Program-made: the position numbers and the translations under genes
Notes under the pieces: model-generated
What the model was told of the DNA's origin: nothing
What the model saw: the letters and a program-made list of their open reading frames with translations, nothing else
Database searches by the model: none
Part shown: positions 1 through 64,000 of the stretch, piece after piece
Position numbering within the stretch: position 1 is the first letter of the stretch
How the letters are laid out: the number at the start of each line of letters is the position of its first letter
Origin: a virus
Direction: 5' to 3' (one strand)
Length of the DNA stretch: 64,000 nucleotides
Virus genome (UHGV): UHGV-0375936

Positions 1-446
1 CGGATACGGGACATTGTTTCGTTGGTAAGAATATCGCTCCAACACGTTGTGTCTATTATATCCGTCGTTGAAGATTGTCGCTGCAGTATGGCGACATACA
101 CTTCGTCGAGGGTATCTGGAGCATTATTCTGTAAGTAATGCGCGGCATGTAGAAAGGCTTTCTCAAGAATCAGGTGAATATCCGTATCGGGATCAGTTAC
201 CCGCACTAAATGTGGGTATGTCATAGCCGAATGGATTTTTCGCTCTAACTGTTCAATGAGATTATTCACCATCGCTTCTGAATCCAGGATAGTAATTTCG
301 ACCCCACTGTGTTCTTCAGAAATCTTGTTCTCATGTACTGCTATCGCGTCGTGCAGTTCAAACGCAACGCGGCTACGCATCTCACTTAACAGTTTGTTTA
401 ATTTGCCCCGTGACTCGCTGAGTGAGAAATCGATAAGTATTTTCAT
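1..446 (-). CDS. hypothetical protein, partial (C-terminus beyond window start)
   Basis: Minus-strand frame open from ATG at 444-446 to the window edge; absent from ORF track because incomplete. Confidence 0.4.
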   Translation of the reverse strand, partial: MKILIDFSLSESRGKLNKLLSEMRSRVAFELHDAIAVHENKISEEHSGVEITILDSEAMVNNLIEQLERKIHSAMTYPHLVRVTDPDTDIHLILEKAFLHAAHYLQNNAPDTLDEVYVAILQRQSSTTDIIDTTCWSDILTNETMSRI

Positions 447-447
447 G

Positions 448-1185
448 TTAATAGCCCTGATAAATGATGTCGTCACGGTCTTTACGTAACTGGCAGTATG
501 TTACGTCAGCACCGTTAGGGATTTGTACGCCAGCGTCTTCAAGATAAATAACACCAGTCTGATTACAGAAATAAAAAGACCACAAGTACGGATTGCCTTG
601 ACAACTGTTTTCACGATGATCGAAGGGCCAATAGCCTCGATACAATTCGTCGTAATCACCGCGCTCGATACCAAAAGCAATCATTTCTTTTTCCCACAAT
701 CTGCTTTCGGCGTCGTAAATCGAAAACCAGAAACCGACGAGGTTCTTTGTCCGTTTAACGTTCATTAAGTCGTTATAAATGGGGAAGAGTGCTTTATTGA
801 AACTTTCTAACATCCCTGGAGAGAGTAGAAAGTTCACGTAATATTCTAGCCATTGATAAACGGCTTCCCAGACATCCTCAGAAGAGAAATGCTCGAATAC
901 GGCGTCATCACAATCGTAGTTATCGAAGACCCCTGAGAGATCTATTATGACGTCGCGAAGGTCAAAGTTTCGGTTGGTATTGACACCCTCAATAACTTCA
1001 GCGATGAGACGAGTAAAGACGTTTGTGCAGGCAGTCTGTGCGGTATAAAAGAATTCTCCTTGTACGGTTGACCACTTTGGGTCCTTCAAATGTTCATTGA
1101 AGTATTGTGGCCAAATTTTATAAAAGATTCCCTCGAACAACGAGGGATTGATACGTTGTAATTGAGGGACATAAACTTTTAGCAT
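448..1185 (-). CDS. hypothetical protein
   Basis: 245-aa ORF, GGAG RBS upstream of ATG, same strand as neighbours. Confidence 0.6.
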   Translation of the reverse strand: MLKVYVPQLQRINPSLFEGIFYKIWPQYFNEHLKDPKWSTVQGEFFYTAQTACTNVFTRLIAEVIEGVNTNRNFDLRDVIIDLSGVFDNYDCDDAVFEHFSSEDVWEAVYQWLEYYVNFLLSPGMLESFNKALFPIYNDLMNVKRTKNLVGFWFSIYDAESRLWEKEMIAFGIERGDYDELYRGYWPFDHRENSCQGNPYLWSFYFCNQTGVIYLEDAGVQIPNGADVTYCQLRKDRDDIIYQGY

Positions 1186-1221
1186 TTTAATAACTCCAAT
1201 GGTGTTACACCTGGATAATAT

Positions 1222-1890
1222 CTATCTAAGAATATTTTTAGCGAAAAAAGGATCGACTATAAACTCCTTCACCTGTGAGTCATAACCCGAATGTATTTGA
1301 TCGCTACTGAGCAAATACCCGTCTAAATCGTGTGGAAGAATCCAAGAATCCCCCTGTTTAAAAATACCATAATCTGTTGTTCCAGAGGAAAAAACGATTT
1401 CCTCTGGAGAGGGATAGATGTGGCGTAAGGCAAGATCAGACGGCTTTAGCACGATTAATCGAACGGGATGTTGACTGACTGCCTCTTTAATAAACTGTTC
1501 ACGATTAAACCAAATTATTTTTTCGGGGTAAGTTTCGAATTCAGCCCATGTCCGCGTGATAACTAATTTGGAAATCTTTCTCAATTCTTCAGAATGCTCT
1601 GCGTAGCCGATACACTCCTTGCGTACTTCATGATTTTCTACCGATGCTGTGAATTTTTGGAATAGGTGTTGTTGGAAAAAGCCGTTCTCCGGGATATCAC
1701 AACCCGCGTTGTATAGTGCAACGATCTCCCACAACAACGAAAGAGAAAACACAAATGCTAACTTTTCCACAACTTCCCAATCTTCGGAGTAAGGGGCTTT
1801 AAAGCCCCAATACTGCCGTGCGTTATACATAAAGTGAGTTTGTAAAAACCGAGGGGCTTTTGACAAGACCTCACTATAAACGATCAGCAT
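1222..1890 (-). CDS. hypothetical protein
   Basis: 222-aa ORF, 7-nt overlap with upstream gene (translational coupling). Confidence 0.6.
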   Translation of the reverse strand: MLIVYSEVLSKAPRFLQTHFMYNARQYWGFKAPYSEDWEVVEKLAFVFSLSLLWEIVALYNAGCDIPENGFFQQHLFQKFTASVENHEVRKECIGYAEHSEELRKISKLVITRTWAEFETYPEKIIWFNREQFIKEAVSQHPVRLIVLKPSDLALRHIYPSPEEIVFSSGTTDYGIFKQGDSWILPHDLDGYLLSSDQIHSGYDSQVKEFIVDPFFAKNILR

Positions 1891-3404
1891 TCAAGCTCCT
1901 TATCCGTCAATATTCGTTTGTTTGAATAATAGCCGCACCACAACCCATGATATTTTTCCCCGATATAAACCAACGCGTACTCGATATACTGCCGTTCTGG
2001 ACGCCGTACCGCCACGTAGAATCGTCCTTCTGGTTCTTTCATACGGTTGATTTCCGTACGCGTCGGTATGTCGATACCTCGAGTAAGGATGGTTTTAACC
2101 TTGTTTTTGCTACCTGGGATATGGATGGTTACGTCAAAACCTTTATCTACGTTACGATAAAAGTCTTTCTTCGGCTTACCTTTCTCATCGTAAAGCAGGT
2201 CAGTAATGTCGTTCATTACGACTGAGTTTTTCCCCTCCATGGCATCGCGTAACCAACCTGCAAGCTCATCACGAATCGTAATGCAGCGATAAGACAATAA
2301 CGCGGGACGAAGAATTCGTGTAATCGAAAGATCTTCAAACATCCACAGGTTTTTGTCTTCGCTAAAATGCATCCGTTCGATAGGAATACCGTTAGCTGCG
2401 GCTTCTGCGAACTTCTTACGTTTTACGAATAAGTTAAATACAACGGCGATGGGATCAAATTGACGTAAACGGGGCACCCCTTCCCACGCTTTCGCAGAGT
2501 GGGTATTTACCAACTCGTATACGTTATCCCACGGTTCTTTGGTAAACATTACGCAGAATTGTGCGTCTGGAATGTACTTACCAACGAAGACGATATCGTC
2601 CTTCTGTTTTGCATGGTTCCCACCGAACATGTAATAAAGTTTATTACCGTTAACCGTAACCGTGGGATGCGGTTCGTTCACCATCGGGTAACAGAACTTC
2701 GTAACACAGATATCAGGAAAGGCAGACAAATTGACACCCTCGCCAACAACTTCTGGTTGCTGTTCTTCCTCAGGCATCTCGTCTTTTGACCAATACGGTG
2801 TATAGTCTAACCCATCACCTCGAGCCGAAATACTTGAACCTTTCCGTGCTAACTCGTCGGCACGTTCGTTTCCATAACGTCCTGAATGCCCTTTAATTTT
2901 AAGGACACGAACACCTTTCCCTTCTTTCTTTAACCGCTGTTTAACCTCCCACATCCGTTGGATTAATTCCAAGTTCGCAATAGGTGTACCGTCTGCACGA
3001 CGCCAACCGCGTGCAGCCCAACCATCAATCCAATCGTTATACGTGTTGACAACGTAAGAGGCATCGATATAGATAACATAGTTTTTGGCAACGAAAGGTG
3101 CGTGTTCGAAGACGGTCAGGAAAGCCACGAGTTCTGCAACGTCAGAGTGTGACATTTTTGGTACAGGCACAACGCCGTCAATAAACTCCACAGTTTCTGG
3201 TAAAGGTGGAAGTTTTTCATCCTTGTTTATCTGGCGGTATCCTGACGACGTAATCCCCTCTGGAATAGAGGGATGGCGGTAAACCCGACCATCCTCAATC
3301 GCTTCACGATTAAATAAGTATCCATGAATCCCCGCTCCTGTACCGAGCGGGGAGGTCAAATGGCTACCATCCGTGTAAATTACTGCAACATCAACGTTCT
3401 TCAT
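1884..3404 (-). CDS. RNase H-domain protein with about 300-aa C-terminal extension
   Basis: N-terminus VAVIYTDGS ... KIKGHSGRYGNERADELARKG resembles RNase HI active-site and C-terminal motifs; remainder unassigned. Confidence 0.65.
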   Translation of the reverse strand: MKNVDVAVIYTDGSHLTSPLGTGAGIHGYLFNREAIEDGRVYRHPSIPEGITSSGYRQINKDEKLPPLPETVEFIDGVVPVPKMSHSDVAELVAFLTVFEHAPFVAKNYVIYIDASYVVNTYNDWIDGWAARGWRRADGTPIANLELIQRMWEVKQRLKKEGKGVRVLKIKGHSGRYGNERADELARKGSSISARGDGLDYTPYWSKDEMPEEEQQPEVVGEGVNLSAFPDICVTKFCYPMVNEPHPTVTVNGNKLYYMFGGNHAKQKDDIVFVGKYIPDAQFCVMFTKEPWDNVYELVNTHSAKAWEGVPRLRQFDPIAVVFNLFVKRKKFAEAAANGIPIERMHFSEDKNLWMFEDLSITRILRPALLSYRCITIRDELAGWLRDAMEGKNSVVMNDITDLLYDEKGKPKKDFYRNVDKGFDVTIHIPGSKNKVKTILTRGIDIPTRTEINRMKEPEGRFYVAVRRPERQYIEYALVYIGEKYHGLWCGYYSNKRILTDKELEC

Positions 3405-3406
3405 TC

Positions 3407-4141
3407 TTAATCCCTGGTTAATTGATCACGAATCTGTGGCGCAACATACTCGCCTGTTTTCAGTTCTTCGTGACAGGCTTTGGCGCGTTCAAACCCGTAT
3501 TGGCGTGTGACCAAAGCGAGGTGGTAAATACGTGCCGTGGTGTAGGCTTCTTTTGCTGCATCCCACATTGCGTGGTGCTCAAAAGCGGGCTTACCGCGTG
3601 TCCAGTAAATTTGCTCTACGGTTAAGTCAGGCTCGAAACCAAATGCAAAGGCTAAACGTTCTGCAGTACGATCGCTATCCAGTGCACTAAATTTACGGAA
3701 CTTCCCTGGCGGAATATCACATTGTGCGAACGCGTTCATGAAAATCGGTGCATCAAAGTCAGGACCACGCATGGTAATAACAAATTCATGTTTTGCGGTA
3801 ATCTCCCCGAGCCATTTTTGCATCGCCCACAGTGCGTCCGGCAATGCTGTCGTCCCACCCCATGCTTCCGCATAGGCTTCACGAGACGGTGCGTATTCGG
3901 GTTCGCCTTTACCTTCCCACCAACCAACAGTTTGTGGGTCTTCGTGGAAAATGGCTTTTGCTTTAGGATCGTTAGGATCAATACGGATGTATGAGGAACC
4001 GACCATTTTCAATGTAGGGACGTCAAAGGCCACTAAACCTGCACTTAACAGATAAGCATCGGGACGTAATGATTTGGTTTCAGCATCAGCGCCAATAACC
4101 AGCGTCGGTGTGTACGGGGTGACAATTTTTGGGTAGGTCAT
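3407..4141 (-). CDS. putative DEDDh-type 3'-5' exonuclease
   Basis: Candidate Exo I (GADAET), Exo II (GPDFDAPIF) and Exo III (HHAMWDAAKEAY) motifs; AGGAGAA RBS. Confidence 0.5.
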   Translation of the reverse strand: MTYPKIVTPYTPTLVIGADAETKSLRPDAYLLSAGLVAFDVPTLKMVGSSYIRIDPNDPKAKAIFHEDPQTVGWWEGKGEPEYAPSREAYAEAWGGTTALPDALWAMQKWLGEITAKHEFVITMRGPDFDAPIFMNAFAQCDIPPGKFRKFSALDSDRTAERLAFAFGFEPDLTVEQIYWTRGKPAFEHHAMWDAAKEAYTTARIYHLALVTRQYGFERAKACHEELKTGEYVAPQIRDQLTRD

Positions 4142-4232
4142 GTTGAATTCTCCTGTTAGTCTACATTAAAATAGTCGTAAACGTTAAAAAGAAAGACCCT
4201 CCTGTACCACGAAAGGGTACAGGAGGGGGGTG

Positions 4233-4691
4233 TCAGTACAAACACGATGTCAAGTATTGGTTATACGAATCGAGCAGTGTCTGACGGTCGGAACGGTAAT
4301 TCCACAACAAATTATTGAGTTTACGCGATAAGTCACGGCTAATCTCCTGGGGCGTTAAAGAGCTTTCATCAAGAGATAAGCGTTCAGGTACAACATGTAA
4401 CTTCGGTAACTCATAACGTTCACAAAGTGGAGCCAGCATTGGTGGGCTCCAGCCACGTTTAACGGCTTGTTGGTTTAAATTTCGGGTGTAGACATAAACG
4501 TAGTAAGCATAGGTGTTGACATCCGCAACATACTCACGCATTGCATTATTGTCAATTTTCCAATTCACCATTATTGGCGGTGTAGGAGGAAGTTCCAGTG
4601 GCCTATAAGCTGGACGTTTAACTTCGTCGCCGTAGCTATTACTCACCAACCCCACGAACACCATCATGATGAATAACAGCATTTTCATCAA
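4233..4691 (-). CDS. secreted Pro-rich protein
   Basis: N-terminal signal-peptide-like hydrophobic stretch MMKMLLFIMMVFVGLVSNSYG, Pro-rich region after it. Confidence 0.5.
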   Translation of the reverse strand: MMKMLLFIMMVFVGLVSNSYGDEVKRPAYRPLELPPTPPIMVNWKIDNNAMREYVADVNTYAYYVYVYTRNLNQQAVKRGWSPPMLAPLCERYELPKLHVVPERLSLDESSLTPQEISRDLSRKLNNLLWNYRSDRQTLLDSYNQYLTSCLY

Positions 4692-5195
4692 TCACTCCTT
4701 AGAAGACGTTAGCGTCTTTATGATCTCCTGTCGAAAACTGTTCGCATTTAAATTGCCAACAGGTCTCGCCGAAGCCTCTTTACGTTGTTCTGGTGTTGAA
4801 GCTGGATTAACAGGAGTTTCTGGTTTTGTCGAAGACAGATCCTTCGCCGTACCGCTCGCTTTCGATGAATTAAACGTGCTTTCATATGGCGGTTTCTGGC
4901 CGAGGCAAACGAAGAGCCTGTCGTATAACTTCCCATTATCTTCTTTTAGTTTATCTCGATCTTGTTTCATCTCTTGGTAAGACTGCGACATATACGTGTC
5001 ATGAGACTGCACTGCAACGAGCGCGTGAAACTGTTGTACATAGGCGTAGGAGACGAAGCCAGAATACGACAACAAGATCGTGATGATTAAAGTCATTATC
5101 TTGCTTGCTCTTGATACGTTTTCTCCTTCTCCTGGTTTAAATGCTTCCATTAACATCTGAAGGAAGAACGGAAGCACTTTAAAAAATGAACCCAT
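4692..5195 (-). CDS. membrane-anchored coiled-coil protein
   Basis: Internal hydrophobic helix IMTLIITILLSYSGFVSYAYV followed by charged helical region; abuts 4233..4691. Confidence 0.5.
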   Translation of the reverse strand: MGSFFKVLPFFLQMLMEAFKPGEGENVSRASKIMTLIITILLSYSGFVSYAYVQQFHALVAVQSHDTYMSQSYQEMKQDRDKLKEDNGKLYDRLFVCLGQKPPYESTFNSSKASGTAKDLSSTKPETPVNPASTPEQRKEASARPVGNLNANSFRQEIIKTLTSSKE

Positions 5196-5220
5196 TGCTC
5201 ACCTCGGAGTATTTTTAATT

Positions 5221-6594
5221 ATGTTAGACTTACAAGGTTTTATTCAGATACCGGCACTGTTTGACAATCAGGACGGCGTCACCGCTCCGGTGGGCGAGCT
5301 GTCGGATTTGACACTCTCGTACGCGAAGAGTAAACAGACGTTTACTAAAACCAATTTGCAAGTTCAATTGGTGACTTTTACGTCTAAACGAGAAAAACAG
5401 ACGGTTGTTGTACCAGCCGAATTTTCTGATCATATTCTAACCGTTTCTCAATGGATTTACCAGCAAGCCATCTTGGGGAATCTGAGAAATGACGAACTTG
5501 AATTCCAGCGCCTGTTACTAGGACAATTCCAATCAACCATTTCTGGCGTTCAGTCCGGTGCGATGATCCAGACGAACAGTAACTGGTTCCCACGCTGGGT
5601 GAGCTGGAAATATGAAGCAACAGCAGATCAAGTACAAGATGACACCGATGTAGATAATCAGATCATTGTTTGGTTCTCGGATGAAGACTTCGATCAAGAT
5701 TACACAGGGTTCGAAATCGAAGTGCAGATGCCGATTTCACCAATCGACACATTTTTGTCGACCAAGTCAGTCGTTGAAAAGGCGATGGAAGGGTTTAACC
5801 TTACCGAACACCATAAGAAAATCAATGAGTTAATGGCAGGGTTTCCTTACACCGCTATCCAAACCAACTACTATACTTGGCACGATAAAGAAAACTACGA
5901 GTCCACCCTAGTTGTCCCAATGTCGGTTATTATTTACGGCCGCGCGGGAAAAAACCCAACGAAAATAAAGCAAGCGTTGCGAGAACATATTCTCGCCAAT
6001 TCTAGCTTTACTGTCCCCGTCGGGGTAAAGGTATTTCCTGAAATTTTCACTACCACGAAATTTACAATTGTTCCTGGATGGAAAATTCGTGGAATACCTA
6101 ATGAGGAAGACGTAGCGGCGCTTTATTCCCCTATCCTTCCATATGATTTCTGGGTCAAAGCTATCAGTCGGTTTGGAGAATGGGCAGACCTGACGGTAGC
6201 AGAAAGAAATACTAAAACGATCAGTAAGCCTACGACAGATGTAACTGACTTACCAACCGTTTATAAATCATTAAACTGTGTTGTAATCAGTGGGCCAGAA
6301 AATGATACGCGGAAAGCGACCTTACACGAAACTATCCCGGATTATGCGTTAATTGCGACGACTAACCCTGATATTGCGCGTATGTCGAAAACAACGACCG
6401 AATGGTTGGCGTTATTTTTCCAGGCACTTATTGCTGCGGAAGAATACCACCCGTATCAAACCAGCTTGGATATTGTAAAACTGGTCGATGAGGCTGACCC
6501 TGATAACTACTTCTGGGTGTTTGAATACGACAACGTAGAATATCGTATCCTGTCTCGGAAAGCGAAATGGTACACCGAGTTAGACAAGGAGTAA
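5221..6594 (+). CDS. hypothetical protein
   Basis: 457-aa ORF on plus strand inside a minus-strand block. Confidence 0.6.
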   Translation: MLDLQGFIQIPALFDNQDGVTAPVGELSDLTLSYAKSKQTFTKTNLQVQLVTFTSKREKQTVVVPAEFSDHILTVSQWIYQQAILGNLRNDELEFQRLLLGQFQSTISGVQSGAMIQTNSNWFPRWVSWKYEATADQVQDDTDVDNQIIVWFSDEDFDQDYTGFEIEVQMPISPIDTFLSTKSVVEKAMEGFNLTEHHKKINELMAGFPYTAIQTNYYTWHDKENYESTLVVPMSVIIYGRAGKNPTKIKQALREHILANSSFTVPVGVKVFPEIFTTTKFTIVPGWKIRGIPNEEDVAALYSPILPYDFWVKAISRFGEWADLTVAERNTKTISKPTTDVTDLPTVYKSLNCVVISGPENDTRKATLHETIPDYALIATTNPDIARMSKTTTEWLALFFQALIAAEEYHPYQTSLDIVKLVDEADPDNYFWVFEYDNVEYRILSRKAKWYTELDKE

Positions 6595-6597
6595 TGA

Positions 6598-7221
6598 ATG
6601 GCTACGCGTTTACCACTCCAGGTACCAGTCAACACCACGGGACTGTTCAAAGTAAAAACACCATTTACTTTGGCCGAGACGGTCATTTATACGGTAGAAG
6701 CGTCACGTACCTTCCCAGATTTAGTACGTCAGAATATTGACGTTTATAACTCGTATTACCAGCCAGTAGGGCTAGGACGTGAAGAATATTTAGCAGATGC
6801 GAATGTTAGTGCGTCGATTTTAACATTTAAATCTCGGGACGGTCAAGTTGTATACATACCTGACACCTACCTGGAATCATACCCAGGTTTATCCGGGATC
6901 ACGTATCAACGAAATGTGTTAGTAGTAGATTTGGCACTGGTACCGGATTACGTGAAAGTGTCGTCTATAACAAAAGACGTTTCAGATATTCTCACGCATA
7001 CACTAGGGATTGAGCCGAAAGTTGAAATTACAACGCTCGAGTATGAGGGGAAGGTAACGGAGGAACAGCACTTGCAGATGGAAGCGGCACGAAAAAATAA
7101 AATTCGTGAATCTATTCCATTAGGTGAGAAAGTTGCTGCGTTGACAGAAGAGAACAAAAAATTAAAAGAGTTAAACAACCAAATGTTAGAGATTCTTAAA
7201 GCTAACGGGTTAGTTAACTAA
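6598..7221 (+). CDS. hypothetical protein with C-terminal coiled coil
   Basis: 207-aa ORF 3 nt after previous stop; C-terminus KVAALTEENKKLKELNNQMLEILKANG. Confidence 0.6.
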   Translation: MATRLPLQVPVNTTGLFKVKTPFTLAETVIYTVEASRTFPDLVRQNIDVYNSYYQPVGLGREEYLADANVSASILTFKSRDGQVVYIPDTYLESYPGLSGITYQRNVLVVDLALVPDYVKVSSITKDVSDILTHTLGIEPKVEITTLEYEGKVTEEQHLQMEAARKNKIRESIPLGEKVAALTEENKKLKELNNQMLEILKANGLVN

Positions 7222-7228
7222 AAAGATT

Positions 7229-7262
7229 ACCCTACTCCTTCGGGAGTAGGGTAGCTTTTATT
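7229..7262. terminator. bidirectional Rho-independent terminator
   Basis: Perfect hairpin ACCCTACTCC-TTCG-GGAGTAGGGT between convergent genes, T-run after it. Confidence 0.6.
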
Positions 7263-7814
7263 TTAAATGTCGACTTCTAGTTTACGGTAATCGATGACGC
7301 CTTGAGCAATCATAGCAGCAACATCGTTCCAGGTACGAAAAATGAAGTAAACTGTGTCTCCGTTTAAAAAGATGTTAGATTCTTTATCCGGGAAATCATC
7401 TTCACTGAGGTAGTAGTAAGGTTTGTCGAAAGGGAAGTCGCGCTCATCAGAGGAACCAAGTACCGCATAACGATTGCCACAATCAAACAGAATCTTCCAA
7501 CCAGACAATTCACTATTAGCGTCAATACGATCGTCGATTTCAACGGTAATAGGAGAATGATCAAGAAAGCTGATTGTAACCTCTCCGTTATGCTGTCGTT
7601 TAAATCGACGAATATCTGTAGGCACAATTTCAGATGCTGCTATAAGGGAATAAAGTTGTGTTACGGTGATCTTTTTGTAAACACTATCGCCATCCCACAA
7701 ACGATCAAATAAGAAATTAGCCAGGAAATTTATATCCTTTAAACGTGAACGGAAAACAGAACCACGACGAATACCGTAAGCCAGATGAGTTAAATATTCA
7801 GACGATGGAAACAT
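7263..7814 (-). CDS. hypothetical protein
   Basis: 183-aa ORF; conserved RBS context (AGGAGTATTAAAATG). Confidence 0.6.
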   Translation of the reverse strand: MFPSSEYLTHLAYGIRRGSVFRSRLKDINFLANFLFDRLWDGDSVYKKITVTQLYSLIAASEIVPTDIRRFKRQHNGEVTISFLDHSPITVEIDDRIDANSELSGWKILFDCGNRYAVLGSSDERDFPFDKPYYYLSEDDFPDKESNIFLNGDTVYFIFRTWNDVAAMIAQGVIDYRKLEVDI

Positions 7815-7835
7815 TTTAATACTCCTAAGGTGGGA

Positions 7836-7868
7836 AAAAGAATTAACCCTACTCCCGGAGGAGTAGGG
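7836..7868 (-). terminator. Rho-independent terminator
   Basis: Hairpin CCCTACTCC-CGGA-GGAGTAGGG with A-run on plus strand (U-run on minus transcript). Confidence 0.55.
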
Positions 7869-7876
7869 GATTTAAA

Positions 7877-8812
7877 TTACTTTTTGGTTTGACCCAGGTT
7901 TTCAAGAACCAGCTCACGAATATACTTCTGAGTTCGTTTCTTCGGCGGTAGAGCCATAAGAGTGTCAACGATTCCCTGGCCGCCGATAACCTTGCTGACG
8001 AGTTGTTGAACTTGGAAGAGTTCTGCTTCTTCGTCACTGATCTCATTAGCTTGGTCTTTCTGACACAACGCTTCTACCAGGTCAGCTACGGATATTTCAT
8101 TTTCGTCACCGGGGAAATCCAGGTTTAACGATTCGAAAACATCACGCTTAACGAGTACAGATTTCAGATCATCGTAGTCTTCACAAACGGCGACTTCTGT
8201 GCCAGGTACCGTTTCTTCTTCGTCATGATCTCCTTCCTCAGGGTTATGGTATTTTACCAACGGTGAGTTGAACAACGGTCCTTTTTTCATCAGCACAAAA
8301 CCTACATGTGACCAACTGCTCAGGATGAAATAGACAGCAGACCCACTTAATCCGATATTACCTTGACGTAGGTCAAACGCAATTTCTTGACGGCGATAAA
8401 TCTGCCCTAAATCAAAGAAAGCTTCGTCACGAGCTGCAACAACATCATACTGATTCGCACCTTGTTCTACCACAACGAACCAATTACCGTGATCCGTTGT
8501 ATGTTGGTAAGGCACGAAAGATGGGTCATCTCTCATGATGGGATTAATGGCGATGGTCGAATACAGCATTCCCATAGAGAAGTTGAACGTATTCCTTTCT
8601 TGAAACGCAGTGAAATTATCAATTGGAAGGATTAAGGAGGTACGTTCGATAGAGAAAACCGTTTCCTGTGTAATCGACGTTGGATTTCTGCCCAGGAAAT
8701 AACCACGTAAAAAGTCGGCGGTCGCACCCACATTGGTTTGCATCGTCTTGCTGCTATGGTAACGACGTAGCGTGTTAGCCAGTTCGTGAATTACTTCAGA
8801 TGGAAAAGTCAT
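7877..8812 (-). CDS. hypothetical protein
   Basis: 311-aa ORF with RBS. Confidence 0.6.
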   Translation of the reverse strand: MTFPSEVIHELANTLRRYHSSKTMQTNVGATADFLRGYFLGRNPTSITQETVFSIERTSLILPIDNFTAFQERNTFNFSMGMLYSTIAINPIMRDDPSFVPYQHTTDHGNWFVVVEQGANQYDVVAARDEAFFDLGQIYRRQEIAFDLRQGNIGLSGSAVYFILSSWSHVGFVLMKKGPLFNSPLVKYHNPEEGDHDEEETVPGTEVAVCEDYDDLKSVLVKRDVFESLNLDFPGDENEISVADLVEALCQKDQANEISDEEAELFQVQQLVSKVIGGQGIVDTLMALPPKKRTQKYIRELVLENLGQTKK

Positions 8813-8866
8813 TTTAATAGTCCTCTTTTAGGTTTGTTCAAATCAACTAAGGGTTATGTAAAAAAG

Positions 8867-9346
8867 TTAAAATAATGGCAAGTTACGCCATTGTCCTACC
8901 GAGTAAAAAGCTTTTGGATGTTTACGGATATACGCTTTCGCTTCTTCTGGCAACCAACGGTCACCCGCCAGTTTTTGTTGTGCAACAATTACCGCCATCA
9001 ACAAATACGGGTTTTTCGCACCGGGGAACTTTGCATTGGTTTCTAGCGCAATATCCAACATTGACGACCAGCCCAGTAATTTATGTTGCGCCGGTAAACG
9101 TTCTTCAATATACATCAGCCATTTCATGATTTGTTTAGGCTTATACGGACAGGTATAATTCGCCCAACACACCATGACGAACTTAATAGCCTTCGCAATC
9201 ACCCATACAGGGACAGTCACGAAAAGGCAGAAAATGGCCAACTGCGAGGCGGGCGCTTCGACAAAAGTAACCGCTACAAGAACCATACACAGTTCAAGTA
9301 CCACAAACCAAAAACGCGTTGGATAACGCCAAATGAATTTTATCAT
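8867..9346 (-). CDS. membrane protein
   Basis: Two long hydrophobic segments in N-terminal half. Confidence 0.5.
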   Translation of the reverse strand: MIKFIWRYPTRFWFVVLELCMVLVAVTFVEAPASQLAIFCLFVTVPVWVIAKAIKFVMVCWANYTCPYKPKQIMKWLMYIEERLPAQHKLLGWSSMLDIALETNAKFPGAKNPYLLMAVIVAQQKLAGDRWLPEEAKAYIRKHPKAFYSVGQWRNLPLF

Positions 9347-9412
9347 AACTCTGTTCCTTTAGGGAATGAAAATAAAAGTACCCCTTACTCCGTATAGGGT
9401 AAGGGGTAGAAG

Positions 9413-9922
9413 TTAGAAGAACGGCTGATTTGGAATGACAGCGTACTCTAAAATGAACATATGTTCCGGGGCGTCTTCTTTACGCCAGACTTTGTGTGTC
9501 GACACAAGTTTTTCCAGAATCGTTAAGAAACTACGTTGGCAGTATGTGTTTTCACCAAGCAGTAGATTTTGAAGTTCTACAGTAGCGTCCATATACGCCT
9601 GTTTAAAGACTAAACTACGGTTATACTGCCCGGTAAAATTCCAAAGCAAGACCTTCCCTTCTTCGGTTTCTTTTACCGTTGGCCGTAAACCACAAATCCA
9701 CAGTAAGGCAAGGTTGACGTTCCAGTCAAACTCTAAACCTTCTTCTTCGTCAACACCGAATGCTGTGGGTAAAGCATCGTAAAATTCGTGTTTCTCTGCG
9801 AATTCTTCATCCGACTTAATCTCGTCTTCGATACTGCTTCGGACAATACTGTAAACGTCTTTCGCGGTCAATTGTGCGGCTTTTGTAATGCCTTTATACC
9901 AATCGGTTACTACGATGCTCAA
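9413..9922 (-). CDS. hypothetical protein
   Basis: 169-aa ORF, 4-nt overlap with upstream gene. Confidence 0.55.
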   Translation of the reverse strand: MSIVVTDWYKGITKAAQLTAKDVYSIVRSSIEDEIKSDEEFAEKHEFYDALPTAFGVDEEEGLEFDWNVNLALLWICGLRPTVKETEEGKVLLWNFTGQYNRSLVFKQAYMDATVELQNLLLGENTYCQRSFLTILEKLVSTHKVWRKEDAPEHMFILEYAVIPNQPFF

Positions 9923-10644
9923 AGGGTAACTCCTCTATTGATTGGAAAACTCGTGTTTATCGTATCCCAAATTCTACTAACTTCCGCCAGTTGAATCTGA
10001 CGTGGTGTTTTCTTCGCAAACGCAAGCTGACGTGGGGCCGAGCCCACAACAACAGGCACATCGATTTTCGCGCTATAGAACGAGGCGTCTTTCATAAAGC
10101 CTGCCATTTCTCGTTGTGCTGCTCGAGATTTGCTTTTGATTCGCGTGTGAGCGCCACTTTCACCCCAGTGGTAAGCTAACGCAACTTCAGCCATGGTGGG
10201 CTTGCGTTTGAGTCGTTTGGTTAACCCCTTCTCAAGATGTTTAACATACGCGGTAGCCAGCAAAACAGCATTACGCGGATTATACAAATCGGCGTTCTGA
10301 CTAAGACCTAATTCTTTTCCATAAAGCTTTAGCAGATTACGCTTGGTACTTGGAAGCATTTGTACCAGGCTGTGTGCTCGTGAGCTTTTGTTGTAAGCCT
10401 TGGGATCAAAACGCGATTCACGATAAATCAGCGTAATCATCAGCTTGGGATCAACGCCCTGCTTTCGTGAGATTTCCACAATTAACGGGCTGACTTTTTC
10501 GAACCGATGTTGGATTTGTGCAAACTCTCGCTGATGCTTAGAATGTGGCGTTGACGTTGACGCCTGTGCGTTAAACGCGAAAAGTGTTACCAGTAAAAGA
10601 AAGAAGATACGAAACATTTTGTTTCTCCAGTTGGATTTATACAT
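9919..10644 (-). CDS. lytic transglycosylase (SLT domain) with signal peptide
   Basis: Signal-like MFRIFFLLLVTLFAFNAQAS; SLT catalytic region LIYRESRFDPKAY...SLVQMLPST. Confidence 0.75.
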   Translation of the reverse strand: MYKSNWRNKMFRIFFLLLVTLFAFNAQASTSTPHSKHQREFAQIQHRFEKVSPLIVEISRKQGVDPKLMITLIYRESRFDPKAYNKSSRAHSLVQMLPSTKRNLLKLYGKELGLSQNADLYNPRNAVLLATAYVKHLEKGLTKRLKRKPTMAEVALAYHWGESGAHTRIKSKSRAAQREMAGFMKDASFYSAKIDVPVVVGSAPRQLAFAKKTPRQIQLAEVSRIWDTINTSFPINRGVTL

Positions 10645-10717
10645 TTCCGTATTCCGTAAGACGAAATGACGGCGCGGACAGCTAATACTCCTTTGTTGTG
10701 TGCCCTAATGATAATAT

Positions 10718-11278
10718 CTATTTAAAAGAGTTTGGAATTAATGACTCTGCTTCTTGGTACAGCTTATCAGGTAAATATAACGTGTAGCGCTGCCTCCTCG
10801 GTTCAAGTTTTTTGTAAAGCCACAAAAAGATTTCTTGTCTTTCCCAGGAATCTAACCACCCATTTGCCATCCCCAGTGGAGGGATAGCAACGCTGGTATC
10901 CAGATCCTCAGCACAGTCTGCTAATGCGGTAATGCCCGCAGTAACATAAGAAACCTGGGATTTTAAACGCCAATGTGTTTTCGTGGGGAGCAAGATACAC
11001 TTTTCGTCAGAGTAAACGTAAACGCTTCCAATCTTAATTTCGTCTTCACGACACCGCTTACGATAATCCTGATAAAGGTTGGGGTAGCGTTCACGACACG
11101 CGAGTGCAATACCGCGACCCATCGCTCCTACGCAGTTAATGGTAACGACTTTATAGTCTTCGGGCGCATTAAAAAGATCGTTACCAATTTCAGATTCTTT
11201 ACGTACCGTTAACATAACGAAACGCCCGGAGTTGATGTGTAGTATTAAAACGTGTACCGCCGATTGATAGCTCGACAA
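10718..11278 (-). CDS. macro-domain-like protein (start codon uncertain: TTG 11278 or ATG 11215)
   Basis: VVTINCVGAMGRGIALA and VAIPPLGMANG segments resemble macro/ADP-ribose-binding fold motifs; weak RBS. Confidence 0.4.
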   Translation of the reverse strand: MSSYQSAVHVLILHINSGRFVMLTVRKESEIGNDLFNAPEDYKVVTINCVGAMGRGIALACRERYPNLYQDYRKRCREDEIKIGSVYVYSDEKCILLPTKTHWRLKSQVSYVTAGITALADCAEDLDTSVAIPPLGMANGWLDSWERQEIFLWLYKKLEPRRQRYTLYLPDKLYQEAESLIPNSFK

Positions 11279-11302
11279 GTATAGCGATATATGTTTTACC
11301 CA

Positions 11303-11671
11303 TTATCGATTTTTCGTAATCCATTGCTTGACCGCTGCTTCTAAACCTTCGTGTTGTAAGCCCAGGCGCTGCATAGTCAGTGACAAGTTAAGCGTGTGGA
11401 CGACCTGCTCACGGAACTGATGATCGTTCATACGGTCCCAGACCTTCTCTACTGAAATATTGTGTTTCCAGAGCAAATAAGCTTCACGACACGATGCGCG
11501 ACGAACTAAACTGGGTTTAACAAAAGGCAACTCGATTTCAGGCAAGTAACCTAAAAGCTTAACTAACGGCGTTACCTGCGTCTTACCGAAGTCACCACAT
11601 TGATAACAAATTTGCAGAATATCAATTTCATTCAACGGTATGCCGTAAATTGATGGGTTCTCTGTGAACAT
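11303..11671 (-). CDS. hypothetical protein
   Basis: 122-aa ORF, AGGAGAA RBS. Confidence 0.5.
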   Translation of the reverse strand: MFTENPSIYGIPLNEIDILQICYQCGDFGKTQVTPLVKLLGYLPEIELPFVKPSLVRRASCREAYLLWKHNISVEKVWDRMNDHQFREQVVHTLNLSLTMQRLGLQHEGLEAAVKQWITKNR

Positions 11672-11873
11672 TCATATTCTCCTCAGGCTCGAAATGTGAT
11701 TCGGGTGGCAACGTCCCTAAAGCCCCTTGGATACAAGCCGTCAGTGAAGGTTTGCCGAAACAGACCTTACCTATCGTCCCCACATTGGGATGCTGTAAGA
11801 ACGCTTTCGCACGTTCGTATTCTTTCCAACAAATACTCGTATCCAAACCACCCACTCCGTACGATTTTAACAT
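11628..11873 (-). CDS. hypothetical protein
   Basis: 81-aa ORF overlapping the start of the next gene. Confidence 0.4.
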   Translation of the reverse strand: MLKSYGVGGLDTSICWKEYERAKAFLQHPNVGTIGKVCFGKPSLTACIQGALGTLPPESHFEPEENMNVHREPINLRHTVE

Positions 11874-11939
11874 AATTAGCTCTCCTGACGTAAATTTCTC
11901 ACACTCATAGTGAGGTACGCCAAGAGAGCTTTATTGTTT

Positions 11940-12383
11940 TTAGAATGTTTTGCTAAAATCGACCCACTCACGATCGTGTGAGTAAACCGCTTGATAGCCG
12001 CGTCGGATGAAATACTCTTTTGCTTCTTTACATTTCGCATACATGCCAGTAACAATCTCGCCGAAAACTTCATCAGCTGCAATTGCTTTGAAAATCTCTT
12101 TCATTACACCCCGTTGACGATAGTCTGGGAGCACGTATACCGAACGTATCTTAAGTGAACCGTTACGATTCCGATAACTACAGTATCCTACCGCGACATC
12201 ATCCTGATACACCAGAACTATGCAGTTACCTTCGATCAGCTGTCGCGCATTTAACTTCGGCACCGACATTTTGATTTTCAGTAACGTGGCCTGGTGGTCT
12301 AAGTAACGGTAGTGTAGTTTGAGTAAATCGGCAGCTTGTCGCTCGCCAACTTTAGAAGATGCGTTCAACAAATAAATTTCCAT
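11940..12383 (-). CDS. GNAT-family acetyltransferase-like protein
   Basis: Translation matches the minus strand only; YRQRGVMKEIF resembles the GNAT acetyl-CoA-binding motif; ATG at 12381-12383. Confidence 0.5.
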   Translation of the reverse strand: MEIYLLNASSKVGERQAADLLKLHYRYLDHQATLLKIKMSVPKLNARQLIEGNCIVLVYQDDVAVGYCSYRNRNGSLKIRSVYVLPDYRQRGVMKEIFKAIAADEVFGEIVTGMYAKCKEAKEYFIRRGYQAVYSHDREWVDFSKTF

Positions 12384-12414
12384 TTGCAAACCTTAGAGAC
12401 GCAAAAAAGTAAAA

Positions 12415-12543
12415 TTAAAACCAACGCGCGATGACGAAAGCCGCAGCGGCTAATATGGCTGTGGTGATTATCAATCCACCCCATGAAAGTTCCGCGTCGT
12501 ATAGTGCGGATATCGCTACATTCGTAGCGTTTATCGTGGTCAT
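12415..12543 (-). CDS. small hydrophobic peptide (42 aa)
   Basis: ATG with AGGAG RBS 6 nt upstream; MTTINATNVAISALYDAELSWGGLIITTAILAAAAFVIARWF; below ORF-track cutoff. Confidence 0.35.
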   Translation of the reverse strand: MTTINATNVAISALYDAELSWGGLIITTAILAAAAFVIARWF

Positions 12544-12600
12544 TTTCTGCTCCTGTCAATACCCTCACACCGGAGGGTATCTTCTGGACTATTTGGGTGG

Positions 12601-12699
12601 TTAATCTTCGAACGCCCAACGGTGACGTTTAATCAGCCAGTTTAAACCTTTACCAATTAACCACAACGAGCCAAGTGTTAACAGAACCCCTACAACCAT
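12601..12699 (-). CDS. small hydrophobic peptide (32 aa)
   Basis: ATG with AGGAGAGGG RBS; MVVGVLLTLGSLWLIGKGLNWLIKRHRWAFED. Confidence 0.35.
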   Translation of the reverse strand: MVVGVLLTLGSLWLIGKGLNWLIKRHRWAFED

Positions 12700-12709
12700 A
12701 TTCCCTCTC

Positions 12710-12895
12710 CTAATTCCGCCATTCGCATTCGCGTTGACGCCAAATTGAACCCCACGATAGTTTAATCAGATAAGATGAAACTACCCATAAAATCATCACC
12801 ACACAAAACATGACATAAAGAACCGCTAGAATGGACATGAAGCCAAACCCTGCCGCATCCACAATACGACGGAACCAATCAGTTTGCATAAACAA
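12710..12895 (-). CDS. small membrane protein
   Basis: 61-aa ORF with long hydrophobic core; overlaps the stop of the ATPase gene. Confidence 0.4.
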   Translation of the reverse strand: MFMQTDWFRRIVDAAGFGFMSILAVLYVMFCVVMILWVVSSYLIKLSWGSIWRQRECEWRN

Positions 12896-15383
12896 TTTTT
12901 ACTCCTTCGTTATACACCGCAGGCAATGTCACCCCTTCCGGTTCGATGACACAGTACGATGCTTCATTAAGTTTAGAATGAACCTCGGCTTCGTGGGAGA
13001 CTACCAACAGTTGGGAAAATTCTCCCGAGTTTGCTAACGTTTTAATAAAACCGACCAGGTTGTTACGGTGCTCCTCATCCATGCCTTCCGAAGGCTCATC
13101 CAAAAGCAACGGAAACTGATGCAACTTCAGCGCTTTGTACGCAGTCAGCCTGAACATCAGATTAAATATCGCACGCTGCGCCTTAGACCCTTTACGCACG
13201 TCAGGAACAGGCTCAGGATGCGTTTTTAGCTGGACAGGAAAAGTATAATCCAAATCGCCGTCAGTGAGGTCACAAGGCATAACGCGCATGGGGTACGTCC
13301 AGACCTGTTCGATATAACGCGTCATTAACTCTGTGATTCTAACGATAGCGTTGTAAAAATACTTTCTAAGTACACCCTTTTCTGGCGAGAAGGCTTGAAT
13401 CATCAGTTTGTTATTGAACTGCTGGGCTTGTAAGTCAGCAAGTTCGCGTTCCAAACTGTTGAGCTGATTCAATTCATTTTCCATCTGACGATAACGTTCG
13501 CGTGCGGTTGTAAAAGCATCCAGCTTCCCTTCTCGAGCACGTAAGAGTTCCTCGACGACCGTATTTGTCAACGTAACCTTAACATCACTCTCTAACCGTT
13601 CGAATAACGCACTGAAATCATCTACAGCACGTTTAACATTCACCAGATAGGTAAGTGTCGTGTTAGCCAGTTCGTGCTCTCTACGACGCATTGAGAGCAT
13701 CTCTGTGGCTTTACCTAATCGTGACTGTTGAAAAGCAATTTTCTGTTGTAAAGCACCATCGACGTTACCAACGGCCGCTACGGCATCCTGCCATTCTTTT
13801 TCCGCCTTCACTAACCGTTGTCGGGTTTCATGGTACTCAATAGCAGAGTACAACTCACTGTCAAACGCTGCGCATAGACTACCGAACTGTTCACGTGATT
13901 CTGTGAAAACGTTACGTTCTTGCAAACGCTTAAAGAACATGCTCAATACCGGGTCCTTTGAATACGTCAGCACAATCTCACGAACCTGCCGCATATAAGT
14001 TACATCAGATTCTAACTCAACACGATCGCGTAATAGGGCCTCTAACTGCGTTTGCAGTTCCGTGCGCTGCTGCTGTTGTCCACGAATCGAAGACTCAAGT
14101 TCAGGTAAAGAACGTGTAACACCAGGCCGAAACTTAAACCGGCACTGCGGACAATCCACTTCCGCTGTTTCTAAGTAGTGATTACGTTCGTGATTTAAAT
14201 TCTGTAAAACGTTCTCCACTCGCTGGAGTCTATCCCGCAACCCTGCGGTTTTTTGATCCATCACCAGAAGCCGTTCTTCCAAAACATTGAGTTTTTCAGT
14301 TGAATGAATTGCGTCCAGTGTTGTTCCTAACCGTTGCCCCCAAACACGCGCATCGGTAGCCGCACGAAGTTGGTCTAAATTGACGTTGTCGTTAAATAGA
14401 CCCGGAAAGAGATGCTCGGTGTCCCATTTGGTAAGTAACTCACGTAAACGCGCCAATGTATTCTTGAGACCTTCGTGATTCCGCATCAGGTAGTCTTGTC
14501 GTGTTGACTCATCCATCAATAACGACAAGTCTTTATTCAACATCGATACCTCTGTTTCAGTAGACACGACAGCTTCGCGGGCCGTCGCTTCGTTTTGTCG
14601 CGCGACCAGTATCTGTTCATCGGTAGGCAGGCCACCACGATGTTGTAATATTGCGTCGATGGTTGGGCCCAAGCTGTTTAATAACGCTTGGATTGTTTCG
14701 ATGGTGACGGCACGATTTAATCCTGGCAACTGTTCGATTTCTCGGTTCAATTCACGTAAATCCGATTCCAAACCTTTTAATCTCGTCGCTAACTGCTGCC
14801 GTTCTTCCTCGTTCTCAATAACACGCGTCCGTAATTCGGCGATCTTGCGGCTGGTGATTTCAATACCCCCATTTAAGGCAGTAAGGTTTTTACGTAAACG
14901 TTGATAAAACCCTAACGCGTAAGTGAGGTCAGAGGTACTTAAACGGTAAAACCATTTGCGGCGTAATTCGGTTCCCGCATCGGTTAACAACACCTCACCA
15001 TTTAATAGTTCTTTAATCTCTTTCGTAATACCCGTGATTTCTTCAACACGGGAGTTGTAGACTTTCGCATTACCTTGCTCGACGATCTTTGTCCCCGTGG
15101 TCAGGTTCTCAATATCGCAAACCAAAGAGTTGCCTTTACGGGCAACTTTGAATCGATAGCGTTGATCGCCAACTAAACAGTAGTTCGTGTAAGAACCGCC
15201 GTCCCTGAATTCAGTTTTAGCTGGTGCTAAGGGTAAGAACACAGACAGTAGACTGGTTTTCCCGCAGCCGTTCCCACCCAGGATAATTGTTGTCGGAGAC
15301 TGGATAGTGAAATCGAAGGTTTCAATTTCATGTAACCCCATCCCCGTAAAACCTTTGAGTATAATGCGTTCAACTTTTAGCAT
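12879..15383 (-). CDS. SbcC/Rad50/SMC-like ABC-type ATPase with long coiled coil
   Basis: Walker A GGNGCGKTSLL; coiled-coil middle; C-terminal LLLDEPSEGMD...LLVVSHE (Walker B/D-loop/H-loop); start probably ATG 15383 after GGAGG. Confidence 0.7.
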   Translation of the reverse strand: MLKVERIILKGFTGMGLHEIETFDFTIQSPTTIILGGNGCGKTSLLSVFLPLAPAKTEFRDGGSYTNYCLVGDQRYRFKVARKGNSLVCDIENLTTGTKIVEQGNAKVYNSRVEEITGITKEIKELLNGEVLLTDAGTELRRKWFYRLSTSDLTYALGFYQRLRKNLTALNGGIEITSRKIAELRTRVIENEEERQQLATRLKGLESDLRELNREIEQLPGLNRAVTIETIQALLNSLGPTIDAILQHRGGLPTDEQILVARQNEATAREAVVSTETEVSMLNKDLSLLMDESTRQDYLMRNHEGLKNTLARLRELLTKWDTEHLFPGLFNDNVNLDQLRAATDARVWGQRLGTTLDAIHSTEKLNVLEERLLVMDQKTAGLRDRLQRVENVLQNLNHERNHYLETAEVDCPQCRFKFRPGVTRSLPELESSIRGQQQQRTELQTQLEALLRDRVELESDVTYMRQVREIVLTYSKDPVLSMFFKRLQERNVFTESREQFGSLCAAFDSELYSAIEYHETRQRLVKAEKEWQDAVAAVGNVDGALQQKIAFQQSRLGKATEMLSMRRREHELANTTLTYLVNVKRAVDDFSALFERLESDVKVTLTNTVVEELLRAREGKLDAFTTARERYRQMENELNQLNSLERELADLQAQQFNNKLMIQAFSPEKGVLRKYFYNAIVRITELMTRYIEQVWTYPMRVMPCDLTDGDLDYTFPVQLKTHPEPVPDVRKGSKAQRAIFNLMFRLTAYKALKLHQFPLLLDEPSEGMDEEHRNNLVGFIKTLANSGEFSQLLVVSHEAEVHSKLNEASYCVIEPEGVTLPAVYNEGVKIVYAN

Positions 15384-15461
15384 ACCCACCTCCATAAAGA
15401 CGGAGTGTGGTGTAAAAAGAAAAAAATAAAGAAAGGGAGAACCCGAAGGTTCTCCCTAACG

Positions 15462-16070
15462 TTATTTGGTATACAGCTGATAACCCATTGAAGCCCAATA
15501 ATCAATGTTCTTCGCGTTTTCTACCCAAACCTGTCCCGCCTTTGTGGCTAAGACTTCCATTGTCAATGTACAGATCAGATTTGTTACCTGGATACAATTT
15601 CCAGGTGTAACATCATCCAGATAAACCGGATATAAAAACGGCGATTTAATGGATTGGTACGGGTAAGAATAGTGGCTACCGACTTTCCACCCTTCTTCTA
15701 CAGGGCAGAGATTATAAGTGCGTGTTTCAGGAACTGCGTTTTCAGAGATCCAGTTAACAACATCGGCTTTAATTCGATCGTGGTCGATATAGTAGAACAC
15801 AACACGCTGTGGGATACTTGTGGTACCAGCCGGGTCTAAAGCCTCCAACGCCTTAAAAGGCGACGTTAACAATGTTGTACTGTTCTCAAGCGCGTAAACC
15901 AACTTTTCGTAAGCAGTCGGTGTTTTGCGTTTAAAATATTCCCGTAAGCGAGGGTAAGCCAGGAAGCCCTCTACTTCTTCTTCCATTAAGTCAATGAATA
16001 AAGGCGTATGCGAAAACCGCTCTGCATTTTGCATCGCTTCAAGAAAACGAACTAATGTAATTTCGTTCAT
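15462..16070 (-). CDS. hypothetical protein
   Basis: 202-aa ORF. Confidence 0.55.
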   Translation of the reverse strand: MNEITLVRFLEAMQNAERFSHTPLFIDLMEEEVEGFLAYPRLREYFKRKTPTAYEKLVYALENSTTLLTSPFKALEALDPAGTTSIPQRVVFYYIDHDRIKADVVNWISENAVPETRTYNLCPVEEGWKVGSHYSYPYQSIKSPFLYPVYLDDVTPGNCIQVTNLICTLTMEVLATKAGQVWVENAKNIDYWASMGYQLYTK

Positions 16071-16087
16071 CTGGTCTTTCCTTTTAG

Positions 16088-16118
16088 ATCAAAAAAAGAA
16101 GCCCCGAGTAAACGGGGC
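16088..16118 (-). terminator. Rho-independent terminator
   Basis: GCCCCG-AGTAAA-CGGGGC hairpin with adjacent A-run on plus strand. Confidence 0.5.
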
Positions 16119-16126
16119 CGGGCTAA

Positions 16127-16603
16127 TTACAGCCCTAAGTGCGTGAGTGATAAAATAGGTTGTGTTTCACCTTTAATCGTCGCGTAGGAACGATACATTT
16201 CTGCGTTACTTGAAAAAACTTCGTTAGCAACGATACATTCACCCGTCTCTAAAGAAAGGAGATAAATGTAGTCGCTCCATACGCTTTGTACCAATACCCA
16301 CTCAAGTGCGGTATCATTTTCGCGTGTTGTTCGCAGGTGATGAAAGTAAGGACGGATTGCATCAACCGCCGCATTAAAACGACGGTGATAGATTCGGGTT
16401 AAATCAAAGGTCCAGATTGTTTCCAGGTCGACTGGATGTAATGTGCGCACCGTTTCGATAATCGTCGACTGATCGTTAAGGCGCGAGGCTTCGGCGATAC
16501 GTAGCAGTTTCCAGGCTACCGTTAAGTTGTGGCGAATTTGTTCAGGTTTAGCCGACAGGTCATGATGAAATTGCGCAGCTTGGTAAACGTTAGATAATTG
16601 CAT
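16127..16603 (-). CDS. hypothetical protein
   Basis: 158-aa ORF; conserved initiation context CCTAAAGGAGTATTAAAATG. Confidence 0.55.
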   Translation of the reverse strand: MQLSNVYQAAQFHHDLSAKPEQIRHNLTVAWKLLRIAEASRLNDQSTIIETVRTLHPVDLETIWTFDLTRIYHRRFNAAVDAIRPYFHHLRTTRENDTALEWVLVQSVWSDYIYLLSLETGECIVANEVFSSNAEMYRSYATIKGETQPILSLTHLGL

Positions 16604-16631
16604 TTTAATACTCCTTTAGGTAAATATGTCG

Positions 16632-16658
16632 TAAAAAGGACCCCGGACGTACCGGGGC
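16632..16658 (-). terminator. Rho-independent terminator
   Basis: CCCCGG...CCGGGG hairpin with A-run on plus strand. Confidence 0.5.
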
Positions 16659-16669
16659 CAAGACTACAC

Positions 16670-17059
16670 TCAAAGATCTAATTCGATAGCACCAGCCATC
16701 TTGCCCCGTTCTTCTATAACGATCAGATAACGGTCGCGAGATTTGCTTTTAGCGAGAGTTAAGACAACGGTAGGGTCGCACGTTTTCGTGGTGATAGGAA
16801 GAACCTCTCTTGCGACGGAATCGAGCAGAAAGTAATAACCTGCGGGACACATTGTGCCGCCATCAGCTTTTACCAGAATATAGCGCCCGTCTGCGCCGAC
16901 TTCTTGGCAGATTGTTTCACCGACTTCGCAAACTTCAAACCCCGGAGGATTGTACTGGTAATCGGTATTGTTGTTTGGGGTTAGCAGTAAATCGTTAACT
17001 TGAGTAGATGCTGCTACACTCAGGGAGAAGAAGAATGCTAAAACGCAGACGAGACGCAT
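16670..17059 (-). CDS. small secreted protein
   Basis: N-terminal signal-like MRLVCVLAFFFSLSVAAS. Confidence 0.55.
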   Translation of the reverse strand: MRLVCVLAFFFSLSVAASTQVNDLLLTPNNNTDYQYNPPGFEVCEVGETICQEVGADGRYILVKADGGTMCPAGYYFLLDSVAREVLPITTKTCDPTVVLTLAKSKSRDRYLIVIEERGKMAGAIELDL

Positions 17060-17069
17060 GAGTTACTCC

Positions 17070-17480
17070 TTAAATTTTAAGTTTATCCATAGCTACAACG
17101 ATAGGTTTTTCCGAAGTGTCTAATATCCCTACCATTGGCACACCATCTACGACTTCGAAGAATGGTTTGTTATTACCAGAGCATAGACGTTTGTCGTTGT
17201 ATTCGAGACGCTGAGCCTTCCACGTTTCGAGGTTGAGTACGGACATTGGGCTGTCGTAGCACCAGGCACCACCTTGCTCAACGATGAATACGTATCTGCT
17301 ACCTTTGTATTTAAACAGGCTCTTTGCCTGGCAGTACAACCCGTCTATTTCCGTACAATAGAAATCATCGGTGCTATTGACGTACTTAATATTGTCTGGC
17401 AACTGTATTGTCTTTGCTGTAGCGTTGACAGAGAACAGAACAGCCATTGCAATGAGAAGAGTATTAATGATAGTTTTCAT
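17070..17480 (-). CDS. small secreted protein
   Basis: N-terminal signal-like MKTIINTLLIAMAVLFSVNATA. Confidence 0.55.
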   Translation of the reverse strand: MKTIINTLLIAMAVLFSVNATAKTIQLPDNIKYVNSTDDFYCTEIDGLYCQAKSLFKYKGSRYVFIVEQGGAWCYDSPMSVLNLETWKAQRLEYNDKRLCSGNNKPFFEVVDGVPMVGILDTSEKPIVVAMDKLKI

Positions 17481-17491
17481 GATAAAAGTCC

Positions 17492-17977
17492 TTAGTATTT
17501 AGATTGTTCTACGTACTTCTTAACCAGGTAAGCGAATTCGGCAACACCGATATCACCGAACCAAATCAGGTAACCGGGGTCGATGTTGTAGTAATAACCG
17601 ACGAGTTTCTTGGTGTGTGGGTTGTATAGCGTTACGATGTATTCCCAACCACAAGCGTTAGCTTTACAACCGCCACTTTCAATCCAGATTTTGTTGTTGA
17701 TGTTTACCGGATACATGTTACCGCCAGGGCCATCCATGTAACCTTTAGAGCCGAACATACCATCCAGTCCCACAGGGTCTAGTGTTTTATCAACAACGGC
17801 TTTAAACGACTTATCGGTATCGTACAAGTCGTTGATGTTTGGGCACGCATTTGGCTGGCCTTCCCAAGCGTTTCCATCACAGGTAAGCAATTCGTCTACG
17901 GAGGCCGCATCTACAGTTGGCGTGGCACCGATAAACAAGAAAACCAGAAAGAACATCAGTGTATGTAAACGTTTCAT
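17492..17977 (-). CDS. small secreted protein
   Basis: N-terminal signal-like MKRLHTLMFFLVFLFIGATPTVDAA. Confidence 0.55.
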   Translation of the reverse strand: MKRLHTLMFFLVFLFIGATPTVDAASVDELLTCDGNAWEGQPNACPNINDLYDTDKSFKAVVDKTLDPVGLDGMFGSKGYMDGPGGNMYPVNINNKIWIESGGCKANACGWEYIVTLYNPHTKKLVGYYYNIDPGYLIWFGDIGVAEFAYLVKKYVEQSKY

Positions 17978-17995
17978 TGTAACTACTCCTTTAGA

Positions 17996-18388
17996 TTATT
18001 CGGCAGGACGATTTAAGGTAACGCGTCCGATTAATTCAGCGTTGTGAAAGAAGTCCACAGCGGTATAGTTACCAACTGATAGCGGATGGATACTAACTGA
18101 CATTACTTTTGGTTGTTCGCAGGCGATATCCGTCAGGCGTTGGTAGACTTGTGCACGAGTGTCAGCAATGAGTAATCCCGTACACGTTTCACCACGCACT
18201 AAACGATAAACTTGCAGTTTACCGAAACTGCGCATTAACGTAGGCGTCTCATCCGGGTTGATAATCGGTGACTCAGGAGCCGGTTCGTAATAGCGGACAT
18301 CCGAATCACCGAAAGCATAAGTGCCAGTAATTCCGACCGCACAGAAAACAATGATAGTATAAAGTATAGTTCTGATATTCATTTTCAC
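17996..18388 (-). CDS. small secreted protein
   Basis: N-terminal signal-like MKMNIRTILYTIIVFCAVGITGTYA. Confidence 0.55.
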   Translation of the reverse strand: MKMNIRTILYTIIVFCAVGITGTYAFGDSDVRYYEPAPESPIINPDETPTLMRSFGKLQVYRLVRGETCTGLLIADTRAQVYQRLTDIACEQPKVMSVSIHPLSVGNYTAVDFFHNAELIGRVTLNRPAE

Positions 18389-18410
18389 GCACTCTAAAAA
18401 AGATTAATAC

Positions 18411-18872
18411 TTATTTGTTAGGACGGGTGTGTCCACAGTTCTGGAAGAAAGTTTCAGATAAACGATCGCCTTCTACGGTAAAGTTAGCGGCATCGTTACC
18501 ATTGATACTCACACTGAAAGTTTTGGCATTACCGATAGCATTAACGAAAGCAACCCAAGCGTGTTCTGCCTTGTCGCTACCGTCCACGGTAGGGATGTTA
18601 TAGGTTTTGCCGTTTACGACAATATCCATCATGTTATCTTCAGCGTTAGTTGCACCTACGGGTTCCCCGTAATACCAAACCATGCGACCGTAAAATTTGC
18701 GATTCACAGTTTCTGTGTCACAGTTGATAGACAGTCCGTTTCCGGCGGTGTCTTCGATTTCGTAAACTGCCTGGCCAGGGTTTTGTATTTGTTCCCAACT
18801 ATTGATTGCAGCGTATGCGCTATTGAGGCCGAAAGTTAAAATGGTTATTAAGAATGTGATAAAGGTTTTCAT
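18411..18872 (-). CDS. small secreted protein
   Basis: N-terminal signal-like MKTFITFLITILTFGLNSAYA. Confidence 0.55.
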   Translation of the reverse strand: MKTFITFLITILTFGLNSAYAAINSWEQIQNPGQAVYEIEDTAGNGLSINCDTETVNRKFYGRMVWYYGEPVGATNAEDNMMDIVVNGKTYNIPTVDGSDKAEHAWVAFVNAIGNAKTFSVSINGNDAANFTVEGDRLSETFFQNCGHTRPNK

Positions 18873-18918
18873 TGAAATGCTCCTTCGAGTTATGGGGAAG
18901 CTCCCACAAATTATGAAA

Positions 18919-19290
18919 TTAAATAACTGTGTTGGGTAATGCTTTAATCTGTGTATAACTATCTCCGATACCTCTTATCATTTCCAGACGCTCTTCTGTA
19001 GAAAGGCTTTGGTTAATGTCTTTGTCAAGATTGAACAGTGTCAAGAGTTTTGCAATTGCAACCGTCAAGTTGTCGGACAGCTCGTTGTTTTTACGCCATT
19101 CTTCGTTACGGAAAATAGAGATAAGGTCTTTCGCCTGGCCTTCAGCGTGCGGTTTGGCTAACTGCGCGTCACGCTGTTCGATAAGGTATGCTTCGTTAGT
19201 AAGTAAACGTTTCAGGTTTTCTGGGTTAGTGGCAGCGCGAGTAACGATCATTAATACAACAAACGGGTCTTTAAATAATTCGTTTTTCAT
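18919..19290 (-). CDS. hypothetical protein
   Basis: 123-aa ORF directly downstream of a conserved promoter-like element. Confidence 0.55.
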   Translation of the reverse strand: MKNELFKDPFVVLMIVTRAATNPENLKRLLTNEAYLIEQRDAQLAKPHAEGQAKDLISIFRNEEWRKNNELSDNLTVAIAKLLTLFNLDKDINQSLSTEERLEMIRGIGDSYTQIKALPNTVI

Positions 19291-19295
19291 CTTTA

Positions 19296-19373
19296 GTTCT
19301 CCTAAAATGGTTTTCGTTAAGTGAGAGCTTTTGTACTCTCACCTAAGTAATATATATCTGAAATTATTTTTAA
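19296..19373 (-). promoter_or_regulatory. conserved AT-rich box plus 5' hairpin element (copy 1)
   Basis: Near-identical to 55955..56027; minus strand reads TTTCAGATATATATTACTTAGG then hairpin GTGAGAG-TACAAAAGC-CTCTCAC then RBS and ATG. Confidence 0.45.
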
Positions 19374-19383
19374 TATTAACGAA

Positions 19384-19416
19384 CAAAAAAATAAAAGGTG
19401 GGGGTAAACCCCCCAC
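19384..19416 (-). terminator. Rho-independent terminator
   Basis: GGTGGGGG-TAAA-CCCCCACC hairpin with A-run on plus strand. Confidence 0.55.
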
Positions 19417-19421
19417 CGATG

Positions 19422-20000
19422 TTATACATCGAACCGATACTGCCGGGAGTTAATGAGGAATTCGGTATTCAGCTCAATCCATTCGAGTAAATCACCCAAC
19501 GGTAATCGGTTTGGGTTTTCTAACTCAATAGACGCTACCGGATAAGAGTTTACTAATTCCGTAATTGTATCAATACCCTCTTGCGTTCCATCGTCTTCTA
19601 AGGTGATTGTAAACGGCATATCGGTACGATCCGCATTAGGATTGTACAAACTGACTTTTGTTGCTTGGACAAACGCAGACAGGTCGTCACGTATAATGCG
19701 TGTATCAGGCGATAGAACTACCCAGAGATGCTGCCCTGGCTGGAGTTTACGTTTTGCGTAGTTTAAGAAAGGACTTGCCATCAAGTTTTCCAAACCACAA
19801 CAGATGCTACGTAACTGTATTCCGCGCGGATCTCGGTAATCCACATCGAAAATTCCCACAGGTTCATTCGCTGCCTGTTTTATCAGAAAGGCCAATACCG
19901 TGTCCGCTCTTTCTGGTAAGGAAAGCTCTATTCCCTCAAGCTCCCCATCGACGAGATTTTCTAACCAAACGTCTTTTCGCATTTCTATTAATCGGTACAC
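19422..20000 (-). CDS. hypothetical protein
   Basis: 192-aa ORF. Confidence 0.55.
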   Translation of the reverse strand: MYRLIEMRKDVWLENLVDGELEGIELSLPERADTVLAFLIKQAANEPVGIFDVDYRDPRGIQLRSICCGLENLMASPFLNYAKRKLQPGQHLWVVLSPDTRIIRDDLSAFVQATKVSLYNPNADRTDMPFTITLEDDGTQEGIDTITELVNSYPVASIELENPNRLPLGDLLEWIELNTEFLINSRQYRFDV

Positions 20001-20012
20001 GGTTCCACCTCA

Positions 20013-20786
20013 CTAATAATTAAGTTTTACATCGGCAATAAACAGCAATTGTTTACCATGTTGCTGCACTTCTTTCCAACCTAGTTTCATAGCAGCGTCA
20101 ACAACATCTAACATGCTGTAACGGGACATCAAAGATTCTGATTTTGTTCCTGACATTAAGTAAAGTGGCTCATTAGGGCTACGGTCACGTGCGTCAGGAA
20201 GTTCCCGAGAGACTGCTGATCCTTCGGGTACGGTAACAACATGAATCACGGTAAATGGTCTCTTGTGCGTCAGATAGATACGAAACCCAACGTGTTCAGA
20301 TTCATGAAAGACTTTCTTCACAACCACATCTTTTAGTGTCGTCTGAACATCAGCCCCAGGTAATATCGTGGTTTCACGTGAAACGAAACAACGGCTATTT
20401 TCAATCGTGGAGAAATAATTACGTATCGGCAAACTAGCGTTATGATCGCGCAGTTTTTTGCTCAGTAGATCGAAGTTCAGTTCTTTAACTTTCTCTAGCC
20501 ATTCTTTGGCTTGTTGAATGTAATAACTACCGACAGTGCGATAAGTTAATACCTTACCTGTGCTTACTTTCCAAAGTTTAACGCTTAGTGAATTTGGCTT
20601 ATAGCGACGATACTCACCCCGCGTATAGTTGATGCGCTCGTAACGCTCTACATCGTCAACGGGTGCAGATTCGATCGATTGTAATTGCAGCGTACGATCT
20701 AATCTATCGGCGAATAGTAGTGATGTTAGCGGACCTTCGATCAAATACGGTTCGGTTTTAAAGATATCATCTAGATGGATTTTCAT
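20013..20786 (-). CDS. hypothetical protein, tandem paralog family member
   Basis: C-terminus LGWKEVQQHGKQLLFIADV shared with three neighbours; N-terminal LDDIF. Confidence 0.6.
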   Translation of the reverse strand: MKIHLDDIFKTEPYLIEGPLTSLLFADRLDRTLQLQSIESAPVDDVERYERINYTRGEYRRYKPNSLSVKLWKVSTGKVLTYRTVGSYYIQQAKEWLEKVKELNFDLLSKKLRDHNASLPIRNYFSTIENSRCFVSRETTILPGADVQTTLKDVVVKKVFHESEHVGFRIYLTHKRPFTVIHVVTVPEGSAVSRELPDARDRSPNEPLYLMSGTKSESLMSRYSMLDVVDAAMKLGWKEVQQHGKQLLFIADVKLNY

Positions 20787-20853
20787 TTCTATTTCCTTCT
20801 TAACAAAAGCCGCGACTAAAGCGCGGCAGTTAGAGAAAGTCTATTTTTACTTA

Positions 20854-22005
20854 TTAGAGGTCAGCAACAAACAACAGCTGGCAGCCGTACTTTTGTACGT
20901 CCGCCCAACCGTAGTCTTTTCCGATTATAGGTAGATGTAAAATATCCAGCTTCTCGTCTTTCGCTTTTAGTTTCGCCATTAACGCATTGGACTCCTCAGC
21001 ACTGAGGAGTAATGCTGGCTCTTTTTCAGTACGTCCTTCTGCGGTTGGGAAGAAATTGTAATAGCTGCGAGTAGGTAAATCGACAGAAAAACTACGATTG
21101 CCTATTCTGGCGATGAACGCAACTCCTTCACAGTTAGCATCTACACTACACGACCATCCCGCCTCCGTTAAAAGGTCTTTTAACAGACACCACACTTTAA
21201 GTTGGTTCTTAGAAACTGTACGGTAAATAGCAAGATGTTCAGGAAGTAAATGTACGCCCATAACCACGTTTTCAGATTTCTCGTCAAGCAACTCTGGATG
21301 CTGTATCGGGAACAATAATTCACTGATACCCACGTTATCAATTTTGTTAACAAAATCAGTTAATTCATCTTTTAAGGTAGACACTTGATTTTCTCCTTTG
21401 TCTTCAATAATCAGGTGGGGTTCGCCGCTAATTAAAATGTGGTAAACGAGATCGTCAGTAGAACGGTAAGTGAGCTTGATTGCTTTATCACTTAATATTT
21501 CGTAGCGGAAGAAACTTTCGTACCAACTTGAGCCGAAATCGTTTTGTGTAAGCTCCTGCTCAACTTTGATGGTTTTTGCTTCAAAGCCGATTAACTCGCT
21601 TAATAACGCGAGTTCTTGTTTAGTTAAAATAGCTACACCGTGAAAGGGCACTTGTTCAAGCTGAAAACATAACTTAGTGACTTCACCATTTGGGAAGACC
21701 TTAAACATAATCTTCCGGTTGCTACTCTTTTCCCTAACAACGAGTTTACGGTAATTTAGTCCACAATTTGTGTAAGCCGCGAACTGGTAACCTTCAATTT
21801 CTTCATCGGAAGTACAGACATCGACAGGCGCGATAATCTCATCGTATTCACTAAGTACACAGCAGCCCAATTTATAACCAAACAACGTATGTTGTAAAAA
21901 ATAGTCGAGGGTTAAGCTTGGTAGTGGCCAAGCCCGATTATAGCATCTGTCCATCAGTTCTTTTAGGTACTTGGCATGTCTTGGTTTAGAAATAATATTT
22001 CGCAT
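20854..22005 (-). CDS. hypothetical protein, tandem paralog family member
   Basis: C-terminus FFPT...GWADVQKYGCQLLFVADL. Confidence 0.6.
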   Translation of the reverse strand: MRNIISKPRHAKYLKELMDRCYNRAWPLPSLTLDYFLQHTLFGYKLGCCVLSEYDEIIAPVDVCTSDEEIEGYQFAAYTNCGLNYRKLVVREKSSNRKIMFKVFPNGEVTKLCFQLEQVPFHGVAILTKQELALLSELIGFEAKTIKVEQELTQNDFGSSWYESFFRYEILSDKAIKLTYRSTDDLVYHILISGEPHLIIEDKGENQVSTLKDELTDFVNKIDNVGISELLFPIQHPELLDEKSENVVMGVHLLPEHLAIYRTVSKNQLKVWCLLKDLLTEAGWSCSVDANCEGVAFIARIGNRSFSVDLPTRSYYNFFPTAEGRTEKEPALLLSAEESNALMAKLKAKDEKLDILHLPIIGKDYGWADVQKYGCQLLFVADL

Positions 22006-22036
22006 TTTTACTCTCCTTTAGGGGTTTTTTCGTTAC

Positions 22037-22591
22037 TTAAGCAGGGCAAGCTAAGAACAACAACTGCTGACCGATTTTACGTACGGTATACCAACCGTGG
22101 GCTTTAGCGACCGCGATCAACGTTTCCCAGTCATCAACATCACATTGCTCGTTCCGAAGTTTTGTAAAGAGTGCTTCGGCTTCGTCTTGGTTTAATAACT
22201 TACCTGGATTATCAGGGGTGGTGCCAGAAGGGGTTGGAAAGAAATCGTATTGACGCGCTAAGAGAAAATCAACCAGATACTTGGTGTTCTCTTTATAAAC
22301 CAGTGTGGAAGTCTTCCCTTCGTGGAAGAAGCTGCCTGTTTTCCAAACGCTATCTTTCAGTAAGCTCTGAAGGTAATCTGTAAAGCCCGTTCTAAATGGG
22401 ATATGCGTTTTACGCGTGATGTTGCGACGCAGCGGGGTTTCCTCCACAGCTTGTACACTCACCCCTACTATCATCGCACCTGGCTGAATAATGGTATTGG
22501 TCAGTACGGTATAGGGACAGTTAAAGAAATGTTCACCTACACCTTTTTCAAGGGATTGGATAATTTCATTTTTCAGTTTAGTCAGATACAT
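22037..22591 (-). CDS. hypothetical protein, tandem paralog family member
   Basis: C-terminus FFPT...GWYTVRKIGQQLLFLA. Confidence 0.6.
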   Translation of the reverse strand: MYLTKLKNEIIQSLEKGVGEHFFNCPYTVLTNTIIQPGAMIVGVSVQAVEETPLRRNITRKTHIPFRTGFTDYLQSLLKDSVWKTGSFFHEGKTSTLVYKENTKYLVDFLLARQYDFFPTPSGTTPDNPGKLLNQDEAEALFTKLRNEQCDVDDWETLIAVAKAHGWYTVRKIGQQLLFLACPA

Positions 22592-22617
22592 GATATATTC
22601 TCCTTTTAGGTTTTTAC

Positions 22618-23352
22618 TTACGCGGTTTTAATTAGCAGCAGATAGCCCTTCGTAATCTCAGCACAACTCCACCCTTTTACGGCAGCGACACCACGAAGGT
22701 AATTTTCTGTGTGATACTGTAAAAACGGATCGTCTGGATTAATCTCAACTAGGTGAGTGGCTTTAGAAATCGTTTCCGCCTCTGGGATTTGTTTTGTTAA
22801 GCCTGATGCAATCAGTTCAATAACGCGGTATCCCTCTAACCAAGAAACATAGATACGTAAACCGTATAACTTACCGTTATCTTTTAAGGGATAAAGACTG
22901 ATGTCCCGGCCGAGCAACGTTAATTCTACATCAGTGGGAAGGTTTTCTACATGCTTGATTAACCCTACCCCATGTCTAAACAGTGGGAAGTAAGAGTATA
23001 GCGTCAGCATACTGCTTCCTCCAATAAACGTAACATCGGAAACGGTAGGCGTGCTGGCAATGAGGCGAACATGTTCCGCTACGACTTCAAGTTCGGCGTC
23101 ACTGATCAATTTATAGAATAAAATGACGCTGGTTTCGGTATTAAGAACAAAGAAGAACCGGTTGGCGTGACTGCTTATCGTGTATTCGTCAACCATGCTG
23201 TCGATAACGTCACTGTCTGGATAATCTTCGGGTTTAATTGTTTCAGCAGAGACTAACTTAGCAGGTTGGGATTGCCCTATTAGTTCATTAACCACCGTAG
23301 AAGAAAGTTCTAAACTGGTGTTAGTAAAGATATCGTCTAATAATTCTCTCAT
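22618..23352 (-). CDS. hypothetical protein, tandem paralog family member
   Basis: N-terminal LLDDIF and C-terminal KGWSCAEITKGYLLLI related to the three neighbours. Confidence 0.55.
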   Translation of the reverse strand: MRELLDDIFTNTSLELSSTVVNELIGQSQPAKLVSAETIKPEDYPDSDVIDSMVDEYTISSHANRFFFVLNTETSVILFYKLISDAELEVVAEHVRLIASTPTVSDVTFIGGSSMLTLYSYFPLFRHGVGLIKHVENLPTDVELTLLGRDISLYPLKDNGKLYGLRIYVSWLEGYRVIELIASGLTKQIPEAETISKATHLVEINPDDPFLQYHTENYLRGVAAVKGWSCAEITKGYLLLIKTA

Positions 23353-23558
23353 GATTTACTCGCTAATCTCAATAAAGGGGAGTCTATTATTATGGATTGT
23401 AAAAGAGGTATAAGGAAGTCACTACGTTCCTCTGGGAAGAGTATGTCGGTATACTACGTATACCTCCGCTATTTATATCCGTATACATAATGCCCCCTAC
23501 CCCCTACCGGTATCCCGAGTAGCAGAATAAAGGGACATAATGTAATTTTTAGTACCTG

Positions 23559-23639
23559 TTATCGGAAGGTACTAAATGGAGTGTAGTCTTTAAGCCGTTT
23601 GAGCAGCTCATTGAGACTTTCTTTCTTTTTAGTAGACAT
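23559..23639 (-). CDS. candidate 26-aa basic peptide
   Basis: ATG preceded by GGAGAG RBS and by the conserved AT-rich box/hairpin; MSTKKKESLNELLKRLKDYTPFSTFR; below track cutoff. Confidence 0.3.
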   Translation of the reverse strand: MSTKKKESLNELLKRLKDYTPFSTFR

Positions 23640-23691
23640 GATCTGTCTCTCCAAATGGTTTAATCAATCCGTTTCGAATGAAACGTGCTCG

Positions 23692-23747
23692 TAGGGACTG
23701 AACTGGTACTTCAGTCCCTATTCACTTAAGTAAAATATATCTGAAAT
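23692..23747 (-). promoter_or_regulatory. conserved AT-rich box plus hairpin element (variant copy)
   Basis: Minus strand ATTTCAGATATATTTTACTTAAG followed by 10-bp stem hairpin AGGGACTGAA/TTCAGTCCCT. Confidence 0.4.
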
Positions 23748-23772
23748 CAATTCCGATCTAAGGAACGTCCCG

Positions 23773-24738
23773 ATGGAGAAATCCAGTGTTGATTTTTTCT
23801 CAATTGGTATCGTCGCGGAAGACAAACCCCGTGGTACAGATCGGGTAAAAGTGATACCAATTGAAACCAACTTTGCTAACCCTACCGTGGTGCAATCTGT
23901 TTCTTCAGCAACTGAAAAGACGCATGAAACGTCCGGTGCAACAGATAACCTAACCATTAAGACGGGTAACACGATAACCGCAAAGTGGTGGAAGTTTAAC
24001 TCCAACCGAATTAATTCCCCTGACGTTAAACGAGAAGACTACGTTATCTTGTTGCGTTTGGGGAAAACCGATATTTATTTTTGGATTGATCTGAACTTCG
24101 CTAACGTTAAGCGATTAGAAGATGCGGTTTATGCGTGGTCGGCTGACCCTGAAAACCAAATGGCGGATGACTTGTCCAATGCGTATGTGTTGAACGTTTC
24201 GACGATTGACAAACATATCACGCTAAGAACGAGTATGGTGAATGGCGAGAAAGCGGCGTGGTTGTTTCAGTTTGATAATGCAAACGGTACGTGGCAGTGC
24301 GTTGACCATAAAGGAAACAAGTATTACATTAACTCGGTTGAAGATGATCTCGGGTTTGAGAATGCGATGCTTTCAAAAGTGAACATCAACAAAGAAGATG
24401 CGTTCATTTATTCAAAGCGTTCTATTAACCTGGAAACGAAAACGATTAATGAAAAATGTGAAGTCCGCAATACGGAAGCAGCGAATTCCGTTACGTTTAA
24501 AACACAAACCTGGTTAACAGAAGCGGGCAGTTCGACAACGTTTAAAACGCCGAACTTTAAACAAGAAGGGAAGGAAGCGATGTTCACCGGTAATTTGGAA
24601 ATCGCTAAGAACTTCAAATACGGTGGTACGGGTGAAGGCGTGGGTGTCTTTACGGTTAAAGATGCCATTATTTCCGGTATTACCTTTAGCGTTCACATTC
24701 ACCAAGGTAAACATGGCCCGACATCACCTCCACAGTAA
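23773..24738 (+). CDS. hypothetical protein (possibly virion-associated)
   Basis: 321-aa ORF, first gene of the plus-strand structural block. Confidence 0.55.
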   Translation: MEKSSVDFFSIGIVAEDKPRGTDRVKVIPIETNFANPTVVQSVSSATEKTHETSGATDNLTIKTGNTITAKWWKFNSNRINSPDVKREDYVILLRLGKTDIYFWIDLNFANVKRLEDAVYAWSADPENQMADDLSNAYVLNVSTIDKHITLRTSMVNGEKAAWLFQFDNANGTWQCVDHKGNKYYINSVEDDLGFENAMLSKVNINKEDAFIYSKRSINLETKTINEKCEVRNTEAANSVTFKTQTWLTEAGSSTTFKTPNFKQEGKEAMFTGNLEIAKNFKYGGTGEGVGVFTVKDAIISGITFSVHIHQGKHGPTSPPQ

Positions 24739-24945
24739 TTCCCCTTTTTCTTACGTTGTTTTTATATATTGTGACCTGACGTTGGTAAAACTTTTTATCA
24801 ACACTTTTCTTAAACCCATCGTTTAGTTAAGCAGGCCACTTTTTTTCGCGCACTCTACTCCTCCCTACGGGGAGGAGCTATCTTATGCTTCGGTTGTAAC
24901 ACACGTCGGTCTTAGACCACTAACCTTTTGAAATGGAGAGCTGTT

Positions 24946-25155
24946 ATGTCTATTAAAGAGTTCTCTTCTGCTGAGCATATTCCAGAAGAGTTTAAGAAAA
25001 TCGGTAACGTTAGCGCTTTCGGCGATACCGTTGATCATGTAACTGGTAAACTGGCTGCTGAAGCTGAAAAAATTGGCGGCGACGCATTCAAAGTTATCGG
25101 TATTTCCGGCAACAACAAACTGCACGGTAACGCGATTGTCTACAAAAAAGACTAA
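24946..25155 (+). CDS. small DUF1471-like (YdgH/BhsA/McbA-type) domain protein
   Basis: GGAGAG RBS then ATG; KIGNVSAFGDTVDHVTGKLAAEAEKIGGDAFKVIGISG...NAIVYK matches that small-domain pattern; no signal peptide. Confidence 0.45.
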   Translation: MSIKEFSSAEHIPEEFKKIGNVSAFGDTVDHVTGKLAAEAEKIGGDAFKVIGISGNNKLHGNAIVYKKD

Positions 25156-25156
25156 G

Positions 25157-25216
25157 CGAAAAAAAAAACGTGCTACTCCTACCCTCTAAGAGGGTAGGAG
25201 GTTACTTTATTTTTTT
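25157..25216. terminator. bidirectional Rho-independent terminator
   Basis: Hairpin TCCTACCCT-CTAAG-AGGGTAGGA flanked by A-run and T-run between convergent genes. Confidence 0.6.
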
Positions 25217-26469
25217 CGTGCTCTAAAGCGATGCATTTCTAAATACACTTTTTCCCAGGGACCGAATGGACCGACGATTGCTTGCGCGTCGTTAATCTTC
25301 TTCTGATTATACCACCGGGCTTCACGAAAGACGTAGTTTTGACTGTCGAACTCTGTGGTGTTAAATACCCACTCACCCTCCTCCCATGTAGGCCAATAGC
25401 CCACCGTCTTTCCGAAGCGGTTGTTTAAGTACCCTAACGGTTTTTCAGAATCAGGATCGTTAGGGTCCTTGAGATAACAACGTCCCCAAACTGCGTTATG
25501 CGATACACCCACAACCTCTTCTTCTAAATACGGATTATCTACCGTAAAGATAAACGAAGACTCGTGGAGTAAAAGCGCCTTTAATGTTTCGGGGTTGCGA
25601 ATACGTTGGACATTAGTAGGTGTTGATAAATCCCCCACACCGATGGCGTCCCAGTCGTAATAGCGACGGGTTTCCAGAACGGTCCGCGCAAGATCAAAAT
25701 TCGGTAAAGAAATCATGATCGCACGGTCGGAGAAATAACCGCCCGGAGGCAACCAACGTAACAGTCCACCGATGACGAAACCCACCGTTTTTCCCGTAAT
25801 AGATTCGGGTAGCGAAATCATTAACGTGGAGTAATAGTCACGTGTGGTGTCGAGCTTGTTTAGGGTAAGGTTGGCAATGGGGTAAGTTTTAACATTCCCT
25901 AACTGACCAAAAACCATACAGCCGATATCTGGCGTACAGGCCCTTCGTACAATTTTACCGGCCCCGGGTAATCGGACACCTACGGTATCTGTCTGATGCG
26001 CTACCCATTGACCGTTAATGTTGTACAGTACACTATTACGGTATTTGTCCTTCCACTTGTCCTCACAAACGATGACAACGTCATCAGCATCATCTAAGCT
26101 GAAATCTTGACTGTGGTGGTACCCCGGCGGACACAGGTACGTTTCAACGGGCACGTCAGCATTAATCGATTGGTAATGTGCCCAACTGAATTCGAGTTTC
26201 GGCAATCCGGCCTTTAGAGTGGGGATGACGTTTCCGGCTTTTTCATTTAACCAATCTTGTAAAGTGTCTGTTCGGTTTTGTAGTTCGGCAAGATGGTATT
26301 GGCTGACTAACGTATAGTCTTTACCAAGTGCACTTAAACCGATCTCAAAGGTGTGGTAGTCTGAACACAACGTATTTAAGGGTTGCGTGACATCGATGGC
26401 TCCCCAGGTACGGGACTCTCGAGAGAAGCCAAAAGCGCTGTCGGGCCGCACTTGATAAGCAGTAGTCAC
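25207..26469 (-). CDS. hypothetical protein
   Basis: 420-aa ORF, lone minus-strand gene diverging from the fibre genes. Confidence 0.55.
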   Translation of the reverse strand: MTTAYQVRPDSAFGFSRESRTWGAIDVTQPLNTLCSDYHTFEIGLSALGKDYTLVSQYHLAELQNRTDTLQDWLNEKAGNVIPTLKAGLPKLEFSWAHYQSINADVPVETYLCPPGYHHSQDFSLDDADDVVIVCEDKWKDKYRNSVLYNINGQWVAHQTDTVGVRLPGAGKIVRRACTPDIGCMVFGQLGNVKTYPIANLTLNKLDTTRDYYSTLMISLPESITGKTVGFVIGGLLRWLPPGGYFSDRAIMISLPNFDLARTVLETRRYYDWDAIGVGDLSTPTNVQRIRNPETLKALLLHESSFIFTVDNPYLEEEVVGVSHNAVWGRCYLKDPNDPDSEKPLGYLNNRFGKTVGYWPTWEEGEWVFNTTEFDSQNYVFREARWYNQKKINDAQAIVGPFGPWEKVYLEMHRFRARKK

Positions 26470-26537
26470 AGCTCTTTTCCTCTATAGATTCAAGTCATAG
26501 TATGAACTTCGACGCCCACGGACTATAGGAGTAGAGA

Positions 26538-29500
26538 ATGGCTGTCGTCCTAGACCCACACTTCAAAAAACCGGGGAATAAAATAACCGGTGAAGCGGTC
26601 GCCGTCATTGGTACGAAATACCGAATGTTGGTACCTGCCCACGCCCCTTTTTTCACCACATCCCTGGTGGTCAAGAGCGGCGGCAAAACACTGACCTTAG
26701 GCGACGATTACATTATTACACACCCGTACGAGACCGGTATGTTGCGCACAGCCTATCTCATTCACGGGATGATTTGGATTGTTAATGACAAATACAAATC
26801 GAATTTTACGGTAGATTACCACGCCGTTGGTTGTGGTCAGGCTACCCAACAACAGATTACCGCAGAACGCGAACTCAATAAAGATAAATACCCGACTACG
26901 TGTCAGTGGGACACCGTCATCGGGGACGTTTACTTTCCGCCGGTCGATATCCAGTTCGATTGGGAGAATTGGAAAGGTGAACTGGAATTAATGCAGGCTA
27001 TTGCTGGATTAGGCGATTCGTTAGGGGAAGTCGTGAGTCGACTTAACCCCATCGCACGCAATACCCTGGATTTAGAATACCGTGCTAACAGCAAGGTTAT
27101 CACTTCCGAGCAGTATGCCGCATACGACAATAAAGGTGGGTTCACCTACAACACTACCCGTCATCGTTATAGCTTGAGTTATAAAACTGCAACCTTTAAC
27201 GACTACGCCCTGTCAGTGAAACATAGAATTCCTGCTATTCTGCCAGACATGACGAAATTGAATCCAAACGAACAGATCGATTGGATGCTCTGTTATGCTA
27301 ACGGCGGGGCAAGTATTCTACGGCTGCAGCTAAAACAGCGCAAAATCTCACTGGTCTTAACGGTCGCTATTGGTAGCGGTTCAACAAACTACGATTATAC
27401 GTTAATCAACGGTTTAACTGACGATGAGTTAAAAAACGATATCGATTTTAGTGTAACCCGTCAACCCGGAAACGGTGTTTACGTCATCGTAGTAAAAACA
27501 AATAAACAGACCATGGATTACACATTCAACGTCGATACGCCGCCTGATGAGTTCTCGGCAGGGTATTCGAAAACGGATGTTGCTAAATGGTTGAAGTCTA
27601 AAACGAACATTAACCTGAACTGGTATGCTGGACAAAAAGATTATGTTCAAATTCGTTCTTTACCCGGCGCACCAGAACCTGACGTCGACAACGATGTTTA
27701 CCAGTTAATAGTTAAATACCATCAATTAGTTGAGCAGCTGTATCGTAACGCGCCTGCACACGAACACGTTACACGTAAGGACAACCCGCACACCGATACG
27801 TGGGGCCCGATCCGTGCGTTACAGCTGAATGGTATTGCGTCGGATGCCGCGTTAGCTTACGGGAAAACGAAACAACAGTTAACGGATTATGTTAATGCTA
27901 AGTACCCAACACAAGCAACGTTAACCGCACAGAAAAAACTGCTTCGTGAATCGGCGAACAAGAACGTTAACGGCACGATTACCACACTTCCGGGTTTTAC
28001 TTCGTTCACGACGGAAGTTGATCCGGTTTCGATGTCGAAATACGTGAGTCCTAGTTTTAGCGAAAGCTACGTTAGTAATGGTCACAGGTATCACGGTGCG
28101 CTTCGTTACACAGGAACGAAAAGCGGTTTCAGTGCTAACTTTAATGCGGTGCCTGCCAACCTGCAAGATATTGACTTTATTGTTACCGGACGTAAAACAG
28201 CGTCTGGTAACGAAGCTGTCGGTGCAGTTGGTTTGCGTTTCTACGAAAACCCCGGTAGTAACTCCGGTAAGTTTGTAGAGATTAACGGACAAATCTGGGC
28301 TGGTACCCTTACTATCAGTCTGACATTGAACGGTTACGGGAGTCCGTTACCGTCGGTGCGTTATATTTCTCAAGCCCCTAATCCGGCAATACCGGATGGA
28401 GATTTTACGCTACGTTTTCAACTGAAGCGTACAGGGAACGTGTTTGACGTCGTTATTACCGTAAACGGTAAAACGTATAGCGCCCGGATTAACTTCAATA
28501 ACATGGACGCTGCGTTAGAAGCATTAGAGAATCAGCACCACTTTAAATCGCTGATCAATAATGTTGCCGATGGCGTCAAAATTAGTTCGCAAAACAAAGG
28601 TAACACGGTTACCATTAAGAAAGCACCGGATGTCGTTGACGGAACTCGTTTAGGTGCCCAGTTTGTCGTTGATCCGAAATCCATTAAGTTTATTGGCCAA
28701 GGTTCAACTGATGTTAACGTAGGAAATAACCCCGTAACGTTCCAAGCAGGTACTAACCAGCTTATGTTGTATCCTGACGATCGTGGGTTACAGTGGCGTG
28801 GTAAAAAACTCTTAGACCCTACCACCGTGGCCCCGTATCTGCCAGGTAATACCGCAGGTGGTACCGGTTTATTCTACGCAAGCTCGACAACAACAGTTAC
28901 GATCACTGGTAGCGGGATAAAAGCTTCGCCGTTCGTAGCGACCTTTATTCTCCCTACCGCGACCGATACAACGGCTCTGGCAGCTTGGCAGTTGACCGAT
29001 GAGTTCGGTACTGCTGAAAACCTTGCAGCAACGCCAGCACTGATTGAAAAACTGGATGCGGAGTTCACCGGTAAGTTAGTTGCAGTTAAATCGTACATTA
29101 ACGACATGCAGCTTACCAGCTCGGTTACTATCGATAAGATTACCTTCGGTTTAGGTAATGTTGCGAATACGCCCGATGTCAATTTACCGATTTCTACAGC
29201 ACAGCGTGCGGAGTTAGATAAATACTCGCCTAAGGTTCACCAACACCCGTTTACCGCTTTTGGTACCGGGAACGCAACCACAGCGAAACGCGGTCTGATT
29301 AAATTTGGTCTGGATGTGGATGATGCGACTTTAGCACTCGATGGGAGTGTGGTAATGGCGCAGACTTCCCAGATTGAAAAATTGGAGAGTGCTGTCGGCG
29401 GCGTTGACTCGGAGGCACGTCTTGATATCATACGTTTTGGTGAGTCTGGTAACGACTTAATAGACGTTACGGTCAAAGACAAAATTCTGGTCACGCTTCC

Positions 29501-30860
29501 AGCTTCAACGTATTTTATCGGTGGCGAAACGTACACCGTACCGTTGATGACGATTAACGTTAGTGAACGTTTTCCGAAATTGAATACAGAGATCTACGCG
29601 GGGATTTTTGTTGATATTGTTGATAACAAAGCGAAGTATATTATCCACGACAGCTACAGTCAGGCCGAAACGGATACCATGACGCGTGTGGGGTTGATCG
29701 GCGTCAACGACCTTTCTGAGGTGTTCGTTACAGAGATGCGTAATGTCACACGGTTGGGTGATTTCCGTGAACTGAAAGATCATAAAGCCGATGACAACGC
29801 ACACATTCAGCGCTCCGCATCACGTGCAGCGCTTGGGTTAGCTAACTTAACCGTAGGTGCGCCTTGCTGGGCTTCTGGACTCCAGGCAGTAGTACGCGGT
29901 GAAGCAGATTGGCGTTATGTTGCCGGTGGACAGTATAAAGCTTTAGACGGGGTGAAATACGACCAGCTCGCATCCAAGTGGATTTTTGACGCGAAAGGGG
30001 TAAGCGATAACCTACACGGGTTTATCCACAACATGTTCCCAGCTTTTAAGAACGCAGGAATGCGGGTAAGTTGGGAAACAGAAAGCAACGCAAAAACCGG
30101 CACGGTGTTAGAAACTGTTTTAGGTTGTTGGAAAAACACCGACGGCGAGTTTATGCGGTTGTCGTTACTTATCACTCGTGGTTATCGTTTAACTGACAGC
30201 AACGGTGAGTATTGTTACGCAGGGTTCGGTTTGAACTTCGGTAGCGGGAAATCGGTAGTGTTAGGTTTCACACCAACGAAGCGTGTTACGCCTGCACCGT
30301 GGAATACGTTACAACCTGACGTAACGTTTACCCACACCCGTGCTGCAAATAACGCATTAACGTTTAACGCAACACTGACCTTAGCGGGCACTACGTATAC
30401 CGTCGTGGTGTTTTTATCTGCGACAGATAAATACGTAAGCTGCACGGCAGCAGGGGGAGCTACGCAGAAAATCCCTCTAACTGACCGTTTAACAGGGTTC
30501 AACCTCGCACCTATCGTTAACGATCCGTATACCCCTATTTACTACGGTTTAGGGGGACTTTATGAGGATGAGGTTCGTGCCAACATCCGTTCTACGGCAG
30601 ACAGCGCAACCGCGAATAAAGTCTACGGTACGTTGTTAGACTATATTAGCAACTATTCCTCATTAAATCGTGTGCGCGTTATGGAATTGAGCGGTGTCAG
30701 TTCAGACCCCGAAACGCTTAATGCGTTAGTGGCAACTGAATTTAATAACAACCTGGCGGATTACGCCGCGTTACCGATACCTTCTTATCTTAACAAGGAG
30801 CGCGTAATGTCGTTTATCGACACCAACAATAAAGTGCAGGCGGTAATCATTCGCGATTAA
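26538..30860 (+). CDS. tail-fibre-like protein (paralog 1 of 4)
   Basis: 1440 aa; N-terminal PFF...G..L.LG.DY domain shared with next three genes; T4 gp34/gp12-like repeat (NATTAKRGLIKFG). Confidence 0.65.
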   Translation: MAVVLDPHFKKPGNKITGEAVAVIGTKYRMLVPAHAPFFTTSLVVKSGGKTLTLGDDYIITHPYETGMLRTAYLIHGMIWIVNDKYKSNFTVDYHAVGCGQATQQQITAERELNKDKYPTTCQWDTVIGDVYFPPVDIQFDWENWKGELELMQAIAGLGDSLGEVVSRLNPIARNTLDLEYRANSKVITSEQYAAYDNKGGFTYNTTRHRYSLSYKTATFNDYALSVKHRIPAILPDMTKLNPNEQIDWMLCYANGGASILRLQLKQRKISLVLTVAIGSGSTNYDYTLINGLTDDELKNDIDFSVTRQPGNGVYVIVVKTNKQTMDYTFNVDTPPDEFSAGYSKTDVAKWLKSKTNINLNWYAGQKDYVQIRSLPGAPEPDVDNDVYQLIVKYHQLVEQLYRNAPAHEHVTRKDNPHTDTWGPIRALQLNGIASDAALAYGKTKQQLTDYVNAKYPTQATLTAQKKLLRESANKNVNGTITTLPGFTSFTTEVDPVSMSKYVSPSFSESYVSNGHRYHGALRYTGTKSGFSANFNAVPANLQDIDFIVTGRKTASGNEAVGAVGLRFYENPGSNSGKFVEINGQIWAGTLTISLTLNGYGSPLPSVRYISQAPNPAIPDGDFTLRFQLKRTGNVFDVVITVNGKTYSARINFNNMDAALEALENQHHFKSLINNVADGVKISSQNKGNTVTIKKAPDVVDGTRLGAQFVVDPKSIKFIGQGSTDVNVGNNPVTFQAGTNQLMLYPDDRGLQWRGKKLLDPTTVAPYLPGNTAGGTGLFYASSTTTVTITGSGIKASPFVATFILPTATDTTALAAWQLTDEFGTAENLAATPALIEKLDAEFTGKLVAVKSYINDMQLTSSVTIDKITFGLGNVANTPDVNLPISTAQRAELDKYSPKVHQHPFTAFGTGNATTAKRGLIKFGLDVDDATLALDGSVVMAQTSQIEKLESAVGGVDSEARLDIIRFGESGNDLIDVTVKDKILVTLPASTYFIGGETYTVPLMTINVSERFPKLNTEIYAGIFVDIVDNKAKYIIHDSYSQAETDTMTRVGLIGVNDLSEVFVTEMRNVTRLGDFRELKDHKADDNAHIQRSASRAALGLANLTVGAPCWASGLQAVVRGEADWRYVAGGQYKALDGVKYDQLASKWIFDAKGVSDNLHGFIHNMFPAFKNAGMRVSWETESNAKTGTVLETVLGCWKNTDGEFMRLSLLITRGYRLTDSNGEYCYAGFGLNFGSGKSVVLGFTPTKRVTPAPWNTLQPDVTFTHTRAANNALTFNATLTLAGTTYTVVVFLSATDKYVSCTAAGGATQKIPLTDRLTGFNLAPIVNDPYTPIYYGLGGLYEDEVRANIRSTADSATANKVYGTLLDYISNYSSLNRVRVMELSGVSSDPETLNALVATEFNNNLADYAALPIPSYLNKERVMSFIDTNNKVQAVIIRD

Positions 30861-30873
30861 GGAGAATTTTTTG

Positions 30874-33800
30874 ATGAAAGCGTATCCTTACGATCCTCGG
30901 GGGACGAAAGCCGAGAATCACTTCTTAGAGGAGCGTATCATCGGGTCAGAGAACAACAACGATCGGGTGGTGATTTTAGACCACCGCCCGTTCTTTGAAG
31001 ATTTGGTCGTCAGACAACCAGGTTCAACCACCCCACTGAGTCGTGGGGTGGACTACGAACTGCAATATCAGCTGACGGAACTGGATGACTCGGTAGCAGC
31101 CAACGTGTATTGTGGGGTACACCTTATCAACCCATCCATCAAAGGCATCGTAACCTTTGAAGGACAAATGCTCGGCGGTACGTTCTACGACCCGTTTGTT
31201 GATATTCTCGATGAACTGGTGAAATATTTGAATAACCCTGTCAGTGCTGACTGGTTGTTATTAGACGGTAGACCATCGTTATATCCAGCGACGCCAGCAG
31301 CAACGTCCTGGGCGGATTTGCTGAACAAAAAATATTTAGCGTCGGCAGTTCACGATATTGAATTGAAAACCGACGACGCTAACCAGTTAATTAAAGACAA
31401 ATTAGCTGAAGTTAAAGCGTTAGTGACTGCGTTGGGTAAAGAAATCGAAGCATTTAACTACCCGGCACATATCGCGGAAACCAACCCACACAAAACCACA
31501 TCCGCGCAGATTAACGCGCATCCTGTTAACTTGAAAACACCCGACACCTTTATGGCGTACGGGTTAAAGTTGAAAGCGCTGACGGATGAGCTGAAAGCGT
31601 TTCGTTTACCCCAGTCAGTTATCGACACGTATATCTCTCACTGGATTTCTTCGGAAGTACGTGGCGTGTTTAACTGTACGGTGTCAGGAAACCGCGCACA
31701 GTTCCGTTCGAAAAACGGTGAGTCAGAAATCATTTTTGCCAACGATGGTTTTACGTTAAAATCCAACGGTTCTGTGGTATTAGCGGTAGGGCATCTGGAA
31801 GGTACGGGTGCAGGACGTTACATTAATTGGCGTGCCGGTAAAAACACATTACGCATCGAGTCAACAGGCGATGCTTTAGGGATGAACAAACTCACCCTGA
31901 ACGGTAACCCGTTACTGACTACCACGGCGTTGATGGAATACCAACAAGATCCAGATGCGGGTTCTGGTGGCGGTGGCGACCCTGATGACTCGAAGGTGTA
32001 CATTGAAGGCCGTAATGGGATTAGCTTTACCGGTAAAGGTTCTCGCGCCGACCCTATCGTGGGGACTATCGACCCAACAAAAGCGACAACCGCCGAAAAA
32101 GGCGTCGCTAAACTTAAAACAGGTAAAGGTACAGAAACGACTGGGGTTGCTGCAACTCCGGCTTCGTTAGCACCATACTCGACTGACCTATCGGGGTATG
32201 TGGCTAAAACGACCATGATTAACGGTAAGCCGATGAACGACGGCTCCAGGACAATCACGAAAGCTGATCTGGGGTTAGGGCAAGCGAATAACACCGCAGA
32301 CGTTGACAAACCGTTGTCTACCGAGTTAAATGCGGCGCTTAGCGGCTTAGCGGATGCAGGCCACCACCACGATTGGTCGGAACTCGGCATTTATAAAGCC
32401 TCGCAATCCGTTTACGGTATCGGTCGTTACGCAACTAACCAGAACGGTTTGGTTGAAAACCGTGCGGTAGTACCGAACATCTTAAAAGAACTTTCGGCGC
32501 GTTTAGATGTGGTTGCTGCGGCGATTGCAAACGCGAAAGAAGGATCGGTAACGGATTTCGCTGCGGTAAAAGGCGCAGAGTGGCGCTTTAATAGTCAGGG
32601 TACGGCAATCTCCGTTCAAGATTTGAAGTATTTCTATTTGCTGAACGGTACGAAAGCTGATAGCACCGTTACAGGTTCGATTGACCTGCAAACTACGCCG
32701 ATGTTTAACTGGTTCTCACCGAACAACCAAATTGAGACGACTTGGCCTACGGGGAAAGTGAGCGCTGGTAAGGGTATTAACTGGACAGGTATTGAAGAAC
32801 CACCACTAATGGGTTTCCAATCTGTTCCGGTAGGTAAAACTGCCTCACAGATGGGTGACCAGTCAGTTGTTACTGTGTTGGCCAAAACGCGGGTAAGGGC
32901 ACACCAGTCGAAGCTTTGGGTTTATGCCGCAGGGGGTGGTCCGGTTACAGTTTACATTAACGGTATCCAGGCAGCCACAGGCCAGTCTCCACTCGTTGCA
33001 GTGCATGAAACATCAGCAGACGTTGAAAACTACACCGTAGCGGTTAAAGCTGAGTGTAGCGACACAGCTAAATCCGCAGCGGTGCAATTCGAAATTTACG
33101 ACGGTGACTACCCCGTTTATTTCAGTGGCCCTGAAACGCGCGTAGAGCTTCTCCAAGAGTTTGTTACAACACACGTAGGGATTCGTCATTATCTGTACGT
33201 TAACATGCTCACAAGCTCTCTGTATTCGCGTACTGAGCCAATTCAGAGTGTTGCAGTTGATCCTGAGCGCGGTTATATCGGCTACGTTGATATTGTTGCC
33301 GGTGAGTCTTACGCGAATAAGAGCGTGAGTTTTGAAACCACGTTTGATTTCGGGAAAAGTGCCGAGGTTAGTGAACACATTGACACACGCAAAGCACACG
33401 GACTCAGCTCTGTAGACTGGACGTTAACGGATAACCCACGTTTCCCGTTATTAAATCGTGCGATTGCAGAGCCGAGAACGTGTATTTTTAGAAAAACGTT
33501 AACGGCCGGTACTGGTGACGTTTTTCATCTCGTGAGTCGTGGTCTTTATACTTACGCACATAACCAAAACGTGAAGTCCAGTCTTCAATACGTTGTGATA
33601 CCTGAAGGTGCTACACCGTATTGCTGGTTTACGCCGTTTAACCCGAAAGAAAACAACGCACCGACGTTCGAAGGTTCGTTTGTGTTCGACGTTGACGACG
33701 TCGGTGGAACACAAGCGCTCACGGCTGCACCGGATTTGGTGCTGTGTACGTCAACACAAGGTAGCAGCGTTAAACGTCGTTACGTACGTATTGACCTAAC

Positions 33801-35055
33801 TGCCAAAGCGTGTAAGCTGGGGATTGGTTCTCGTTCAGATTCTGCGGTTACGGATATCCCGTTAGTGATGGAGGAATCTGGGGAAACGGCGGTGGCGGCA
33901 ACGTTTAAGGATGTGTTGTTCAACGGCGAGGAAACCAACGCAGCGATACTCGACTTGATAGGCTGGGGTCCAAATAAAGACAAAATCTCTGCAAACCACG
34001 CGCCACGAGGTATGATTCGTTATCGTTACAACGTAAACACTCGGGTATTACGTTTAGCACTATCGTTCTCACAGTTCGGAACGACAACAGTTAAGCACCG
34101 CCAGTTGGAAATTGAATTTCCGTTTGATTTGGTGGATTACTTCACCGGTGACGGTGTAGGATTGTCGTTTAAAGAACTGTCTGCGAAATGCCGTGTAACG
34201 ATTAGCCACGCACTGATTGATCCGGTTACGACTAAAATCGATATTGATAAGTATCATTACCTACGCTCGTTATTTGAGTCGTATTTGGATGCATCTGTTG
34301 GTTATTTGGCTGATACCAAAGACGCCGACTTTAACCAGTCTGTGATTGACCCTGCGACTTATGAGATTAATCAGAAATACCGCGTTACCGAAAGCATTGC
34401 GCTGCCGACCGGTCAGGGAAGTGTTGCTGTTTCCCATGACGGTCAGTTACCTGCACAGTTCTTTGACCGTAAGCTGTCTCGCGGTGCTTTGATGGCCAAG
34501 AAAGGTGAACTTCATACTTCCTGGAACAATGAGTGGAGTACATCCAAAGCTGCCGCAAACCGGTATCGACATAAACTCATTCTGCGCTTTGCACAAGGTG
34601 CTGATAAACAACAGTACCGTGTTGCAAAAGTGACAGGAACGGTGAAGTGTAACTGGCCGGGCAAGGTGATTATCGGTGATGCTGGGAAGGACGCGTATGT
34701 ATCAGCTATCGATAGCGTGCCGTTTGCGCTTTCGACCAGCGCGGACACAGGTAAAGCAGTTACCCTTACGCCAAAGGATCTACGTGTAGGGCAGGACATT
34801 TATATTGTCTTAGAACCACCAGGCAATAATCCAGAAGGCTACGAGCTTAACTTTACCTGTTCGTTAGATGTCACTGACGAGAAAGGTGTCCGTCAAGACC
34901 AGCTCAATGCGCAGAGTTTCGAACTCCGTAGCGGCGAAAGTCAGTTCTTAATGGAGAAACGCAATCCGTACCACATCACGAGTAAAGCGTGGAAGTGGAT
35001 TCTGGCTGTACTGAAACGAGAACTTAACGGGAAGCAGTTAGGGGATCGTACTTAG
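30874..35055 (+). CDS. tail-fibre-like protein (paralog 2 of 4)
   Basis: 1394 aa from ATG after AAGGAGAA; shared N-terminal domain; repeat ATTAEKGVAKLKTGKGTETTGVAATPASL. Confidence 0.65.
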   Translation: MKAYPYDPRGTKAENHFLEERIIGSENNNDRVVILDHRPFFEDLVVRQPGSTTPLSRGVDYELQYQLTELDDSVAANVYCGVHLINPSIKGIVTFEGQMLGGTFYDPFVDILDELVKYLNNPVSADWLLLDGRPSLYPATPAATSWADLLNKKYLASAVHDIELKTDDANQLIKDKLAEVKALVTALGKEIEAFNYPAHIAETNPHKTTSAQINAHPVNLKTPDTFMAYGLKLKALTDELKAFRLPQSVIDTYISHWISSEVRGVFNCTVSGNRAQFRSKNGESEIIFANDGFTLKSNGSVVLAVGHLEGTGAGRYINWRAGKNTLRIESTGDALGMNKLTLNGNPLLTTTALMEYQQDPDAGSGGGGDPDDSKVYIEGRNGISFTGKGSRADPIVGTIDPTKATTAEKGVAKLKTGKGTETTGVAATPASLAPYSTDLSGYVAKTTMINGKPMNDGSRTITKADLGLGQANNTADVDKPLSTELNAALSGLADAGHHHDWSELGIYKASQSVYGIGRYATNQNGLVENRAVVPNILKELSARLDVVAAAIANAKEGSVTDFAAVKGAEWRFNSQGTAISVQDLKYFYLLNGTKADSTVTGSIDLQTTPMFNWFSPNNQIETTWPTGKVSAGKGINWTGIEEPPLMGFQSVPVGKTASQMGDQSVVTVLAKTRVRAHQSKLWVYAAGGGPVTVYINGIQAATGQSPLVAVHETSADVENYTVAVKAECSDTAKSAAVQFEIYDGDYPVYFSGPETRVELLQEFVTTHVGIRHYLYVNMLTSSLYSRTEPIQSVAVDPERGYIGYVDIVAGESYANKSVSFETTFDFGKSAEVSEHIDTRKAHGLSSVDWTLTDNPRFPLLNRAIAEPRTCIFRKTLTAGTGDVFHLVSRGLYTYAHNQNVKSSLQYVVIPEGATPYCWFTPFNPKENNAPTFEGSFVFDVDDVGGTQALTAAPDLVLCTSTQGSSVKRRYVRIDLTAKACKLGIGSRSDSAVTDIPLVMEESGETAVAATFKDVLFNGEETNAAILDLIGWGPNKDKISANHAPRGMIRYRYNVNTRVLRLALSFSQFGTTTVKHRQLEIEFPFDLVDYFTGDGVGLSFKELSAKCRVTISHALIDPVTTKIDIDKYHYLRSLFESYLDASVGYLADTKDADFNQSVIDPATYEINQKYRVTESIALPTGQGSVAVSHDGQLPAQFFDRKLSRGALMAKKGELHTSWNNEWSTSKAAANRYRHKLILRFAQGADKQQYRVAKVTGTVKCNWPGKVIIGDAGKDAYVSAIDSVPFALSTSADTGKAVTLTPKDLRVGQDIYIVLEPPGNNPEGYELNFTCSLDVTDEKGVRQDQLNAQSFELRSGESQFLMEKRNPYHITSKAWKWILAVLKRELNGKQLGDRT

Positions 35056-35093
35056 GACAGACTGCCTGCGGGCAGTTGTGTGTCCGTAGGTAA

Positions 35094-35130
35094 CCCCTCC
35101 CTGTAATGGGGAGGGGTATCCATTTTATTT
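35094..35130 (+). terminator. intergenic hairpin / possible attenuator
   Basis: CCCCTCCC-TGTAAT-GGGAGGGG hairpin with T-rich tail between fibre genes 2 and 3. Confidence 0.45.
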
Positions 35131-35149
35131 AAAAGTAGGAGTCTTTACG

Positions 35150-38100
35150 ATGCCGAGAGAAGACGCGGCGCAGTTTAACGGTACGCTAAGCACAACGACG
35201 TACCCTAACCGATTTAACGTGGTCATTCCGCCTGAAGGACCTTTTTATCGTATCGGATTAAAACTCACAGTAGCCGACGATACCGCGCCTAACGGACGTC
35301 GTACTCTGATTGAGGGGTTGGACTACTATTTAGGCTATTACTTTAAAGAACTCGCAGAAGCTGAACAAGATCAGATTTATGGCGGGTTTATGTTGCTTAC
35401 TGCAACAGAAATCGAATATGAGATTTTAGGGGTAGCACGTCAATACCGTGTACCGCAATCTGAAATCGGGAAGTTCTTAGTTCGTACTGACCTGAAAGAC
35501 CCACGTAACGTGGACTGGTCAGAGTTAATGGCGTATGCGCCAGTTATTCAACCTATCGATCCCCCTGCTAACTTAGAAGAAGCTATCCTGAGGGATGAGG
35601 TTGTTAAAGCGTTAAACGATATCCGTAAGAAAATCATTCAACGTTCAACAGAGTTAGATGCAGCGTTTACCGAAGTCACTAACCTGATTTACGAGAACGG
35701 TAAAAAGATTTTCGATGAAGAACTATACCAACACCACCTTAATCCTAACGCTCACCAGTATACGACCACTGATGTTGGTGCTCTTCCGGTTTTGGGACGT
35801 GCTGTTGACGCGACAAAAGCGTTTGGACTGACGATTGACCAGCTGGCTACGCTGATGGGTTCGGCGGGTATTGAGCAATCAGACGTTGATCAGTTAATAG
35901 GTGAAGCCCTCGGCACTGTTTACGGTCGTTGGGGCAGCACGAACGGTAACGAACTGACGTTTAAAACCGCAGGCGGACACATCATCAGTATCCGTGGTGA
36001 TAAGTGGTTAATTACCTCACCGCAACCGTTGGTGATTAAAGCAGACCAGGACAACAACGAATCGGGTTTGGCGGTTGAATTTAGTGCGGGGCTGAATACG
36101 CTTTGGGTACACTCTGGGACAGAACAAGATGTATTAGCGCCGGTTTACAACTCTGTGTATTTGGTTACACCAGAAATGGTGAACATGTACCTTACGTCTG
36201 TAACGTTACTTGAAGCAAATGCCTATTTCAAACCATCAGACACCGTAAAACCATACGGTACAGCGAAGCAGTCTAATCCGCTAACGTTGAACGCGAATAT
36301 CCCCACAGCAACCGAGTCGGTTTATGGGGTGTTTTCGATTACGAATATCGCAACCTCCGTAGCACTAGGCACTGCTATTTCCCAAAAGGCGGTGACCGAA
36401 TTAAAAGACCGGTTAGACTTGTACGTTGACGATGACTACACGGTTAACGGTAAAGGGTTTGTTAAGACAGGCGATAAAATGGTGTTAACCTTAACGAAAA
36501 CCGATTTCGGTATCGATAAGATGGATAACACCACGCCGATCGCTAAACCGGTAACAAAAGCGTTAGCGAATGTGCTGAAAAATAAAAGTTTGAAGGTGCA
36601 TACGCACACTACCGCCGATTTGGATAATGTCCCGATTGGTAGTGCGACCGTGGATGGTATCTTACAGCTGTGGGATGCGATTGATACCACGAATGATAAA
36701 GCCGTCACATCACGCCAAGGGTGGTTGTTCGCAAAAGAGATTAAGAAGGTCTCTGATAAACTGAATACCCTCTTGCCCGCATGGACAACGTCCGGGAGCA
36801 AATACACCAATAATTCGATATTGCCGATCTTGTCGATGGGTAATTACGAAGGTTATGGTAAAAACATGGATGCGCTCCAGATGGTTATAGGGGTACAACA
36901 AGGTAAGCTTTATGCTTTAATTAGTTCTAAATCTGCCCTTCCGGGAACTGAGGGTATTTATTACGCTGTTGCTGGGTTAAAAAACGACAAAAGTCTCGGT
37001 GAAATTTACAAAACAACTTTCCGTTATAAGCCGAAAGGGTTAGAGACGAATTATCCGGGGGTGGAACTAAAAGAAATTACCGTTACTGGCACCGAAGCAT
37101 TTATAGCGAAGGGCAGCGACGATAATTATTATTTAGTTAAACTGAACGGTTCAATGGATTACACCAAACATACCGATGTCAGGTTGGTAACTTTCTCAGA
37201 ATTTGTTTCAGAAACAACATGGGAATTTGTGCCGAATATGTTCATGGATCGTGTGGTCATAGCCGATAACGGCGTCTATGTTTTGCGTACGATGCTAATG
37301 GCCGATCTGAAAAACAATAGTCTGGTGGACTACATTAAGGATACTCCGCAACCTATGTTCCGTGTTGGGTTATTGCGACTTAATAAAACCGATCGGTTTG
37401 AACAGGTTGATTTAAGCTCTACACGAAAAATCGGTAAGTGTGCCGATTTGGTTGAACCTGGCGCGTTCGATGTAGATAATCCGAATACGAAGCGTCTTGC
37501 CTACTTCACTGCGGAAGGCAAAGCGTTGTGGACAGTGAATTTACAATTAACTAGAGGGGTGTCAAGATGGATAACGCCCGTTGTTAAGGACGGTCACTTG
37601 TTAACCGTCGGCGTGTCTGGCGTTTGTCTTGGTTTTTCTTCAACGAAAGGTACCACATTCGGGCCATGGAATGGTGCTTATCGTCTCGACCTATTAACCG
37701 GGGAGGTTGGGTTAGAGACAACTAACATCTTCCCAATCAAAATCGATACTACAGGTTGCTACTTAAAAGACGGAACAAAAATAGAGCTGAAATGGAAATG
37801 GGCTACTCGAAGTTCTGGCTATATGGCCGACAATAGAATCTGTGTCGGTGATATGGTTTATTCTTGCTGCTGTTCGACAGAAAAACAACTTGCACCGTCT
37901 CTCCATTACCAGAAACTCCCAGAAGGAGTTAGTTATCTGGACTATGTTAAGTTGAGTGCGGGGTATGAGGGGCAATCTACGTTTGAAAATCGGATAAACC
38001 CTGTGGTGGGTTCGGTGTGGAAACCGTCTATGACCTTCCCATTGTTCTTCCCAGGAACAAACAAAGTATGGCTTAAACATCAAAAAACGGCTTATTTCAT

Positions 38101-40336
38101 TGAAGCCGAATATGATAAAGATACGACTTATGGTTATCCTGGATACGGCGGGTTTGGACCAACATCCCGCCGTGTTGAAAAAAAAGCGAACGAATACGGC
38201 GTATTGACAAATATACCGCTGGTTGTTACGCCAGACATACCGAAAGGTCTACTAGATGGGGCTTACTTTATCGGTGCTGAAAGTAAACCATGTAAAGTTG
38301 TTTACGGTACCACTACGGTGGCTAGTGATCGGTTGTCTATCGATGCGGCAGAATGGGCGAAGTTGACTAATATTGTTCAGTCCAGCCAGTTCTCTGGGGC
38401 TTCTAACGGCAACGCCTATGAGCGGATTAGCGTAGCTAAGACCAAAAAGAACAACTACAGTTTGTCCTTTTGGGTGCTTGGTCAAACGATGTCTGGTGGT
38501 CCGCTTTGTATCGCGATAGTGAGTCTTATCTATAAAGACACTGACGGGGTAAATAAGTTTGCTTTTTACTTCTTTCAGGTAAAACCGACTATAACCAACG
38601 GGGTCATAAGGTTCGTTAGTTCGGAAGCGAGAATGATGACGTTCAGGGAAAAAGTGGCCAGTAACGCCATTAATCTCTCACCCACAGCTTTTAATGGTGA
38701 ACTTAAACAACGCTCCGGTCAAGTTTTCCTTTATTCGCAAGACGGACAAAAGTTCAGATTCTCAATACATAACCTGGTTGGCGGGAATCTTGTAGGATCA
38801 GAGATTTCTTTTGCTTTTGGGATAAACTTGACTAAAAAAGGAGAATGGTTTACCGGCGAAATTCATCGGGCGTGGGGCTATACGTATACGCTGAATAATA
38901 CATCTGAAGTCTATATACCCGATCTCTCGGGCATCGCGCTATTGACTTGTAACTCGGAAGATTTAAACGAGTTGTATCTCGGTGGCGAACAGTATAGAAT
39001 CTCTGATTTGTTTAACAAAAAATATACTGTTATCGATAAGATTATTATTGGCGGCGTACAAACACAGAGCGGTTGGAATTTCTATCTGACGGAGGAAACC
39101 GAGTTAAGTTTTGGAAATAAAAGATATACCGTTCCAAGATGGTCCGTTGATTTAAGCGATGAATTCCCGACTAATCACGCTAACCAGACATTCTACGTTT
39201 ATGCTGAAGTGGTCGGTTCTACTGCCCAATACCGCATCGGTTTAGAGCAGTTAGCTGATACCTCGTCGAGACTGTTTGTTGGGACAGTAACCACTGATTC
39301 GAACCGTATTACGGATATCAGTATCGATAAAGTAAAACGGTTAGGTCGTGTAAAAGAGCTGGAAAATCATGCCTCGGTTGTTGATCAGCACGATGTGGCG
39401 CAGGCGTTCGACAGGAAAACTGGTCCACTATTAACAGTGGTTAATAAACCCGTTAAAGCCATTACAGCATCTGCGAGCAAGGGTGCTGGGTATGTCGATG
39501 GCCAGAAATGGAATACGTTGTCCGGGATTGCAACGCGGCCCAGGTTGCCGGTACAGGAAACCTATTCAGGTTATAAAAGTATCAGCAGGGTGGCGTATGA
39601 GAACTGCGCTGACCAGTTCTGGCAGAAAGCGGTTGCTGCGAACGTTGCAGCGGCTACTGCTTCTGAGAACAAACAAGCAGCAACCGCGAACATGAAGTGG
39701 TTGGGTGCGTATACGAAACCGACTACCGGCGAGTATGCATATCTGGCATTGAGTCTGCGTGTTAAAGTACCTGGCGATCCTGGTACTACTAATCGTCGAC
39801 TGAAAATCAGGCTTGCGGCCCCGACAGGTATAACTCAAGTTCGTTACGGGCTAAATCAGTCTGGCGGTACGATGACTGAACAGACAGTAACGCTAACTGC
39901 TAACAGTTACCTGGAAAAAGAACACGCGGGATTTAAGCCAGCCGCCGAAGTCCGCCTTCATGCTACGTTTGTCATTCCAAAAAATGAATACGATAGCTAC
40001 CGGACCAAATTTGGTGCTGTTCAGCTGATTGACGTTGAGACGAACACTGTCATTAAACAGACAGATATCGACACACCGTTTATCGTGTACACCGCCACAG
40101 AGCAAGCGGCACAATCTGGTTTGGTGTATAAAGCGGTTAAGAGTCAGTTTCGTCAACTCCCGGCTCAACCTGTCGTCATTGTAACTGATGGACAGACAGG
40201 GACTACACCACCGGTGAAAACCGCATATTCTGACGGCACGTTAACGGTCTACGTGGCAACCACGTACGATGCGGTTAACCCAGCACAAACTCGCGATATC
40301 GATAAGCTCCAGTTCAATCTTATGTTTACATCTTAA
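35150..40336 (+). CDS. tail-fibre-like protein (paralog 3 of 4)
   Basis: 1728 aa; AGGAG RBS; shared N-terminal domain (PPEGPFYRIGL...GLDYYLGYY). Confidence 0.65.
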   Translation: MPREDAAQFNGTLSTTTYPNRFNVVIPPEGPFYRIGLKLTVADDTAPNGRRTLIEGLDYYLGYYFKELAEAEQDQIYGGFMLLTATEIEYEILGVARQYRVPQSEIGKFLVRTDLKDPRNVDWSELMAYAPVIQPIDPPANLEEAILRDEVVKALNDIRKKIIQRSTELDAAFTEVTNLIYENGKKIFDEELYQHHLNPNAHQYTTTDVGALPVLGRAVDATKAFGLTIDQLATLMGSAGIEQSDVDQLIGEALGTVYGRWGSTNGNELTFKTAGGHIISIRGDKWLITSPQPLVIKADQDNNESGLAVEFSAGLNTLWVHSGTEQDVLAPVYNSVYLVTPEMVNMYLTSVTLLEANAYFKPSDTVKPYGTAKQSNPLTLNANIPTATESVYGVFSITNIATSVALGTAISQKAVTELKDRLDLYVDDDYTVNGKGFVKTGDKMVLTLTKTDFGIDKMDNTTPIAKPVTKALANVLKNKSLKVHTHTTADLDNVPIGSATVDGILQLWDAIDTTNDKAVTSRQGWLFAKEIKKVSDKLNTLLPAWTTSGSKYTNNSILPILSMGNYEGYGKNMDALQMVIGVQQGKLYALISSKSALPGTEGIYYAVAGLKNDKSLGEIYKTTFRYKPKGLETNYPGVELKEITVTGTEAFIAKGSDDNYYLVKLNGSMDYTKHTDVRLVTFSEFVSETTWEFVPNMFMDRVVIADNGVYVLRTMLMADLKNNSLVDYIKDTPQPMFRVGLLRLNKTDRFEQVDLSSTRKIGKCADLVEPGAFDVDNPNTKRLAYFTAEGKALWTVNLQLTRGVSRWITPVVKDGHLLTVGVSGVCLGFSSTKGTTFGPWNGAYRLDLLTGEVGLETTNIFPIKIDTTGCYLKDGTKIELKWKWATRSSGYMADNRICVGDMVYSCCCSTEKQLAPSLHYQKLPEGVSYLDYVKLSAGYEGQSTFENRINPVVGSVWKPSMTFPLFFPGTNKVWLKHQKTAYFIEAEYDKDTTYGYPGYGGFGPTSRRVEKKANEYGVLTNIPLVVTPDIPKGLLDGAYFIGAESKPCKVVYGTTTVASDRLSIDAAEWAKLTNIVQSSQFSGASNGNAYERISVAKTKKNNYSLSFWVLGQTMSGGPLCIAIVSLIYKDTDGVNKFAFYFFQVKPTITNGVIRFVSSEARMMTFREKVASNAINLSPTAFNGELKQRSGQVFLYSQDGQKFRFSIHNLVGGNLVGSEISFAFGINLTKKGEWFTGEIHRAWGYTYTLNNTSEVYIPDLSGIALLTCNSEDLNELYLGGEQYRISDLFNKKYTVIDKIIIGGVQTQSGWNFYLTEETELSFGNKRYTVPRWSVDLSDEFPTNHANQTFYVYAEVVGSTAQYRIGLEQLADTSSRLFVGTVTTDSNRITDISIDKVKRLGRVKELENHASVVDQHDVAQAFDRKTGPLLTVVNKPVKAITASASKGAGYVDGQKWNTLSGIATRPRLPVQETYSGYKSISRVAYENCADQFWQKAVAANVAAATASENKQAATANMKWLGAYTKPTTGEYAYLALSLRVKVPGDPGTTNRRLKIRLAAPTGITQVRYGLNQSGGTMTEQTVTLTANSYLEKEHAGFKPAAEVRLHATFVIPKNEYDSYRTKFGAVQLIDVETNTVIKQTDIDTPFIVYTATEQAAQSGLVYKAVKSQFRQLPAQPVVIVTDGQTGTTPPVKTAYSDGTLTVYVATTYDAVNPAQTRDIDKLQFNLMFTS

Positions 40337-40376
40337 CGCCACGAGACAAGGACGTCTCGGATTAAGGAGAGTGGCC

Positions 40377-41576
40377 ATGGCCTCCATTGTATACCAATAC
40401 CCTTTAGATTTAACGGGAACCCTAACCTCTAACGCCGTGGAGCGTCAGGTTACGTTAGGTACAGGTAAAGTTAACCGTGCGTTTGCTTTTCCTGACGGTC
40501 CGTTTTATGCTGATACGTTCCGCTTGCGGGTTGCTAACCGCCCAGATGCGACGTATGAGCGCGGAACGGACTATGAGTTGATTTTTGCACACCCGGCTTA
40601 CGAGAAATTGACGAAGAACCGGGAAGTGGTAATGGCGGTTGTTGTAACGAACACCGCGATTCCGACCGATATCACGGTATCGGCGCAAGTAGTCGGGGGC
40701 CCGCAGTCGGCAAACGTGACTGCGATAGAACAGGCGATTGCTGAGTTGAATCTCGATAATCGAACTGTTGGCTTTAAAGACTTGCGAAATGTTCCTGATA
40801 CATTTCCTTCGGCACCAACGTATAAAGACGTCGGCGATATTTACGGCTTCGAATACATCATTACAGTGCTCGCCGGTATTAAAGATGCGATAACTGCTGG
40901 CGATGCTGTACAGCTTGAGAACATCAAAGCGATTCTCGAAAGCCTGAAAAACGATTTCCTGGACGCGCTGAACGCGCACATTAACGCCACGGGTAACGTC
41001 CACCATCTGGATATTCACCAGGTTAACGGGTTAACAGAAACGGAGATCCGTGCACTGATCCGTGACGTACAGTCTGCCATCGATGCAACCATTACTGATA
41101 TTAATGCGTTGAAGAAAGCAGACGAAGCGTTAGGAAAACGTATTGATGCTGTTGTCAAATCTCTGGAAGCGTGGAACGACCAACTTAACGTCGTTGCACA
41201 AAACTACCAGAAAATGGCACTGGCAATGGCGAACCTAAACTCGTTAGTGTTACAGTTACAGAAAAATATCAACGATCTGAGCACCAAACTCAACCAAGCG
41301 ATTCAACGTATTGCTGCGTTAGAACAGCGGGGTAATGAGTCCGATCAGAAAATTGATAAACTGCAACAAAACCTGGATGCGCTTAAACAGCAGGTTAATA
41401 ATAACACGAACGCAATCAGTCAGGCGAATCAGAACCTACAAAACCATATTGCGGCAGACAACCCACACACAGGCTATCTCCACAAGAAATACGGTGGTGT
41501 GGTTCAGGCTCCAGTGCACGTTAACGCTAACTTGACGTCCCGTGATGACGTTCAGGCAGAAGCGGGTACGAAATAA
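40377..41576 (+). CDS. tail-fibre-like protein with coiled coil (paralog 4 of 4)
   Basis: ATG after AAGGAG; N-terminus FPDGPFYADTFRL...GTDYELIF shares the fibre N-domain; long heptad-like C-terminal region. Confidence 0.6.
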   Translation: MASIVYQYPLDLTGTLTSNAVERQVTLGTGKVNRAFAFPDGPFYADTFRLRVANRPDATYERGTDYELIFAHPAYEKLTKNREVVMAVVVTNTAIPTDITVSAQVVGGPQSANVTAIEQAIAELNLDNRTVGFKDLRNVPDTFPSAPTYKDVGDIYGFEYIITVLAGIKDAITAGDAVQLENIKAILESLKNDFLDALNAHINATGNVHHLDIHQVNGLTETEIRALIRDVQSAIDATITDINALKKADEALGKRIDAVVKSLEAWNDQLNVVAQNYQKMALAMANLNSLVLQLQKNINDLSTKLNQAIQRIAALEQRGNESDQKIDKLQQNLDALKQQVNNNTNAISQANQNLQNHIAADNPHTGYLHKKYGGVVQAPVHVNANLTSRDDVQAEAGTK

Positions 41577-41643
41577 CTTTATTACAGGAGGAACTATGCT
41601 TATGGGCGTAGTCCTCCATTCTTTTTTATTTTAAGGATACGTG

Positions 41644-42039
41644 ATGGCGATCAGTGTTAAAAATGTACGTGACCGAATCACCAACGTAGAGAACCAAATG
41701 GCAACTGGCCCACGTGTTGATCCGCAAGTTGCGTCGAAAGCACATAATGCCGCCGACACTTTTTCGGGTTGGACGCCAAGTCGGTTAGACTGCGGGGGAA
41801 GTTGCAGCTGGACGTGCTCAAACGGCTGTACGCACGGCTGTACGAGTTGTTCGGGCACCTGTACGTCAGTATGTGTAGGTAGCTGCTCCTCTGCGTGCGG
41901 TAACCAGTGTACTGGATGTAGTTCAACATGTTCCGGCGGCTGTTCAGGTTGCAGTGGGACCTGTGGTGGTGCTTGCTCGGGCCGTTGTTCTACGGGTTGT
42001 TCTGGTGCTTGCTCTGGTGGCTGTTCTGGCCCAACCTAA
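41644..42039 (+). CDS. Cys-rich peptide A, candidate RiPP precursor
   Basis: AAGGA RBS; about 50-aa leader then about 80-aa core with about 21 Cys, mostly C-x3-C (CGGSCSWTCSNGCTHGC...); track ORF starts 3 nt earlier at GTG. Confidence 0.6.
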   Translation: MAISVKNVRDRITNVENQMATGPRVDPQVASKAHNAADTFSGWTPSRLDCGGSCSWTCSNGCTHGCTSCSGTCTSVCVGSCSSACGNQCTGCSSTCSGGCSGCSGTCGGACSGRCSTGCSGACSGGCSGPT

Positions 42040-42049
42040 GAGGTGAAAA

Positions 42050-42448
42050 ATGGCAATTGGATTACCTGCGCTACAAGCGCGGCTAAATAACATTGACAAC
42101 ACTGCATTGAAGAATACGGGTGCAGTGCAAAACTATATTCGTGGGAAAGCGACGAACAACGCAGACTTATTCGGTGGACAAGCTCGCAACCATTACGACT
42201 GTGGTGGGAGCTGTAGCTGGACCTGTTCGAGCTGTTCTGGTGGTTGTACAGGGAACGCATCAGGCGGCTGTGGTTCTTCGTGTTCTGCAAACTGTGTATC
42301 AGGTTGCAGCGCAGGCTGTAGCGGATGTTCGAATACATGTTCTGGTGGCTGCTCAGGAAGCTGTACGGGGAGTTGTTCTAACTCGTGTGTGGGAAACTGT
42401 TCTTCAGGCTGCTCGGGCAGTTGTTCTGGTGGGTGTTCTGGGAGGTAA
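42050..42448 (+). CDS. Cys-rich peptide B, candidate RiPP precursor
   Basis: GAGGTG RBS, 10 nt after peptide A stop; core DCGGSCSWTCSSCSGGC... with about 20 Cys. Confidence 0.6.
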   Translation: MAIGLPALQARLNNIDNTALKNTGAVQNYIRGKATNNADLFGGQARNHYDCGGSCSWTCSSCSGGCTGNASGGCGSSCSANCVSGCSAGCSGCSNTCSGGCSGSCTGSCSNSCVGNCSSGCSGSCSGGCSGR

Positions 42449-42450
42449 TT

Positions 42451-42657
42451 GTGATTAGCCTTAAGAACCTTCGTGATCGATTAGTAACAGCGGAAGGGTA
42501 TATTACGACCGCTAACGCAAACAACTATATTGCAAACCAGGGCACCGTGTCTTCAACCAATAACCTTGCCGGTTTACCTTTAAGCCATTATAACTGTAAC
42601 GGCGGATGTAGCTGGTCGTGTAGCGGTAGCTGTAGTAAAGGCGCGGGGGGAAGGTAA
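42451..42657 (+). CDS. short Cys-rich peptide C, candidate RiPP precursor
   Basis: GTG start 5 nt after GGAGG, 2 nt after peptide B stop; leader VISLKNLRDRL resembles peptide A; core NCNGGCSWSCSGSCSKG. Confidence 0.5.
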   Translation: MISLKNLRDRLVTAEGYITTANANNYIANQGTVSSTNNLAGLPLSHYNCNGGCSWSCSGSCSKGAGGR

Positions 42658-42806
42658 CTAAGCCCTCCAGTGGTAGTATGTCTATTACGCAATAACCGAG
42701 TTAATCGTACGGGTTTACTACTGAGTTTCAAGTTACCGGTAGGCAATGGTGCGGTGGTTTCTATACCCTGAATGTCCGTTTGACCGTGAAATAATTGGAG
42801 CAATCA

Positions 42807-43694
42807 ATGAAGAATGATTTACATTTAGCATACAAAACAATTTTCAATCATCCACTTCACATTTCTTCCCCTGATTCCGTACGTGCACACTTAGCAGATG
42901 AAGTTCGTCTGCTGACTCAGTTGCCGGGCGAATGGCCTAAAGTACGCGGACGTTTCTTTACCGATCGTAAAAACTATCGTGTAGAAAATACGTTTAAGAT
43001 TCGTGATCTGACGGCAGAAAGTGTGGTGGTCTTTACCGGTGACTCCGAGTTGCGTGGTAAACTGGTTGCGGGTAAATATTTCTTTAGTGACGGGATTTTG
43101 AATAACTCCGTAGATATGGAATTGTTCTTTACCCCATTTGAAGAAATGGGCGCAAAACCGGTTGCCCGTCGTTGGTGGTCACCGGATTACTTAGGCTCGT
43201 TCCCGTATTTCTTTACCCTGGTAACACCAGAAACGAAGAACTATTTCGATACGGAATCGTATATCGAAATTGAAGGGTACGAAGCGTTAGGGATTAATTG
43301 CTTAGCGGATTTAATGGCGTATAGCTATAAGTTCGTGTGGGATCGTGAACGTTCCGTGTGGGTTGCCCTGACGGATGAACATGAAATCACAAAACGCATC
43401 CGTAAGCCTTGGATGCAGCATTTGATTCAAACGCGTATTGGCGAGCATCCGTCAACAGAAGCGGATCTGGCAAAACTCCTTAGTTTCTTAATGACGAAAG
43501 TCACGTTAACTGACGAAGAGAAAGCAGCAGTGTCGGCGGTGTTGGACCGTAACGTAACGTTAGCGGATTTAGAACGTTTAAATGTCCGTTATAAAGACCT
43601 TAACCGTATTTTGGAAGCGTATAACTCTCCATTCTTGTTAACCCCTGGTGCTAACGTAGACGACGATCCTTTGTTCGCCATTGATTATATTTAA
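42807..43694 (+). CDS. hypothetical protein, candidate RiPP accessory
   Basis: ATG at 42807 with GGAG RBS; 296 aa between precursors and radical SAM genes; no motif recognised. Confidence 0.55.
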   Translation: MKNDLHLAYKTIFNHPLHISSPDSVRAHLADEVRLLTQLPGEWPKVRGRFFTDRKNYRVENTFKIRDLTAESVVVFTGDSELRGKLVAGKYFFSDGILNNSVDMELFFTPFEEMGAKPVARRWWSPDYLGSFPYFFTLVTPETKNYFDTESYIEIEGYEALGINCLADLMAYSYKFVWDRERSVWVALTDEHEITKRIRKPWMQHLIQTRIGEHPSTEADLAKLLSFLMTKVTLTDEEKAAVSAVLDRNVTLADLERLNVRYKDLNRILEAYNSPFLLTPGANVDDDPLFAIDYI

Positions 43695-43715
43695 AAACGA
43701 CCGGAGTCACCTGCA

Positions 43716-44639
43716 ATGACAACCAATGCAGAACCAAGGTTATCGAATCGTTTATACGATAAACCCACCGTATTGTCCGTAGTCGCTACGTCCAAGTGTA
43801 ACCTGGATTGTAGCTTCTGCGGTGGAGCCTATTACATGAATCGTGAAGATTCTCCGCGAGAGTTTCAACGTGAGCGAATTTTGGAAGCGCTGGAAGCTAA
43901 TCCAACCATTACCGAAATTCAGTGGACGGGTGGTGAGCCATTACTGGCAACCCGTAAAATTGAGGCGTTTGTTGACGAATTAAAAGTGATTCGTCCAGAA
44001 CTCAAACACCAGTTGTATACCAATGGCTTAAAGATGCGTAAATCGCATCTCCCGTTGCTAAAACAGTTTGACAATGTCTACGTTAGCATCGATGGGTTTA
44101 AGTCGTCTGAGCGCCCGTTTATGCGCTTTATTGACGAAGGCTGTTACGAAGCACTGGAAACGATCTACGAGCTGGATAATGTCCAGACTTGGGGTGTCCT
44201 GACACGGGACCGTTTAGGGGACAAACGCTGGCACGAAGATATTATTCAGCTGCACAGCGCGATTTACCATTACGGTTTCCGTGCAATGACGTTACTCTTA
44301 GATGCGAAAATGCCAAAACCTTTATCGCCTGACCACGTCATGAACTTTATTTACGGCTACTATCAGGTTCAGGATAACATTGAACGACTGAATGTAGTAA
44401 ATAGTCGTGAATGCGGCTTTACAGTAAGTAAAGTGTTTGAAGAAGGGTGTAACGTTTGCAGCGAAAGTCTTTGGATTAATGCAGACGGCGGTGAGCACCA
44501 ACTCCAGAATGCACCTAACGTTCTGGAATCGGGATGTAACCAACTGGCCTTCTCTATCGGTGTAGAGGCGTACGAATATATTCGTCGCGTAGTGATGGCA
44601 GGGCGTAATAGAGGGGCGGCAAATGAGTCAAGTAAATGA
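43716..44639 (+). CDS. radical SAM enzyme
   Basis: CNLDCSFC (CxxxCxxC) near N-terminus, GGEPLL SAM-binding motif, four more Cys in the C-terminal third. Confidence 0.8.
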   Translation: MTTNAEPRLSNRLYDKPTVLSVVATSKCNLDCSFCGGAYYMNREDSPREFQRERILEALEANPTITEIQWTGGEPLLATRKIEAFVDELKVIRPELKHQLYTNGLKMRKSHLPLLKQFDNVYVSIDGFKSSERPFMRFIDEGCYEALETIYELDNVQTWGVLTRDRLGDKRWHEDIIQLHSAIYHYGFRAMTLLLDAKMPKPLSPDHVMNFIYGYYQVQDNIERLNVVNSRECGFTVSKVFEEGCNVCSESLWINADGGEHQLQNAPNVLESGCNQLAFSIGVEAYEYIRRVVMAGRNRGAANESSK

Positions 44640-45945
44640 ATTCCCTAAGCAGTTAACGTATCAGATCGTAACCAACCTTTCGTGTAACCTGGACTGCGAA
44701 TATTGTTACGAACGTAAGTACCCGCGTAACAACAAAGCGGCGGATATTGTTGATTTCTTACACGCCTGTTTTGAACGTGATAAAAACGAACCGAATGTTG
44801 AAGTTATTATCGACATTATCGGTGGTGAGCCGTTCATGCAGCCTAAACTGCTGCTGGCTGCGTTTGAAACCGCTGAGCAGTTGTGTAAAGAACACAACCG
44901 ACCGTTTATGTTTAGTATTTCCACGAACGGAACGCTGTTAGATCGTCCGTTGAACCGTGAGATCGTAGAACGTTGGAAAGATAAACTTTCGGTTGGGGTT
45001 TCGATTGACGGCTTACCTGAGTCCCATGACCGTTATCGTATCTTCACAACAACACGCCAGGGTTCTTACGAAGCCGCAGTACGTGGCTATAACTACTTAA
45101 AAGAGGTTGGCATTGCAGAGCTCGGCGTAAAAGCAACCTTTACGTTAGAAACGCTGCCGTTCTATGCTGCGGGGATGAAGTCATTAATTGACATTACTGG
45201 CGGTGGGACAATTTCTGGAAACGTAACTTTCGAAGACGTTATGCCGCGTAGCATGGCGACATCAATCGCTTTACAGATGATGGATGTGATCGATTATTGG
45301 GTTGAGAAAGGATTACACACCAACCCACGTAATATCTTATCGCACATCATTCCAGAAGGGTTGGATTTCGATACGATTTGGGAACCGAACTGGCGTGACC
45401 AGTTACTGTATAATGACACCGTACGGTTGAACCCAGAACGTTTACGTCCGTTCTGTGGGACGTTAACGCACATGACGTGCTTAGGATTTGACCGTAAGAT
45501 CTTTGGCTGTAACCGCTTTATGTCAACGGTAACGTCGCGTTCTGCGGTGTTTGAGTTGGTAGGTCGGGAATTCGTCAGTCTGGACAACGGTAAGCTGCTA
45601 GAAGAGATTCAAACGCAATATACCAACTACCCAGAGACCTGTTTAGGTTGTCCGATGAAACACGCTTGTGGTAGCTGTGCTGCGGCTTCTTACGAGAACG
45701 GGGAAGGAACGTTAGAAGACCGTAAGGCGTATCACGCTGAACGACGTCAGTGCGGCTGGACGACAGCGAAACTGATGGTGGCGGAATACTGGAAACAGAA
45801 GATGGGTACGACGTCAGCAAAAGCGTTCCATGACACGAGCATGTGTTATTGCCCACGCTGTGTTCGTGAACGTGCCCAAAAGGAAAAATTATTAAGAGAA
45901 GCCAAAGATGAAACCAATTCTGATCAACAATATTACGAAGCGTAG
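44623..45945 (+). CDS. radical SAM enzyme with SPASM-like domain
   Basis: CNLDCEYC, IGGEPF, STNGTLL, and C-terminal CLGCPMKHACGSCAA Cys cluster; 17-nt overlap with upstream radical SAM gene. Confidence 0.8.
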   Translation: MSQVNEFPKQLTYQIVTNLSCNLDCEYCYERKYPRNNKAADIVDFLHACFERDKNEPNVEVIIDIIGGEPFMQPKLLLAAFETAEQLCKEHNRPFMFSISTNGTLLDRPLNREIVERWKDKLSVGVSIDGLPESHDRYRIFTTTRQGSYEAAVRGYNYLKEVGIAELGVKATFTLETLPFYAAGMKSLIDITGGGTISGNVTFEDVMPRSMATSIALQMMDVIDYWVEKGLHTNPRNILSHIIPEGLDFDTIWEPNWRDQLLYNDTVRLNPERLRPFCGTLTHMTCLGFDRKIFGCNRFMSTVTSRSAVFELVGREFVSLDNGKLLEEIQTQYTNYPETCLGCPMKHACGSCAAASYENGEGTLEDRKAYHAERRQCGWTTAKLMVAEYWKQKMGTTSAKAFHDTSMCYCPRCVRERAQKEKLLREAKDETNSDQQYYEA

Positions 45946-46480
45946 AATTCGACTTCTGGATAAGTTTCTGGAAAACAGTAAGCTATTCGGTTGTTATGTG
46001 GTGATTAACGGTGAAGATTTTACCGATGACGTAAAACGCTTACTGATTCGTCACGGCGTGACTGTAATCATCCCAATGTACTGCACCGAACTTACTGACC
46101 TGTCGGTCGCGGAAATTGAAAAACGTAACCCAGGGTTTGAAGAACGGGTATTGGATTTCCCACGTCACAAAATTGCGTTTCTACGCCGCTCTTTAAGCGA
46201 ACCCAGCGCAGAATCTATCACTGTGTTGGCATTGTCCTTCCCAGGCATTACTATCTTCGCAACACGTAACCCGAACTCACCGATTGATGGGTTTTACGAT
46301 GAGCGGGAGAAATTTAATAGCGTGATTTTTCCTGAACTAACGCCAGAAGAATGTCAGGGTATCCGTATCGATTGGGAATCGGACTTCGACACAAGATTCC
46401 GTCATATCGATTTTGAACTGTTAATCGAATTAGGGTTGATTAAAGGAGACGATGAATGTCTGCTACTGGTGAAGGCTTAA
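45908..46480 (+). CDS. hypothetical protein
   Basis: 190-aa ORF overlapping the end of the radical SAM gene. Confidence 0.5.
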   Translation: MKPILINNITKRRIRLLDKFLENSKLFGCYVVINGEDFTDDVKRLLIRHGVTVIIPMYCTELTDLSVAEIEKRNPGFEERVLDFPRHKIAFLRRSLSEPSAESITVLALSFPGITIFATRNPNSPIDGFYDEREKFNSVIFPELTPEECQGIRIDWESDFDTRFRHIDFELLIELGLIKGDDECLLLVKA

Positions 46481-47127
46481 CGAAAGAAGAAATCCGTCGC
46501 CGTTATTTTGCGCACGATTTACCGATTGACCGTCATGGTAACTACATGGAGAAAATCGGTAGCGAAGATCACGGCCGTACAGGGTTTTGTGCATTACTGC
46601 ACTATAAGTTGATTGATGGGATGTCTGATCGCGAAGCATTGGAGCAAATGCGTAACTACGACATGTCTGAAATCGAAGCACGGTTTACGCTACAGAAAGC
46701 GAAAGACTTTGTTAACGACACGCTGGGAATTGACCTGGAAGAGATTCGTACGGGGTTACGTTCCACCGTACGGTACATCTTTACCGATGTTCAGAAAATT
46801 CTAAGCGCTTTGGAATTCCGTTATCAGGATGCGCGCTATGCTGAGATTCAGGTAGGTGATTTCACTTTCCAGGCAGATGAGAAGTCACAGGTAGCACTGA
46901 GTCGTTATATCCAGTCAGAAACTGCGCCAGCGTATTGGTTAACGGCTAACAACACCCGTATCGAACCGTTTACGTTAGAACAGTGCAAGACGTTGCTGGC
47001 AGCAATCGTTGAGCGTGATCAAAGACTACACCACGCAATGTCTGAGCAGAAAAGAGAAGTCAGGGCTTGGGCTGAAGCACGTGATTACGATTCGATAAAA
47101 GCGTTTGCGTTAGAGCAAGGGCTGTAA
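46456..47127 (+). CDS. hypothetical protein
   Basis: 223-aa ORF overlapping previous gene; last gene before bidirectional terminator. Confidence 0.5.
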   Translation: MSATGEGLTKEEIRRRYFAHDLPIDRHGNYMEKIGSEDHGRTGFCALLHYKLIDGMSDREALEQMRNYDMSEIEARFTLQKAKDFVNDTLGIDLEEIRTGLRSTVRYIFTDVQKILSALEFRYQDARYAEIQVGDFTFQADEKSQVALSRYIQSETAPAYWLTANNTRIEPFTLEQCKTLLAAIVERDQRLHHAMSEQKREVRAWAEARDYDSIKAFALEQGL

Positions 47128-47134
47128 TCGACAG

Positions 47135-47190
47135 CGAAAAAAACAGTATACCTACCTCCCGTAATAGGAGGTAGGTATTTTTATTTTTTC
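47135..47190. terminator. bidirectional Rho-independent terminator
   Basis: 12-bp perfect stem ATACCTACCTCC-CGTAATA-GGAGGTAGGTAT flanked by A-run and T-run. Confidence 0.7.
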
Positions 47191-47721
47191 TTAGGACGTA
47201 AAACCGTCCAGCTCACCGTTGGTGGTGGCCAGGTCAATACGATTATCAACAACCTTCGGCGTAATTACGAAAGTTGCCATTACACCTGGCTTATAACGGA
47301 GGTTCTTTTCAGTAACGGTACACGTTACCGTACGCAGAGTGACGCTATCGTGTTCGTCTTTCTGGTCTTCGGTGGTGTACTCAGCGTCACCAGGTGCGAT
47401 AGAGTCGTCAGGTTTTACTTTATTGATGTAAAACTGTAATCGGTCGCGTAGTTCGTTTTCTCCAGTCCAGAGAGCCAAATCGTCCGTTACCTCAATGCGT
47501 CCGACAACGCCAGGTTCCAGACGATCGTAATGCAGTTCGATTGCGCCTTTAAAATTTTCAGACTCTGTACGTGCGGTCATGGTAACTTTGGTATTTTTAT
47601 CGCCCTTTTCAAGAGCGACAGGTTGACCAAAAGTTACCTCTTTATCAGTGACCTGATGCGGTAGCTCTGTGTTAGCAGCATTATAAAGCGCAACTAACAT
47701 CATCTGGTTAGTAGCTGCCAT
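47191..47721 (-). CDS. putative virion protein, paralog family B
   Basis: Shares NTKVTMTARTESENFKG...HYDRL and NGELDGFT with 47787..48353. Confidence 0.5.
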   Translation of the reverse strand: MAATNQMMLVALYNAANTELPHQVTDKEVTFGQPVALEKGDKNTKVTMTARTESENFKGAIELHYDRLEPGVVGRIEVTDDLALWTGENELRDRLQFYINKVKPDDSIAPGDAEYTTEDQKDEHDSVTLRTVTCTVTEKNLRYKPGVMATFVITPKVVDNRIDLATTNGELDGFTS

Positions 47722-47786
47722 TATCTTAAATCCTTAAAATGAAAGTTAAAGAAATATCGGGGGAGGTTACCCCCCCCCCGAATCAA

Positions 47787-48353
47787 TTACTCTTTAGGCG
47801 CTGGTGCGGTGAAGCCATCCAGTTCACCTTCCAAACCGCTCAGTGCTACTTTCTCAAGAGCTGGAGGGGTAACTTTATACGTCGCAACAGTACCTGGCAG
47901 GAACTTCAAGTGGCCAGCCACAACCGTTACCACGTAAATGGTTTTGCCTTCTTCTTCACGAGAGATAGTTTGCAGGTCGTTTTCACCGAACTCGTCATCG
48001 GTGTACCCTTTCTCAGCCATGGCTGCGTTAACTTTCGCCAGGATTTTCGTCGGTGAATCGAAATCGGTAGTAGGTGCAGTTACTTCAACTTCACCAACGA
48101 TGTCGCAGGAAAGACGAGTATAGTGGAATTCTTTCTCGCCTTTGAAGTTCTGGCTTTCTGCCTTGGCGGTCAGAGTAATTTTAGTGTTGCGGCCAGCTTC
48201 TCCGGTGAACTCAGCGACAGCACTAAAATTAACATCATTTACAGTCAGCTTAGAAGCAGTTTGGTTGTTTTTAGCAATTACAATCTCGATAAGCTGCTGT
48301 TGAAAAGTTTTAGCCATTGTTTTTACCTCGTAAGTAGTATGGGTGGTTTGCAT
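47787..48353 (-). CDS. putative virion protein, paralog family B
   Basis: Paralog of 47191..47721. Confidence 0.5.
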   Translation of the reverse strand: MQTTHTTYEVKTMAKTFQQQLIEIVIAKNNQTASKLTVNDVNFSAVAEFTGEAGRNTKITLTAKAESQNFKGEKEFHYTRLSCDIVGEVEVTAPTTDFDSPTKILAKVNAAMAEKGYTDDEFGENDLQTISREEEGKTIYVVTVVAGHLKFLPGTVATYKVTPPALEKVALSGLEGELDGFTAPAPKE

Positions 48354-48457
48354 AGTATTGTTCGGATTATAGAAGTGTTGTTAATAGTTATGACAGACAG
48401 CAGTAAGGGTTGTCTGTAAAATTATTATTTTTTAACTTTTTATAGAAGGGTGAAAAC

Positions 48458-48940
48458 ATGCTAAAACGTTTTCTACTTGTTGTAACTGCAGCACTTTCGT
48501 TGGCAAGCTGTGCCCTACAACCCACCGCTAACGGTCAATTCTCGACTGTACCCGTAGAGCCACACGACATGGTTATTTACACCTGTATGGGTGTAGAGCA
48601 AGATTTTGTAAATTATAAACCTGTCGTCAATTCGACTAACCTAATGTTAGGCTCAGTAACTGTAATCGATACTGGTGCTAACTGGGTAGCCACCTGGCCA
48701 AATGGTAAGATTGAGTCACCCCAACTTTATAAAGATCTATTAGGTAAAGTTAATGGAAATATCGATCCTATCACGGGACAACGTTACTACCGTGTAAATG
48801 GGTTACTTTCAAAAACACCAACATTTGCGTATTCTACTTTAGAATATAAAACGGGTGATGGTAAAGGCATTACTTTCTTCCACTGTAAAGAAGGTGTAGC
48901 GTCTGACACTGGAACAATGCTCCATCCTGCGGAACAATAA
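48458..48940 (+). CDS. lipoprotein (moron-like)
   Basis: Signal peptide ending in lipobox-like LSLASC; lone plus-strand gene with its own terminator. Confidence 0.6.
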   Translation: MLKRFLLVVTAALSLASCALQPTANGQFSTVPVEPHDMVIYTCMGVEQDFVNYKPVVNSTNLMLGSVTVIDTGANWVATWPNGKIESPQLYKDLLGKVNGNIDPITGQRYYRVNGLLSKTPTFAYSTLEYKTGDGKGITFFHCKEGVASDTGTMLHPAEQ

Positions 48941-48944
48941 AAAC

Positions 48945-48980
48945 TACCCTACTCCTTAACGGGAGTAGGGTATAGTCATT
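48945..48980 (+). terminator. Rho-independent terminator
   Basis: TACCCTACTCC-TTAACG-GGAGTAGGGTA hairpin right after the lipoprotein stop. Confidence 0.6.
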
Positions 48981-49055
48981 TTAACCGCCAAATCGTGCGT
49001 AGAACGCATTCTAAGCGCCTTTATACAAAATAAGGTATAAACGCCTTAGAAATAA

Positions 49056-49571
49056 TTAAATCTCGACTAAGGCGCTCCAATCGATTGGTTTTTGCTTAAC
49101 AACCTTCACAGTACCTCGATTTGGTGACCAGAAAGTAATGTTAGGCTGGTTACGAACGTCAATGTGCAACCAACTGATGTCACATTCAATAAAGTGAATG
49201 AACGGAAACTCGTCAGGGTTAGCAGCGATATAGTCGTGAACCTGTTTTACGGTGCTATCCAACAACGTTGCGTCAATGGCGTTACCGAATTTGTGTTGAC
49301 TTCCTGAATCGGCGTAAAGCTGCAACGCACGTTGTTTATAACTACCGCCCTTAGGCTTTTCTTGATTAATAAAGAAATCTAAGGTTCTTAGTCCACGTTG
49401 TTGTGCGGCAGTTGAGTTAATCACCATTCTACCGAAACGGTTACGAATCTGTTGTAGGGAGATCATTAACAACGGATTCATAAACCGAATTGCAGAATCG
49501 CCGTATTTGGCAATATAGGACTGTGGTACTAACTCTCTGAGTTTAAAGTTACTCGGATTTGGATGAAACAT
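49056..49571 (-). CDS. peptidase M15-like (VanY/L-Ala-D-Glu peptidase type) protein
   Basis: SQHKFGNAIDA fits SxHxxGxAxD; later WLHID His motif. Confidence 0.55.
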   Translation of the reverse strand: MFHPNPSNFKLRELVPQSYIAKYGDSAIRFMNPLLMISLQQIRNRFGRMVINSTAAQQRGLRTLDFFINQEKPKGGSYKQRALQLYADSGSQHKFGNAIDATLLDSTVKQVHDYIAANPDEFPFIHFIECDISWLHIDVRNQPNITFWSPNRGTVKVVKQKPIDWSALVEI

Positions 49572-50223
49572 CTTCCCTCCCAGACAGAAATGCCCGTTTA
49601 ATGTTCAGGTATTTGACATTAACGGGACAATCTGTGGTGATATCAATACGTTCGTGGTCAGGGATTGCAGGTTCCTTAAACTCGCGAACGAATAAATAGT
49701 TTCGATTATAATCTAACGTACGAAACGCGTTAGTGTTGTAGGATGGCTTTGCATTAGGATCTACGTAGGCATCCCAGCCGAATTCAACAACGGCCTTATA
49801 AAATGTTTGGCAGATATAAGGCGAGATTTCCAACGACTGCATAATACGCAGGAAAGTTAAGTCAGAGAACTCTTTATCGATGAAACGCGAAACGTTACCA
49901 CCCGGTGTCATGGGATAGCTACGCTCCGTGTTGCATTTTTGATAGAGTAAGTCGTGAATACAGGCCGCAGGTGCCCACGGTCCGTCAGGATGGAAAATTC
50001 CCTGGAGGTGTTCAGGAATTGACGCTAAATCAGTAACGAACCCTTTCGGTGCTGTTAACCACAGTTGTGTGTCAGGCAATACACCGGTTAAATAAACCGC
50101 ACGGTCTAAGTGTACGTGGTCGTGATATATCTCACGTAACGTAAACGGATAATGGTAATCCTCCGTTAATACAAACCACTTATTGTCTAAACGTTTATAT
50201 TGAAGCTTCTCCATTACCCACAC
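49549..50223 (-). CDS. hypothetical protein
   Basis: 224-aa ORF overlapping start of the M15 gene. Confidence 0.5.
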   Translation of the reverse strand: MWVMEKLQYKRLDNKWFVLTEDYHYPFTLREIYHDHVHLDRAVYLTGVLPDTQLWLTAPKGFVTDLASIPEHLQGIFHPDGPWAPAACIHDLLYQKCNTERSYPMTPGGNVSRFIDKEFSDLTFLRIMQSLEISPYICQTFYKAVVEFGWDAYVDPNAKPSYNTNAFRTLDYNRNYLFVREFKEPAIPDHERIDITTDCPVNVKYLNIKRAFLSGREDVSSKSE

Positions 50224-50330
50224 CTTCCCTTATAGAAACCAGAAAAATTCGTATCCACGCTTTTCGTCTTTACGTTTCCGCCCAGACGTTAACGCTTTCC
50301 ACAATAGTGCTAAGAGTTTAGCAAACCAGT

Positions 50331-50921
50331 TCATTTTACTAACCCCGCCTTCACTACATAATCCGGCATTTCCCTGAACACACGTGCATACCAACCGTAA
50401 GCGAATTTTTCATTCTTCTTACGCTTTTCGGAGATTTCTGTGTAGTAAGTTACCTGGTGTGAGATTAACGCAAAGATTAAAATGCCTAATCCCTCGCCTT
50501 TACGGTAATTCAGATAAGCATTCAGAGCACCTAGCGTTTTAGGCCCCATACCGCCGTCGGTGTCAATATCTGCGTAAAGTTTCCCTTCGTTATTTAAAAC
50601 GTTGAGAATACGTTGTAACGATTTCACACAGTTAACACGGCCAGAGTTAATAGCAAAATCAAACATCCGGTCGGCGAGTATCGGCGAGATAGCGAAAATC
50701 TCATCGAGTTTAAGTTTCTTCCACCAACCACGATCGTAAATGTCAAACGCTTGCGCACGGGTCAGATCTTTCATTCTTCCTTTGTACCCGTATTCGCGTG
50801 CAGTTGTCAGTGTTACCCCGTGACAGGTTTCCCCACCTTTATCGTCAGGGTCGTTCACGTACCCACCCTCTAAATCTGTTTTTGATTCAATAATACCTTC
50901 TTTAGTCCAACGTTCGGCCAT
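50331..50921 (-). CDS. endolysin-like GH108 lysozyme with peptidoglycan-binding region
   Basis: N-terminal EGGYVNDPDDKGGETCHGVT typical of GH108; C-terminal region consistent with a PG-binding module. Confidence 0.7.
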   Translation of the reverse strand: MAERWTKEGIIESKTDLEGGYVNDPDDKGGETCHGVTLTTAREYGYKGRMKDLTRAQAFDIYDRGWWKKLKLDEIFAISPILADRMFDFAINSGRVNCVKSLQRILNVLNNEGKLYADIDTDGGMGPKTLGALNAYLNYRKGEGLGILIFALISHQVTYYTEISEKRKKNEKFAYGWYARVFREMPDYVVKAGLVK

Positions 50922-50943
50922 TTTGTTTAACTCCTCTTTTACA

Positions 50944-50978
50944 CAAAAAAAGAAAAGAGGGTGGGATTACCCCACCCT
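50944..50978 (-). terminator. Rho-independent terminator
   Basis: AGGGTGGG-ATTA-CCCACCCT hairpin with A-run on plus strand. Confidence 0.55.
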
Positions 50979-50992
50979 GTAGTTATTTCTTC

Positions 50993-51457
50993 TTAGCGAG
51001 ATGGCTTGGCTGGCGCTGCGGCGACAGACGGTTTACGCGCAACACGCACTGTAAAACCACCGACCCAGGTTAGACACTCAGGACGGAAGAAAATACCGTG
51101 TTCGATTGCACTGCCGTCCAGCGGTAACGCACCAACCTGCTCTACCCATACGTCGTCTTCGGTAAGGGTTAAGCCATATTGCTCGTTAATTACAGGCAGC
51201 AGATCCGCAGTTGTGGTAGCTGATTCAACTAACAGTTTCGGCAATACGTTGAGGAAATACAAGCCTGCATCGATGCGGTTATACTGGAACGTTTGCTTAT
51301 TAGCATAACCGAGATTCTTAACCGCCACAACCGTAATTTCGGTATTGTAAGTACCGGTACTTACGACGGGATCAGCCAATGTGACTTTGGCGGTGTCAAG
51401 CTCAGCGTCTGGGTTAGCCTTTTTAATAAGGTCGAAGATAGTTTCTTGACTGGTCAT
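50993..51457 (-). CDS. putative virion protein, paralog family B
   Basis: Shares ...Y.R..... and DLLPVINEQYGL motifs with 51471..52319. Confidence 0.45.
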   Translation of the reverse strand: MTSQETIFDLIKKANPDAELDTAKVTLADPVVSTGTYNTEITVVAVKNLGYANKQTFQYNRIDAGLYFLNVLPKLLVESATTTADLLPVINEQYGLTLTEDDVWVEQVGALPLDGSAIEHGIFFRPECLTWVGGFTVRVARKPSVAAAPAKPSR

Positions 51458-51470
51458 TACTGTAATCCTC

Positions 51471-52319
51471 TTAATCTAAGAATCCCGGTAAGACCGAATT
51501 AGTCTTGGCTAATTCAATCTTCGACTTCGGACGATCGGTTCCGTTAAAGTGGATTAACAGATTACCGGTCAGGTTAGCACACATACCGCTTAGGGCGAGT
51601 ACCAGCACACGTGTGTACTTCGCATTTGCACCTTCGAAACCTGCGGTAGGGCCATCGTAGATAACCTTAGCACCGTAGAGGTTATTAGCAACGTTCTTAG
51701 GTACGCTTACCCATTTCTCATCAACGACGTTGACCAGTTTAGTGGCTAACTCAGCCATGTCGACAGTGTCGTTGATGGTAATCGGATCGAGGTAATCTTT
51801 TTCTGCGGTGAAGTCAATTGGATAAGAATAAACCGCAGCATTACCTTTCTTAGTGGACGGATACTCTACCAGGTTTTCTAATTGAGTAACAGGTAACAGT
51901 TTAGCCAGATCAATAGGATCGCGTAGCGTGAGTGTCACCTCGCCACACCACTCGTAGGATTTCTCGTTAGCGGTAAGCTGATGGGATTCACCTTCAACTT
52001 TCGCATCAACGATATCCGACGGTAGAATATTTAAATCGTATTTTGCGTTAATCGCATTAAGCAAATCTGCGGCGGTTACAACACCGTCGTTACCGAATAC
52101 CAACTCACCTGTTAGGTATTCGGGCAAATTACGACGATGGTAAGTCACGGTTAAAGTAGTAGACTCATCGCCTTTGAGTTTAGAAGTCAGAACCACCTGG
52201 GTATCAACCCCAGTACCAGTAGGTTCGCCGATATCAACATCACTGAAAGTCAATGGCGGAACAATATTGTTTTCAGTGTTGATGAGTTTTAGCAGTTTCT
52301 GTTTTGACGTAAGAGACAT
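51471..52319 (-). CDS. putative virion protein, paralog family B
   Basis: LTVTYHRRNLPEYL and DLLNAINAKYDLN related to neighbours. Confidence 0.45.
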   Translation of the reverse strand: MSLTSKQKLLKLINTENNIVPPLTFSDVDIGEPTGTGVDTQVVLTSKLKGDESTTLTVTYHRRNLPEYLTGELVFGNDGVVTAADLLNAINAKYDLNILPSDIVDAKVEGESHQLTANEKSYEWCGEVTLTLRDPIDLAKLLPVTQLENLVEYPSTKKGNAAVYSYPIDFTAEKDYLDPITINDTVDMAELATKLVNVVDEKWVSVPKNVANNLYGAKVIYDGPTAGFEGANAKYTRVLVLALSGMCANLTGNLLIHFNGTDRPKSKIELAKTNSVLPGFLD

Positions 52320-52485
52320 CGCGTTAACTCACAATAAGTAAAAAGGTTTAAGAGGTCGTTTTACATCCCTCAGCCAGCATAGGAATAGTCGAGTAGAGAG
52401 TAAGCAAAGTGGTGTCAAAATAACAAAAAAGAAAAGGGAAAGAAAATTAATTCCGCTATAGACCGAAGCCTATAGCGGAGTGAGA

Positions 52486-52917
52486 TTAACGAACGTTGTG
52501 TGCTAAGTACATCAGAGAACGAGTGTCGGTGTCACGAGAAGTTTGTGACATCTGGCTCAGTAACTTGTTGGCGGTAGGATCGCTATAAAGACGTTTTAAC
52601 CATTCGTCAACCATTTCTGGTACAGTGTCGACCAGCAGTGGATAGTTAAGATTTTCCAGTGTGTATTCAACGAATTCGTGCATCAGATTCTGGTCACGAT
52701 GCATGGTGTCACCTAACTCACCTGCGGGATACTCTTCACGAGGACGTTTACCCCAGCTGCAAATCTCCATATAGGCCGTGTTTACAATCTCTTTGTATTC
52801 CTCTAACTTAAGTAAATCGAAGCCAGTATTCGGGCGGCAGAAACCTACTAAAACGCTCAGAGCAATAGGGTTGTTACGAACGTAGTTACGGATTTCATCA
52901 TTTAATACGAAAAACAT
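52486..52917 (-). CDS. hypothetical protein (paralog of 54197..54625)
   Basis: Shared N-terminal (NDEIRNYVRNNP / NSDLRDYIRQYP) and internal motifs. Confidence 0.5.
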   Translation of the reverse strand: MFFVLNDEIRNYVRNNPIALSVLVGFCRPNTGFDLLKLEEYKEIVNTAYMEICSWGKRPREEYPAGELGDTMHRDQNLMHEFVEYTLENLNYPLLVDTVPEMVDEWLKRLYSDPTANKLLSQMSQTSRDTDTRSLMYLAHNVR

Positions 52918-52986
52918 TTTAATACTCCTTTAGGTAAATACAATAATGGAGGGGTGGTAAACCACCCCTTGTACGATTTTAGTTAA

Positions 52987-54174
52987 TTAACGAAATTTTT
53001 GACAAGCAGGGCAATCGCAGCCTATACCAGATGATATTTCTCTAAAGATCGCGTCGATCGAGTGCTCATTATTCTTAAGAAAACGAGCTCCCGCCAAGTC
53101 ACGCAGATGAGTTTTTAACTTTCCGATAATACCGGGTTCATAGTTGAGTAGAATGGTAAGTGTATTGTCTGTGTAAGTCCACTGACGGACTTTCTCAGGA
53201 AACCAACTAGCGATATCACGCATAAACGTATCGGCATCTTCTTTCCCAATAGCAGTGATTGTCAGAAGACGTAGCCGATCGTTAACAATATCGTCAATGA
53301 GATCACGAATTTCATCTCCCAGAGAAAGGTCGTCTAACGGGAGTTTAATGGTGAGCTGTTCGCCCTCGAGTTTAGTTTCTACCCTGCTGGAGTAGAATCC
53401 TGACAAGGTGTCACTAACATCTTTGGCATCTGGGCCAGTATAATTAATGGCATCCTGTCTTTCGGCGCATTTACGTGAATTTTTCTTTATTAACTCATCC
53501 ATACGGGTGCGTAGCTGATTAATAACAACAGGGTCATTATCAACAAGTACGGCTAGAGTGTCGCGAACATAATTAGACTGGAGAATTTTCTCCTTGTGTT
53601 CGTGAACGGCCCCACGCATGAATTCGTCCGCTTCACCTTTTCCGATACCTCGAAACGAAATAAGTCGAACGGCGTCTTTGACGATCCGTGCAACGGTGAT
53701 GCGAATAGCTTTAATGAGCTTAGGTTCGAAAATGAGCCTATGATCGAAATCATTCAACCAGACAACTAACGTGTCGTATTGTTGACCGACGGTTAAATAA
53801 TCAGGATAGAGAGCTTCTAACGCTTCTTTAATTTTCTCGTTCGTTTCGGCATCATACCGATAGACGAGCGGATTGTCGTCGCTGGTTTCAGCCCACTGCT
53901 GCTCTTCGACTTTCGGTTGCTCTGTCTCGGCCGCTTTTGCCTTGGCGTTTGCGGCTACCGGGTTGAGCAACTCACCGATTTCCACCGCAATAGTGTCAGA
54001 AACGTACTCACTGCTGTCAGTCCAGTAGAATACGATGCTTTCATCGTTGACCTGCTCTACACGGAAATGTACACCTTTATCCAGGAATATGCGATAAAGT
54101 TGATCAAGTAACTGTGCTTCAGGAACCGGACGGATTTCAGTTTTAACGAGCGGGGTAATTTCGATATTAAACAT
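52987..54174 (-). CDS. hypothetical protein with internal duplication
   Basis: Two related segments containing IGKGEADEFMRG / IGKEDADTFMRD. Confidence 0.5.
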   Translation of the reverse strand: MFNIEITPLVKTEIRPVPEAQLLDQLYRIFLDKGVHFRVEQVNDESIVFYWTDSSEYVSDTIAVEIGELLNPVAANAKAKAAETEQPKVEEQQWAETSDDNPLVYRYDAETNEKIKEALEALYPDYLTVGQQYDTLVVWLNDFDHRLIFEPKLIKAIRITVARIVKDAVRLISFRGIGKGEADEFMRGAVHEHKEKILQSNYVRDTLAVLVDNDPVVINQLRTRMDELIKKNSRKCAERQDAINYTGPDAKDVSDTLSGFYSSRVETKLEGEQLTIKLPLDDLSLGDEIRDLIDDIVNDRLRLLTITAIGKEDADTFMRDIASWFPEKVRQWTYTDNTLTILLNYEPGIIGKLKTHLRDLAGARFLKNNEHSIDAIFREISSGIGCDCPACQKFR

Positions 54175-54196
54175 GTCATTTTTTCCTTTTGGTAAA

Positions 54197-54625
54197 TTAA
54201 CTGTAATTGTGCTTAAAGAACTCTAAAGCACGCTGGTCGTTTGTAATCGCCGTTGTGGACATTCGTTTTAACGCCTGTCGGCAGTAAGCGTCGCTCAGAA
54301 TACGTTGCTGCCAAGCGTTAACTATTTCCGTCACTGTTTCCCCTTCTACAGCAGTGTTAAGTTTATCGAGACAGTGTCGCCCTAACAGAAACGCAACTGC
54401 GTAATCGGTAAACATCTCGGTGCCGAAATCCCCGTCGGGATAATCGCAACGTTTACGTACCGACGTTGCGGTAATGGAGTTATAGGCGGTTTTTATTATC
54501 TCGTGGAACTGTTCCACCGTTAAGATGTTAACGTCAGTACCTGAAAGCGTAAGCGAAGCCAGTACAGGAATACTGGCTGGGTACTGACGGATGTAATCAC
54601 GCAAATCTGAATTGAGCGTTTTCAT
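54197..54625 (-). CDS. hypothetical protein (paralog of 52486..52917)
   Basis: See 52486..52917. Confidence 0.5.
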   Translation of the reverse strand: MKTLNSDLRDYIRQYPASIPVLASLTLSGTDVNILTVEQFHEIIKTAYNSITATSVRKRCDYPDGDFGTEMFTDYAVAFLLGRHCLDKLNTAVEGETVTEIVNAWQQRILSDAYCRQALKRMSTTAITNDQRALEFFKHNYS

Positions 54626-55373
54626 TCATGAACCCTTTTGTTTTTATCCAATATAAGCAATTTGCACCAACCTGAACTGGCTCGATCCTATCAAGTTCTT
54701 CCATCAGAGCCAGATAAGTTTGCCAAACGGTTTGACGTTCGAAGAAAAATGATGTTGTGCCATTAGACCTAAGACATGCACGTACTAAGTGCTCGGTTTG
54801 TGAAAACTGTATATTAACGTTGTTCAGGACACGTTGAATAGTATCAGAATCGTAATGCGCGAAACGATCTTTGTGTACCAGAACCAACTCTATAGGCGTG
54901 GAGTTATCAATGACTGAAAAAGGTTCGTCAATACGAATAAGGTTATTCCGGTGAGGTACCCCATCATAACCGAGCGTATAGACATCCATACCTTCCCCTG
55001 GGTTACAGTCGAAATACTCCAGAATTTTATCAGCGTTTTTCTCCGCCGAACGTTTAAAGTAAACAATATAAACGGTATGACTAATCTTCTCAACTTCGTA
55101 TACTTTTTCGGAGAACGATCTGAAAATTGCCATGACGTTTAATCTTCCTTTGTCTTTAGCAACGTAACTTGCAACTAAACACGTTGCTTCACCACGAAGA
55201 ACATCGTCAATGAACTCTTTTGCTCGTTTTAATTCATCCTCGTTAAAACCACCGATAGTGAGCTCATTCCCACAAATCTGATAAGCAAGATGTGGAGTAA
55301 CGTTTTTCAGGAAACTCGTAATGATGTGCGTGTATGCCCAAAGACTACTATTCTTAAACTCGATAGTTTTCAT
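54597..55373 (-). CDS. hypothetical protein
   Basis: 258-aa ORF overlapping the downstream gene start. Confidence 0.5.
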   Translation of the reverse strand: MKTIEFKNSSLWAYTHIITSFLKNVTPHLAYQICGNELTIGGFNEDELKRAKEFIDDVLRGEATCLVASYVAKDKGRLNVMAIFRSFSEKVYEVEKISHTVYIVYFKRSAEKNADKILEYFDCNPGEGMDVYTLGYDGVPHRNNLIRIDEPFSVIDNSTPIELVLVHKDRFAHYDSDTIQRVLNNVNIQFSQTEHLVRACLRSNGTTSFFFERQTVWQTYLALMEELDRIEPVQVGANCLYWIKTKGFMNENAQFRFA

Positions 55374-55440
55374 TTTATTTTCCTTTTGGTTTTACAAGTC
55401 GAAATAATAGGGTAAGGGAATCCCTTACCCTATAGCGTAA

Positions 55441-55947
55441 TTAAACGTTGAAGTTAAAACGTACGTCTAAGATATTGGATATAAGATTGAAAAGTTCAAC
55501 TTTGGTAGCTAAACCGGCTCTTAAGTAAACGTCAAAGCTATCCTTACGGAAACTAAATTTAACCGAACTACCTAGCTCCTTTCTGAACTCGTCATAAAGT
55601 TCGTACTTATCGACATCCGTTAAGTCTTTATCGAATTCTACCGTGAAGCGATATTTTTCTTTGGCTTCCATTCCTTTAGTGTAAACCGCACATTTAGCGG
55701 TGGTGGTACCGACGATTTCGCACACCATATTGAACATTTCCTCATCGGTACGTACTGCGGCGGTGTAACCAATATCGATGGAGTCTTTACGGAAACCCAT
55801 GAAGAACAGCGCACCGAAGTGTTTGCGGAAAGCTTTATATAGCGTATCTTTTTCATCTTCGGTTAATACGTAGTCCAGTTCAACAGTAAACTTGTAATCT
55901 TCTTTAGAAACGAATTCTTTAGCATAATCAACTTTAGTGAAGTTCAT
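55441..55947 (-). CDS. hypothetical protein with internal tandem duplication
   Basis: Two about 65-aa halves share KEDYKFTVELDY...FRKDSIDI / KEKYRFTVEFDK...FRKDSFDV. Confidence 0.5.
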   Translation of the reverse strand: MNFTKVDYAKEFVSKEDYKFTVELDYVLTEDEKDTLYKAFRKHFGALFFMGFRKDSIDIGYTAAVRTDEEMFNMVCEIVGTTTAKCAVYTKGMEAKEKYRFTVEFDKDLTDVDKYELYDEFRKELGSSVKFSFRKDSFDVYLRAGLATKVELFNLISNILDVRFNFNV

Positions 55948-55954
55948 GGTATAT

Positions 55955-56027
55955 TCTCCTAAAATGGTTCGTTAAGTGAGAGCTTTTGTACTCTCACCTA
56001 GGTAATATATATCTGAAATTATTTTTA
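55955..56027 (-). promoter_or_regulatory. conserved AT-rich box plus 5' hairpin element (copy 2)
   Basis: Near-identical to 19296..19373 over about 75 bp, including RBS, hairpin and TTTCAGATATATATTACCTAGG. Confidence 0.45.
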
Positions 56028-56309
56028 TTAAAAACCCGCAATAAAACTGCCTAGCGAGACACGCTGTAGGTATTTGGGCTTACGGGCCAGGTAACAGTTC
56101 TTAGGATTACCTATTGCCATCTGCGCAACTGCACGTTCTAAACGCGGTGCTTCTAAGATGGCACGATAGTTCCCTTCGTAATGCATTAACCAAGCACACT
56201 CTTCAACGAAACGTTTTGCTTCGCGATAATCTAACGTACGGATTAACTTCTTGCCCCGGTATTGTTTTACATCGCCGTTTTGACAAAATACAATAGTTTC
56301 ACGATTCAT
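56028..56309 (-). CDS. hypothetical protein
   Basis: ORF with ATG at 56309 after GGGAGA (track extends to GTG at 56330). Confidence 0.45.
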   Translation of the reverse strand: MNRETIVFCQNGDVKQYRGKKLIRTLDYREAKRFVEECAWLMHYEGNYRAILEAPRLERAVAQMAIGNPKNCYLARKPKYLQRVSLGSFIAGF

Positions 56310-56628
56310 TGATAATCTCCCAGAATTCACGTACTAAATTACTTTTATATCCTTCAACCTCGGCACGACAACCTTTTGAGATTTTCTCAAGCACTGTCAG
56401 CCCACCCTCTTTAGATAGCTTACCTTCGCAGATCAATTCAGATATTGCACAGAGCTTGTAATAAAGTTCCCATTGTTCGGCGATTGATTTCGACTGTACC
56501 TTGATCAGTTCATCTTGCGTAGCAATAAGTTTTTCGCTGATCTCACAGACATCGCATTTCTTACGTTTAAAGAATTCGATTAGTTTAAAAACCACTGTTA
56601 CCTCCTCTGGCAATCCAGGTCGCCACAC
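56299..56628 (-). CDS. hypothetical protein
   Basis: 109-aa ORF in overlapping operon arrangement. Confidence 0.45.
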   Translation of the reverse strand: MWRPGLPEEVTVVFKLIEFFKRKKCDVCEISEKLIATQDELIKVQSKSIAEQWELYYKLCAISELICEGKLSKEGGLTVLEKISKGCRAEVEGYKSNLVREFWEIINES

Positions 56629-56893
56629 GCATATGGGCGTCTTGAAAAGATGAGATCAGTAAGATCACACCGCCTAACGTACGAGGTACGCGTAAGGCTT
56701 CGAAACGTCGGCAGTAAGAGCGTACACAATACTCGGAACCTAAGATAACGATTTCGCAGTATTCTGAACGAATCGGTAGTAATTGAGAAACGAGTTTATC
56801 GCACGTTTCTTTGTTATCTTCTAACAACCCACCGCGGAGAATATAGTTGACAATGTTCTCAGGTGCCGATGTGTTCGCGATTTTATTTTCCAT
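56585..56893 (-). CDS. hypothetical protein
   Basis: 102-aa ORF, overlapping operon arrangement. Confidence 0.45.
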   Translation of the reverse strand: MENKIANTSAPENIVNYILRGGLLEDNKETCDKLVSQLLPIRSEYCEIVILGSEYCVRSYCRRFEALRVPRTLGGVILLISSFQDAHMRVATWIARGGNSGF

Positions 56894-56896
56894 CTT

Positions 56897-57271
56897 TTAA
56901 ATCTCCACCGTAGTTCGTTCAGCTTCTTTAATAAATCTATGGACTGTCTCACCTAATTTCTTTACACGATTACCAAGTTCAATAAGCGTGTCGAAATAGT
57001 GTTGTGCTGTACAGTCAAATAACATTGGTCCTGCTTTCAGTTCCAATGCGGAAACCAGATAGAGTTCGGGAAGAAAAATAGCACCGCCTTTACGACCTAT
57101 CCTGACGCTGATATTGCGAACCTGAACATTAATCAGTTGACCGTCAGGGAGTACCACAATTTCGGTATACCAGTCTGTTGCTTTAACGATCGTTCTGACG
57201 TTCTCACCGCAAGCCCACGTTTTAAACTTTCCACTCAGCCAGTATTTAGTTGTATACGACATAAAAGCCAT
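56897..57271 (-). CDS. hypothetical protein
   Basis: 124-aa ORF. Confidence 0.5.
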   Translation of the reverse strand: MAFMSYTTKYWLSGKFKTWACGENVRTIVKATDWYTEIVVLPDGQLINVQVRNISVRIGRKGGAIFLPELYLVSALELKAGPMLFDCTAQHYFDTLIELGNRVKKLGETVHRFIKEAERTTVEI

Positions 57272-57313
57272 AATGTTACTCCTCCCTCTCAGGATTTCCT
57301 GAGAGGGGCTATA

Positions 57314-57595
57314 TCACAGTTTCTCTTCTATTGTATCTAATCGAACTAACGCATCGTGACTGACTTTCCGTGCGTGTCCGATTGTCCCACCTAAAGCTTT
57401 TGTTGTTGGGTCTAAGGTATTCAGACGGTGATACTGATAATCGATATCACGTATACAACGCGCCTGTTGTTTTACCATCCGAATTAATTGTCGTTTGGTC
57501 TGACGATTGCTACTAAGCTCCTGCCGTAATCGTGTGTTTTCTTTATAAAGCTCCTGTTGACGTGAGTTAATTAAACCCAACAACCAATCTAACAT
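57314..57595 (-). CDS. hypothetical protein (coiled-coil)
   Basis: 93-aa ORF, charged helical sequence. Confidence 0.45.
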   Translation of the reverse strand: MLDWLLGLINSRQQELYKENTRLRQELSSNRQTKRQLIRMVKQQARCIRDIDYQYHRLNTLDPTTKALGGTIGHARKVSHDALVRLDTIEEKL

Positions 57596-57597
57596 TT

Positions 57598-58113
57598 TTA
57601 CCCCCGGTGCAAGAAAATACGGTTAGTGTTTTCGAATTTCGGTTCTGTCCACTCCAGTTCCCAGTAAGCCTGGTTAATATCGCGAGACGTAAGTTTCAAA
57701 TTCGAAACGCCGGGGATATCGATCTGCTGCAGTAAATTAATAATCGTCACCAGCTCTTTACGAGGACGGTTCCAGATAACTTCAAGATATTCCTTTAGGC
57801 GTTCTGGGTAAGCGACAGGACGAATATAAACTAACCCAGAAGGATACTCAATTGCTGAGGGCGTTCTTGGCACTAACCAAACCCAGTCTTTTAATAGCGG
57901 TCCTGAGTGGTAGTTAGAGAGTTGAGTAAGCGCGTTTGCGACCGAACAACAACGGAAGTAGGTGATATCCCAATCGTGTTCATGGCAATTTCGCGCAACG
58001 ATAACTTTTAAACGGTCAATAGGTTTACCGTCGATGGTCGTAACACCAGGTTGATTCGCCAGAATCTGACGTTCACGTTTAGTATAAAGATTCATGTTAA
58101 TATTTACTGACAT
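57598..58113 (-). CDS. hypothetical protein
   Basis: 171-aa ORF; conserved initiation context; G10 tract just upstream. Confidence 0.5.
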   Translation of the reverse strand: MSVNINMNLYTKRERQILANQPGVTTIDGKPIDRLKVIVARNCHEHDWDITYFRCCSVANALTQLSNYHSGPLLKDWVWLVPRTPSAIEYPSGLVYIRPVAYPERLKEYLEVIWNRPRKELVTIINLLQQIDIPGVSNLKLTSRDINQAYWELEWTEPKFENTNRIFLHRG

Positions 58114-58163
58114 TTAATGCTCCTTTAGGTAAATGGTGTGGGGGGGGGGTAGTTAATGCTTCG

Positions 58164-59006
58164 TTATTTAAGATTCTGAATTTCTCTCATCTCGTTACAA
58201 AACTTATCAAACAACTGGGCGTATTTGTCAATGTGATTTTCGAACTCCCCAAAAAGGTGGCGTGAAAGGCGTTCGCTGACTTCCTTTTCGTATTTCTCGA
58301 GAAGTTGTTTAAAATATTCACTGTCTCTCTTAATTTTCTTCACATGGGATTCCAAAACTTTAAGAATCCATGATTCGTTTCTGATCAAGAGATTCAAATT
58401 ACCTTCAAGATATTTGCTTTGATAAATCATAAATTCGCGGCCTTCGAGTTCATCTTTCACGCGTCGGATAAACTCGCCAGCATTGGCTTCGCTAATATCC
58501 TCAACTGTAAATACCAGAACATTTTCTCCCTCTATGTCTTCCAATAGTTGATTTAAAAGAACACGATAGCTAGTATATTCATAGTTCACCCTAAGTACGT
58601 TGTTTTCAACCAGATAAGTGAATTTGTCGCTGTAAAAAAGGTATAATATCGATCCAATTTTACCTGCTTGTTTGGGGGTAAGCGGAATCTCGTCTGTGAA
58701 GTAAGCGACGTCTTTTGCGGTGGGCTTGTCTTTTAGCCTACAAGTCATTTGATCGGGTATTTCTTGCCCTTTAGGCATCTCAACAGGCCGTACCAAAATA
58801 TCCATAACTGCACTAATGAGCTTGTTAGAGAAATCGACCTCGCCTTCTACCCAGAAAATATTAAATGTTTCCGATTTAACTTTATAGTAAAAGGTGTACG
58901 TTTTTTGTAACTCAGCGATTTCCTTAATTTGTTCTTCAGTGGGGATAGGGGAGATCTTAAACCTGCTGATGACTTTTTCTTCTTCGGTGAGTTCGAACTG
59001 TAACAT
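58164..59006 (-). CDS. hypothetical protein
   Basis: 280-aa ORF. Confidence 0.5.
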   Translation of the reverse strand: MLQFELTEEEKVISRFKISPIPTEEQIKEIAELQKTYTFYYKVKSETFNIFWVEGEVDFSNKLISAVMDILVRPVEMPKGQEIPDQMTCRLKDKPTAKDVAYFTDEIPLTPKQAGKIGSILYLFYSDKFTYLVENNVLRVNYEYTSYRVLLNQLLEDIEGENVLVFTVEDISEANAGEFIRRVKDELEGREFMIYQSKYLEGNLNLLIRNESWILKVLESHVKKIKRDSEYFKQLLEKYEKEVSERLSRHLFGEFENHIDKYAQLFDKFCNEMREIQNLK

Positions 59007-59017
59007 GTTATAGTTCC

Positions 59018-59461
59018 TTAAATCATACCTGGGAATTCGAAATCGATTTTATCTAAAAGTTTGTAGTCGTCTTTTAGTTGAAGCATTAGTGTATTCTTAA
59101 ACAGTTCAAGTGAACCGATAAAGTAAGCCGTATAGCAGCTACCACGAACAGAAGAGGAAAGACCCAAGTCTCTTAAACACTGTTTCAAGATTTCATGTTC
59201 TTCAGCGGTACCGAAAAGTTGGAAATTGATAACGGTAATCTGTTTATTAATGATTGCCGATAACCATTCTTTAATTCTTCTCGTGGTTATACGTTCTTTG
59301 AAATCACTAGCTTCTGGCAACCAGGTAATGTGAACAAATGGGGCAGCATAGTCGACGAGAACTTTTTGCTGCCAACGTACTTGCATCAAACCACGAATAC
59401 GGTTTGCTAACGTTTCAGAATCACAAAGTAGCATAATGCCATTAGTAGTATTTGGTTTCAT
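59018..59461 (-). CDS. hypothetical protein
   Basis: 147-aa ORF. Confidence 0.5.
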   Translation of the reverse strand: MKPNTTNGIMLLCDSETLANRIRGLMQVRWQQKVLVDYAAPFVHITWLPEASDFKERITTRRIKEWLSAIINKQITVINFQLFGTAEEHEILKQCLRDLGLSSSVRGSCYTAYFIGSLELFKNTLMLQLKDDYKLLDKIDFEFPGMI

Positions 59462-60309
59462 AATTGCCCTTCCTTCTTAATGTAATCTTCAACCAACTTA
59501 TCAAACACGATTTTTATCTTCTCGCGTTCTTCTTCACCCAAATCACCAGAACAGGTCAGCCCATTTATCTTCCCGTACCGTAATTCCAACACATATTTCA
59601 ACCGATGACGTAAGGCTTGTTCAAAATGTGTCGGGATATAGATCGGTTCGAAGTTGTGCAATAAAATAAAATCGTCTTCGGTGTGTTTAGGGGGTTCGAA
59701 TTTTACTCTATCTAAGATAGTAAGCCAGCGTTGTCTGTCGACTAGCCGATCGTCCCAATAAACAGGTTTTGTCTTAGAGGGAGTAAGTGTATTGTAGTTA
59801 CTGGAATCAGAGACACGGAAATTTGCCGTGACATAAGTCTTCGTGAGTAACGAGAGAAGACAAATCGTGCCTTCTTCAGAGTAACTTAAACCCTCGTCGA
59901 GTACGTCTTTAGCTTTCTTGAAGTAGTCTTCGATATAGTCTTCAGCAATCGGTTGAATTTCTACTTCCATACAGCTAATTTGGGGTCCGTCTATCCGTAG
60001 GGGAATTTTTAGTTCAGCAATATATTGCCTATCCGATGTATAAGCTCGCGTAATAATAGGATAAGTAACAGGCTTAGCCAAATGACGATATTCACCAACC
60101 CTAATGACTGCGGAACGTCCAAAGTCACCTTTATTCGATTTTGAAAAACCGTAAAGGTCTTTTAGATACTCCAGATACTGGTCATCAGTCATTTCGTCGG
60201 TATTAAATTCACGAATGTAAAGTTGATTAAAAGATCCCTTTGTTTGTTCGTAGTAATAACCAGGGTCCCTATTTGCTAGAATGTGCGGGAGATAATACGG
60301 GTGATACAT
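59458..60309 (-). CDS. hypothetical protein
   Basis: 283-aa ORF; conserved AT-rich box/hairpin variant upstream. Confidence 0.5.
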   Translation of the reverse strand: MYHPYYLPHILANRDPGYYYEQTKGSFNQLYIREFNTDEMTDDQYLEYLKDLYGFSKSNKGDFGRSAVIRVGEYRHLAKPVTYPIITRAYTSDRQYIAELKIPLRIDGPQISCMEVEIQPIAEDYIEDYFKKAKDVLDEGLSYSEEGTICLLSLLTKTYVTANFRVSDSSNYNTLTPSKTKPVYWDDRLVDRQRWLTILDRVKFEPPKHTEDDFILLHNFEPIYIPTHFEQALRHRLKYVLELRYGKINGLTCSGDLGEEEREKIKIVFDKLVEDYIKKEGQL

Positions 60310-60339
60310 CTAATCCTCCTTTAGGCTATAACTAATGGA

Positions 60340-60381
60340 GTGAACGTAAATTTCACTCTCTCCTAGGTAATATATATCTGA
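60340..60381 (-). promoter_or_regulatory. conserved AT-rich box plus hairpin element (variant copy)
   Basis: Minus strand TTCTCAGATATATATTACCTAGG followed by hairpin GAGTGAA/TTCACTC. Confidence 0.4.
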
Positions 60382-60427
60382 GAAAAAATATAAAAACCGT
60401 AGGATGGACTAAGTCCATCCTACGGTT
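60381..60427 (-). terminator. Rho-independent terminator
   Basis: Long stem CCGTAGGATGGACT / AGTCCATCCTACGG with A-rich run on plus strand. Confidence 0.55.
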
Positions 60428-60431
60428 TAAA

Positions 60432-62552
60432 TTAAATAACTACCCAGCTTTTACCATCGGAACCAATCTGCATTAGCGTAATACTTTCATTGGTCTCAAT
60501 GGGTTTGGCAAGACCTTCTGTCCCACTCTTTGGAGTGATGAGAACGTTTGAATTTTCCGGTTTAACGGTGATCTTACCAGCCTTATTTGCCACGATCTGT
60601 ATATTTCTACCCACACTATATTCTAGATCAGGAATAGTAAGTTGGCCGCCACGGTTGGTGGCTGGGAAATACACATAAGACGACACATCTTCCTCAGATA
60701 ACACTATACCACCAGAATCACGATTGACCGAGATCTCAAACTTAGAAATATCGATATCGTAGGCAGTAACTTTCGTAATATCCGTCAGAACCAATTCGTT
60801 CAAATCGGTATTAGCTGGACTGTTCGCCAGATCAAACGGAGTGCCATTCTTGCCGTCAAGCACAGGTGTGACTTTGATTTTATTGTCACCCGGATAAATG
60901 ATTTCAAGCGTATGCCAGTTATTATCGTACGCACCAAAAGTTCCTAATTGCGCATTCTGCTTTTTATGATGCATCAGATAAAGATTCGTAGCGTCGGTCT
61001 GTAAGAAAAAAGACATTAGGTACGGGTTCGTCTTAGCCACACCAGCGTCAGCAAGTGTAGTACCAGAAGGTAGGTCGGACGCGGAAATACGCCAATAAAG
61101 TCCTAATCCGAAACGATCTGCTGCTAAATCACCTTTTAGTCTAAAAGTAACGGTCAGACGTCCACCGTAACGTAGCATGTCCGCAGCAGATGTCATTGAC
61201 TTAGTTACATTCCAAGGTTTCATCGTTACAGCCTTTCTTAATTCGACGAAATGCCCGTTTCCATCCTCAGAATCTTGCACGGTTACGTTACAATCAACGA
61301 TATTGTTCCAACCTTGCTCTTTCAGGGAACCATCCCCACGACGTCCGTTATAACCCACAGACTCTACTAATGGGGTATAGCTTCTTACCACATTCATATT
61401 GTCTTTGGATCTCTTAGTGTCGTTCTTCGTCAGGAACATTGCACCAATCGCTGTTCTTGATAATATCTCGGCAGCTATTCTCTCTGAGATAATACCGCGT
61501 CGAGCCCAAGAACTGAAATGGCTATTCCTTTCTGCAGACGTCCAGTTTTTAGCACTACGGGAGGCAGCGCCGTAGTAGGTAGCACCGGTGATATCAGGAT
61601 CGTCAGTGGGATCATTAGTCGGTACACGTTGGCCATTATCGTCGTACATGAATGGGACAAAAAAGATATTTTTTTGTTCATTGTTACGATAATTACCGTA
61701 TATGGTTTCATATTGAGCAGGATATTTTTCCTTCCAATAATAGGTAGTGTCCCCGCAGATCCATGGTACTTCGGCGGTGTCGTACTCGGGCATCTGAGAG
61801 AGATGGTCAGAGAGATCAGTTCGGAAACGCTCTACCATTGCGTTAAATAACGCTGGTTGTTGTGCGTATTGTACTTTAGTCAGATCATACTCTCCCTGCA
61901 TCCACACTACAGCCAAGAGTTTATTTTTAGGATTAACTTCCAGAGCTTTTTTGGTCCGGCTAACTAAATCTTTATAAAGTGGTTTCTCCACCCCCCATAG
62001 CATTGACGACTCAGTGGCTCCTGTGGCTTCATCGAAGGTACCTTCTGCACCACCCGTGAAAGCAGAACCGCCGCGTGCGCAGGGTACTAGTAAGATACCG
62101 GCGTTCTTAGGAATATACGGGAGAAGACGCTTCGCGATATGTAGACCTTGACCCACACATCCGTATTCACCTTTGCTCAAATCGGCATTGGGATGCGAGT
62201 ATCTGGACATGTCTTGCACGTCGTGCAGACAATGATCCGCTGGAATGACGTCGTTATACTTACAATCAGCCCCGTTAGGCGTTACCTTCGCACGGCGCGC
62301 CATCTGTTTAATTCGCGGATCGGGAGCGTCCAACGTCGCCGGTAGAGGCAACCCTTCACCATAACTCATCGCATTAGATTGCCCGGCTATAGGAATCACG
62401 AAGTAATACTCCGGCTCCGTCGTGCCCTGAAGTTTTGCAATATCAATTTTATATTCTTTTTCTTCCTTAGAAAGAAGAACTAACGCACCTTTGAGATCGC
62501 CAGAGAAATTGTCGAGTTCATGGATACGTTTCTTTCCAATTGGCTGACTCAT
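60432..62552 (-). CDS. tailspike/fibre-like protein with SGNH/SASA-type esterase motif
   Basis: 706 aa; N-terminal FVIPIAGQSNAMSYGEG matches the GQSN block of SGNH/sialate-O-acetylesterase-like hydrolases. Confidence 0.5.
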   Translation of the reverse strand: MSQPIGKKRIHELDNFSGDLKGALVLLSKEEKEYKIDIAKLQGTTEPEYYFVIPIAGQSNAMSYGEGLPLPATLDAPDPRIKQMARRAKVTPNGADCKYNDVIPADHCLHDVQDMSRYSHPNADLSKGEYGCVGQGLHIAKRLLPYIPKNAGILLVPCARGGSAFTGGAEGTFDEATGATESSMLWGVEKPLYKDLVSRTKKALEVNPKNKLLAVVWMQGEYDLTKVQYAQQPALFNAMVERFRTDLSDHLSQMPEYDTAEVPWICGDTTYYWKEKYPAQYETIYGNYRNNEQKNIFFVPFMYDDNGQRVPTNDPTDDPDITGATYYGAASRSAKNWTSAERNSHFSSWARRGIISERIAAEILSRTAIGAMFLTKNDTKRSKDNMNVVRSYTPLVESVGYNGRRGDGSLKEQGWNNIVDCNVTVQDSEDGNGHFVELRKAVTMKPWNVTKSMTSAADMLRYGGRLTVTFRLKGDLAADRFGLGLYWRISASDLPSGTTLADAGVAKTNPYLMSFFLQTDATNLYLMHHKKQNAQLGTFGAYDNNWHTLEIIYPGDNKIKVTPVLDGKNGTPFDLANSPANTDLNELVLTDITKVTAYDIDISKFEISVNRDSGGIVLSEEDVSSYVYFPATNRGGQLTIPDLEYSVGRNIQIVANKAGKITVKPENSNVLITPKSGTEGLAKPIETNESITLMQIGSDGKSWVVI

Positions 62553-62555
62553 CTA

Positions 62556-63068
62556 CTACTCTCCAAAAGTTAAGATTTTATTGTCAAACGTCAACACGAC
62601 AGAATCATCACCGATGCCACACGGTGTTTCATCTGGGCCGAAAACCACCACGGAGAACTGTCCTTTATAAGCGATGGAATTCGGAGCGATGCTAAGCGTT
62701 ACCGCGTCTTTACCTACCGTGAACGACTGGTCGGTTAAATCGTCGGTTTGTAAGTTAGCACCACAAACAGCATTGACGGATTCGATAAGATCGTGTGCAT
62801 TAAACCCTTCACCTCTTACTTTTACCAGAATAGGTTGTTGGTTTAACCACCGCTCTGCGGTTAAACGGTTGTAGTAGATTTGCAACGTTCTGTTTCCAGG
62901 ACGTTTAATCTTTACAATGGCAGTGGAGTCACGATCCATTTCATCACTGGTTTTTACGTCACTGACTTCAACCTCGTTCTCTTGCAAGTCAAGTTGGAGG
63001 TCATGGTTAACCAGTGAAATAACCATGTTAAGTGAAGTTAGTGATAAATCTGGTGTGAATTTTTCCAC
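62556..63068 (-). CDS. putative virion protein, paralog family B
   Basis: RTLQIYYNRLTAER and DLIESVNAVCGANL resemble motifs of 47191/47787/50993/51471 proteins. Confidence 0.4.
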   Translation of the reverse strand: MEKFTPDLSLTSLNMVISLVNHDLQLDLQENEVEVSDVKTSDEMDRDSTAIVKIKRPGNRTLQIYYNRLTAERWLNQQPILVKVRGEGFNAHDLIESVNAVCGANLQTDDLTDQSFTVGKDAVTLSIAPNSIAYKGQFSVVVFGPDETPCGIGDDSVVLTFDNKILTFGE

Positions 63069-63122
63069 GTATGTTTACCTCCTACGGTTGGGGGTCATAA
63101 AATATTGACTAAAAAACATTCA

Positions 63123-63132
63123 CCCCCCCCCC
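63123..63132. repeat. C10 homopolymer tract next to a 12-bp inverted repeat
   Basis: Ten consecutive C upstream of the 62556..63068 start, followed by ATTATTTTCAAC-CGCTTTCA-GTTGAAAATAAT. Confidence 0.6.
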
Positions 63133-63166
63133 ACGATTATTTTCAACCGCTTTCAGTTGAAAATAA

Positions 63167-63670
63167 TTAGCTAATTCTCAAATCACGCAGTGCGCCTGTC
63201 GATTTCATCACGTTTTGGAACGCGCCACTGATGTTATTAGTCCAGTAATAATGCTGTCCGTTAATAACCTGCTGATAGGTCAGCGCGCAGGTGTTGCCAC
63301 CTAAATTTACGGTAATGTTAGAGGCTCTGCCTCCTTGTAAGTAAACCGCTAAAGTAGGCTTTGCGTTGGCAACTATCGTCGTTAACTGTAACTCAATACC
63401 TACTAAAGTTCCCACCCCGCAGTTACCCGCGTTTTGAATGGTTCCCTGATTTTTCTGGTTTAACGGCCAGCTTGGTCCTACCGCGCCCCATTTCTTACCT
63501 AAAGAATCGCTATATGCAGCGGTTGCAATTTTACAGCCCATAGATCTTCCCACCATTTGACTCATCATAAAAGGTCTACCCAATCCTAATTTACTACCAG
63601 CAGCGCTCATCCATTGTTCGCCCGTTTCGTTCTTAGCCGAAGAACCGACCCATCCAGATGCTACCCCCAT
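63167..63670 (-). CDS. hypothetical protein
   Basis: 167-aa ORF, Gly/Asn-rich. Confidence 0.5.
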   Translation of the reverse strand: MGVASGWVGSSAKNETGEQWMSAAGSKLGLGRPFMMSQMVGRSMGCKIATAAYSDSLGKKWGAVGPSWPLNQKNQGTIQNAGNCGVGTLVGIELQLTTIVANAKPTLAVYLQGGRASNITVNLGGNTCALTYQQVINGQHYYWTNNISGAFQNVMKSTGALRDLRIS

Positions 63671-63686
63671 CTACCTTCTCTTTTAA

Positions 63687-64000
63687 TTAAACACGTGAAC
63701 CGTATATTGCACCTACTGCGTCCCATCTTGGCGCATTACCAGTAACAGCTTTACCAGCTGCTCCGCCGTTATATTCTGTACCGTTACCATGAGTATTACA
63801 TCTTCCTCCAGCAGCACCGACATTACCACCCGAACCGCCTGTATATGCACTAAGAGACCCCTCACCAACAGATCCTTTACCAGGAGCGGAAATAGTACCA
63901 GCAGTTGCACCGGAACTCATATGAGAGGAAGACCCACCAGCACCGAATGGGCGACCACCGCCACCACCAAATATTAGTCTACCCCTGTTACCGCCGCCAC
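63687..64000 (-). CDS. Gly-rich protein, partial (N-terminus beyond window end)
   Basis: Minus-strand frame stays open upstream of the track Met to the window edge (…GGGNRGRLIFGGGGRPFGAGG…). Confidence 0.4.
   Translation of the reverse strand, partial: GGGNRGRLIFGGGGGRPFGAGGSSSHMSSGATAGTISAPGKGSVGEGSLSAYTGGSGGNVGAAGGRCNTHGNGTEYNGGAAGKAVTGNAPRWDAVGAIYGSRV

Follow-up and report, generated by a model that had tools for sequence, protein, structure and literature searches.

An orphan protein family encoded with radical-SAM enzymes and CXXX-repeat proteins in phage tail-fibre modules: a candidate maturation adaptor

To our knowledge, nearly all that is known of radical-SAM peptide maturases comes from small natural products that are secreted. 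Most radical-SAM enzymes that modify peptides carry an N-terminal leader-recognition domain, the RRE, which adopts a winged helix-turn-helix fold of about 90 residues with three helices and a three-stranded sheet, and the paired enzymes of the thuricin CD and ruminococcin C pathways are paralogous SPASM enzymes that possess RRE domains. For thuricin CD, synergy between the two radical-SAM enzymes has been reported (PMC12093266). PapB, the maturase of the ranthipeptide freyrasin, forms thioethers between Cys and Asp or Glu in CX3D motifs, with use of an RRE presumed (PMC9413430). The other closely comparable pair is the CXXX-repeat system, in which the target is described by TIGR04114 and the maturase by TIGR04115. 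All of these systems bear on a group of genes that we describe here from a jumbo phage, for which our literature search returned no paper on SPN3US gp163 to gp166 and none tying radical SAM or SPASM to tail fibres or to cysteine repeats; the Goslar cryo-EM preprint mentions neither radical SAM nor cysteine.

The DNA analysed (the window) is a 64,000-nucleotide stretch of the virus genome UHGV-0375936. It derives from an SPN3US-like jumbo phage, with ~72% nucleotide identity to Seoulvirus genomes over the region 41600–46000 and a gene order from gp168 to gp161 that is identical in the window and in SPN3US (Table 1). The proteins gp167 to gp161 are 99–100% identical to those of L003, a 225-kb IMG/VR contig, and the adjacent gp168 fibre is 59% identical. 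Within this block lie three genes for cysteine-rich CXXX-repeat proteins (collectively C, with c for the short third one), two radical-SAM genes of different type (A and B), and between them the gene that is the subject of this report (T).

Table 1. Genes and other features of the gp168 to gp161 block, with positions in the window.
Feature	Position (nt)	Strand	Remarks
gp168-like baseplate/tail-fibre protein	35150..40336	+	1728 aa; first gene of block shown
gp167-like coiled-coil virion protein	40374..41576	+	flanks cassette in four architectures
CXXX-repeat protein 1	41641..42039	+	132 aa, 21 Cys, phrog_6085
CXXX-repeat protein 2	42050..42448	+	132 aa, 20 Cys, phrog_6085; orthologue of truncated SPN3US gp166 annotation
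CXXX protein 3, short	42451..42657	+	68 aa, 4 Cys; GTG start after GGGAGG ribosome-binding site
T open reading frame	42795-43694 from TTG; 42807-43694 from ATG	+	stop 43692-43694
A-type radical-SAM	43716..44639	+	307 aa, PF04055 E 6e-14
B-type radical-SAM/SPASM	44623..45945	+	440 aa, PF04055 E 3.4e-15
gp162-like	45908..46480	+	190 aa, phrog_7988, no assigned function; with cassette in 3/5 architectures
gp161-like DUF4376 protein	46456..47127	+	223 aa; last gene of co-directional block
Bidirectional terminator-like hairpin	47148..47178	.	closes block

An earlier reading of the window, made from the sequence alone, had pointed to T as an unfamiliar gene following three peptide genes and preceding two radical-SAM genes, and the gene and its neighbours proved to be as it described them, though the length it gave, 296 aa, had counted in the stop codon. 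From the ATG at 42807 there are 295 codons plus the stop, encoding a protein of 34 kDa with a pI of 5.4; this ATG is taken as the start because GGAG lies 6 nt upstream and every T homologue begins with MKN(D/E). The protein matches the phrog_8030 profile with an E-value of 2.7e-141 (residues 1–293 on profile positions 1–293 of 295), its family comprises 48 clusters in a search of 5.8 billion proteins, relatives were found in 63 phage records by tblastn, and dN/dS relative to the orthologue in L005 is 0.078, with dS saturated against more distant orthologues. On these grounds T is far more than a chance open reading frame, and it is under strong purifying selection. Identity to SPN3US gp165 is 74.9% across 100% of the length, in the same synteny, which marks T as the orthologue of gp165 and as a full-length member of phrog_8030, a family without assigned function.

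The CXXX-repeat proteins encoded upstream are all rich in Cys, Gly and Ser, and all three belong to phrog_6085. In each, about 50 N-terminal residues lead to a fibre-like junction (for example KATNNADLFGGQARNHYDCGGSCSWTC; in protein 1 the pattern is NA..F.G....LDCGGSCSWTC), after which the cysteines are mostly spaced four residues apart; protein 3 has the N-terminal region of proteins 1 and 2 but only the first repeats. Against the TIGR04114 cut-off of 20 bits, protein 2 scores 19.4, protein 1 scores 14.4 and protein 3 scores 12.8, with the repeats plain by eye, and a related CXXX protein from a gut phage (L025) scores 21.3, above the cut-off. Most of the phage CXXX repeats lack the Asp/Glu acceptor that PapB uses, and the chemistry may therefore differ from that of PapB. 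The 150-nt gap between protein 3 and T has no Rfam match and folds no better than shuffled sequence (z 0.71).

Of the two enzymes, A has the CX3CX2C motif at residues 28–35 and four further cysteines in its C-terminal part (233, 245, 248 and 274), which could hold one auxiliary cluster. Its N-terminal core alone matches known families (MoaA, tungsten-cofactor maturase and NrdG-like proteins), the NrdG2 match having an E-value of 1.8e-8 for A and of 2.2e-19 for the fused A and B protein of the gut clade described below. In B the CX3CX2C motif occupies residues 21–28 and is followed by SPASM-type cysteines at 278, 286, 296, 340, 343, 349, 352 and 377. The best families for B are PapB (116.8 bits) and then TIGR04115 (114.7 bits, residues 10–371 on model positions 3–345 of 359), and since both scores fall far below the curated cut-offs of 340 and 350, respectively, B is a relative of the PapB/TIGR04115 group rather than a member. 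TIGR04115 scores are 188.4 bits for the fused gut-clade enzyme and 300.6 bits for the enzyme of L025. No N-terminal RRE was found in either A or B, nor is there room for one, because the CX3CX2C motif begins at residue 28 in A and at residue 21 in B.

For T itself, no motif had been recognised from the sequence, and the database searches bear this out: Pfam (E ≤ 0.1) and NCBIfam (E ≤ 0.01) gave nothing, a profile of 41 homologues retrieved no PDB sequence up to an E-value of 10, and phrog_8030 was the sole match among the PHROGs. A confident AlphaFold2 model built with the 41 homologues (mean pLDDT 88.4, pTM 0.84) places an N-terminal alpha/beta domain at about residues 1–190 and a C-terminal helical domain at residues 191–272, followed by a short tail with a conserved DPLF. 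Foldseek comparison of this model retrieved nothing from the PDB at E ≤ 0.001, and from the BFVD only one significant match, the orthologue in Erwinia phage Asesino, so that T is predicted to have an orphan two-domain fold. These searches also answer a point raised at the outset, that confident homology to an unrelated phage structural or DNA-metabolism protein would speak against an accessory role: there is no such homology in Pfam, in the PHROGs, in the PDB or in the fold searches.

The three specific roles that had been suggested for T found no support. As a leader-recognition protein it has neither a profile match to PqqD or the RRE (PF05402 and relatives) nor the fold of such a domain. 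As an export component it has no transmembrane segment and no ABC- or MFS-type domain by hydropathy and Pfam; it is predicted to be soluble and acidic, with a GRAVY of -0.28 and a maximum Kyte-Doolittle hydropathy of 0.90 in a 19-residue window. As a protease it has no peptidase family or fold, and no Ser, Cys or His is conserved across the three T subfamilies. The positions that are conserved over these subfamilies belong mainly to the hydrophobic core, together with D168, K175, D190, K200, K223, K231, R261 and T235, a pattern that looks like that of a binder rather than an enzyme. A protein lacking conserved catalytic-type residues may nonetheless catalyse, for example via backbone or bound-cofactor chemistry.

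Alignments of close and remote T proteins match each other in hhalign with a probability of 99.8% (E 5.6e-29, 237 columns) at a remote identity of ~20–25%, and the remote members are therefore true homologues. Most of what they preserve lies in the C-terminal half (profile positions ~160–275), and they also have the C-terminal tail, as DP(L/I/V)xF. Among 1.84 billion representative proteins scanned, 43 family representatives were found with lengths of 65–322 aa, and none of these is long enough to carry an extra fused domain. Two further candidates were rejected as relatives, each with an hhalign probability below 1% against the T family: a 202-aa open reading frame in L025, considered as a T homologue, and the gp162-like protein, considered as a T paralogue.

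Conservation within and beyond the close clade also bears on whether T might be an enzyme of new fold that performs a separate step, either cutting off the ~50-residue N-terminal region of the small CXXX proteins or introducing a second modification. A protease beside a maturase is common in RiPP clusters, and the close clade has a number of invariant polar residues (H28, R47, R49, K90, E150, D168, K175, R197, R199, K200, Q208, E238 and D287). Most of these, however, are lost in remote homologues that occupy the same context, including H28, E150 and E238, and neither a peptidase nor any other enzyme family or fold was found for T. In addition, leader removal makes little sense where the repeat forms the C-terminus of a long fibre, as it does in the gut clade, and we regard a separate enzymatic step for T as quite improbable.

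The gene neighbourhoods of the T homologues, which provide the decisive evidence, fall into five architectures (loci are numbered with the prefix L). The close clade consists of 18 loci of SPN3US, Erwinia and Cronobacter (CR5) type, all with the order gp168-gp167-C-C-c-T-A-B-gp162-gp161; an additional A-type paralogue is present in L007 and L008. In contigs from gut and rumen (L018–L024) the order is fibre::C-T-A::B, where A and B are fused in one double radical-SAM protein and the CXXX repeat forms the last ~60 residues of fibres of 449 or 861 aa that show typical fibre motifs; further fibre genes follow the cassette. The order gp167-A-B-C-C-c-A-T-x-B is found in L029 and L031, where A and T share 8 nt, and L030 has fibres-B-gp162-C-C-c-T-A-gp167. 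Finally, L034, a podophage-like contig with a T7-type terminase, has a bare C-A-T-B cassette, whose CXXX protein shares with the window the junction LGG....HYDCGG.CSWTC (...LGGKAPNHYDCGGGCSWTC). A cassette of four parts, C, T, A and B, is thus kept from jumbo myoviruses to a podophage-like contig.

Comparison of these arrangements shows that T directly adjoins an A-type gene or domain in every locus that has it, through all five architectures, while it lies in different places with respect to B and the CXXX genes. The sequence-only reading had described T as wedged between precursors and maturases, which is correct for the clade of the window but fails in L029, L031 and L034, where T lies between two radical-SAM genes. 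Conversely, no T is present in nine phage loci whose radical-SAM genes are all of B or ScfB type; one of these loci is a clean CXXX-repeat system (L025) and the others are SCIFF-like or unclear. T is very probably a dedicated component of the cassette, and the suggestion of an accessory family is supported, in that T stays with the radical-SAM and Cys-peptide genes through five gene orders and down to ~20% identity.

The strict adjacency of T and A could also mean that T is itself a substrate or regulated partner of A, much as an activase acts on its target protein, and that the CXXX proteins are modified by B only. The core of A is similar to small radical-SAM enzymes of activase or MoaA type, and T has a conserved motif in its C-terminal tail. 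A glycyl-radical-type T was considered in this connection and given low weight, as T has no glycyl-radical motif and no fold likeness to such proteins, and conservation of the candidate residue, G281, does not extend to remote members. The fusion of A to B in the gut clade argues, moreover, that both enzymes act on one substrate, and that T is the target of A is accordingly a very faint prospect.

A different class of function is suggested by the fibres. T might be a folding or assembly chaperone of fibre tips comparable to T4 gp38/gp57A or Tfa, helping the Cys-repeat domain to form oligomers or to join the fibre with no involvement of A and B; its gene in gut and rumen phages lies directly 3' of that for the CXXX-tipped fibre, the classic chaperone position, and both the lack of a catalytic signature in T and its absence from SPN3US virions (see below) would fit. 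Against this, the A-type gene separates T from the CXXX genes in L029, L031 and L034, T adjoins A in all architectures, and L025, the one clean CXXX locus without an A-type enzyme, has no T. Nor is T related by sequence or fold to the known fibre chaperones: comparison with Tfa, gp38, gp57A and S74 gave no Pfam or PHROG chaperone match, and its best chaperone-type match in the BFVD, a "putative tail fiber assembly protein", has an E-value of 0.19 and a TM-score of 0.13–0.16. We consider a chaperone that works apart from A and B unlikely.

Mass spectrometry of SPN3US virions identified 86 proteins, some on as few as 4 spectra, including gp167 to gp173, and gp161 to gp166 were undetected (PMC5694885, Supplementary Table 1); gp167 was found in virions and was not assigned to the head (PMC5694885). 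Since gp165 is missing from this set, T is not a detectable virion component. This matters for the suggestion that T is a low-copy component of the tail or baseplate serving as an anchor for the small CXXX proteins on the fibre apparatus, which its location inside the tail-fibre block, near the virion proteins gp167 and gp168, might lead one to propose. T has many tryptic sites and yet was not detected, and it co-varies with the enzyme genes, persisting in L034 and in the gut clade where gp167 and gp168 are absent; we give such a structural role very little weight. The absence of gp166 from SPN3US virions gives no support to a structural role of the small CXXX proteins, and it is weak evidence, since the SPN3US reference genome leaves two of the three CXXX genes unannotated and truncates the third, so that the published analysis could not detect two of the proteins and could detect part of the third at most. 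In L001 the three complete CXXX open reading frames lie at 7947-8336, 8353-8748 and 8773-8976.

The original proposal for this locus was a RiPP cluster with precursor peptides, and in its fullest form it would make the cluster a conventional RiPP or bacteriocin moron, with T as an immunity, export or regulatory factor. A run of small Cys-rich open reading frames followed by radical-SAM genes does have a superficial RiPP-like appearance, which is how the locus was first read, and phage contigs with true SCIFF/ScfB pairs exist. The cassette, however, has no transporter, protease or membrane protein, T is soluble, and the true SCIFF loci of phages have no T. Furthermore, the cassette sits in a tail-fibre module, within a late block that has no internal terminator (a scan of the + strand from 40000 to 47148 revealed no terminator-like site), and elsewhere the same Cys repeat is fused to the end of long tail fibres, so that the precursor-peptide interpretation needs to be revised and there is next to no likelihood of a bacteriocin moron. 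The cassette most likely cross-links the Cys-repeat tips of tail fibres, rather than making a secreted peptide.

The reading that we prefer, to which we assign a probability of roughly 0.55, is that T is a non-structural and probably non-catalytic adaptor or holdase of the A-type enzyme in the maturation of fibre CXXX repeats, a proposal grounded in gene neighbourhood. The substrate would be C, in the form of three small proteins in SPN3US-like phages and of a repeat fused to the C-terminus of long fibres in gut and rumen phages, and we infer that the small CXXX proteins, too, are located at fibre tips. T would bind both A and the substrate and, as a separate adaptor or holdase, would play for the two enzymes the part of the missing RRE. 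The helical C-terminal domain of T and its DPLF tail, both conserved, may dock on the A-type enzyme, which is likewise conserved, and its variable N-terminal alpha/beta domain may hold the variable segment that lies just before the Cys repeats. In this position T could hold the Cys-rich segment in a reduced, accessible state during cross-linking by A and B, which most likely yields thioethers, after which the matured fibre protein would be released for assembly and T would remain in the cell. Because T has no likeness to RREs or to any known chaperone, its role as an adaptor is proposed by analogy only.

If the proposal is correct, RiPP-type chemistry would help to build the host-recognition apparatus of phages, from jumbo myoviruses to small gut phages, and a cassette dedicated to fibres would place radical-SAM maturase chemistry in virion construction. 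What the phage might gain is a receptor-binding tip that resists proteases and redox changes in the gut, in the rumen and on plant surfaces. A recognition or holding factor that works without an RRE would also give a handle with which thioether-forming enzymes could be directed onto large proteins, and the combination of C, T, A and B would provide a four-gene marker for an unrecognised type of fibre.

The closest described relatives of the cassette are the CXXX-repeat system of TIGR04114 and TIGR04115 and the PapA/PapB pair of freyrasin, with which the phage locus has in common the tandem CXXX units and a related B enzyme, and from which it differs in adding A and T and in having the repeat attached to, or encoded beside, tail fibres. 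Two radical-SAM enzymes that serve several Cys-containing substrates are also found in the sactipeptide systems of thuricin CD (TrnC/TrnD) and ruminococcin C (RumMC1/MC2); in the phage cassette, unlike these, the two enzymes differ in type and have no RRE, and the orphan T is an obligatory part of the gene set. By analogy, T may be compared with PqqD, the stand-alone RRE that partners PqqE, since it too is small and soluble and is encoded beside an RRE-less maturase and a substrate gene. It resembles the fibre chaperones T4 gp38/gp57A, Tfa and Peptidase_S74 in being a non-virion protein encoded in a fibre module, but its strict partner is a radical-SAM gene and not a fibre gene. The family was already known as phrog_8030 and as gp165; what is new is its context as an accessory protein, along with a substrate context, for the maturation of repeat peptides. 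Our best reading of the cassette is that it is a phage version of CXXX-repeat/PapB-type maturation, redeployed on tail fibres and extended by A and T. We do not regard it as new in kind, given the clear descent of its B enzyme and its repeat from the known CXXX/PapB group. Somewhat more tentatively, T may represent a new class of stand-alone partner that replaces the RRE in the two-enzyme cross-linking of Cys repeats on full-length virion proteins, a possibility to which we would give slightly less than an even chance.

Homology places three CXXX-repeat genes (encoding small Cys-repeat proteins) in the SPN3US genome, two of which are missing from its reference annotation (NC_027402), and these two proteins would therefore go undetected by proteomics searched against that annotation. 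The remaining gene, gp166/gp100, is annotated at 8426-8761, but its homology begins at 8353, so that the annotation is truncated. For the short A-type radical-SAM enzyme of SPN3US, homology extends from 9911 compared with an annotated start of 10031, and on this sequence comparison the true start appears to lie ~120 nt upstream of the annotated one. The non-coding gap separating the third CXXX ORF from T, the 295-aa orthologue of SPN3US gp165, is 150 nt in the window compared with about 25 nt in SPN3US; it had no Rfam match, and its predicted RNA folding was no better than that of shuffled sequence.

Coordinates of features in the window and in related loci
Feature	Locus	Coordinates	Strand	Remark
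gp168-like fibre protein	window	35150-40336		
Gap before T	window	42658-42806		
176-aa ORF	window	47191-47721	-	just past terminator; paralogous to 188-aa ORF
188-aa ORF	window	47787-48353	-	just past terminator; paralogous to 176-aa ORF
CXXX-repeat genes	L001 (NC_027402)	7947-8336, 8353-8748, 8773-8976		SPN3US, by homology
A-type paralogue	L007	5410-6285		62% identity
A-type paralogue	L008	5411-6286		62% identity
Radical-SAM genes	L031	1-6315		seven Pfam-flagged in about 12 kb around cassette
Radical-SAM genes	L029	4022-6326		four Pfam-flagged in about 12 kb around cassette
CXXX system	L025 (MT835573)	7448-10251		gut-phage contig
Small ORF + radical-SAM enzyme	L026 (MT835472)	8390-10050		human-faecal phage contig
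Small ORF + radical-SAM enzyme	L028 (MT835702)	1002-2660		human-faecal phage contig
Small ORF + radical-SAM enzyme	L037 (MT836452)	565-2186		human-faecal phage contig
Small ORF + radical-SAM enzyme	L038 (MT837846)	3096-4719		human-faecal phage contig

The window block is mosaic when its identity is compared with the related loci L003 and L005: for the gp168-like fibre protein, identity is 99% with L005 and only 59% with L003, whereas the gp167 to gp161 stretch shows 99-100% identity with L003 and about 70-85% with L005. These opposed identities fit a swap of the large fibre gene by recent recombination. The 176-aa ORF is positioned where SPN3US has gp160. According to the published proteome (PMC5694885), gp160 is a head protein present in high abundance and belongs to paralogue family B; the main text of that paper assigns gp161 to the family, its supplementary table gp160.

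The additional A-type paralogue of the metagenomic relatives L007 and L008 is inserted between CXXX genes one and two, and in L031 and L029 a second pair of A and B (the SPASM radical-SAM enzyme) lies upstream of the CXXX genes. In L025, a 193-aa CXXX-repeat protein scoring above the TIGR04114 cut-off is followed by 202-aa and 94-aa ORFs and then by a single TIGR04115-like maturase (300.6 bits), the whole set following closely on baseplate- and fibre-like genes; the intervening pair of ORFs may represent a different, unrelated accessory solution.

Four further contigs, none of which (0/4) yielded a T homologue, carry small ORFs with the motif CGECQTSCQSACKTSC, which looks SCIFF-like. Each small ORF is directly upstream of a radical-SAM enzyme of 455-487 aa. 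Motif and arrangement together suggest phage-borne ranthipeptide pairs of the SCIFF/ScfB type.

Follow-up and report, generated by a model that had tools for sequence, protein, structure and literature searches.

We lean towards a reading in which rSAM1, a short radical SAM protein of virus genome UHGV-0375936, is a catalytic enzyme with a three-Cys auxiliary cluster that, together with a long partner enzyme (rSAM2) and an accessory protein of the A5 family, cross-links the Cys-rich tails of fibre-tip proteins. In the window, by which we mean the whole stretch of 64,000 nucleotides that was analysed, the putative substrates are three small paralogous Cys-rich proteins encoded just upstream, and intramolecular thioether cross-links within such tails would rigidify the fibre tip.

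The 307-aa open reading frame that the preliminary description had placed at 43716-44639 on the plus strand is present exactly there; it starts with ATG, approximately 11 nt downstream of a GGAG, and the radical SAM core that had been read into it (CNLDCSFC together with GGEPLL) was found at residues 28-35 and 72-77. Pfam Radical_SAM (PF04055) matches residues 23-136 with an E-value of 6e-14 and 53 bits, against a gathering cut-off of 29.5, and Fer4_12 is matched with 30.6 bits (cut-off 22). Since the Pfam score lies far beyond chance, the motif is not a random one and the gene is a true radical SAM gene, and the profile assignment that had been proposed as a check places rSAM1 in the radical SAM superfamily. 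Judged by its sequence, rSAM1 is a genuine radical SAM enzyme, in which C28, C32, and C35 are the putative ligands of the SAM-activating [4Fe-4S] cluster. In A3, an alignment of the rSAM1 family that reaches approximately 20% identity, the invariant residues are C28, C32, C35, G72, G73, E74, N103, G104, C245, G273, and C274, and the strict conservation of CX3CX2C and GGE down to this level argues for SAM cleavage having been retained. The protein is predicted to be catalytically competent, its partial TIM-barrel core being followed by a short C-terminal domain. Public records name the gene merely “radical SAM protein”, while one automated annotation calls it moaA; furthermore, in the SPN3US record the start of the homolog gp164 has been placed at an internal Met, and the annotated protein therefore lacks CX3CX2C.

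rSAM1 matches phrog_1802 with an E-value of 3.4e-61. It shares full-length homology, the C-terminal signature described below, and the cassette neighbourhood with a phage short-rSAM family that we define here through alignments A2 and A3 and that is part of phrog_1802. When 5.8 billion proteins were searched with rSAM1, only 41 clusters were retrieved, and the contigs that encode them nearly all measure 190-280 kb. Searching 1.84 billion representatives exhaustively with a profile yielded 16 proteins below 1e-30 as well as further full-length matches (260-330 aa), with the remaining matches sharing the radical SAM core only. Moreover, tblastn identified 62 phage records, all from SPN3US/PhiEaH2/CR5-type jumbo phages of Enterobacterales and at best 69% identical, and the IMG/VR contig L008 (225 kb) encodes a protein identical to rSAM1. 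As far as these searches indicate, rSAM1 is a member of a small, phage-restricted family.

By predicted fold and by profile comparison, the closest structures to rSAM1 are peptide- or protein-modifying SPASM enzymes. Foldseek against the PDB ranked CteB first (E-value 3e-11), followed by SuiB, viperin-like enzymes, anSME, and EpeE, and a profile search of PDB sequences put TigE, CteB, and YydG at the top; the identity to CteB (PDB 5WGG), the radical SAM/SPASM thioether maturase of SCIFF, is approximately 17%. The outcome that the preliminary description had named as speaking against its reading, namely best matches to families unrelated to peptide modification and no auxiliary-cluster domain, is not what emerged, as peptide-modifying enzymes stand nearest. 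At the family level, 58 NCBIfam families matched rSAM1, all of them through the core only and far below cut-off, so that no NCBIfam family was assigned. Membership was rejected both for the PapB family (NF047865; 41.3 bits against a cut-off of 340) and for HxsC (TIGR03977; 38.9 against 267.9 bits, covering profile positions 27-115 only, and with neighbouring repeats that are Cys-rich and not HXS). An N-terminal RRE, the element with which RiPP maturases of the CteB, SkfB, and SuiB type bind the leader peptide, is absent from rSAM1, because the core begins at residue 19, leaving only 18 residues before its first strand in the AlphaFold2 model. A YydG-like epimerase was likewise ranked low, since rSAM1 has no conserved Cys beyond its six presumed cluster ligands that could act as an H-atom donor. 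In the YydG/EpeE epimerase, a conserved non-ligand Cys fills this role, and the PDB titles for EpeE include a C223A mutant.

The same searches bear on the idea that rSAM1, like MoaA, viperin, or QueE, acts on a non-protein substrate such as a nucleotide or a cofactor, and that its gene, with a metabolic or anti-defence role, lies in the tail region only incidentally. We regard this as highly improbable: families of that kind were matched through the core only and far below their cut-offs, peptide-modifying enzymes ranked higher in both profile and fold searches, and it would be left unexplained why, in phages of unrelated types, the gene strictly accompanies Cys-rich fibre tails (see below).

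The Cys residues of rSAM1 are located at positions 28, 32, 35, 143, 233, 245, 248, and 274. Four further Cys had previously been noted towards the C-terminus, in the strings CGF, GCNVC, and SGCNQ; these strings are indeed present, but only C245, C248, and C274 are conserved, with C248 being kept in at least 90% of the A3 sequences. C143, a fifth non-core Cys that had been missed, is confined in the alignment to close relatives of rSAM1, as is C233, which by the same comparison is lineage-specific. The first C-terminal Cys pair is CxxC in rSAM1 and CxC in distant family members, and the C-terminal signature of the family reads C-x(1,2)-C-S, followed after approximately 25 residues by G-C. This conserved signature leaves three candidate Cys ligands, not four.

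An AlphaFold2 model of rSAM1 built with the family alignment (pLDDT 88, pTM 0.86) predicts, in this order, helix 205-229, strand 234-237, C245 and C248, strands 251-254 and 260-262, C274, and helices 275-281 and 283-306, with C245/C248 and C274 flanking a predicted beta-hairpin and a helix coming next. The twitch-like partial auxiliary domain suggested for this region is plausible from its topology, as a hairpin and helix with conserved Cys fit, but finds no support from profiles, as no SPASM or twitch model from Pfam or NCBIfam aligns with the C-terminal region; “twitch-like” is therefore a statement about topology only. The NCBIfam twitch model NF033640 reached 37.7 bits against a cut-off of 170, again through the core, and in an hhalign comparison of the rSAM1 and rSAM2 families residues 18-182 (the core) aligned, while the SPASM domain did not. 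A non-significant HMMER segment pairs CxCS...GC with CX2CX5CX3C...C of CteB and was not relied upon.

SPASM domains carry the seven-Cys motif CX9-15GX4C-gap-CX2CX5CX3C-gap-C and bind two auxiliary clusters, whereas twitch domains are truncated SPASM domains comprising a beta-hairpin, a helix, and a single auxiliary cluster (PMC6231123). With three conserved C-terminal Cys as opposed to seven, and no profile match, rSAM1 was ruled out as a SPASM enzyme. Its C-x(1,2)-C...(~25)...G-C arrangement around a predicted hairpin and helix rather resembles the twitch enzymes MoaA, BtrN, and SkfB, which have one auxiliary cluster with hairpin and helix; the three-Cys pattern of MoaA is CX2CX13C. From alignment and model, the C-terminal domain of rSAM1 most likely holds one auxiliary Fe-S cluster through C245, C248, and C274. 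Three-Cys ligation would leave one iron of this cluster free for a substrate ligand. Open-iron auxiliary clusters are found in MoaA, where GTP is bound, and in CteB, where Aux I binds a substrate Cys (PMC6231123), and a direct substrate Se-Fe contact at the auxiliary cluster has been described for the thioether synthases PapB and Tte1186 (PMC10177961). A three-Cys site opposite a substrate so rich in Cys would agree with this precedent, and by analogy the free iron in rSAM1 may bind the substrate thiolate. Compared with the known systems, rSAM1 would be most like a CteB/SkfB-type thioether synthase minus the RRE and the second auxiliary cluster, with MoaA-like three-Cys ligation.

The rSAM1 gene sits in a tight tail operon, between tail proteins. 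All genes from 35150 to 47127 lie on the plus strand with short gaps or overlaps between them (Table 1), and megablast of 41600-47200 against phage records retrieved only SPN3US-like jumbo phages, at approximately 72% nucleotide identity. The window thus stems from a jumbo phage of the SPN3US type. The SPN3US counterparts are gp163 (long rSAM), gp164 (short rSAM), gp165, gp167 (virion structural), and gp168, the last of which is a tail protein related to phiKZ gp131 at the baseplate periphery (PMC5105663). The gp167 homolog is encoded directly upstream of the Cys-rich genes, and at the far end of the run the DUF4376 protein shows weak matches to tail-fibre PHROGs (phrog_1807, tail fibre, 2.4e-4).

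Table 1. Genes of the tail operon around rSAM1 and sequence motifs within rSAM1, with positions in the window.
Feature	Position	Strand	Remarks
1728-aa tail/baseplate-fibre protein (SPN3US gp168 homolog)	35150..40336	+	phrog_7449
Coiled-coil virion structural protein (SPN3US gp167 homolog)	40374..41576	+	phrog_2163, E 7e-104; SPN3US annotation
Cys-rich protein A	41644..42039	+	131 aa, 21 Cys; phrog_6085, E 1.6e-40
Cys-rich protein B	42050..42448	+	132 aa, 20 Cys; paralog of A; phrog_6085
Cys-rich protein C	42451..42657	+	68 aa, 5 Cys; GTG start after GGGAGG; phrog_6085, E 2.3e-24
A5 accessory protein (SPN3US gp165 homolog)	42807..43694	+	A5 family, phrog_8030; conserved fourth component
rSAM1 (SPN3US gp164 homolog)	43716..44639	+	307-aa short radical SAM ORF
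CX3CX2C motif (C28, C32, C35)	43797..43820	+	invariant in A1, A2, A3
GGE SAM-binding motif (G72, G73, E74)	43929..43937	+	invariant in A3
C245-N-V-C248	44448..44459	+	just before predicted strand 251-254
C274 in invariant G273-C274	44535..44537	+	invariant in A2, A3; directly before predicted helix 275-281
rSAM2	44623..45945	+	440-aa long rSAM with SPASM-type C-terminal domain of 7-8 Cys; overlaps the rSAM1 3' end by 17 nt
190-aa protein	45908..46480	+	phrog_7988; overlaps rSAM2; conserved only in the jumbo-phage version of the cassette
DUF4376 protein, 223 aa	46456..47127	+	Pfam DUF4376, E 5e-11; last gene of the plus-strand run

As the preliminary description had said, rSAM1 is the shorter of two adjacent maturase candidates (307 aa against 440 aa for the adjoining rSAM2). 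rSAM2 scores 116.8 bits with the NCBIfam PapB model (cut-off 340) and 114.7 bits with the CXXX-repeat maturase model TIGR04115, the latter covering profile positions 3-345 of 359 and also remaining below cut-off, and its conserved Cys are C278, C286, C296, C340, C343, C349, C352, and C377. These matches suggest that rSAM2 is a SPASM enzyme of the PapB/CXXX-repeat-maturase type; it offers no room for an N-terminal RRE. The two genes would form a translationally coupled pair, with rSAM1 as the short, phage-specific member. No known fold was recognised in the A5 accessory protein (approximately 250-300 aa), which the preliminary description had not connected with the other three components.

Each of the three Cys-rich genes has its own ribosome-binding site. 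Protein A consists of an N-terminal segment of approximately 50 aa with a tail-fibre-like NAxxLxG...Y motif, followed by CxGxCSWTCS and CXXX/CXX repeats; protein B matches the Cys-rich repeat model TIGR04114 weakly (19.4 bits against a cut-off of 20); and protein C is a short paralog that retains only the CxGGCSWSCSGSC junction. An alignment across phages revealed three orthologous types, each with an N-terminal part of approximately 50 aa ending in NAxxLxG...Y, a near-invariant C-x-G-x-C-S-W-[ST]-C, and CXXX/CXX repeats. The tails contain 20-23 Cys per approximately 80 residues, and the repeats mix CXXXC and CXXC spacings. In both reference records that were checked (SPN3US and Asesino), the Cys-rich proteins are unannotated or mis-framed; the three Cys-rich ORFs of SPN3US lie at 7950-8342, 8353-8757, and 8773-8979 of L001. 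The proteins had earlier been taken for precursor peptides; their homology, however, is to tail-fibre proteins of phages, at the C-terminal tip, and they are not RiPP precursors of the usual kind. By this homology, proteins A-C are candidate virion components, as stand-alone homologs of fibre tips.

A cassette of four parts, namely a Cys-rich CXXX-repeat protein or tail-fibre C-terminus, an A5 protein, a short rSAM, and a long PapB/CXXX-type SPASM rSAM, was found in 26 of the 27 phage and prophage loci examined, using HMMs of three protein families against six-frame ORFs. The order Cys-rich ORFs, A5, short rSAM, long rSAM is shared by SPN3US (L001), L004, and 17 jumbo-phage loci drawn from the IMG/VR set L008-L025. 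L002 contains all parts of the cassette and an extra short rSAM ahead of the A5 gene, and a second short-rSAM copy also occurs in L009 and L010. The pattern is repeated on the contigs L127, L128, and L130, and in the first of these the Cys-rich tail ends a protein with tail-fibre repeats. Genes of the rSAM1 and rSAM2 types adjoin each other, overlapping or abutting where checked. The exception, and a point against the preferred reading, is L129, a phage-like locus with two long rSAMs and no short rSAM.

The loci that tell most are those of distant rSAM2 homologs, since these occur in unrelated prophages. In a P2-like prophage of Campylobacter pinnipediorum (L006), a 384-aa Phage_tail_fib protein (PF12571, E-value 1.8e-40; L006 positions 3070-4224) ends in GCNGCSGSCSGSCSSGCTACSGCSGSCSGKSDGCGC, and the gene order is baseplate J, tail protein I, fibre, an A5-like 250-aa protein, long rSAM, short rSAM, sheath, and tube. 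In a Deferribacter prophage (L005), the gene for a GpJ-like protein precedes that for a 302-aa tail-fibre-repeat protein ending in NADQLGGQAGSYYRCSDCSWTCSSSC and CXXX repeats, and genes for an A5 protein, a short rSAM, and a long rSAM come next; the 302-aa protein matches phrog_6085 (E-value 4e-12), and its A5 neighbour matches phrog_8030 (1.9e-11). In hhalign, the short rSAMs of both prophages aligned with the rSAM1 family over their full length, with probabilities of 98.9% (Deferribacter) and 98.6% (Campylobacter) and with the C-terminal Cys in register. Bona fide tail-fibre proteins of P2-like and lambda-like prophages thus carry the Cys-rich tail as a fusion.

These fusions weigh against a classical RiPP interpretation, according to which the Cys-rich proteins consist of leader and core and give rise to a diffusible peptide such as a bacteriocin or a host-manipulating ranthipeptide or sactipeptide, and rSAM1 is one of two maturases unrelated to the virion. 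The small size of the putative precursors (68-132 aa), their conserved N-terminus of approximately 50 aa and hypervariable Cys-rich C-terminus, the similarity of rSAM2 to PapB and SCIFF maturases, and the fact that the structures nearest to rSAM1 are RiPP maturases would all suit such a system. However, other phages carry the same Cys-rich tail as the C-terminus of full-length fibre proteins, and the would-be leader contains the tail-fibre-type NAxxLxG..Y motif and shares its PHROG with the fibre-like protein of the Deferribacter prophage. Since, in addition, neither a leader peptidase nor an exporter nor an RRE domain was detected, and the genes lie inside a tail operon, we consider this interpretation unlikely.

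Outside phages, bacterial relatives of the long rSAM (approximately 26% identity) adjoin, among the matches listed, CXXX-repeat proteins, with peptides of 62-94 aa at one end of the range and proteins that have 112-122 Cys in 668-672 aa at the other; the matches listed in this contig profile search, which used the long-rSAM alignment, are mostly generic SPASM enzymes. No short rSAM or A5 protein was found at the bacterial CXXX-repeat loci among the matches listed. The NCBIfam pairing TIGR04114/TIGR04115 makes the homologous long rSAM of bacteria the defining neighbour of a CXXX-repeat protein; this speaks for the repeats being the substrate, and we infer that the Cys-rich tails are substrates of the rSAM pair. 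This neighbourhood also speaks against the possibility that the tails are unmodified metal- or Fe-S-binding modules and that the two rSAMs have a role in some other step of assembling the fibre. While so many Cys (20-23 in approximately 80 residues) would be in keeping with metal binding, and metal-binding fibre tips exist in other phages (T4 gp12 and gp37), we give this possibility very little credence.

A close comparison is with the PapB/TIGR04115 enzymes and their TIGR04114 repeat proteins, the family of the partner rSAM2, whose substrates, with a Cys at every fourth residue, are of the same kind as the putative substrate here. PapB makes Cys-to-Asp thioethers, and the substrate Cys contacts its auxiliary cluster (PMC10177961). 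Two differences stand out, in that the phage Cys-rich repeats lack the Asp acceptor of PapA, and in that the bacterial PapB/TIGR04115-type systems, among the matches listed, consist of one long enzyme with neither a short partner nor an A5 protein.

A long and a short enzyme do occur together in another system, HxsB/HxsC (TIGR03978/TIGR03977), which likewise combines a long SPASM enzyme and a short one of approximately 290 aa with a repeat peptide. rSAM1 and the short enzyme of the Deferribacter prophage partially match HxsC, and rSAM2 partially matches HxsB; however, the match of rSAM1 is limited to the N-terminal core, and the substrate repeat differs. To our knowledge, the Hxs system is itself uncharacterised. 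Like HxsC relative to HxsB, rSAM1 could be an auxiliary subunit of rSAM2, acting as a scaffold, in electron relay, or in substrate delivery without modifying the tails itself. The adjacent genes, the matches of both proteins to these paired families, and the bacterial CXXX systems that, among the matches listed, need the long enzyme only would agree with such a role. It nevertheless appears improbable to us, as strict conservation of both catalytic motifs down to approximately 20% identity argues for SAM cleavage, and as the two short enzymes per long enzyme in L002, L009, and L010 fit catalysis better than a fixed 1:1 subunit. That the bacterial systems, among the matches listed, manage with the long enzyme alone is at the same time a counterpoint to the cross-linking reading.

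All four alternatives were ranked lower because the fusion to fibres, the strict conservation of catalytic motifs, and the co-occurrence across phages are hard to reconcile with them. In the preferred reading, that of fibre-tip cross-linking, the rSAM1/rSAM2 pair and the A5 accessory protein would act on the CXXX-repeat tails with which the tip proteins of tail fibres end. The cross-links would most likely be intramolecular thioethers, as the analogy with PapB, CteB, and Tte1186 suggests. rSAM1 itself may perform a step that is not needed by the bacterial single-enzyme systems: it could form rings of a second size, act at the conserved CxGxCSW junction, or catalyse another reaction, for instance epimerisation or a further type of cross-link. 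Extended to diverse phages (phiKZ-related jumbo, P2-like, and lambda-like), we tentatively propose that an rSAM pair and a chaperone-like protein of novel fold build a ladder of cross-links into a CXXX-repeat fibre tip, with the three-Cys cluster of rSAM1 binding substrate thiolates in a step that bacterial CXXX-repeat systems do not require; we hold this broader proposal with less confidence than its counterpart for the window. No literature was found that links radical SAM enzymes to tail fibres, fibre tips, or Cys-rich repeats of this kind, and there is a considerable probability that the whole cassette stands for a way of modifying virion proteins that has not been described before.

If this is correct, radical SAM peptide chemistry would build host-recognition organelles of phages and not only secreted natural products: a RiPP-type modification would be applied to a structural protein of the virion, and some phages would chemically staple the fibres by which they recognise their hosts. 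It would also account for the hitherto unexplained presence of radical SAM genes within structural modules of jumbo-phage genomes, such as the eight in a structural cluster of an Aeromonas jumbo phage, which were called “highly unusual” (PMC12390700). Moreover, it would identify fibre-tip proteins that are absent or mis-framed in the SPN3US and Asesino annotations and that may therefore have escaped virion proteomics searched against them. For enzymologists working on RiPPs, a new family of short radical SAM proteins with a three-Cys auxiliary site would be defined, along with a naturally paired system of long and short enzymes that has a simple, repetitive substrate. Finally, it would suggest that the infectivity of these phages depends on the Fe-S and redox status of the host.

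Several components of this system are missing or misdrawn in the annotations of reference phages. In SPN3US, none of the three Cys-rich genes is annotated, and the sole CDS called across the region, ACQ60_gp100/SPN3US_0166, is in the wrong reading frame; similarly, overlapping, mis-framed calls were found in Erwinia phage Asesino. Because the genes are unannotated or mis-framed in these records, the Cys-rich proteins would escape proteomics searches that use either annotation. The start of the SPN3US short radical SAM (rSAM) enzyme, gp164 (264 aa), was placed at an internal Met equivalent to M41 of rSAM1, its 307-aa homolog in the window, so that the annotated protein lacks the CX3CX2C motif, which is encoded in open frame upstream. 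Furthermore, the source's gene calls for a 169-kb contig carrying the cassette (L130) miss the short-rSAM ORF and have, in its place, a 180-aa gene on the other strand. The short-rSAM family may be under-counted in protein databases.

Downstream in the window, several small minus-strand proteins look like paralogs, with similar C-termini in at least three of them (...ELDGFTS, ...GELDGFTAP... and ...LPGFLD); DUF7941 is annotated in the corresponding area of a related locus (L004). The neighboring 196-aa and 224-aa ORFs occupy the positions of the Glyco_hydro_108/PG_binding_3 and DUF1353 genes of related loci (L002, L004), and this pair is ordinary lysis/tail-associated context. Lysozyme-like features were also observed in the 196-aa ORF.

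Putative, very large substrates for the long-rSAM class are encoded in Margulisiibacteriota and Termititenax genomes. These proteins are 667-672 aa long, their CXXX repeats contain 112-122 Cys, and each adjoins just one long rSAM, a relative of rSAM2, the 440-aa SPASM-type partner of rSAM1. In some related jumbo phages (L002, L009, L010) the short rSAM is duplicated, with the extra copy lying between Cys-rich genes A and B in L009 and L010; this hints that the short enzymes are substrate-specific.

Coordinates of features in the window and in related loci
Feature	Locus	Position	Remark
Cys-rich genes	SPN3US (L001, NC_027402)	7950-8342, 8353-8757, 8773-8979	absent from annotation
ACQ60_gp100/SPN3US_0166	SPN3US (L001)	8426-8761	
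gp164, as annotated	SPN3US (L001)	10031-10825	
Mis-framed calls	Asesino (L126)	2748-3535	
Short rSAM	L130	5105-6001	
Short rSAM, extra copy	L009 and L010	4471-5391	between genes A and B
Short rSAM, two copies	L002	8001-8963, 9792-10655	
Large CXXX-repeat proteins	L046	3081-5084	
	L047	3387-5402	
	L048	3650-5650	
Small proteins, apparent paralogs	window	47191-47721, 47787-48353, 50993-51457, 51471-52319	(-)
224-aa ORF	window	49549-50223	(-)
196-aa ORF	window	50331-50921	(-)

Follow-up and report, generated by a model that had tools for sequence, protein, structure and literature searches.

A radical SAM/SPASM enzyme encoded beside Cys-repeat fibre-type proteins in a SPN3US-like jumbo phage is a candidate maturase of fibre tips

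What might a radical SAM enzyme that resembles peptide maturases be doing next to the baseplate and fibre genes of a giant phage? This question is raised by rSAM2, which is encoded within a 64-kb stretch of DNA (the window, by which we mean everything that was analysed) that is from a SPN3US-like jumbo phage. The gene lies in a block on one strand, where baseplate/fibre genes are followed by three Cys-repeat genes, an accessory gene, rSAM1 and rSAM2:

35093..35117, + strand: terminator-like hairpin, 5' of the fibre block
35150..40336, + strand: 1728-aa baseplate/fibre structural protein, syntenic counterpart of SPN3US gp168 (open reading frame, synteny)
40377..41576, + strand: virion structural protein with a coiled-coil region, SPN3US gp167 homolog (phrog_2163, E=6e-104)
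41644..42039, + strand: Cys-repeat protein A, 131 aa, candidate substrate (phrog_6085, E=2e-40)
42050..42448, + strand: Cys-repeat protein B, 132 aa, 20 Cys, candidate substrate (phrog_6085)
42451..42657, + strand: Cys-repeat protein C, 68 aa, GTG start, 4 Cys, CNGGCSWSCSGSC (phrog_6085)
42807..43694, + strand: accessory protein, 295 aa, conserved with the two-rSAM module (phrog_8030)
43716..44639, + strand: radical SAM enzyme 1 (rSAM1), 307 aa (Pfam Radical_SAM, 53 bits)
44623..45945, + strand: radical SAM/SPASM enzyme 2 (rSAM2), 440 aa, ATG start
45908..46480, + strand: 190-aa protein overlapping rSAM2 by 38 nt (phrog_7988)
46456..47127, + strand: DUF4376 protein, 223 aa (PF14301, E=5e-11; phrog_8169)
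47148..47178, no strand assigned: bidirectional terminator-like hairpin with a 12-13 bp stem, end of the block

The limits of the block are set by the two hairpins, both from a consensus scan only, and the one at 35093..35117 is a possible left end of the transcription unit. A scan for sigma-70 promoters was uninformative, with 13 sites against 18.8 expected. The 35150..40336 gene occupies the position of the 5184-nt SPN3US_0168, and gp168 is a tail baseplate/fibre virion protein in SPN3US (PMC5105663, PMC5694885). The start of its downstream neighbour was set at Met37 of the listed open reading frame, after the SPN3US ortholog; gp167 was found in SPN3US particles, without assignment to the head (PMC5694885, supplementary table 1). 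The 86 proteins detected in the virion of that phage include gp167 and gp168 but none of gp161-166 (PMC5694885), an absence that would be expected of maturation enzymes. As for the remaining genes, rSAM1 displays CNLDCSFC and a C-terminal three-Cys motif (C245, C248 and C274), the alignment revealing no full SPASM domain; it accompanies rSAM2 in homologous loci L001-L021 and is fused with it into one gene in L020. The accessory protein has no structural neighbour that we could find, i.e., its fold is without a solved relative. The phrog_7988 protein is limited to the jumbo clade among the homolog loci compared, and the DUF4376 protein weakly matches PHROG tail-fibre/tail-protein families, including phrog_1807 (tail fiber).

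Judging from its sequence and predicted structure, rSAM2, which belongs to a giant phage of enterobacteria, is a genuine radical SAM/SPASM enzyme, in which three features can be placed:

44683..44706, + strand: CxxxCxxC motif (C21, C25, C28), predicted site of the SAM-cleaving [4Fe-4S] cluster (homolog alignment, PF04055)
45454..45753, + strand: SPASM domain, residues 278-377 (TIGR04085, CteB/anSME alignment, AF2 model, Cys conservation)
45844..45861, + strand: CYCPRC (C-x-C-x2-C), an extra Cys motif (homolog alignment)

All the motifs quoted in the original prediction were located in the open reading frame: CNLDCEYC (residues 21-28), IGGEPF (66-71) and STNGTLL (100-106), then CLGCPMKHACGSCAA (340-354), CGW (377-379) and CYCPRC (408-413) towards the C-terminus. 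Pfam Radical_SAM (PF04055) matches rSAM2 with 57 bits, above its gathering threshold of 29.5. When 27 homologs with identity down to 27% were aligned, C21, C25, C28, G67, G68, E69, N102 and T104 were invariant, as were S127, D129, G130 and six further Cys (C296, C340, C343, C349, C352 and C377), with C278 and C286 conserved in at least 90%. Since these Cys, Gly, Asn and Thr positions are invariant in 27 homologs, the motifs are not there by chance. The SAM-binding residues (G67, G68, E69, N102, T104, S127, D129 and G130) match their equivalents in CteB and anSME in the alignment. Differences from the SPN3US ortholog are spread 76/40/218 over codon positions 1/2/3, which indicates purifying selection on rSAM2. 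The gene starts at 44623, upstream of the end of the rSAM1 open reading frame at 44639, confirming the 17-nt overlap that had been noted, and a GAGGGG Shine-Dalgarno-like stretch lies 6 nt 5' of its ATG. The predicted coupled expression of rSAM1 and rSAM2 is therefore plausible.

The original prediction also held that rSAM2 ends in a SPASM-type domain. SPASM domains display a seven-Cys motif, C-x9-15-G-x4-C ... C-x2-C-x5-C-x3-C ... C, of which rSAM2 carries a variant: C278-x17-C296 is interrupted by an extra C286, giving the layout C278-x7-C286-x9-C296 ... C340-x2-C343-x5-C349-x2-C352 ... C377, and the final spacing is x2 instead of x3, as in TIGR04115-type enzymes. The SPASM profile search returned a match of residues 278-365 to positions 1-86 of the 93 in NCBIfam TIGR04085 (E=1e-5), which at 25.8 bits is 1.2 bits short of the cut-off of 27, and no match to Pfam PF13186 at E<=10, with either the whole protein or its C-terminal 183 aa. 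Profile alignments of rSAM2 to CteB, TIGR04115 and PapB are full length, and the family profile finds CteB with E=7e-37, SPASM region (CteB residues 330-428) included. The AF2 model (pLDDT 88.3, pTM 0.86), which has a beta-hairpin at residues 284-294, has CteB, ChlB, anSME, SuiB, TigE and SkfB as its top Foldseek neighbours, the alignments to CteB, ChlB and anSME covering 395-420 columns and that to SuiB about 400. Together with the Cys conservation, these findings uphold a predicted SPASM fold with eight conserved Cys, which would be enough for two auxiliary [4Fe-4S] clusters. Of the Cys pattern first proposed for this domain, C-x2-C-x5-C-x2-C stands, but CYCPRC falls outside it. The latter is kept, as C-x-C-x2-C, only in the jumbo-phage clade (P0012-P0080) and is largely missing from the more distant homologs; going by this distribution, it is a clade-specific addition.

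Proteins A, B and C, which sit 2-3 kb upstream of rSAM2 on the same strand, are its candidate substrates, and within the window CxxxC runs are found in these Cys-repeat genes only. Protein A begins with a fibre-like N-terminus of ~50 aa, after which its 21 Cys are arranged in C-[ST]-G-x units; its ATG has an AAGGA Shine-Dalgarno-like stretch on its 5' side, and the protein weakly matches TIGR04114, for which the window Cys-repeat proteins score 19.4 (protein B) and 14.4 bits against a cut-off of 20. Protein C, a candidate substrate or nucleating paralog, has GGAGG 5 nt before its GTG, and the SPN3US ortholog likewise starts with GTG. Composition counts show Ser or Thr at repeat position +1 in ~76% of units, and the repeats of A and B are free of both Asp and Glu. 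The N-terminal halves of all three contain Lys and Arg, e.g., ...NYIRNKATNNADLFAGQGR. Differences from SPN3US at the three codon positions (A, 37/24/73; B, 28/31/80; C, 10/4/39) display a third-position bias that supports their frames, so the genes are real. A DNA tandem-repeat artefact can be rejected because the arrays detected by TRF are short (<=2.7 copies of 12 nt) and the codon bias points to selection on protein. Since the correct sequences of A-C are missing from the annotated SPN3US protein set used for virion proteomics, that analysis was probably blind to them. The three had been taken for peptides: Cys-repeat proteins are indeed encoded upstream, but they are better read as tail-fibre-type proteins belonging to the fibre block, not free RiPP precursors.

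To which known maturases does rSAM2 compare? Its scores stay well short of the curated cut-off in every named family, and its best matches, TIGR04115 and PapB, are both peptide maturases, in keeping with the peptide-modifying function originally proposed. TIGR04115 is the enzyme of the CXXX-repeat system, a bioinformatically defined system with TIGR04114/TIGR04117 targets; the families were reportedly defined by Haft and Basu in 2011, and we found no characterisation of a product in the literature searched. Residues 10-371 of rSAM2 align to positions 3-345 of the 359 in the TIGR04115 profile with 114.7 bits, which, against a cut-off of 350, makes rSAM2 a member of a sister clade. In both cases the enzyme is without an N-terminal extension and is encoded next to a protein in which every fourth residue is Cys, and rSAM2 shares its C-x2-C-x5-C-x2-C spacing with the enzyme of locus L024 (CFNCQVTSGCGWC), a bona fide TIGR04115 member (434.8 bits). 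Elsewhere, TIGR04115 scores are 294-307 bits (L031 and L045) or 153-169 bits (L013 and L021). Viral loci of the TIGR04115 type have Cys-repeat open reading frames that match TIGR04114/04117 and, like the window, adjoin baseplate/fibre genes, e.g., the baseplate wedge and fibre genes upstream in L031. In contrast to them, the window clade possesses another rSAM enzyme as well as a conserved accessory protein, and a fibre-type junction motif comes before its repeat.

PapB, the freyrasin ranthipeptide maturase (NF047865), is the top-scoring characterised family, with 116.8 bits for a cut-off of 340. In PapB and rSAM2 alike, the rSAM core begins at the N-terminus and substrate Cys are at i, i+4, although the candidate substrate in the window is a structural protein with ~20 Cys. 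According to PMC9413430, PapB forms Cys-Asp or Cys-Glu thioethers. Since the repeats of A and B contain no Asp or Glu, Cys-Asp chemistry of the PapB type is ruled out for them, and the acceptor must differ. Catalytic-site proximity profiling (PMC10288494) provided no simple rule applicable to rSAM2. The closest solved structure, both in sequence and in fold, is that of the SCIFF thioether maturase CteB (PDB 5WGG/5WHY), with E=5.8e-14 for the single sequence and E=2.8e-15 by Foldseek over 402 columns, although rSAM2 reaches only 59.5 bits with the SCIFF maturase profile TIGR03974, whose cut-off is 425. The SPASM domain of CteB holds two auxiliary clusters, and an N-terminal domain of ~100 aa places the rSAM motif of CteB at residue 105. 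In rSAM2 this motif begins at residue 21, which leaves no room for an N-terminal (RRE) domain; family-library scans of the gene block found no RRE, PqqD or protease domain, and no leader-recognition domain or RRE was detected in any module protein. The phage family further differs from CteB by the extra conserved C286 and by its last spacing of x2, not x3. CteB has an open iron site for a substrate Cys; if all eight SPASM Cys ligate clusters, rSAM2 would have no such site. The cross-linking of a structural protein would have a functional precedent in QhpD, a SPASM rSAM enzyme that makes intrachain Cys thioethers in a protein subunit, not in a free peptide, although its family (TIGR03906) scores 61 bits on rSAM2 against a cut-off of 453, and its substrate and context are unrelated.

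These comparisons also bear on the possibility that rSAM2 acts on the same CxxxC fibre proteins by another chemistry, i.e., 1) formylglycine formation from Cys or Ser, 2) epimerisation, or 3) a C-C cross-link. The auxiliary clusters of anSME are fully ligated by eight SPASM-region Cys, and the rSAM2 family likewise has an extra Cys early in the domain and eight in total. Moreover, anSME (PDB 4K36-4K39) has the same fold and is among the top structural neighbours, the epimerase EpeE/YydG is found among the weak matches, and the prevalence of Ser/Thr at position +1 would suit such a chemistry. However, TIGR03942 (anSME) reaches only 59.2 bits on rSAM2, against a cut-off of 349 and the 115-117 bits of TIGR04115 and PapB, and the profile finds anSME with E=9e-19 but CteB, which forms thioethers, with E=7e-37. 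The block proteins scanned against family libraries contain no sulfatase, no C/S-x-P-x-R motif is found nearby, and C/S-x-P/A-x-R is absent from A, B and C. We therefore rejected the identification of rSAM2 as an anSME, and the outcome named at the start as fatal to the prediction, i.e., no SPASM match or best matches to anSME, did not materialise. Thioether substrates typically have an extreme density of Cys, and on all these grounds we consider another chemistry unlikely.

We reasoned from gene context that the Cys-repeat proteins and rSAM2 belong together. An adjacent CxxxC-repeat open reading frame is present in 77 of 80 viral loci with an rSAM2 homolog, on the same strand in 76 and upstream in 69, with a median gap of 983 bp. 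The controls were 80 generic SPASM loci from a pattern scan of genome contigs, mostly unrelated and with matches to the N-terminus only; six of them have such an open reading frame, and these six are among the closest relatives. In non-jumbo relatives, the CxxxC repeat is the C-terminus of tail-fibre proteins of 250-480 aa. For example, a Campylobacter P2-like prophage displays the order baseplate W/J/I, PF12571 tail fibre, 250-aa protein, rSAM-SPASM, rSAM and sheath, where the fibre, named 'phage tail-collar fiber protein' by NCBI, ends in GCNGCSGSCSGSC..., and a Deferribacter prophage displays a GpJ-like protein, a 302-aa fibre with 29 Cys, the accessory homolog, rSAM and rSAM-SPASM. In both, the accessory/rSAM/rSAM-SPASM module is downstream of the CxxxC-ended fibre gene. 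A junction motif, NADxLxG...Y-x-C..CSW[TS]C, is common to A-C in the window and to the fibres of L002, L019 and L021. As a separate observation, 65 phage records contain 'putative radical SAM superfamily proteins', in SPN3US-, Erwinia- and Cronobacter-type jumbo phages.

This context weighs against A-C being precursors of a diffusible phage RiPP, such as a bacteriocin or signalling peptide, in an incidental fibre neighbourhood. In favour of such precursors, RiPP maturases come nearest among the named families, A-C have a small size (68-132 aa) and a possible leader in their N-terminal part, and their incorporation into virions is deduced from synteny with fibre genes and from the fusion of the repeat to PF12571 fibres. 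Nevertheless, a repeat that ends full tail-fibre proteins, a module placed between baseplate/fibre and sheath genes in the P2-like prophage, a fibre-type NADxLxG motif in the N-termini, and the lack of a leader protease or exporter in family-library scans of the gene block make a secreted product improbable. That rSAM2 is an auxiliary metabolic enzyme for a small molecule or cofactor, with Cys-repeat proteins that bind metals or Fe-S on their own, is very hard to believe: phage rSAM genes have earlier been read as metabolic (PMC2853527) and the non-peptide SPASM enzymes BlsE and DesII are among the distant structural matches, but CxxxC open reading frames co-occur with this enzyme in 77/80 loci versus 6/80 controls, all the best families are peptide maturases, and the module is kept with fibre genes across unrelated phage types.

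By analogy with these systems, we think it reasonably likely that rSAM2 is a phage relative of the CXXX-repeat maturase system that cross-links fibre-tip proteins, probably by thioethers, and there is a comparably good chance that it is the SPASM half of a two-enzyme maturation module for the jumbo phage's own structural proteins. Thioether formation is suggested by the likeness to PapB, CteB and QhpD. In brief, late in infection the accessory protein would present the Cys-repeat regions of A, B and C to rSAM2, which would reductively cleave SAM to produce a 5'-deoxyadenosyl radical. Within a C-[ST]-G-x unit, this radical would remove a hydrogen from a carbon of the backbone or of a side chain, and the adjacent Cys sulfur would join that carbon to form a thioether, with an electron passing to the auxiliary clusters. 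The step would be repeated along the ~20 Cys of each chain, and rSAM1 might install a second set or type of links or serve as a partner subunit. The expected products are compact Cys-ladder domains, resistant to reduction and protease, whose fibre-like N-termini would fix them to the distal tips of the baseplate fibres.

A full-text search found no literature tying radical SAM enzymes to tail-fibre maturation. Such a ladder could have stayed unseen owing to routine mis-calling of the genes and to a product that would escape tryptic proteomics; an annotation fix is needed for three genes that public genomes either omit or list out of frame. It is conceivable, if somewhat doubtful, that many tailed phages (jumbo myoviruses, P2-like myoviruses and siphovirus-like prophages) finish their fibres with a RiPP-like ladder of thioether rings made by radical SAM/SPASM enzymes. 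If true, this radical cross-link would be the first that an enzyme installs in a structural protein of a virus, and the tip would be a receptor-binding or penetrating fibre end of a new type, whose maturation would rely on host Fe-S and reducing systems. It would give a role to the annotated radical SAM superfamily proteins of SPN3US-, Erwinia- and Cronobacter-type jumbo phages, might explain the radical SAM genes reported in structural clusters of other giant phages, and would place the CXXX-repeat maturase family (TIGR04114/04115) in the maturation of phage fibre proteins. It would also supply a naturally hyper-cross-linked protein scaffold, add adsorption and host-range determinants for phage engineering, and take RiPP-type radical chemistry beyond secreted peptides and into virus architecture.

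The window, which is 100% identical to the uncultured viral contig IMGVR_UViG_3300029126_000001 (225 kb), shows ~72% DNA identity to the Salmonella jumbo phage SPN3US and its relatives. Its second radical SAM enzyme, rSAM2, is orthologous to SPN3US gp163, annotated as "putative radical SAM superfamily protein 1", and has protein-level homologs in 65 phage records (Salmonella, Escherichia, Proteus, Erwinia, and Cronobacter jumbo phages). The gene lies in a block of eleven + strand ORFs that fill 35150-47127 with short gaps and small overlaps.

35093-35117: terminator-like hairpin (consensus scan only)
First ORF of the block, +: 1728-aa protein, ortholog of SPN3US gp168
Second ORF, +: gp167 ortholog, virion protein
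41644-42039, +: Cys-rich protein A (phrog_6085)
42050-42448, +: Cys-rich protein B (phrog_6085)
42451-42657, +: Cys-rich protein C (phrog_6085)
3' of C and 5' of rSAM1, +: accessory protein, 295 aa (phrog_8030)
43716-44639, +: radical SAM protein rSAM1, 3' of the accessory gene
44623-45945, +: rSAM2, ATG start, 440 aa
3' of rSAM2, +: 190-aa protein (phrog_7988)
Last ORF of the block, +: DUF4376 protein
47148-47178: bidirectional terminator-like hairpin, 12-13 bp stem, T-runs on both strands (consensus scan only)

SPN3US gp168 is a baseplate/fibre virion protein (PMC5105663, PMC5694885). The strong hairpin at 47148-47178 separates this fibre gene block from convergent gp160-like genes. These (47191-47721 and 47787-48353, both on the - strand) are tandem paralogs, 32% identical and both ending in ...GELDGFT. 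SPN3US gp160, which is abundant in the head and belongs to paralog family B, is a relative of the first and, by inference, of the second. SPN3US has one gp160-type copy at this position versus two in the window.

The rSAM2 ORF and every motif quoted for it in the original prediction are real and were located in the 440-aa translation: CNLDCEYC (residues 21-28), IGGEPF (66-71), STNGTLL (100-106), CLGCPMKHACGSCAA (340-354), CGW (377-379), and CYCPRC (408-413). The predicted 17-nt overlap with rSAM1 is there as well, GAGGGG stands 6 nt 5' of the rSAM2 ATG, and the two genes are coupled. For the proposed SPASM-type C-terminal domain, Pfam finds a radical SAM core (57 bits) and Fer4_12 only, with no match of its SPASM model to rSAM2, nor to the isolated C terminus at E≤10. 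The NCBIfam SPASM model TIGR04085 does match residues 278-365 (E=1e-5, 86/93 profile positions), but its score of 25.8 bits falls below the cut-off of 27. The domain is further supported by whole-length alignments to TIGR04115, a CXXX-repeat target maturase (114.7 bits), and to PapB (116.8 bits), and by a 27-homolog rSAM2 profile that matches CteB residues 105-428 (E=7e-37) and anSME (9e-19). In the profile alignment, the CteB SPASM cysteines line up with the C..C and C-x2-C-x5-C-x2-C of the rSAM2 family. An AlphaFold model built from the 27-homolog alignment is confident (pLDDT 88.3, pTM 0.86), has a beta-hairpin (284-294) followed by helices, and finds its best PDB neighbours in CteB, ChlB, anSME, SuiB, TigE, and SkfB, over ~400 aligned columns. 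Homologs down to 27% identity all keep C21, C25, C28, C296, C340, C343, C349, C352, and C377, with C278 and C286 conserved at ≥90%, so that the family has eight SPASM-region cysteines. The C-x2-C-x5-C-x2-C motif and C377 of CGW are SPASM cysteines as proposed; CYCPRC (45844-45861) lies outside the domain. It is kept as C-x-C-x2-C in the jumbo-phage clade only and could act as an additional metal site or in interactions. Taken together, comparison and modelling show rSAM2 to be a radical SAM enzyme with a predicted SPASM fold and conserved cysteines, and so support the original interpretation apart from the place of CYCPRC and the missing Pfam match.

Proteins A, B, and C, the candidate substrates, share a non-repetitive N terminus of ~50 aa followed by C-[ST]-G-x units; A has 21 Cys, B 20, and C 4. 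Their genes are real, with reading frames confirmed by codon-position bias, because divergence from the SPN3US orthologs is concentrated at third positions (37/24/73, 28/31/80, and 10/4/39 at positions 1/2/3). Public annotation of the region (41644-42657; 6950-7979 in the SPN3US locus) misses or mis-frames them: SPN3US_0166/ACQ60_gp100 covers B in the wrong frame, the related phage MET_P1_082_240 has no CDS in the interval, and the exact A and B sequences have no match in a 15-billion-protein collection. The coding DNA was also considered as a tandem-repeat array, which it is not.

A CxxxC-run ORF was found at 77 of the 80 viral-contig loci with an rSAM2 homolog (76 on the same strand, 69 upstream, median gap 983 bp), versus 6/80 generic SPASM loci of bacterial genomes, all 6 falling among the 9 most rSAM2-like. 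The most distant full-length homologs from named organisms sit within tail modules of prophages. The Campylobacter pinnipediorum module runs from baseplate W/J/I through tail fibre, 250-aa protein, rSAM-SPASM, short rSAM, DUF1353, and sheath to tube; the 384-aa fibre (PF12571; "phage tail-collar fiber protein" at NCBI) has the C terminus ...GCNGCSGSCSGSCSSGCTACSGCSGSCSGKSDGCGC. In Deferribacter abyssi, a GpJ-like protein precedes a 302-aa fibre with 29 C-terminal Cys, a homolog of the window accessory protein (E=1e-10), a short rSAM, and an rSAM-SPASM. Two motifs mark the fibre body-repeat junction, NADxLxG...Y-x-C..CSW[TS]CS, also found in A-C, and F[DN]G[ST]GD..I..G|C...C, both of which resemble common tail-fibre motifs. 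Distant viral loci (24-28% identity) have one rSAM each, which is either a genuine TIGR04115 member or close to the threshold (434.8, 307, and 294 bits), together with Cys-repeat ORFs matching TIGR04114/04117; one lies directly 3' of baseplate-wedge and fibre-like genes. Loci L001-L021 (at least 31% identity) add rSAM1, the accessory protein, or both. At L020 (IMGVR_UViG_3300028886_000034, 5131-7188), rSAM1 and rSAM2 types are fused in a single 686-aa ORF, giving Rosetta-stone-type support for the two acting together; its N-terminal half has no C-terminal 3-Cys triad of free-standing rSAM1. These findings show a tight and specific association of rSAM2 with CxxxC-repeat proteins that are tail-fibre proteins or fused to such. 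Separately, bacterial MAGs (L087 and L088, Margulisiibacteriota/Termititenax; 3081-5402) encode very long Cys-repeat proteins, 668-672 aa with as many as 47 CxxxC cysteines in a chain, adjoining an rSAM/SPASM 27% identical to rSAM2.

We propose that rSAM2 would cleave SAM reductively and abstract H from a carbon inside the Cys repeat, to which a Cys sulfur would bond in a thioether, as in PapB, CteB, and QhpD, many times along each chain. rSAM1, with CxxxCxxC and a conserved C-terminal C-x2-C...G-C triad, would make a second set of links or partner rSAM2, while the accessory protein, for whose fold no solved relative was found, would present the substrate. Once matured, the Cys-ladder proteins would make up the distal part of the baseplate fibres. 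The 86 virion proteins detected for SPN3US do not include gp161-166, an absence that fits non-structural maturation factors; that set is silent on A-C, which are not in the protein database used. The thioether chemistry, proposed by analogy, is the weakest step. The Asp acceptor of PapB is absent from the repeats, which in A, B, and C contain no Asp or Glu. In anSME, eight SPASM-region cysteines fully ligate two auxiliary clusters; if all eight are ligands in rSAM2, no iron would be left free to bind a substrate Cys as in CteB. A different reaction on these same proteins, such as formylglycine formation, epimerisation, or C-C linkage, is rather unlikely. The reading of A-C as a diffusible RiPP with no role in the virion is quite improbable and contradicted by the Cys-repeat fusions to fibre proteins. 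A metabolic rSAM2 with metal-binding neighbours is very improbable given the CxxxC association (77/80 vs. 6/80 controls).

Phage radical SAM genes have been interpreted as metabolic (PMC2853527), and those inside structural clusters termed "highly unusual" (PMC12390700). Aeromonas phage 332-Vera (PMC12390700) and Campylobacter phages CP220/CPt10 (PMC2853527) are reported to carry 8-12 such genes, some in structural clusters and with no explanation given. These giant phages gave no tblastn match to rSAM2 at E≤1e-10, and their genes, if functionally related, belong to different families. In the full-text literature searched, which takes in few subscription journals, we found no paper tying radical SAM enzymes to phage fibre-protein maturation; an earlier description may exist. 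The TIGR04114/04115 CXXX-repeat system works similarly and is related, PapB and CteB more distantly. rSAM2 falls under the curated cut-offs of the TIGR04115, PapB, and CteB families and is therefore not filed as a member. The window system differs in having two rSAMs and an accessory protein. The main difference is the setting, the candidate targets being phage structural (fibre) proteins, and the whole suggests a phage tail-fibre Cys-repeat maturation module.

Follow-up and report, generated by a model that had tools for sequence, protein, structure and literature searches.

What do five short open reading frames on one strand of a viral genome have in common, and where in the phage particle would their products act? 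The window considered here, a stretch of 64,000 nucleotides from the virus genome UHGV-0375936, carries five such ORFs, A to E, on its minus strand within a span of 15.9 kb (Table 1). The original prediction had seen in them a dispersed paralogous family of small virion proteins, presumably decoration or fibre-associated subunits, on the grounds of short sequence blocks shared by their translations. A-E are members of the DUF7941 family, which has already been described three times: as a Pfam DUF, as 'paralog family B' of the Salmonella phage SPN3US, and in a 2026 preprint on phage Goslar. The five proteins are further members of this known family and do not constitute a new one; what our analysis adds is the equation of DUF7941 with family B, the pattern of a docking peptide, the gene cassette around E, and the occurrence of multi-module chains. 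By analogy with the characterized relatives, we favour, with a probability of roughly 60%, the view that A-E are external virion proteins that join head to tail into flexible filaments bearing host-recognition modules.

Table 1. Family ORFs, their terminal and linker peptides, and neighbouring features of the window
Feature	Position	Strand	Description
A	47191-47721	minus	176 aa; N-terminal domain and C-terminal docking peptide; tandem paralogue of B
B	47787-48353	minus	188 aa as listed; N-terminal domain and C-terminal docking peptide
C	50993-51457	minus	154 aa; DUF7941 N-terminal domain only
D	51471-52319	minus	282 aa; full-length DUF7941
E	62556-63068	minus	170 aa; GTG start, AGGAGG ribosome-binding site
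A C-terminal peptide	47197..47241	minus	residues 161-175, RIDLATTNGELDGFT
B C-terminal peptide	47808..47852	minus	residues 168-182, KVALSGLEGELDGFT
D internal linker	51858..51914	minus	residues 136-154, IDLAKLLPVTQLENLVEYP
D C-terminal tail	51477..51521	minus	residues 267-281, KIELAKTNSVLPGFL
SASA-type carbohydrate esterase	60432..62552	minus	706 aa; Pfam SASA and DUF6645; not a family member
Hairpin after A	47148..47178	none	terminator-like, bidirectional
Hairpin after B	47757..47781	minus	terminator-like; 10 pairs, then T-rich stretch; contains G10 run
Hairpin after C	50958..50978	none	terminator-like
Hairpin upstream of D	52452-52479		

Five members of the DUF7941 family

The membership of all five ORFs, of which we are practically certain, emerges from several comparisons. 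Against the Pfam profile PF25613 (DUF7941), which has a curated gathering score of 27 bits, A scores 36.2, B 39.3, C 103.7 (profile positions 7-155), D 180.0 (positions 5-275 of 276) and E 51.6 bits, such that the cut-off is exceeded in 5/5 cases. HMMs built in four ways, drawing on the five ORFs, on 21 family members and on three subfamily alignments, recovered exactly A-E among the 371 six-frame ORFs of the window; no sixth member was found there at E <0.1, the N-termini of the large ORFs included. At the profile level, the relationship is significant, with hhalign aligning the A/B-subfamily profile to the D-subfamily profile over the full A/B length at a probability of 96.9% (E 1.4e-10). 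In pairwise BLAST, A and B are the sole clear pair (32% identity, E 4e-24), and the other pairs yield weak, yet colinear, alignments. The five proteins also cross-match PHROGs 1037, 2935, 3589 and 4862, annotated as 'virion structural protein', with E-values of 2e-34 for A (phrog_4862) and 5e-23 for E (phrog_2935). Together, the Pfam scores, the profile alignment and the HMM searches bear out the proposal of a single paralogous family, and they settle the membership of E, which had been named as a probable member only.

The sequence blocks that had led to this proposal hold in part. DLL..IN..Y.L occurs literally in C and D and in looser form in E (DLIESVN) and B (KILAKVN). T..T....Y.R..L is found exactly in none of the five proteins by literal search, but its Y.R core is real; among 20 family members, Y60 is nearly invariant and R62 invariant (D numbering).

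All five proteins possess the DUF7941 N-terminal domain, and D alone continues into a linker and a C-terminal domain. Its layout comprises the N-terminal domain (residues 1-135), a flexible linker (about 136-165), the C-terminal domain (168-262) and a 20-residue tail. In its AF2 model (mean pLDDT 81), both domains are confident while the linker (about 140-165, with low pLDDT at residues 146-165) and the tail are low, a pattern that corresponds to the domain layout described for Goslar gp22. The full gp22/gp127-type architecture of N-terminal domain, disordered linker and C-terminal globular domain is thus restricted to D, whereas A, B, C and E consist of the N-terminal domain, in some cases extended by a linker, like Goslar gp23 and phiKZ gp126. 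B is modelled as a single domain followed by a lower-confidence tail (mean pLDDT 82.9), with a secondary-structure order identical to that of the D model save for one extra β-strand. The start of B is probably Met13 (ATG at 48317), which would yield a protein of 176 aa, as its homologues begin there and residues 1-12 have a pLDDT below 50.

Among solved structures, the D and B models match only phiKZ gp127 (PDB 9XQD) significantly. For D, the only significant Foldseek match is 9xqd_0, the gp127 N-terminal domain (E 1.7e-6, TM 0.66 over 150 modelled residues); the N-terminal domains of the two proteins share their fold. The D sequence likewise matches PDB 9xqd PHIKZ127 in phmmer (E 1.6e-7), and its C-terminal domain can be aligned in sequence to gp127 residues 97-290. 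No known decoration fold or family was matched by the family in Pfam or the PDB.

A relative of SPN3US among the jumbo phages

A megablast search with positions 46000-53000 found no close relative among GenBank phages, the only match being one of 416 bp at 75% identity, and the identification was therefore made through proteins. D is the orthologue of SPN3US gp138 (ACQ60_gp128; 44% identity, BLASTP E 3e-70), a 'virion structural protein' to which, together with its counterparts in Erwinia jumbo phages, it is more closely related than to its further orthologues Goslar gp22 and phiKZ gp127. B is the orthologue of SPN3US gp160 (45% identity, BLASTP E 1e-39), with which A shares 38% identity (BLASTP E 2e-29); the B type is also that of Goslar gp23 and phiKZ gp126. 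C is nearest to the N-terminal domains of SPN3US gp141 (38%, BLASTP E 4e-24) and gp139 (33%), and E is the orthologue of gp122 (ACQ60_gp144; 32% identity, E 4e-27). In the SPN3US numbering used throughout, RefSeq ACQ60_gp(266−N) corresponds to gpN of the papers, as checked by gp160 (18.5 kDa), gp141 (32.6 kDa) and the 5.2-kb gp168. The Goslar and phiKZ equivalents derive from one-way BLAST against the window ORFs, in which Goslar gp22 matched D best, gp23 matched A/B and gp24 a GH108 hydrolase, and the best matches of phiKZ gp127 and gp126 were D and B/A, respectively. C had been considered as the gp126 equivalent on account of its position after D and was rejected, gp126 being closer in sequence to B and A. 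The homologues in the D alignment come from a search seeded with SPN3US, Goslar and phiKZ sequences only, as sequences from the phage's own lineage dominated the word-indexed searches. By analogy, the orthologues in these three phages support the original assignment of the five as small virion proteins.

Read on the reverse strand, the window runs parallel to SPN3US gp122 through gp170, in the order E; D, C; GH108 hydrolase; DUF1353; M15-like protein; lipoprotein; B, A; DUF4376; two radical SAM proteins; and three giant fibre paralogues. From D to the giant fibre genes, this is the gene order of SPN3US gp138 to gp170. Also encoded in the window are one gp130-like baseplate protein (25207-26469) and three fibre proteins of the gp131 type. 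SPN3US is a Seoulvirus within the Chimalliviridae and, judged by its proteins and gene order, the source phage is an SPN3US-related, phiKZ-like jumbo phage of this family; the window itself is without a chimallin gene. The relatives that we found all lie on contigs of 107-245 kb. Those at 76-94% nucleotide identity are on ~220-228-kb contigs from Salmonella, E. coli and Shigella assemblies and have the same five genes in the same order, and the number of A/B-type genes among relatives ranges from 1 to 4. Terminator-like hairpins (Table 1) are predicted to bracket D-C, B and A as separate transcription units, with the D-C unit flanked by the hairpin after C and that upstream of D.

A conserved, putative docking peptide

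A peptide with the pattern φxLxxxxxxL(D/P)G(F/L) occurs in A, B and D, either at the end of the chain or within it. In A/B-type proteins it constitutes the C-terminus, with the consensus K(I/T)(D/T)L(A/S/G)xxNGELDGF, and is the most conserved part of the chain: 10/15 of its columns are at least 90% conserved, compared to 29/155 elsewhere (Fisher p 1.8e-4). A near-identical peptide is found at the extreme C-terminus of SPN3US gp160, gp145, gp148 and gp151 and of all A/B-type homologues. It is missing from C and from phiKZ gp126, and E has a tail of another kind. The D-type linker, which has the consensus L....T.L.GL.YP over 92 representatives, is aligned by hhalign to the A/B C-terminal tail, and at the level of sequence we regard the …NGELDGF peptide as homologous to this internal linker. 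The peptide would mark A and B, and probably also D, as 'donor' subunits.

In addition to its linker, D possibly carries a second, divergent copy of the docking peptide in its C-terminal tail. Among the 36,734 15-mers of the window, this tail is the best BLOSUM62 match to the A tail (score 38; runner-up 30), it occupies the same C-terminal position in the protein, and it is kept in relatives at 78-91% identity. The tail columns of the A/B-family HMM (155-176) also align to it. However, short motif HMMs do not find the D tail significant, and an HMM of the A/B tail alone matches A, B and SPN3US gp145, but not the D tail. A 17-position HMM of the generic family linker (92 representatives) gives D's own linker only 0.9 bits and leaves linkers inseparable from background, which makes it unusable as a test of the D tail. 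With one top-ranked 15-mer and one HMM sub-alignment in favour and the short motif HMMs against, a second plug in D is tentative.

C has a short, variable, Pro/Ala/Lys-rich C-terminal end without the linker motif; in the collinear relative L004, the C domain is conserved and the C-terminal end is unlike in both sequence and length. Having no linker, C looks like a candidate chain terminator or cap.

How widely do multi-module chains occur within the family? A profile search of 1.84 billion representative proteins yielded 3268 members (E up to 0.001), most of them of about 280 aa. Among these representatives are natural single chains with two, three and up to 11-12 DUF7941 modules, as well as proteins with duplicated C-terminal domains and long proteins with an N-terminal DUF7941. 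Such covalent strings of modules are what a head-to-tail model predicts of separate subunits. The conserved tail, its apparent homology to the linker and the natural multi-module chains hence lend indirect support to oligomerization.

Protein E and its neighbours

E combines the DUF7941 N-terminal domain with a different tail, …VVLTFDNKILTFGE. The LTFG at its very end is conserved among relatives, the segment just before it being variable. Upstream of E are two Gp38-type adhesin genes, and downstream, starting 3 nt past its stop codon, is the gene for a SASA-type carbohydrate esterase (Table 1), which is missing from L004. Over its first 43 aa, the esterase shares 44% identity with the beginning of gp123, which follows the E orthologue in SPN3US. 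By its position, E belongs to what appears to be a host-recognition cassette, with an inserted esterase gene immediately downstream of it. The esterase is a possible cargo or partner of E, and E a candidate adaptor within the cassette. A reading of E and the esterase as one frameshifted gene was considered and rejected, as the reading frame of E closes with a TAG and that of the esterase opens 3 nt further on at an ATG served by a separate GGAG site; relatives that have E without the esterase also speak against a split gene.

Location in the particle

What can be learned from the characterized relatives about the place of these proteins in the virion? The most detailed model is that of the Goslar preprint, which names ten DUF7941 proteins and estimates ~580 copies of gp22, ~2140 of gp23 and ~2500 of the family in total per virion (bioRxiv 10.64898/2026.04.21.720040). 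Purified gp22 forms filaments without other virion parts, and AF3 predicts head-to-tail dimers for gp22, gp23 and phiKZ gp126-gp127, in which the linker (plus the C-terminal domain) docks on the next N-terminal domain; the gp126-gp127 dimer was refitted into the phiKZ map. Some members are fused to carbohydrate-binding, glycoside-hydrolase or LRR domains, and gp22 and gp23 lie outside the ordered atomic model, with no density for them in the maps. The authors suggest that the filaments are anchored on the peripheral baseplate and form a 'filament cloud' that serves to capture the host (bioRxiv 10.64898/2026.04.21.720040). The fibre-associated role originally suggested for A-E agrees with this head-to-tail filament model and with their context of fibre, adhesin and baseplate genes. 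In contrast, the suggested alternative of an ordered capsid decoration is unsupported, given that the abundant Goslar members are outside the ordered model and that no decoration-type match was found.

The Goslar preparation also carried non-virion assemblies (bioRxiv 10.64898/2026.04.21.720040). Together with the lack of density, this means that the copy numbers could include free filaments. Filaments might serve mainly an intracellular or assembly role, for example in late virion clusters ('bouquets'), and merely co-purify with particles; that gp22 self-assembles without any other virion part, and that SPN3US family B is present with or without attached tails, would suit such a role. We nevertheless hold it to be highly improbable for A-E, as the N-terminal domain of gp127 has been fitted into virion density, the receptor-binding or glycan-degrading fusions point to an extracellular function, and E is coupled to adhesin and esterase genes.

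A different location was inferred for SPN3US, which the Goslar preprint does not mention (bioRxiv 10.64898/2026.04.21.720040). Paralog family B, defined by Thomas and colleagues via PSI-BLAST, consists of gp83, gp138-154, gp160/161, gp237 and the candidate gp122, as described in virion mass spectrometry studies of 2016-2017 (PMC5105663, PMC5694885), with gp160 and gp141 being high-abundance virion proteins at the level of the tail sheath (PMC5694885). As judged from the sequence matches, DUF7941 and family B are the same family, with gp138 matched by D and gp160 by B/A. Gp138-154 were detected in DNA-filled tailless particles of the mutant 64_112(am27) and called head proteins (PMC5105663), family B was relisted as such with gp141 and gp160 marked 'Head ejection?' (PMC5694885), and it turned up again when heads of the tail-tube mutant 255(am107) were purified (PMC10052503). 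It is this presence in tailless particles that led to the assignment to the head, and the PHROGs category for these families is likewise 'head and packaging'. A-E may accordingly be head- or neck-associated, attached to or packaged in the capsid, as first concluded for SPN3US. We consider this unlikely. PhiKZ gp127 has been fitted in the outer baseplate (PMC13250141; PDB 9xqd), family B is absent from the eight SPN3US head proteins that are cut by the prohead protease (PMC5694885), and the abundant Goslar members appear in no ordered capsid density. Moreover, the carbohydrate-binding, glycoside-hydrolase and LRR fusions suit an external role, and the genes sit among fibre, baseplate and adhesin genes. 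Self-assembling filaments could also end up among purified heads, much as further large assemblies were carried along in the Goslar preparation, in which case the head data could fit the filament model. The occurrence of the SPN3US family in particles of two tailless mutants does, however, conflict with an anchor at the baseplate only, and in this respect speaks against the filament mechanism as proposed.

In the phiKZ atlas of 2026, the gp139 band in every star lobe of the outer baseplate terminates in one gp127 (PMC13250141). A single gp127 per lobe suggests a static part rather than a filament, which is a point against the filament mechanism. In analogy to this gp127, capping the gp139 band, A-E could be low-copy static blocks or adaptors of the peripheral baseplate that build no long filaments, in line with a family of only five members, compared to 10 in Goslar and ~20 in SPN3US, and with the lack of a linker in C. 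Yet the orthologues of A and B, SPN3US gp160 and Goslar gp23 (~2140 copies), are high-abundance members, A and B retain the donor peptide that is missing from phiKZ gp126, Goslar gp22 forms filaments in vitro, and tandem multi-module chains exist in nature. A purely static role therefore seems quite improbable.

A proposed head-to-tail filament model

The filament mechanism, which we judge moderately likely by analogy with Goslar and phiKZ, would operate as follows. Subunits would join non-covalently, plug to socket, into flexible heteropolymeric filaments that enlarge the capture radius of the phage and carry host-recognition modules. D, being of the gp127/gp22 type, would be the base unit, situated by analogy with phiKZ in the outer baseplate near gp130- and gp131-like parts, and its linker and C-terminal domain would dock on a subunit of the A/B type. 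As members of the gp23/gp160 type, A and B would act as abundant chain extenders, since in both of them the N-terminal domain offers a socket and the tail a plug. C, which has a socket but no plug, would end the chains, and E would link the network to the receptor-modifying esterase encoded directly downstream.

It is conceivable, if rather doubtful, that these roles follow a general plug-and-socket code, with a socket in every member and the presence and type of an …L(D/P)GF plug setting the position in the polymer. Under such a code, the internal linker of D and a further plug at its end would make it a base unit that is bivalent or branching. A and B would extend the chain, C would cap it, and the …LTFG tail of E would bring in exchangeable receptor-modifying enzymes by way of the 43 conserved residues at their N-terminus.

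Irrespective of the mechanism, five 'hypothetical' genes can now be named as DUF7941 virion proteins of a chimallivirus. This ties together the Pfam DUF, SPN3US family B and the Goslar and phiKZ structures, three bodies of work without cross-citation on this point, and thereby exposes the conflict over the particle location of these abundant proteins. The conserved terminal peptide offers a concrete, testable handle on how subunits are joined. As phages of this lineage are represented by ~225-kb contigs in numerous assemblies of Salmonella, E. coli and Shigella, their host-recognition apparatus is relevant to phage therapy and to enteric bacterial ecology. If the plug-and-socket code were true, this five-member phage would represent the 10-20-member systems in a minimal form amenable to genetics, one that could settle whether filaments sit at the baseplate, the head or both, and whether their tangling holds 'bouquets' together.

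Comparison with known systems

The window contains another paralogous family of the baseplate periphery and fibres, the phiKZ gp131-type fibres (SPN3US paralog family C, gp168-170), encoded at 26538-40336. These proteins differ from A-E in length (1394-1728 aa) and are unrelated in sequence, the best E-value of the DUF7941 HMM against them being 1.3. That A-E might themselves be members of the gp131-type family was considered and rejected: the giant-fibre PHROGs 2163, 7557, 8078 and 7449 are matched by none of the five and belong to the three giant ORFs only.

With phiKZ, our phage shares the gp127 N-terminal domain, the only significant PDB fold match of D, and gp126, whose nearest counterparts in the window are B and A. 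The family comprises just two or three members in phiKZ, though, with gp127 modelled once per baseplate lobe, and phiKZ gp126 stops right after the N-terminal domain, without the …NGELDGF tail present in A and B.

With Goslar, it shares the Pfam family, the gp22 architecture in D, the gp23 architecture of N-terminal domain and linker in A and B, and a neighbouring GH108/ZliS peptidoglycan hydrolase, Goslar gp24, that is 49% identical to the window protein. The family members themselves are only 22-35% identical, and Goslar has ten of them as opposed to five. D is longer than gp22 by an additional tail at its C-terminus. None of the window members is fused to a carbohydrate-binding, GH or LRR domain, the place of such a fusion being taken by the separate esterase gene after E. 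Filament formation has been demonstrated in Goslar for gp22 only.

The closest correspondence is with SPN3US, which has direct orthologues in the same gene order (gp138 for D, gp160 for B/A, gp122 for E and, nearest to C, gp141/gp139), and whose authors assigned the family to the head. There, 17 tandem genes stand in place of D and C, an array that is reduced to these two in our phage, and a single gp160 stands in place of B and A; the family has ~20 members, compared to the five of the window.

Genes around the DUF7941 loci

What does the neighbourhood of the five DUF7941 genes (A-E) consist of? Two of them, C and B, flank a cell-wall cluster which comprises a GH108 and PG_binding_3 hydrolase (49% identity to Goslar gp24), a DUF1353 protein with the PHROG label 'tail assembly chaperone', an M15-like protein of endolysin type and, in opposite orientation, a lipoprotein gene with a lipobox-like LASC. 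Two radical SAM / SPASM-like genes are found in a phage structural region, with the DUF7941 genes on one side and those for the fibres on the other.

Features in the vicinity of the DUF7941 genes and elsewhere in the window
Feature	Coordinates	Strand	Remarks
Paralogue pair/set	7263-8812	-	small proteins
Paralogue pair/set	20013-22591	-	small proteins
420-aa ORF	25207-26469	-	homologue of phiKZ gp130 and Goslar gp30; adjoins giant fibre ORFs
Giant fibre-family paralogue	26538-30860	+	1440 aa; N-terminal region phrog_2163
Giant fibre-family paralogue	30871-35055	+	1394 aa; N-terminal region phrog_2163
Giant fibre-family paralogue	35150-40336	+	1728 aa; N-terminal region phrog_2163
Tandem pair	41641-42039, 42050-42448	+	132-aa proteins; mutual identity 45%
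Radical SAM / SPASM-like	43716-44639	+	overlaps next gene
Radical SAM / SPASM-like	44623-45945	+	overlaps preceding gene
Terminator-like hairpin 3' of B	47757-47781	-	run of ten G
Cell-wall cluster	48458-50921		between C and B
Two phrog_8484 proteins	52486-52917, 54197-54625	-	142/143 aa; mutual identity 33%, E 7e-27
SASA carbohydrate esterase	60432-62552	-	706 aa; also DUF6645
Gp38_N adhesin-like, T-even type	63167-63670	-	Pfam E 3.6e-20
Second adhesin, full GP38 type	63687-64000	-	runs off window; only glycine-rich C-terminus inside

The esterase gene downstream of E is missing from the otherwise collinear relative L004, which marks it as an insertion specific to this lineage. Over its first 43 residues the protein shares 44% identity with the N-terminus of SPN3US gp123 ('tail fiber protein'); the resemblance suggests that an attachment module is conserved while the C-terminal parts joined to it can be swapped. 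Directly upstream of E, this chimallivirus genome carries T4-like adhesin modules: the Gp38_N adhesin-like gene adjoins the glycine-rich C-terminus of the second adhesin gene, whose partial product is 97% identical to that of a 260-aa gene in L004.

The window holds further small paralogue pairs or sets (see table), which bear no relation to DUF7941.

Divergence of gene B and multi-module chains

Between relatives, B is the most divergent of the five DUF7941 genes, with 57% identity to its L004 counterpart versus 76-90% for the others. Its codons 1-12 (48317-48353, minus strand) are probably not translated; homologues begin at Met13, and residues 1-12 have a pLDDT below 50 in the AF2 model. 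The G10 homopolymer tract in the downstream hairpin could be prone to slippage.

Among the proteins from a search of representatives, P0121 (1496 aa) and P0130 (1166 aa) are single polypeptides that string together 11-12 modules of the DUF7941 N-terminal-domain type in a row, a number of these being half-modules.

Related phages and known systems

Phages at 76-94% identity to the window, on contigs of ~220-228 kb (P0001-P0080; L004, L006-L009, L015), occur in numerous genome assemblies and sequencing runs of Salmonella enterica, E. coli and Shigella, which suggests a widespread enterobacterial jumbo phage travelling with cultured isolates, as carrier state or contamination.

The gene order of the cell-wall cluster is identical in SPN3US (gp156-gp159), and the radical SAM pair is kept both there (gp163/gp164 region) and in L004. 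The three giant ORFs, paralogues by their common N-terminal region, correspond in table order to SPN3US gp170, gp169 and gp168 and belong with the phiKZ gp131-like fibre family; phiKZ gp130 and Goslar gp30, the homologues of the adjoining 420-aa ORF, are the outer-baseplate protein beneath which the fibres attach.
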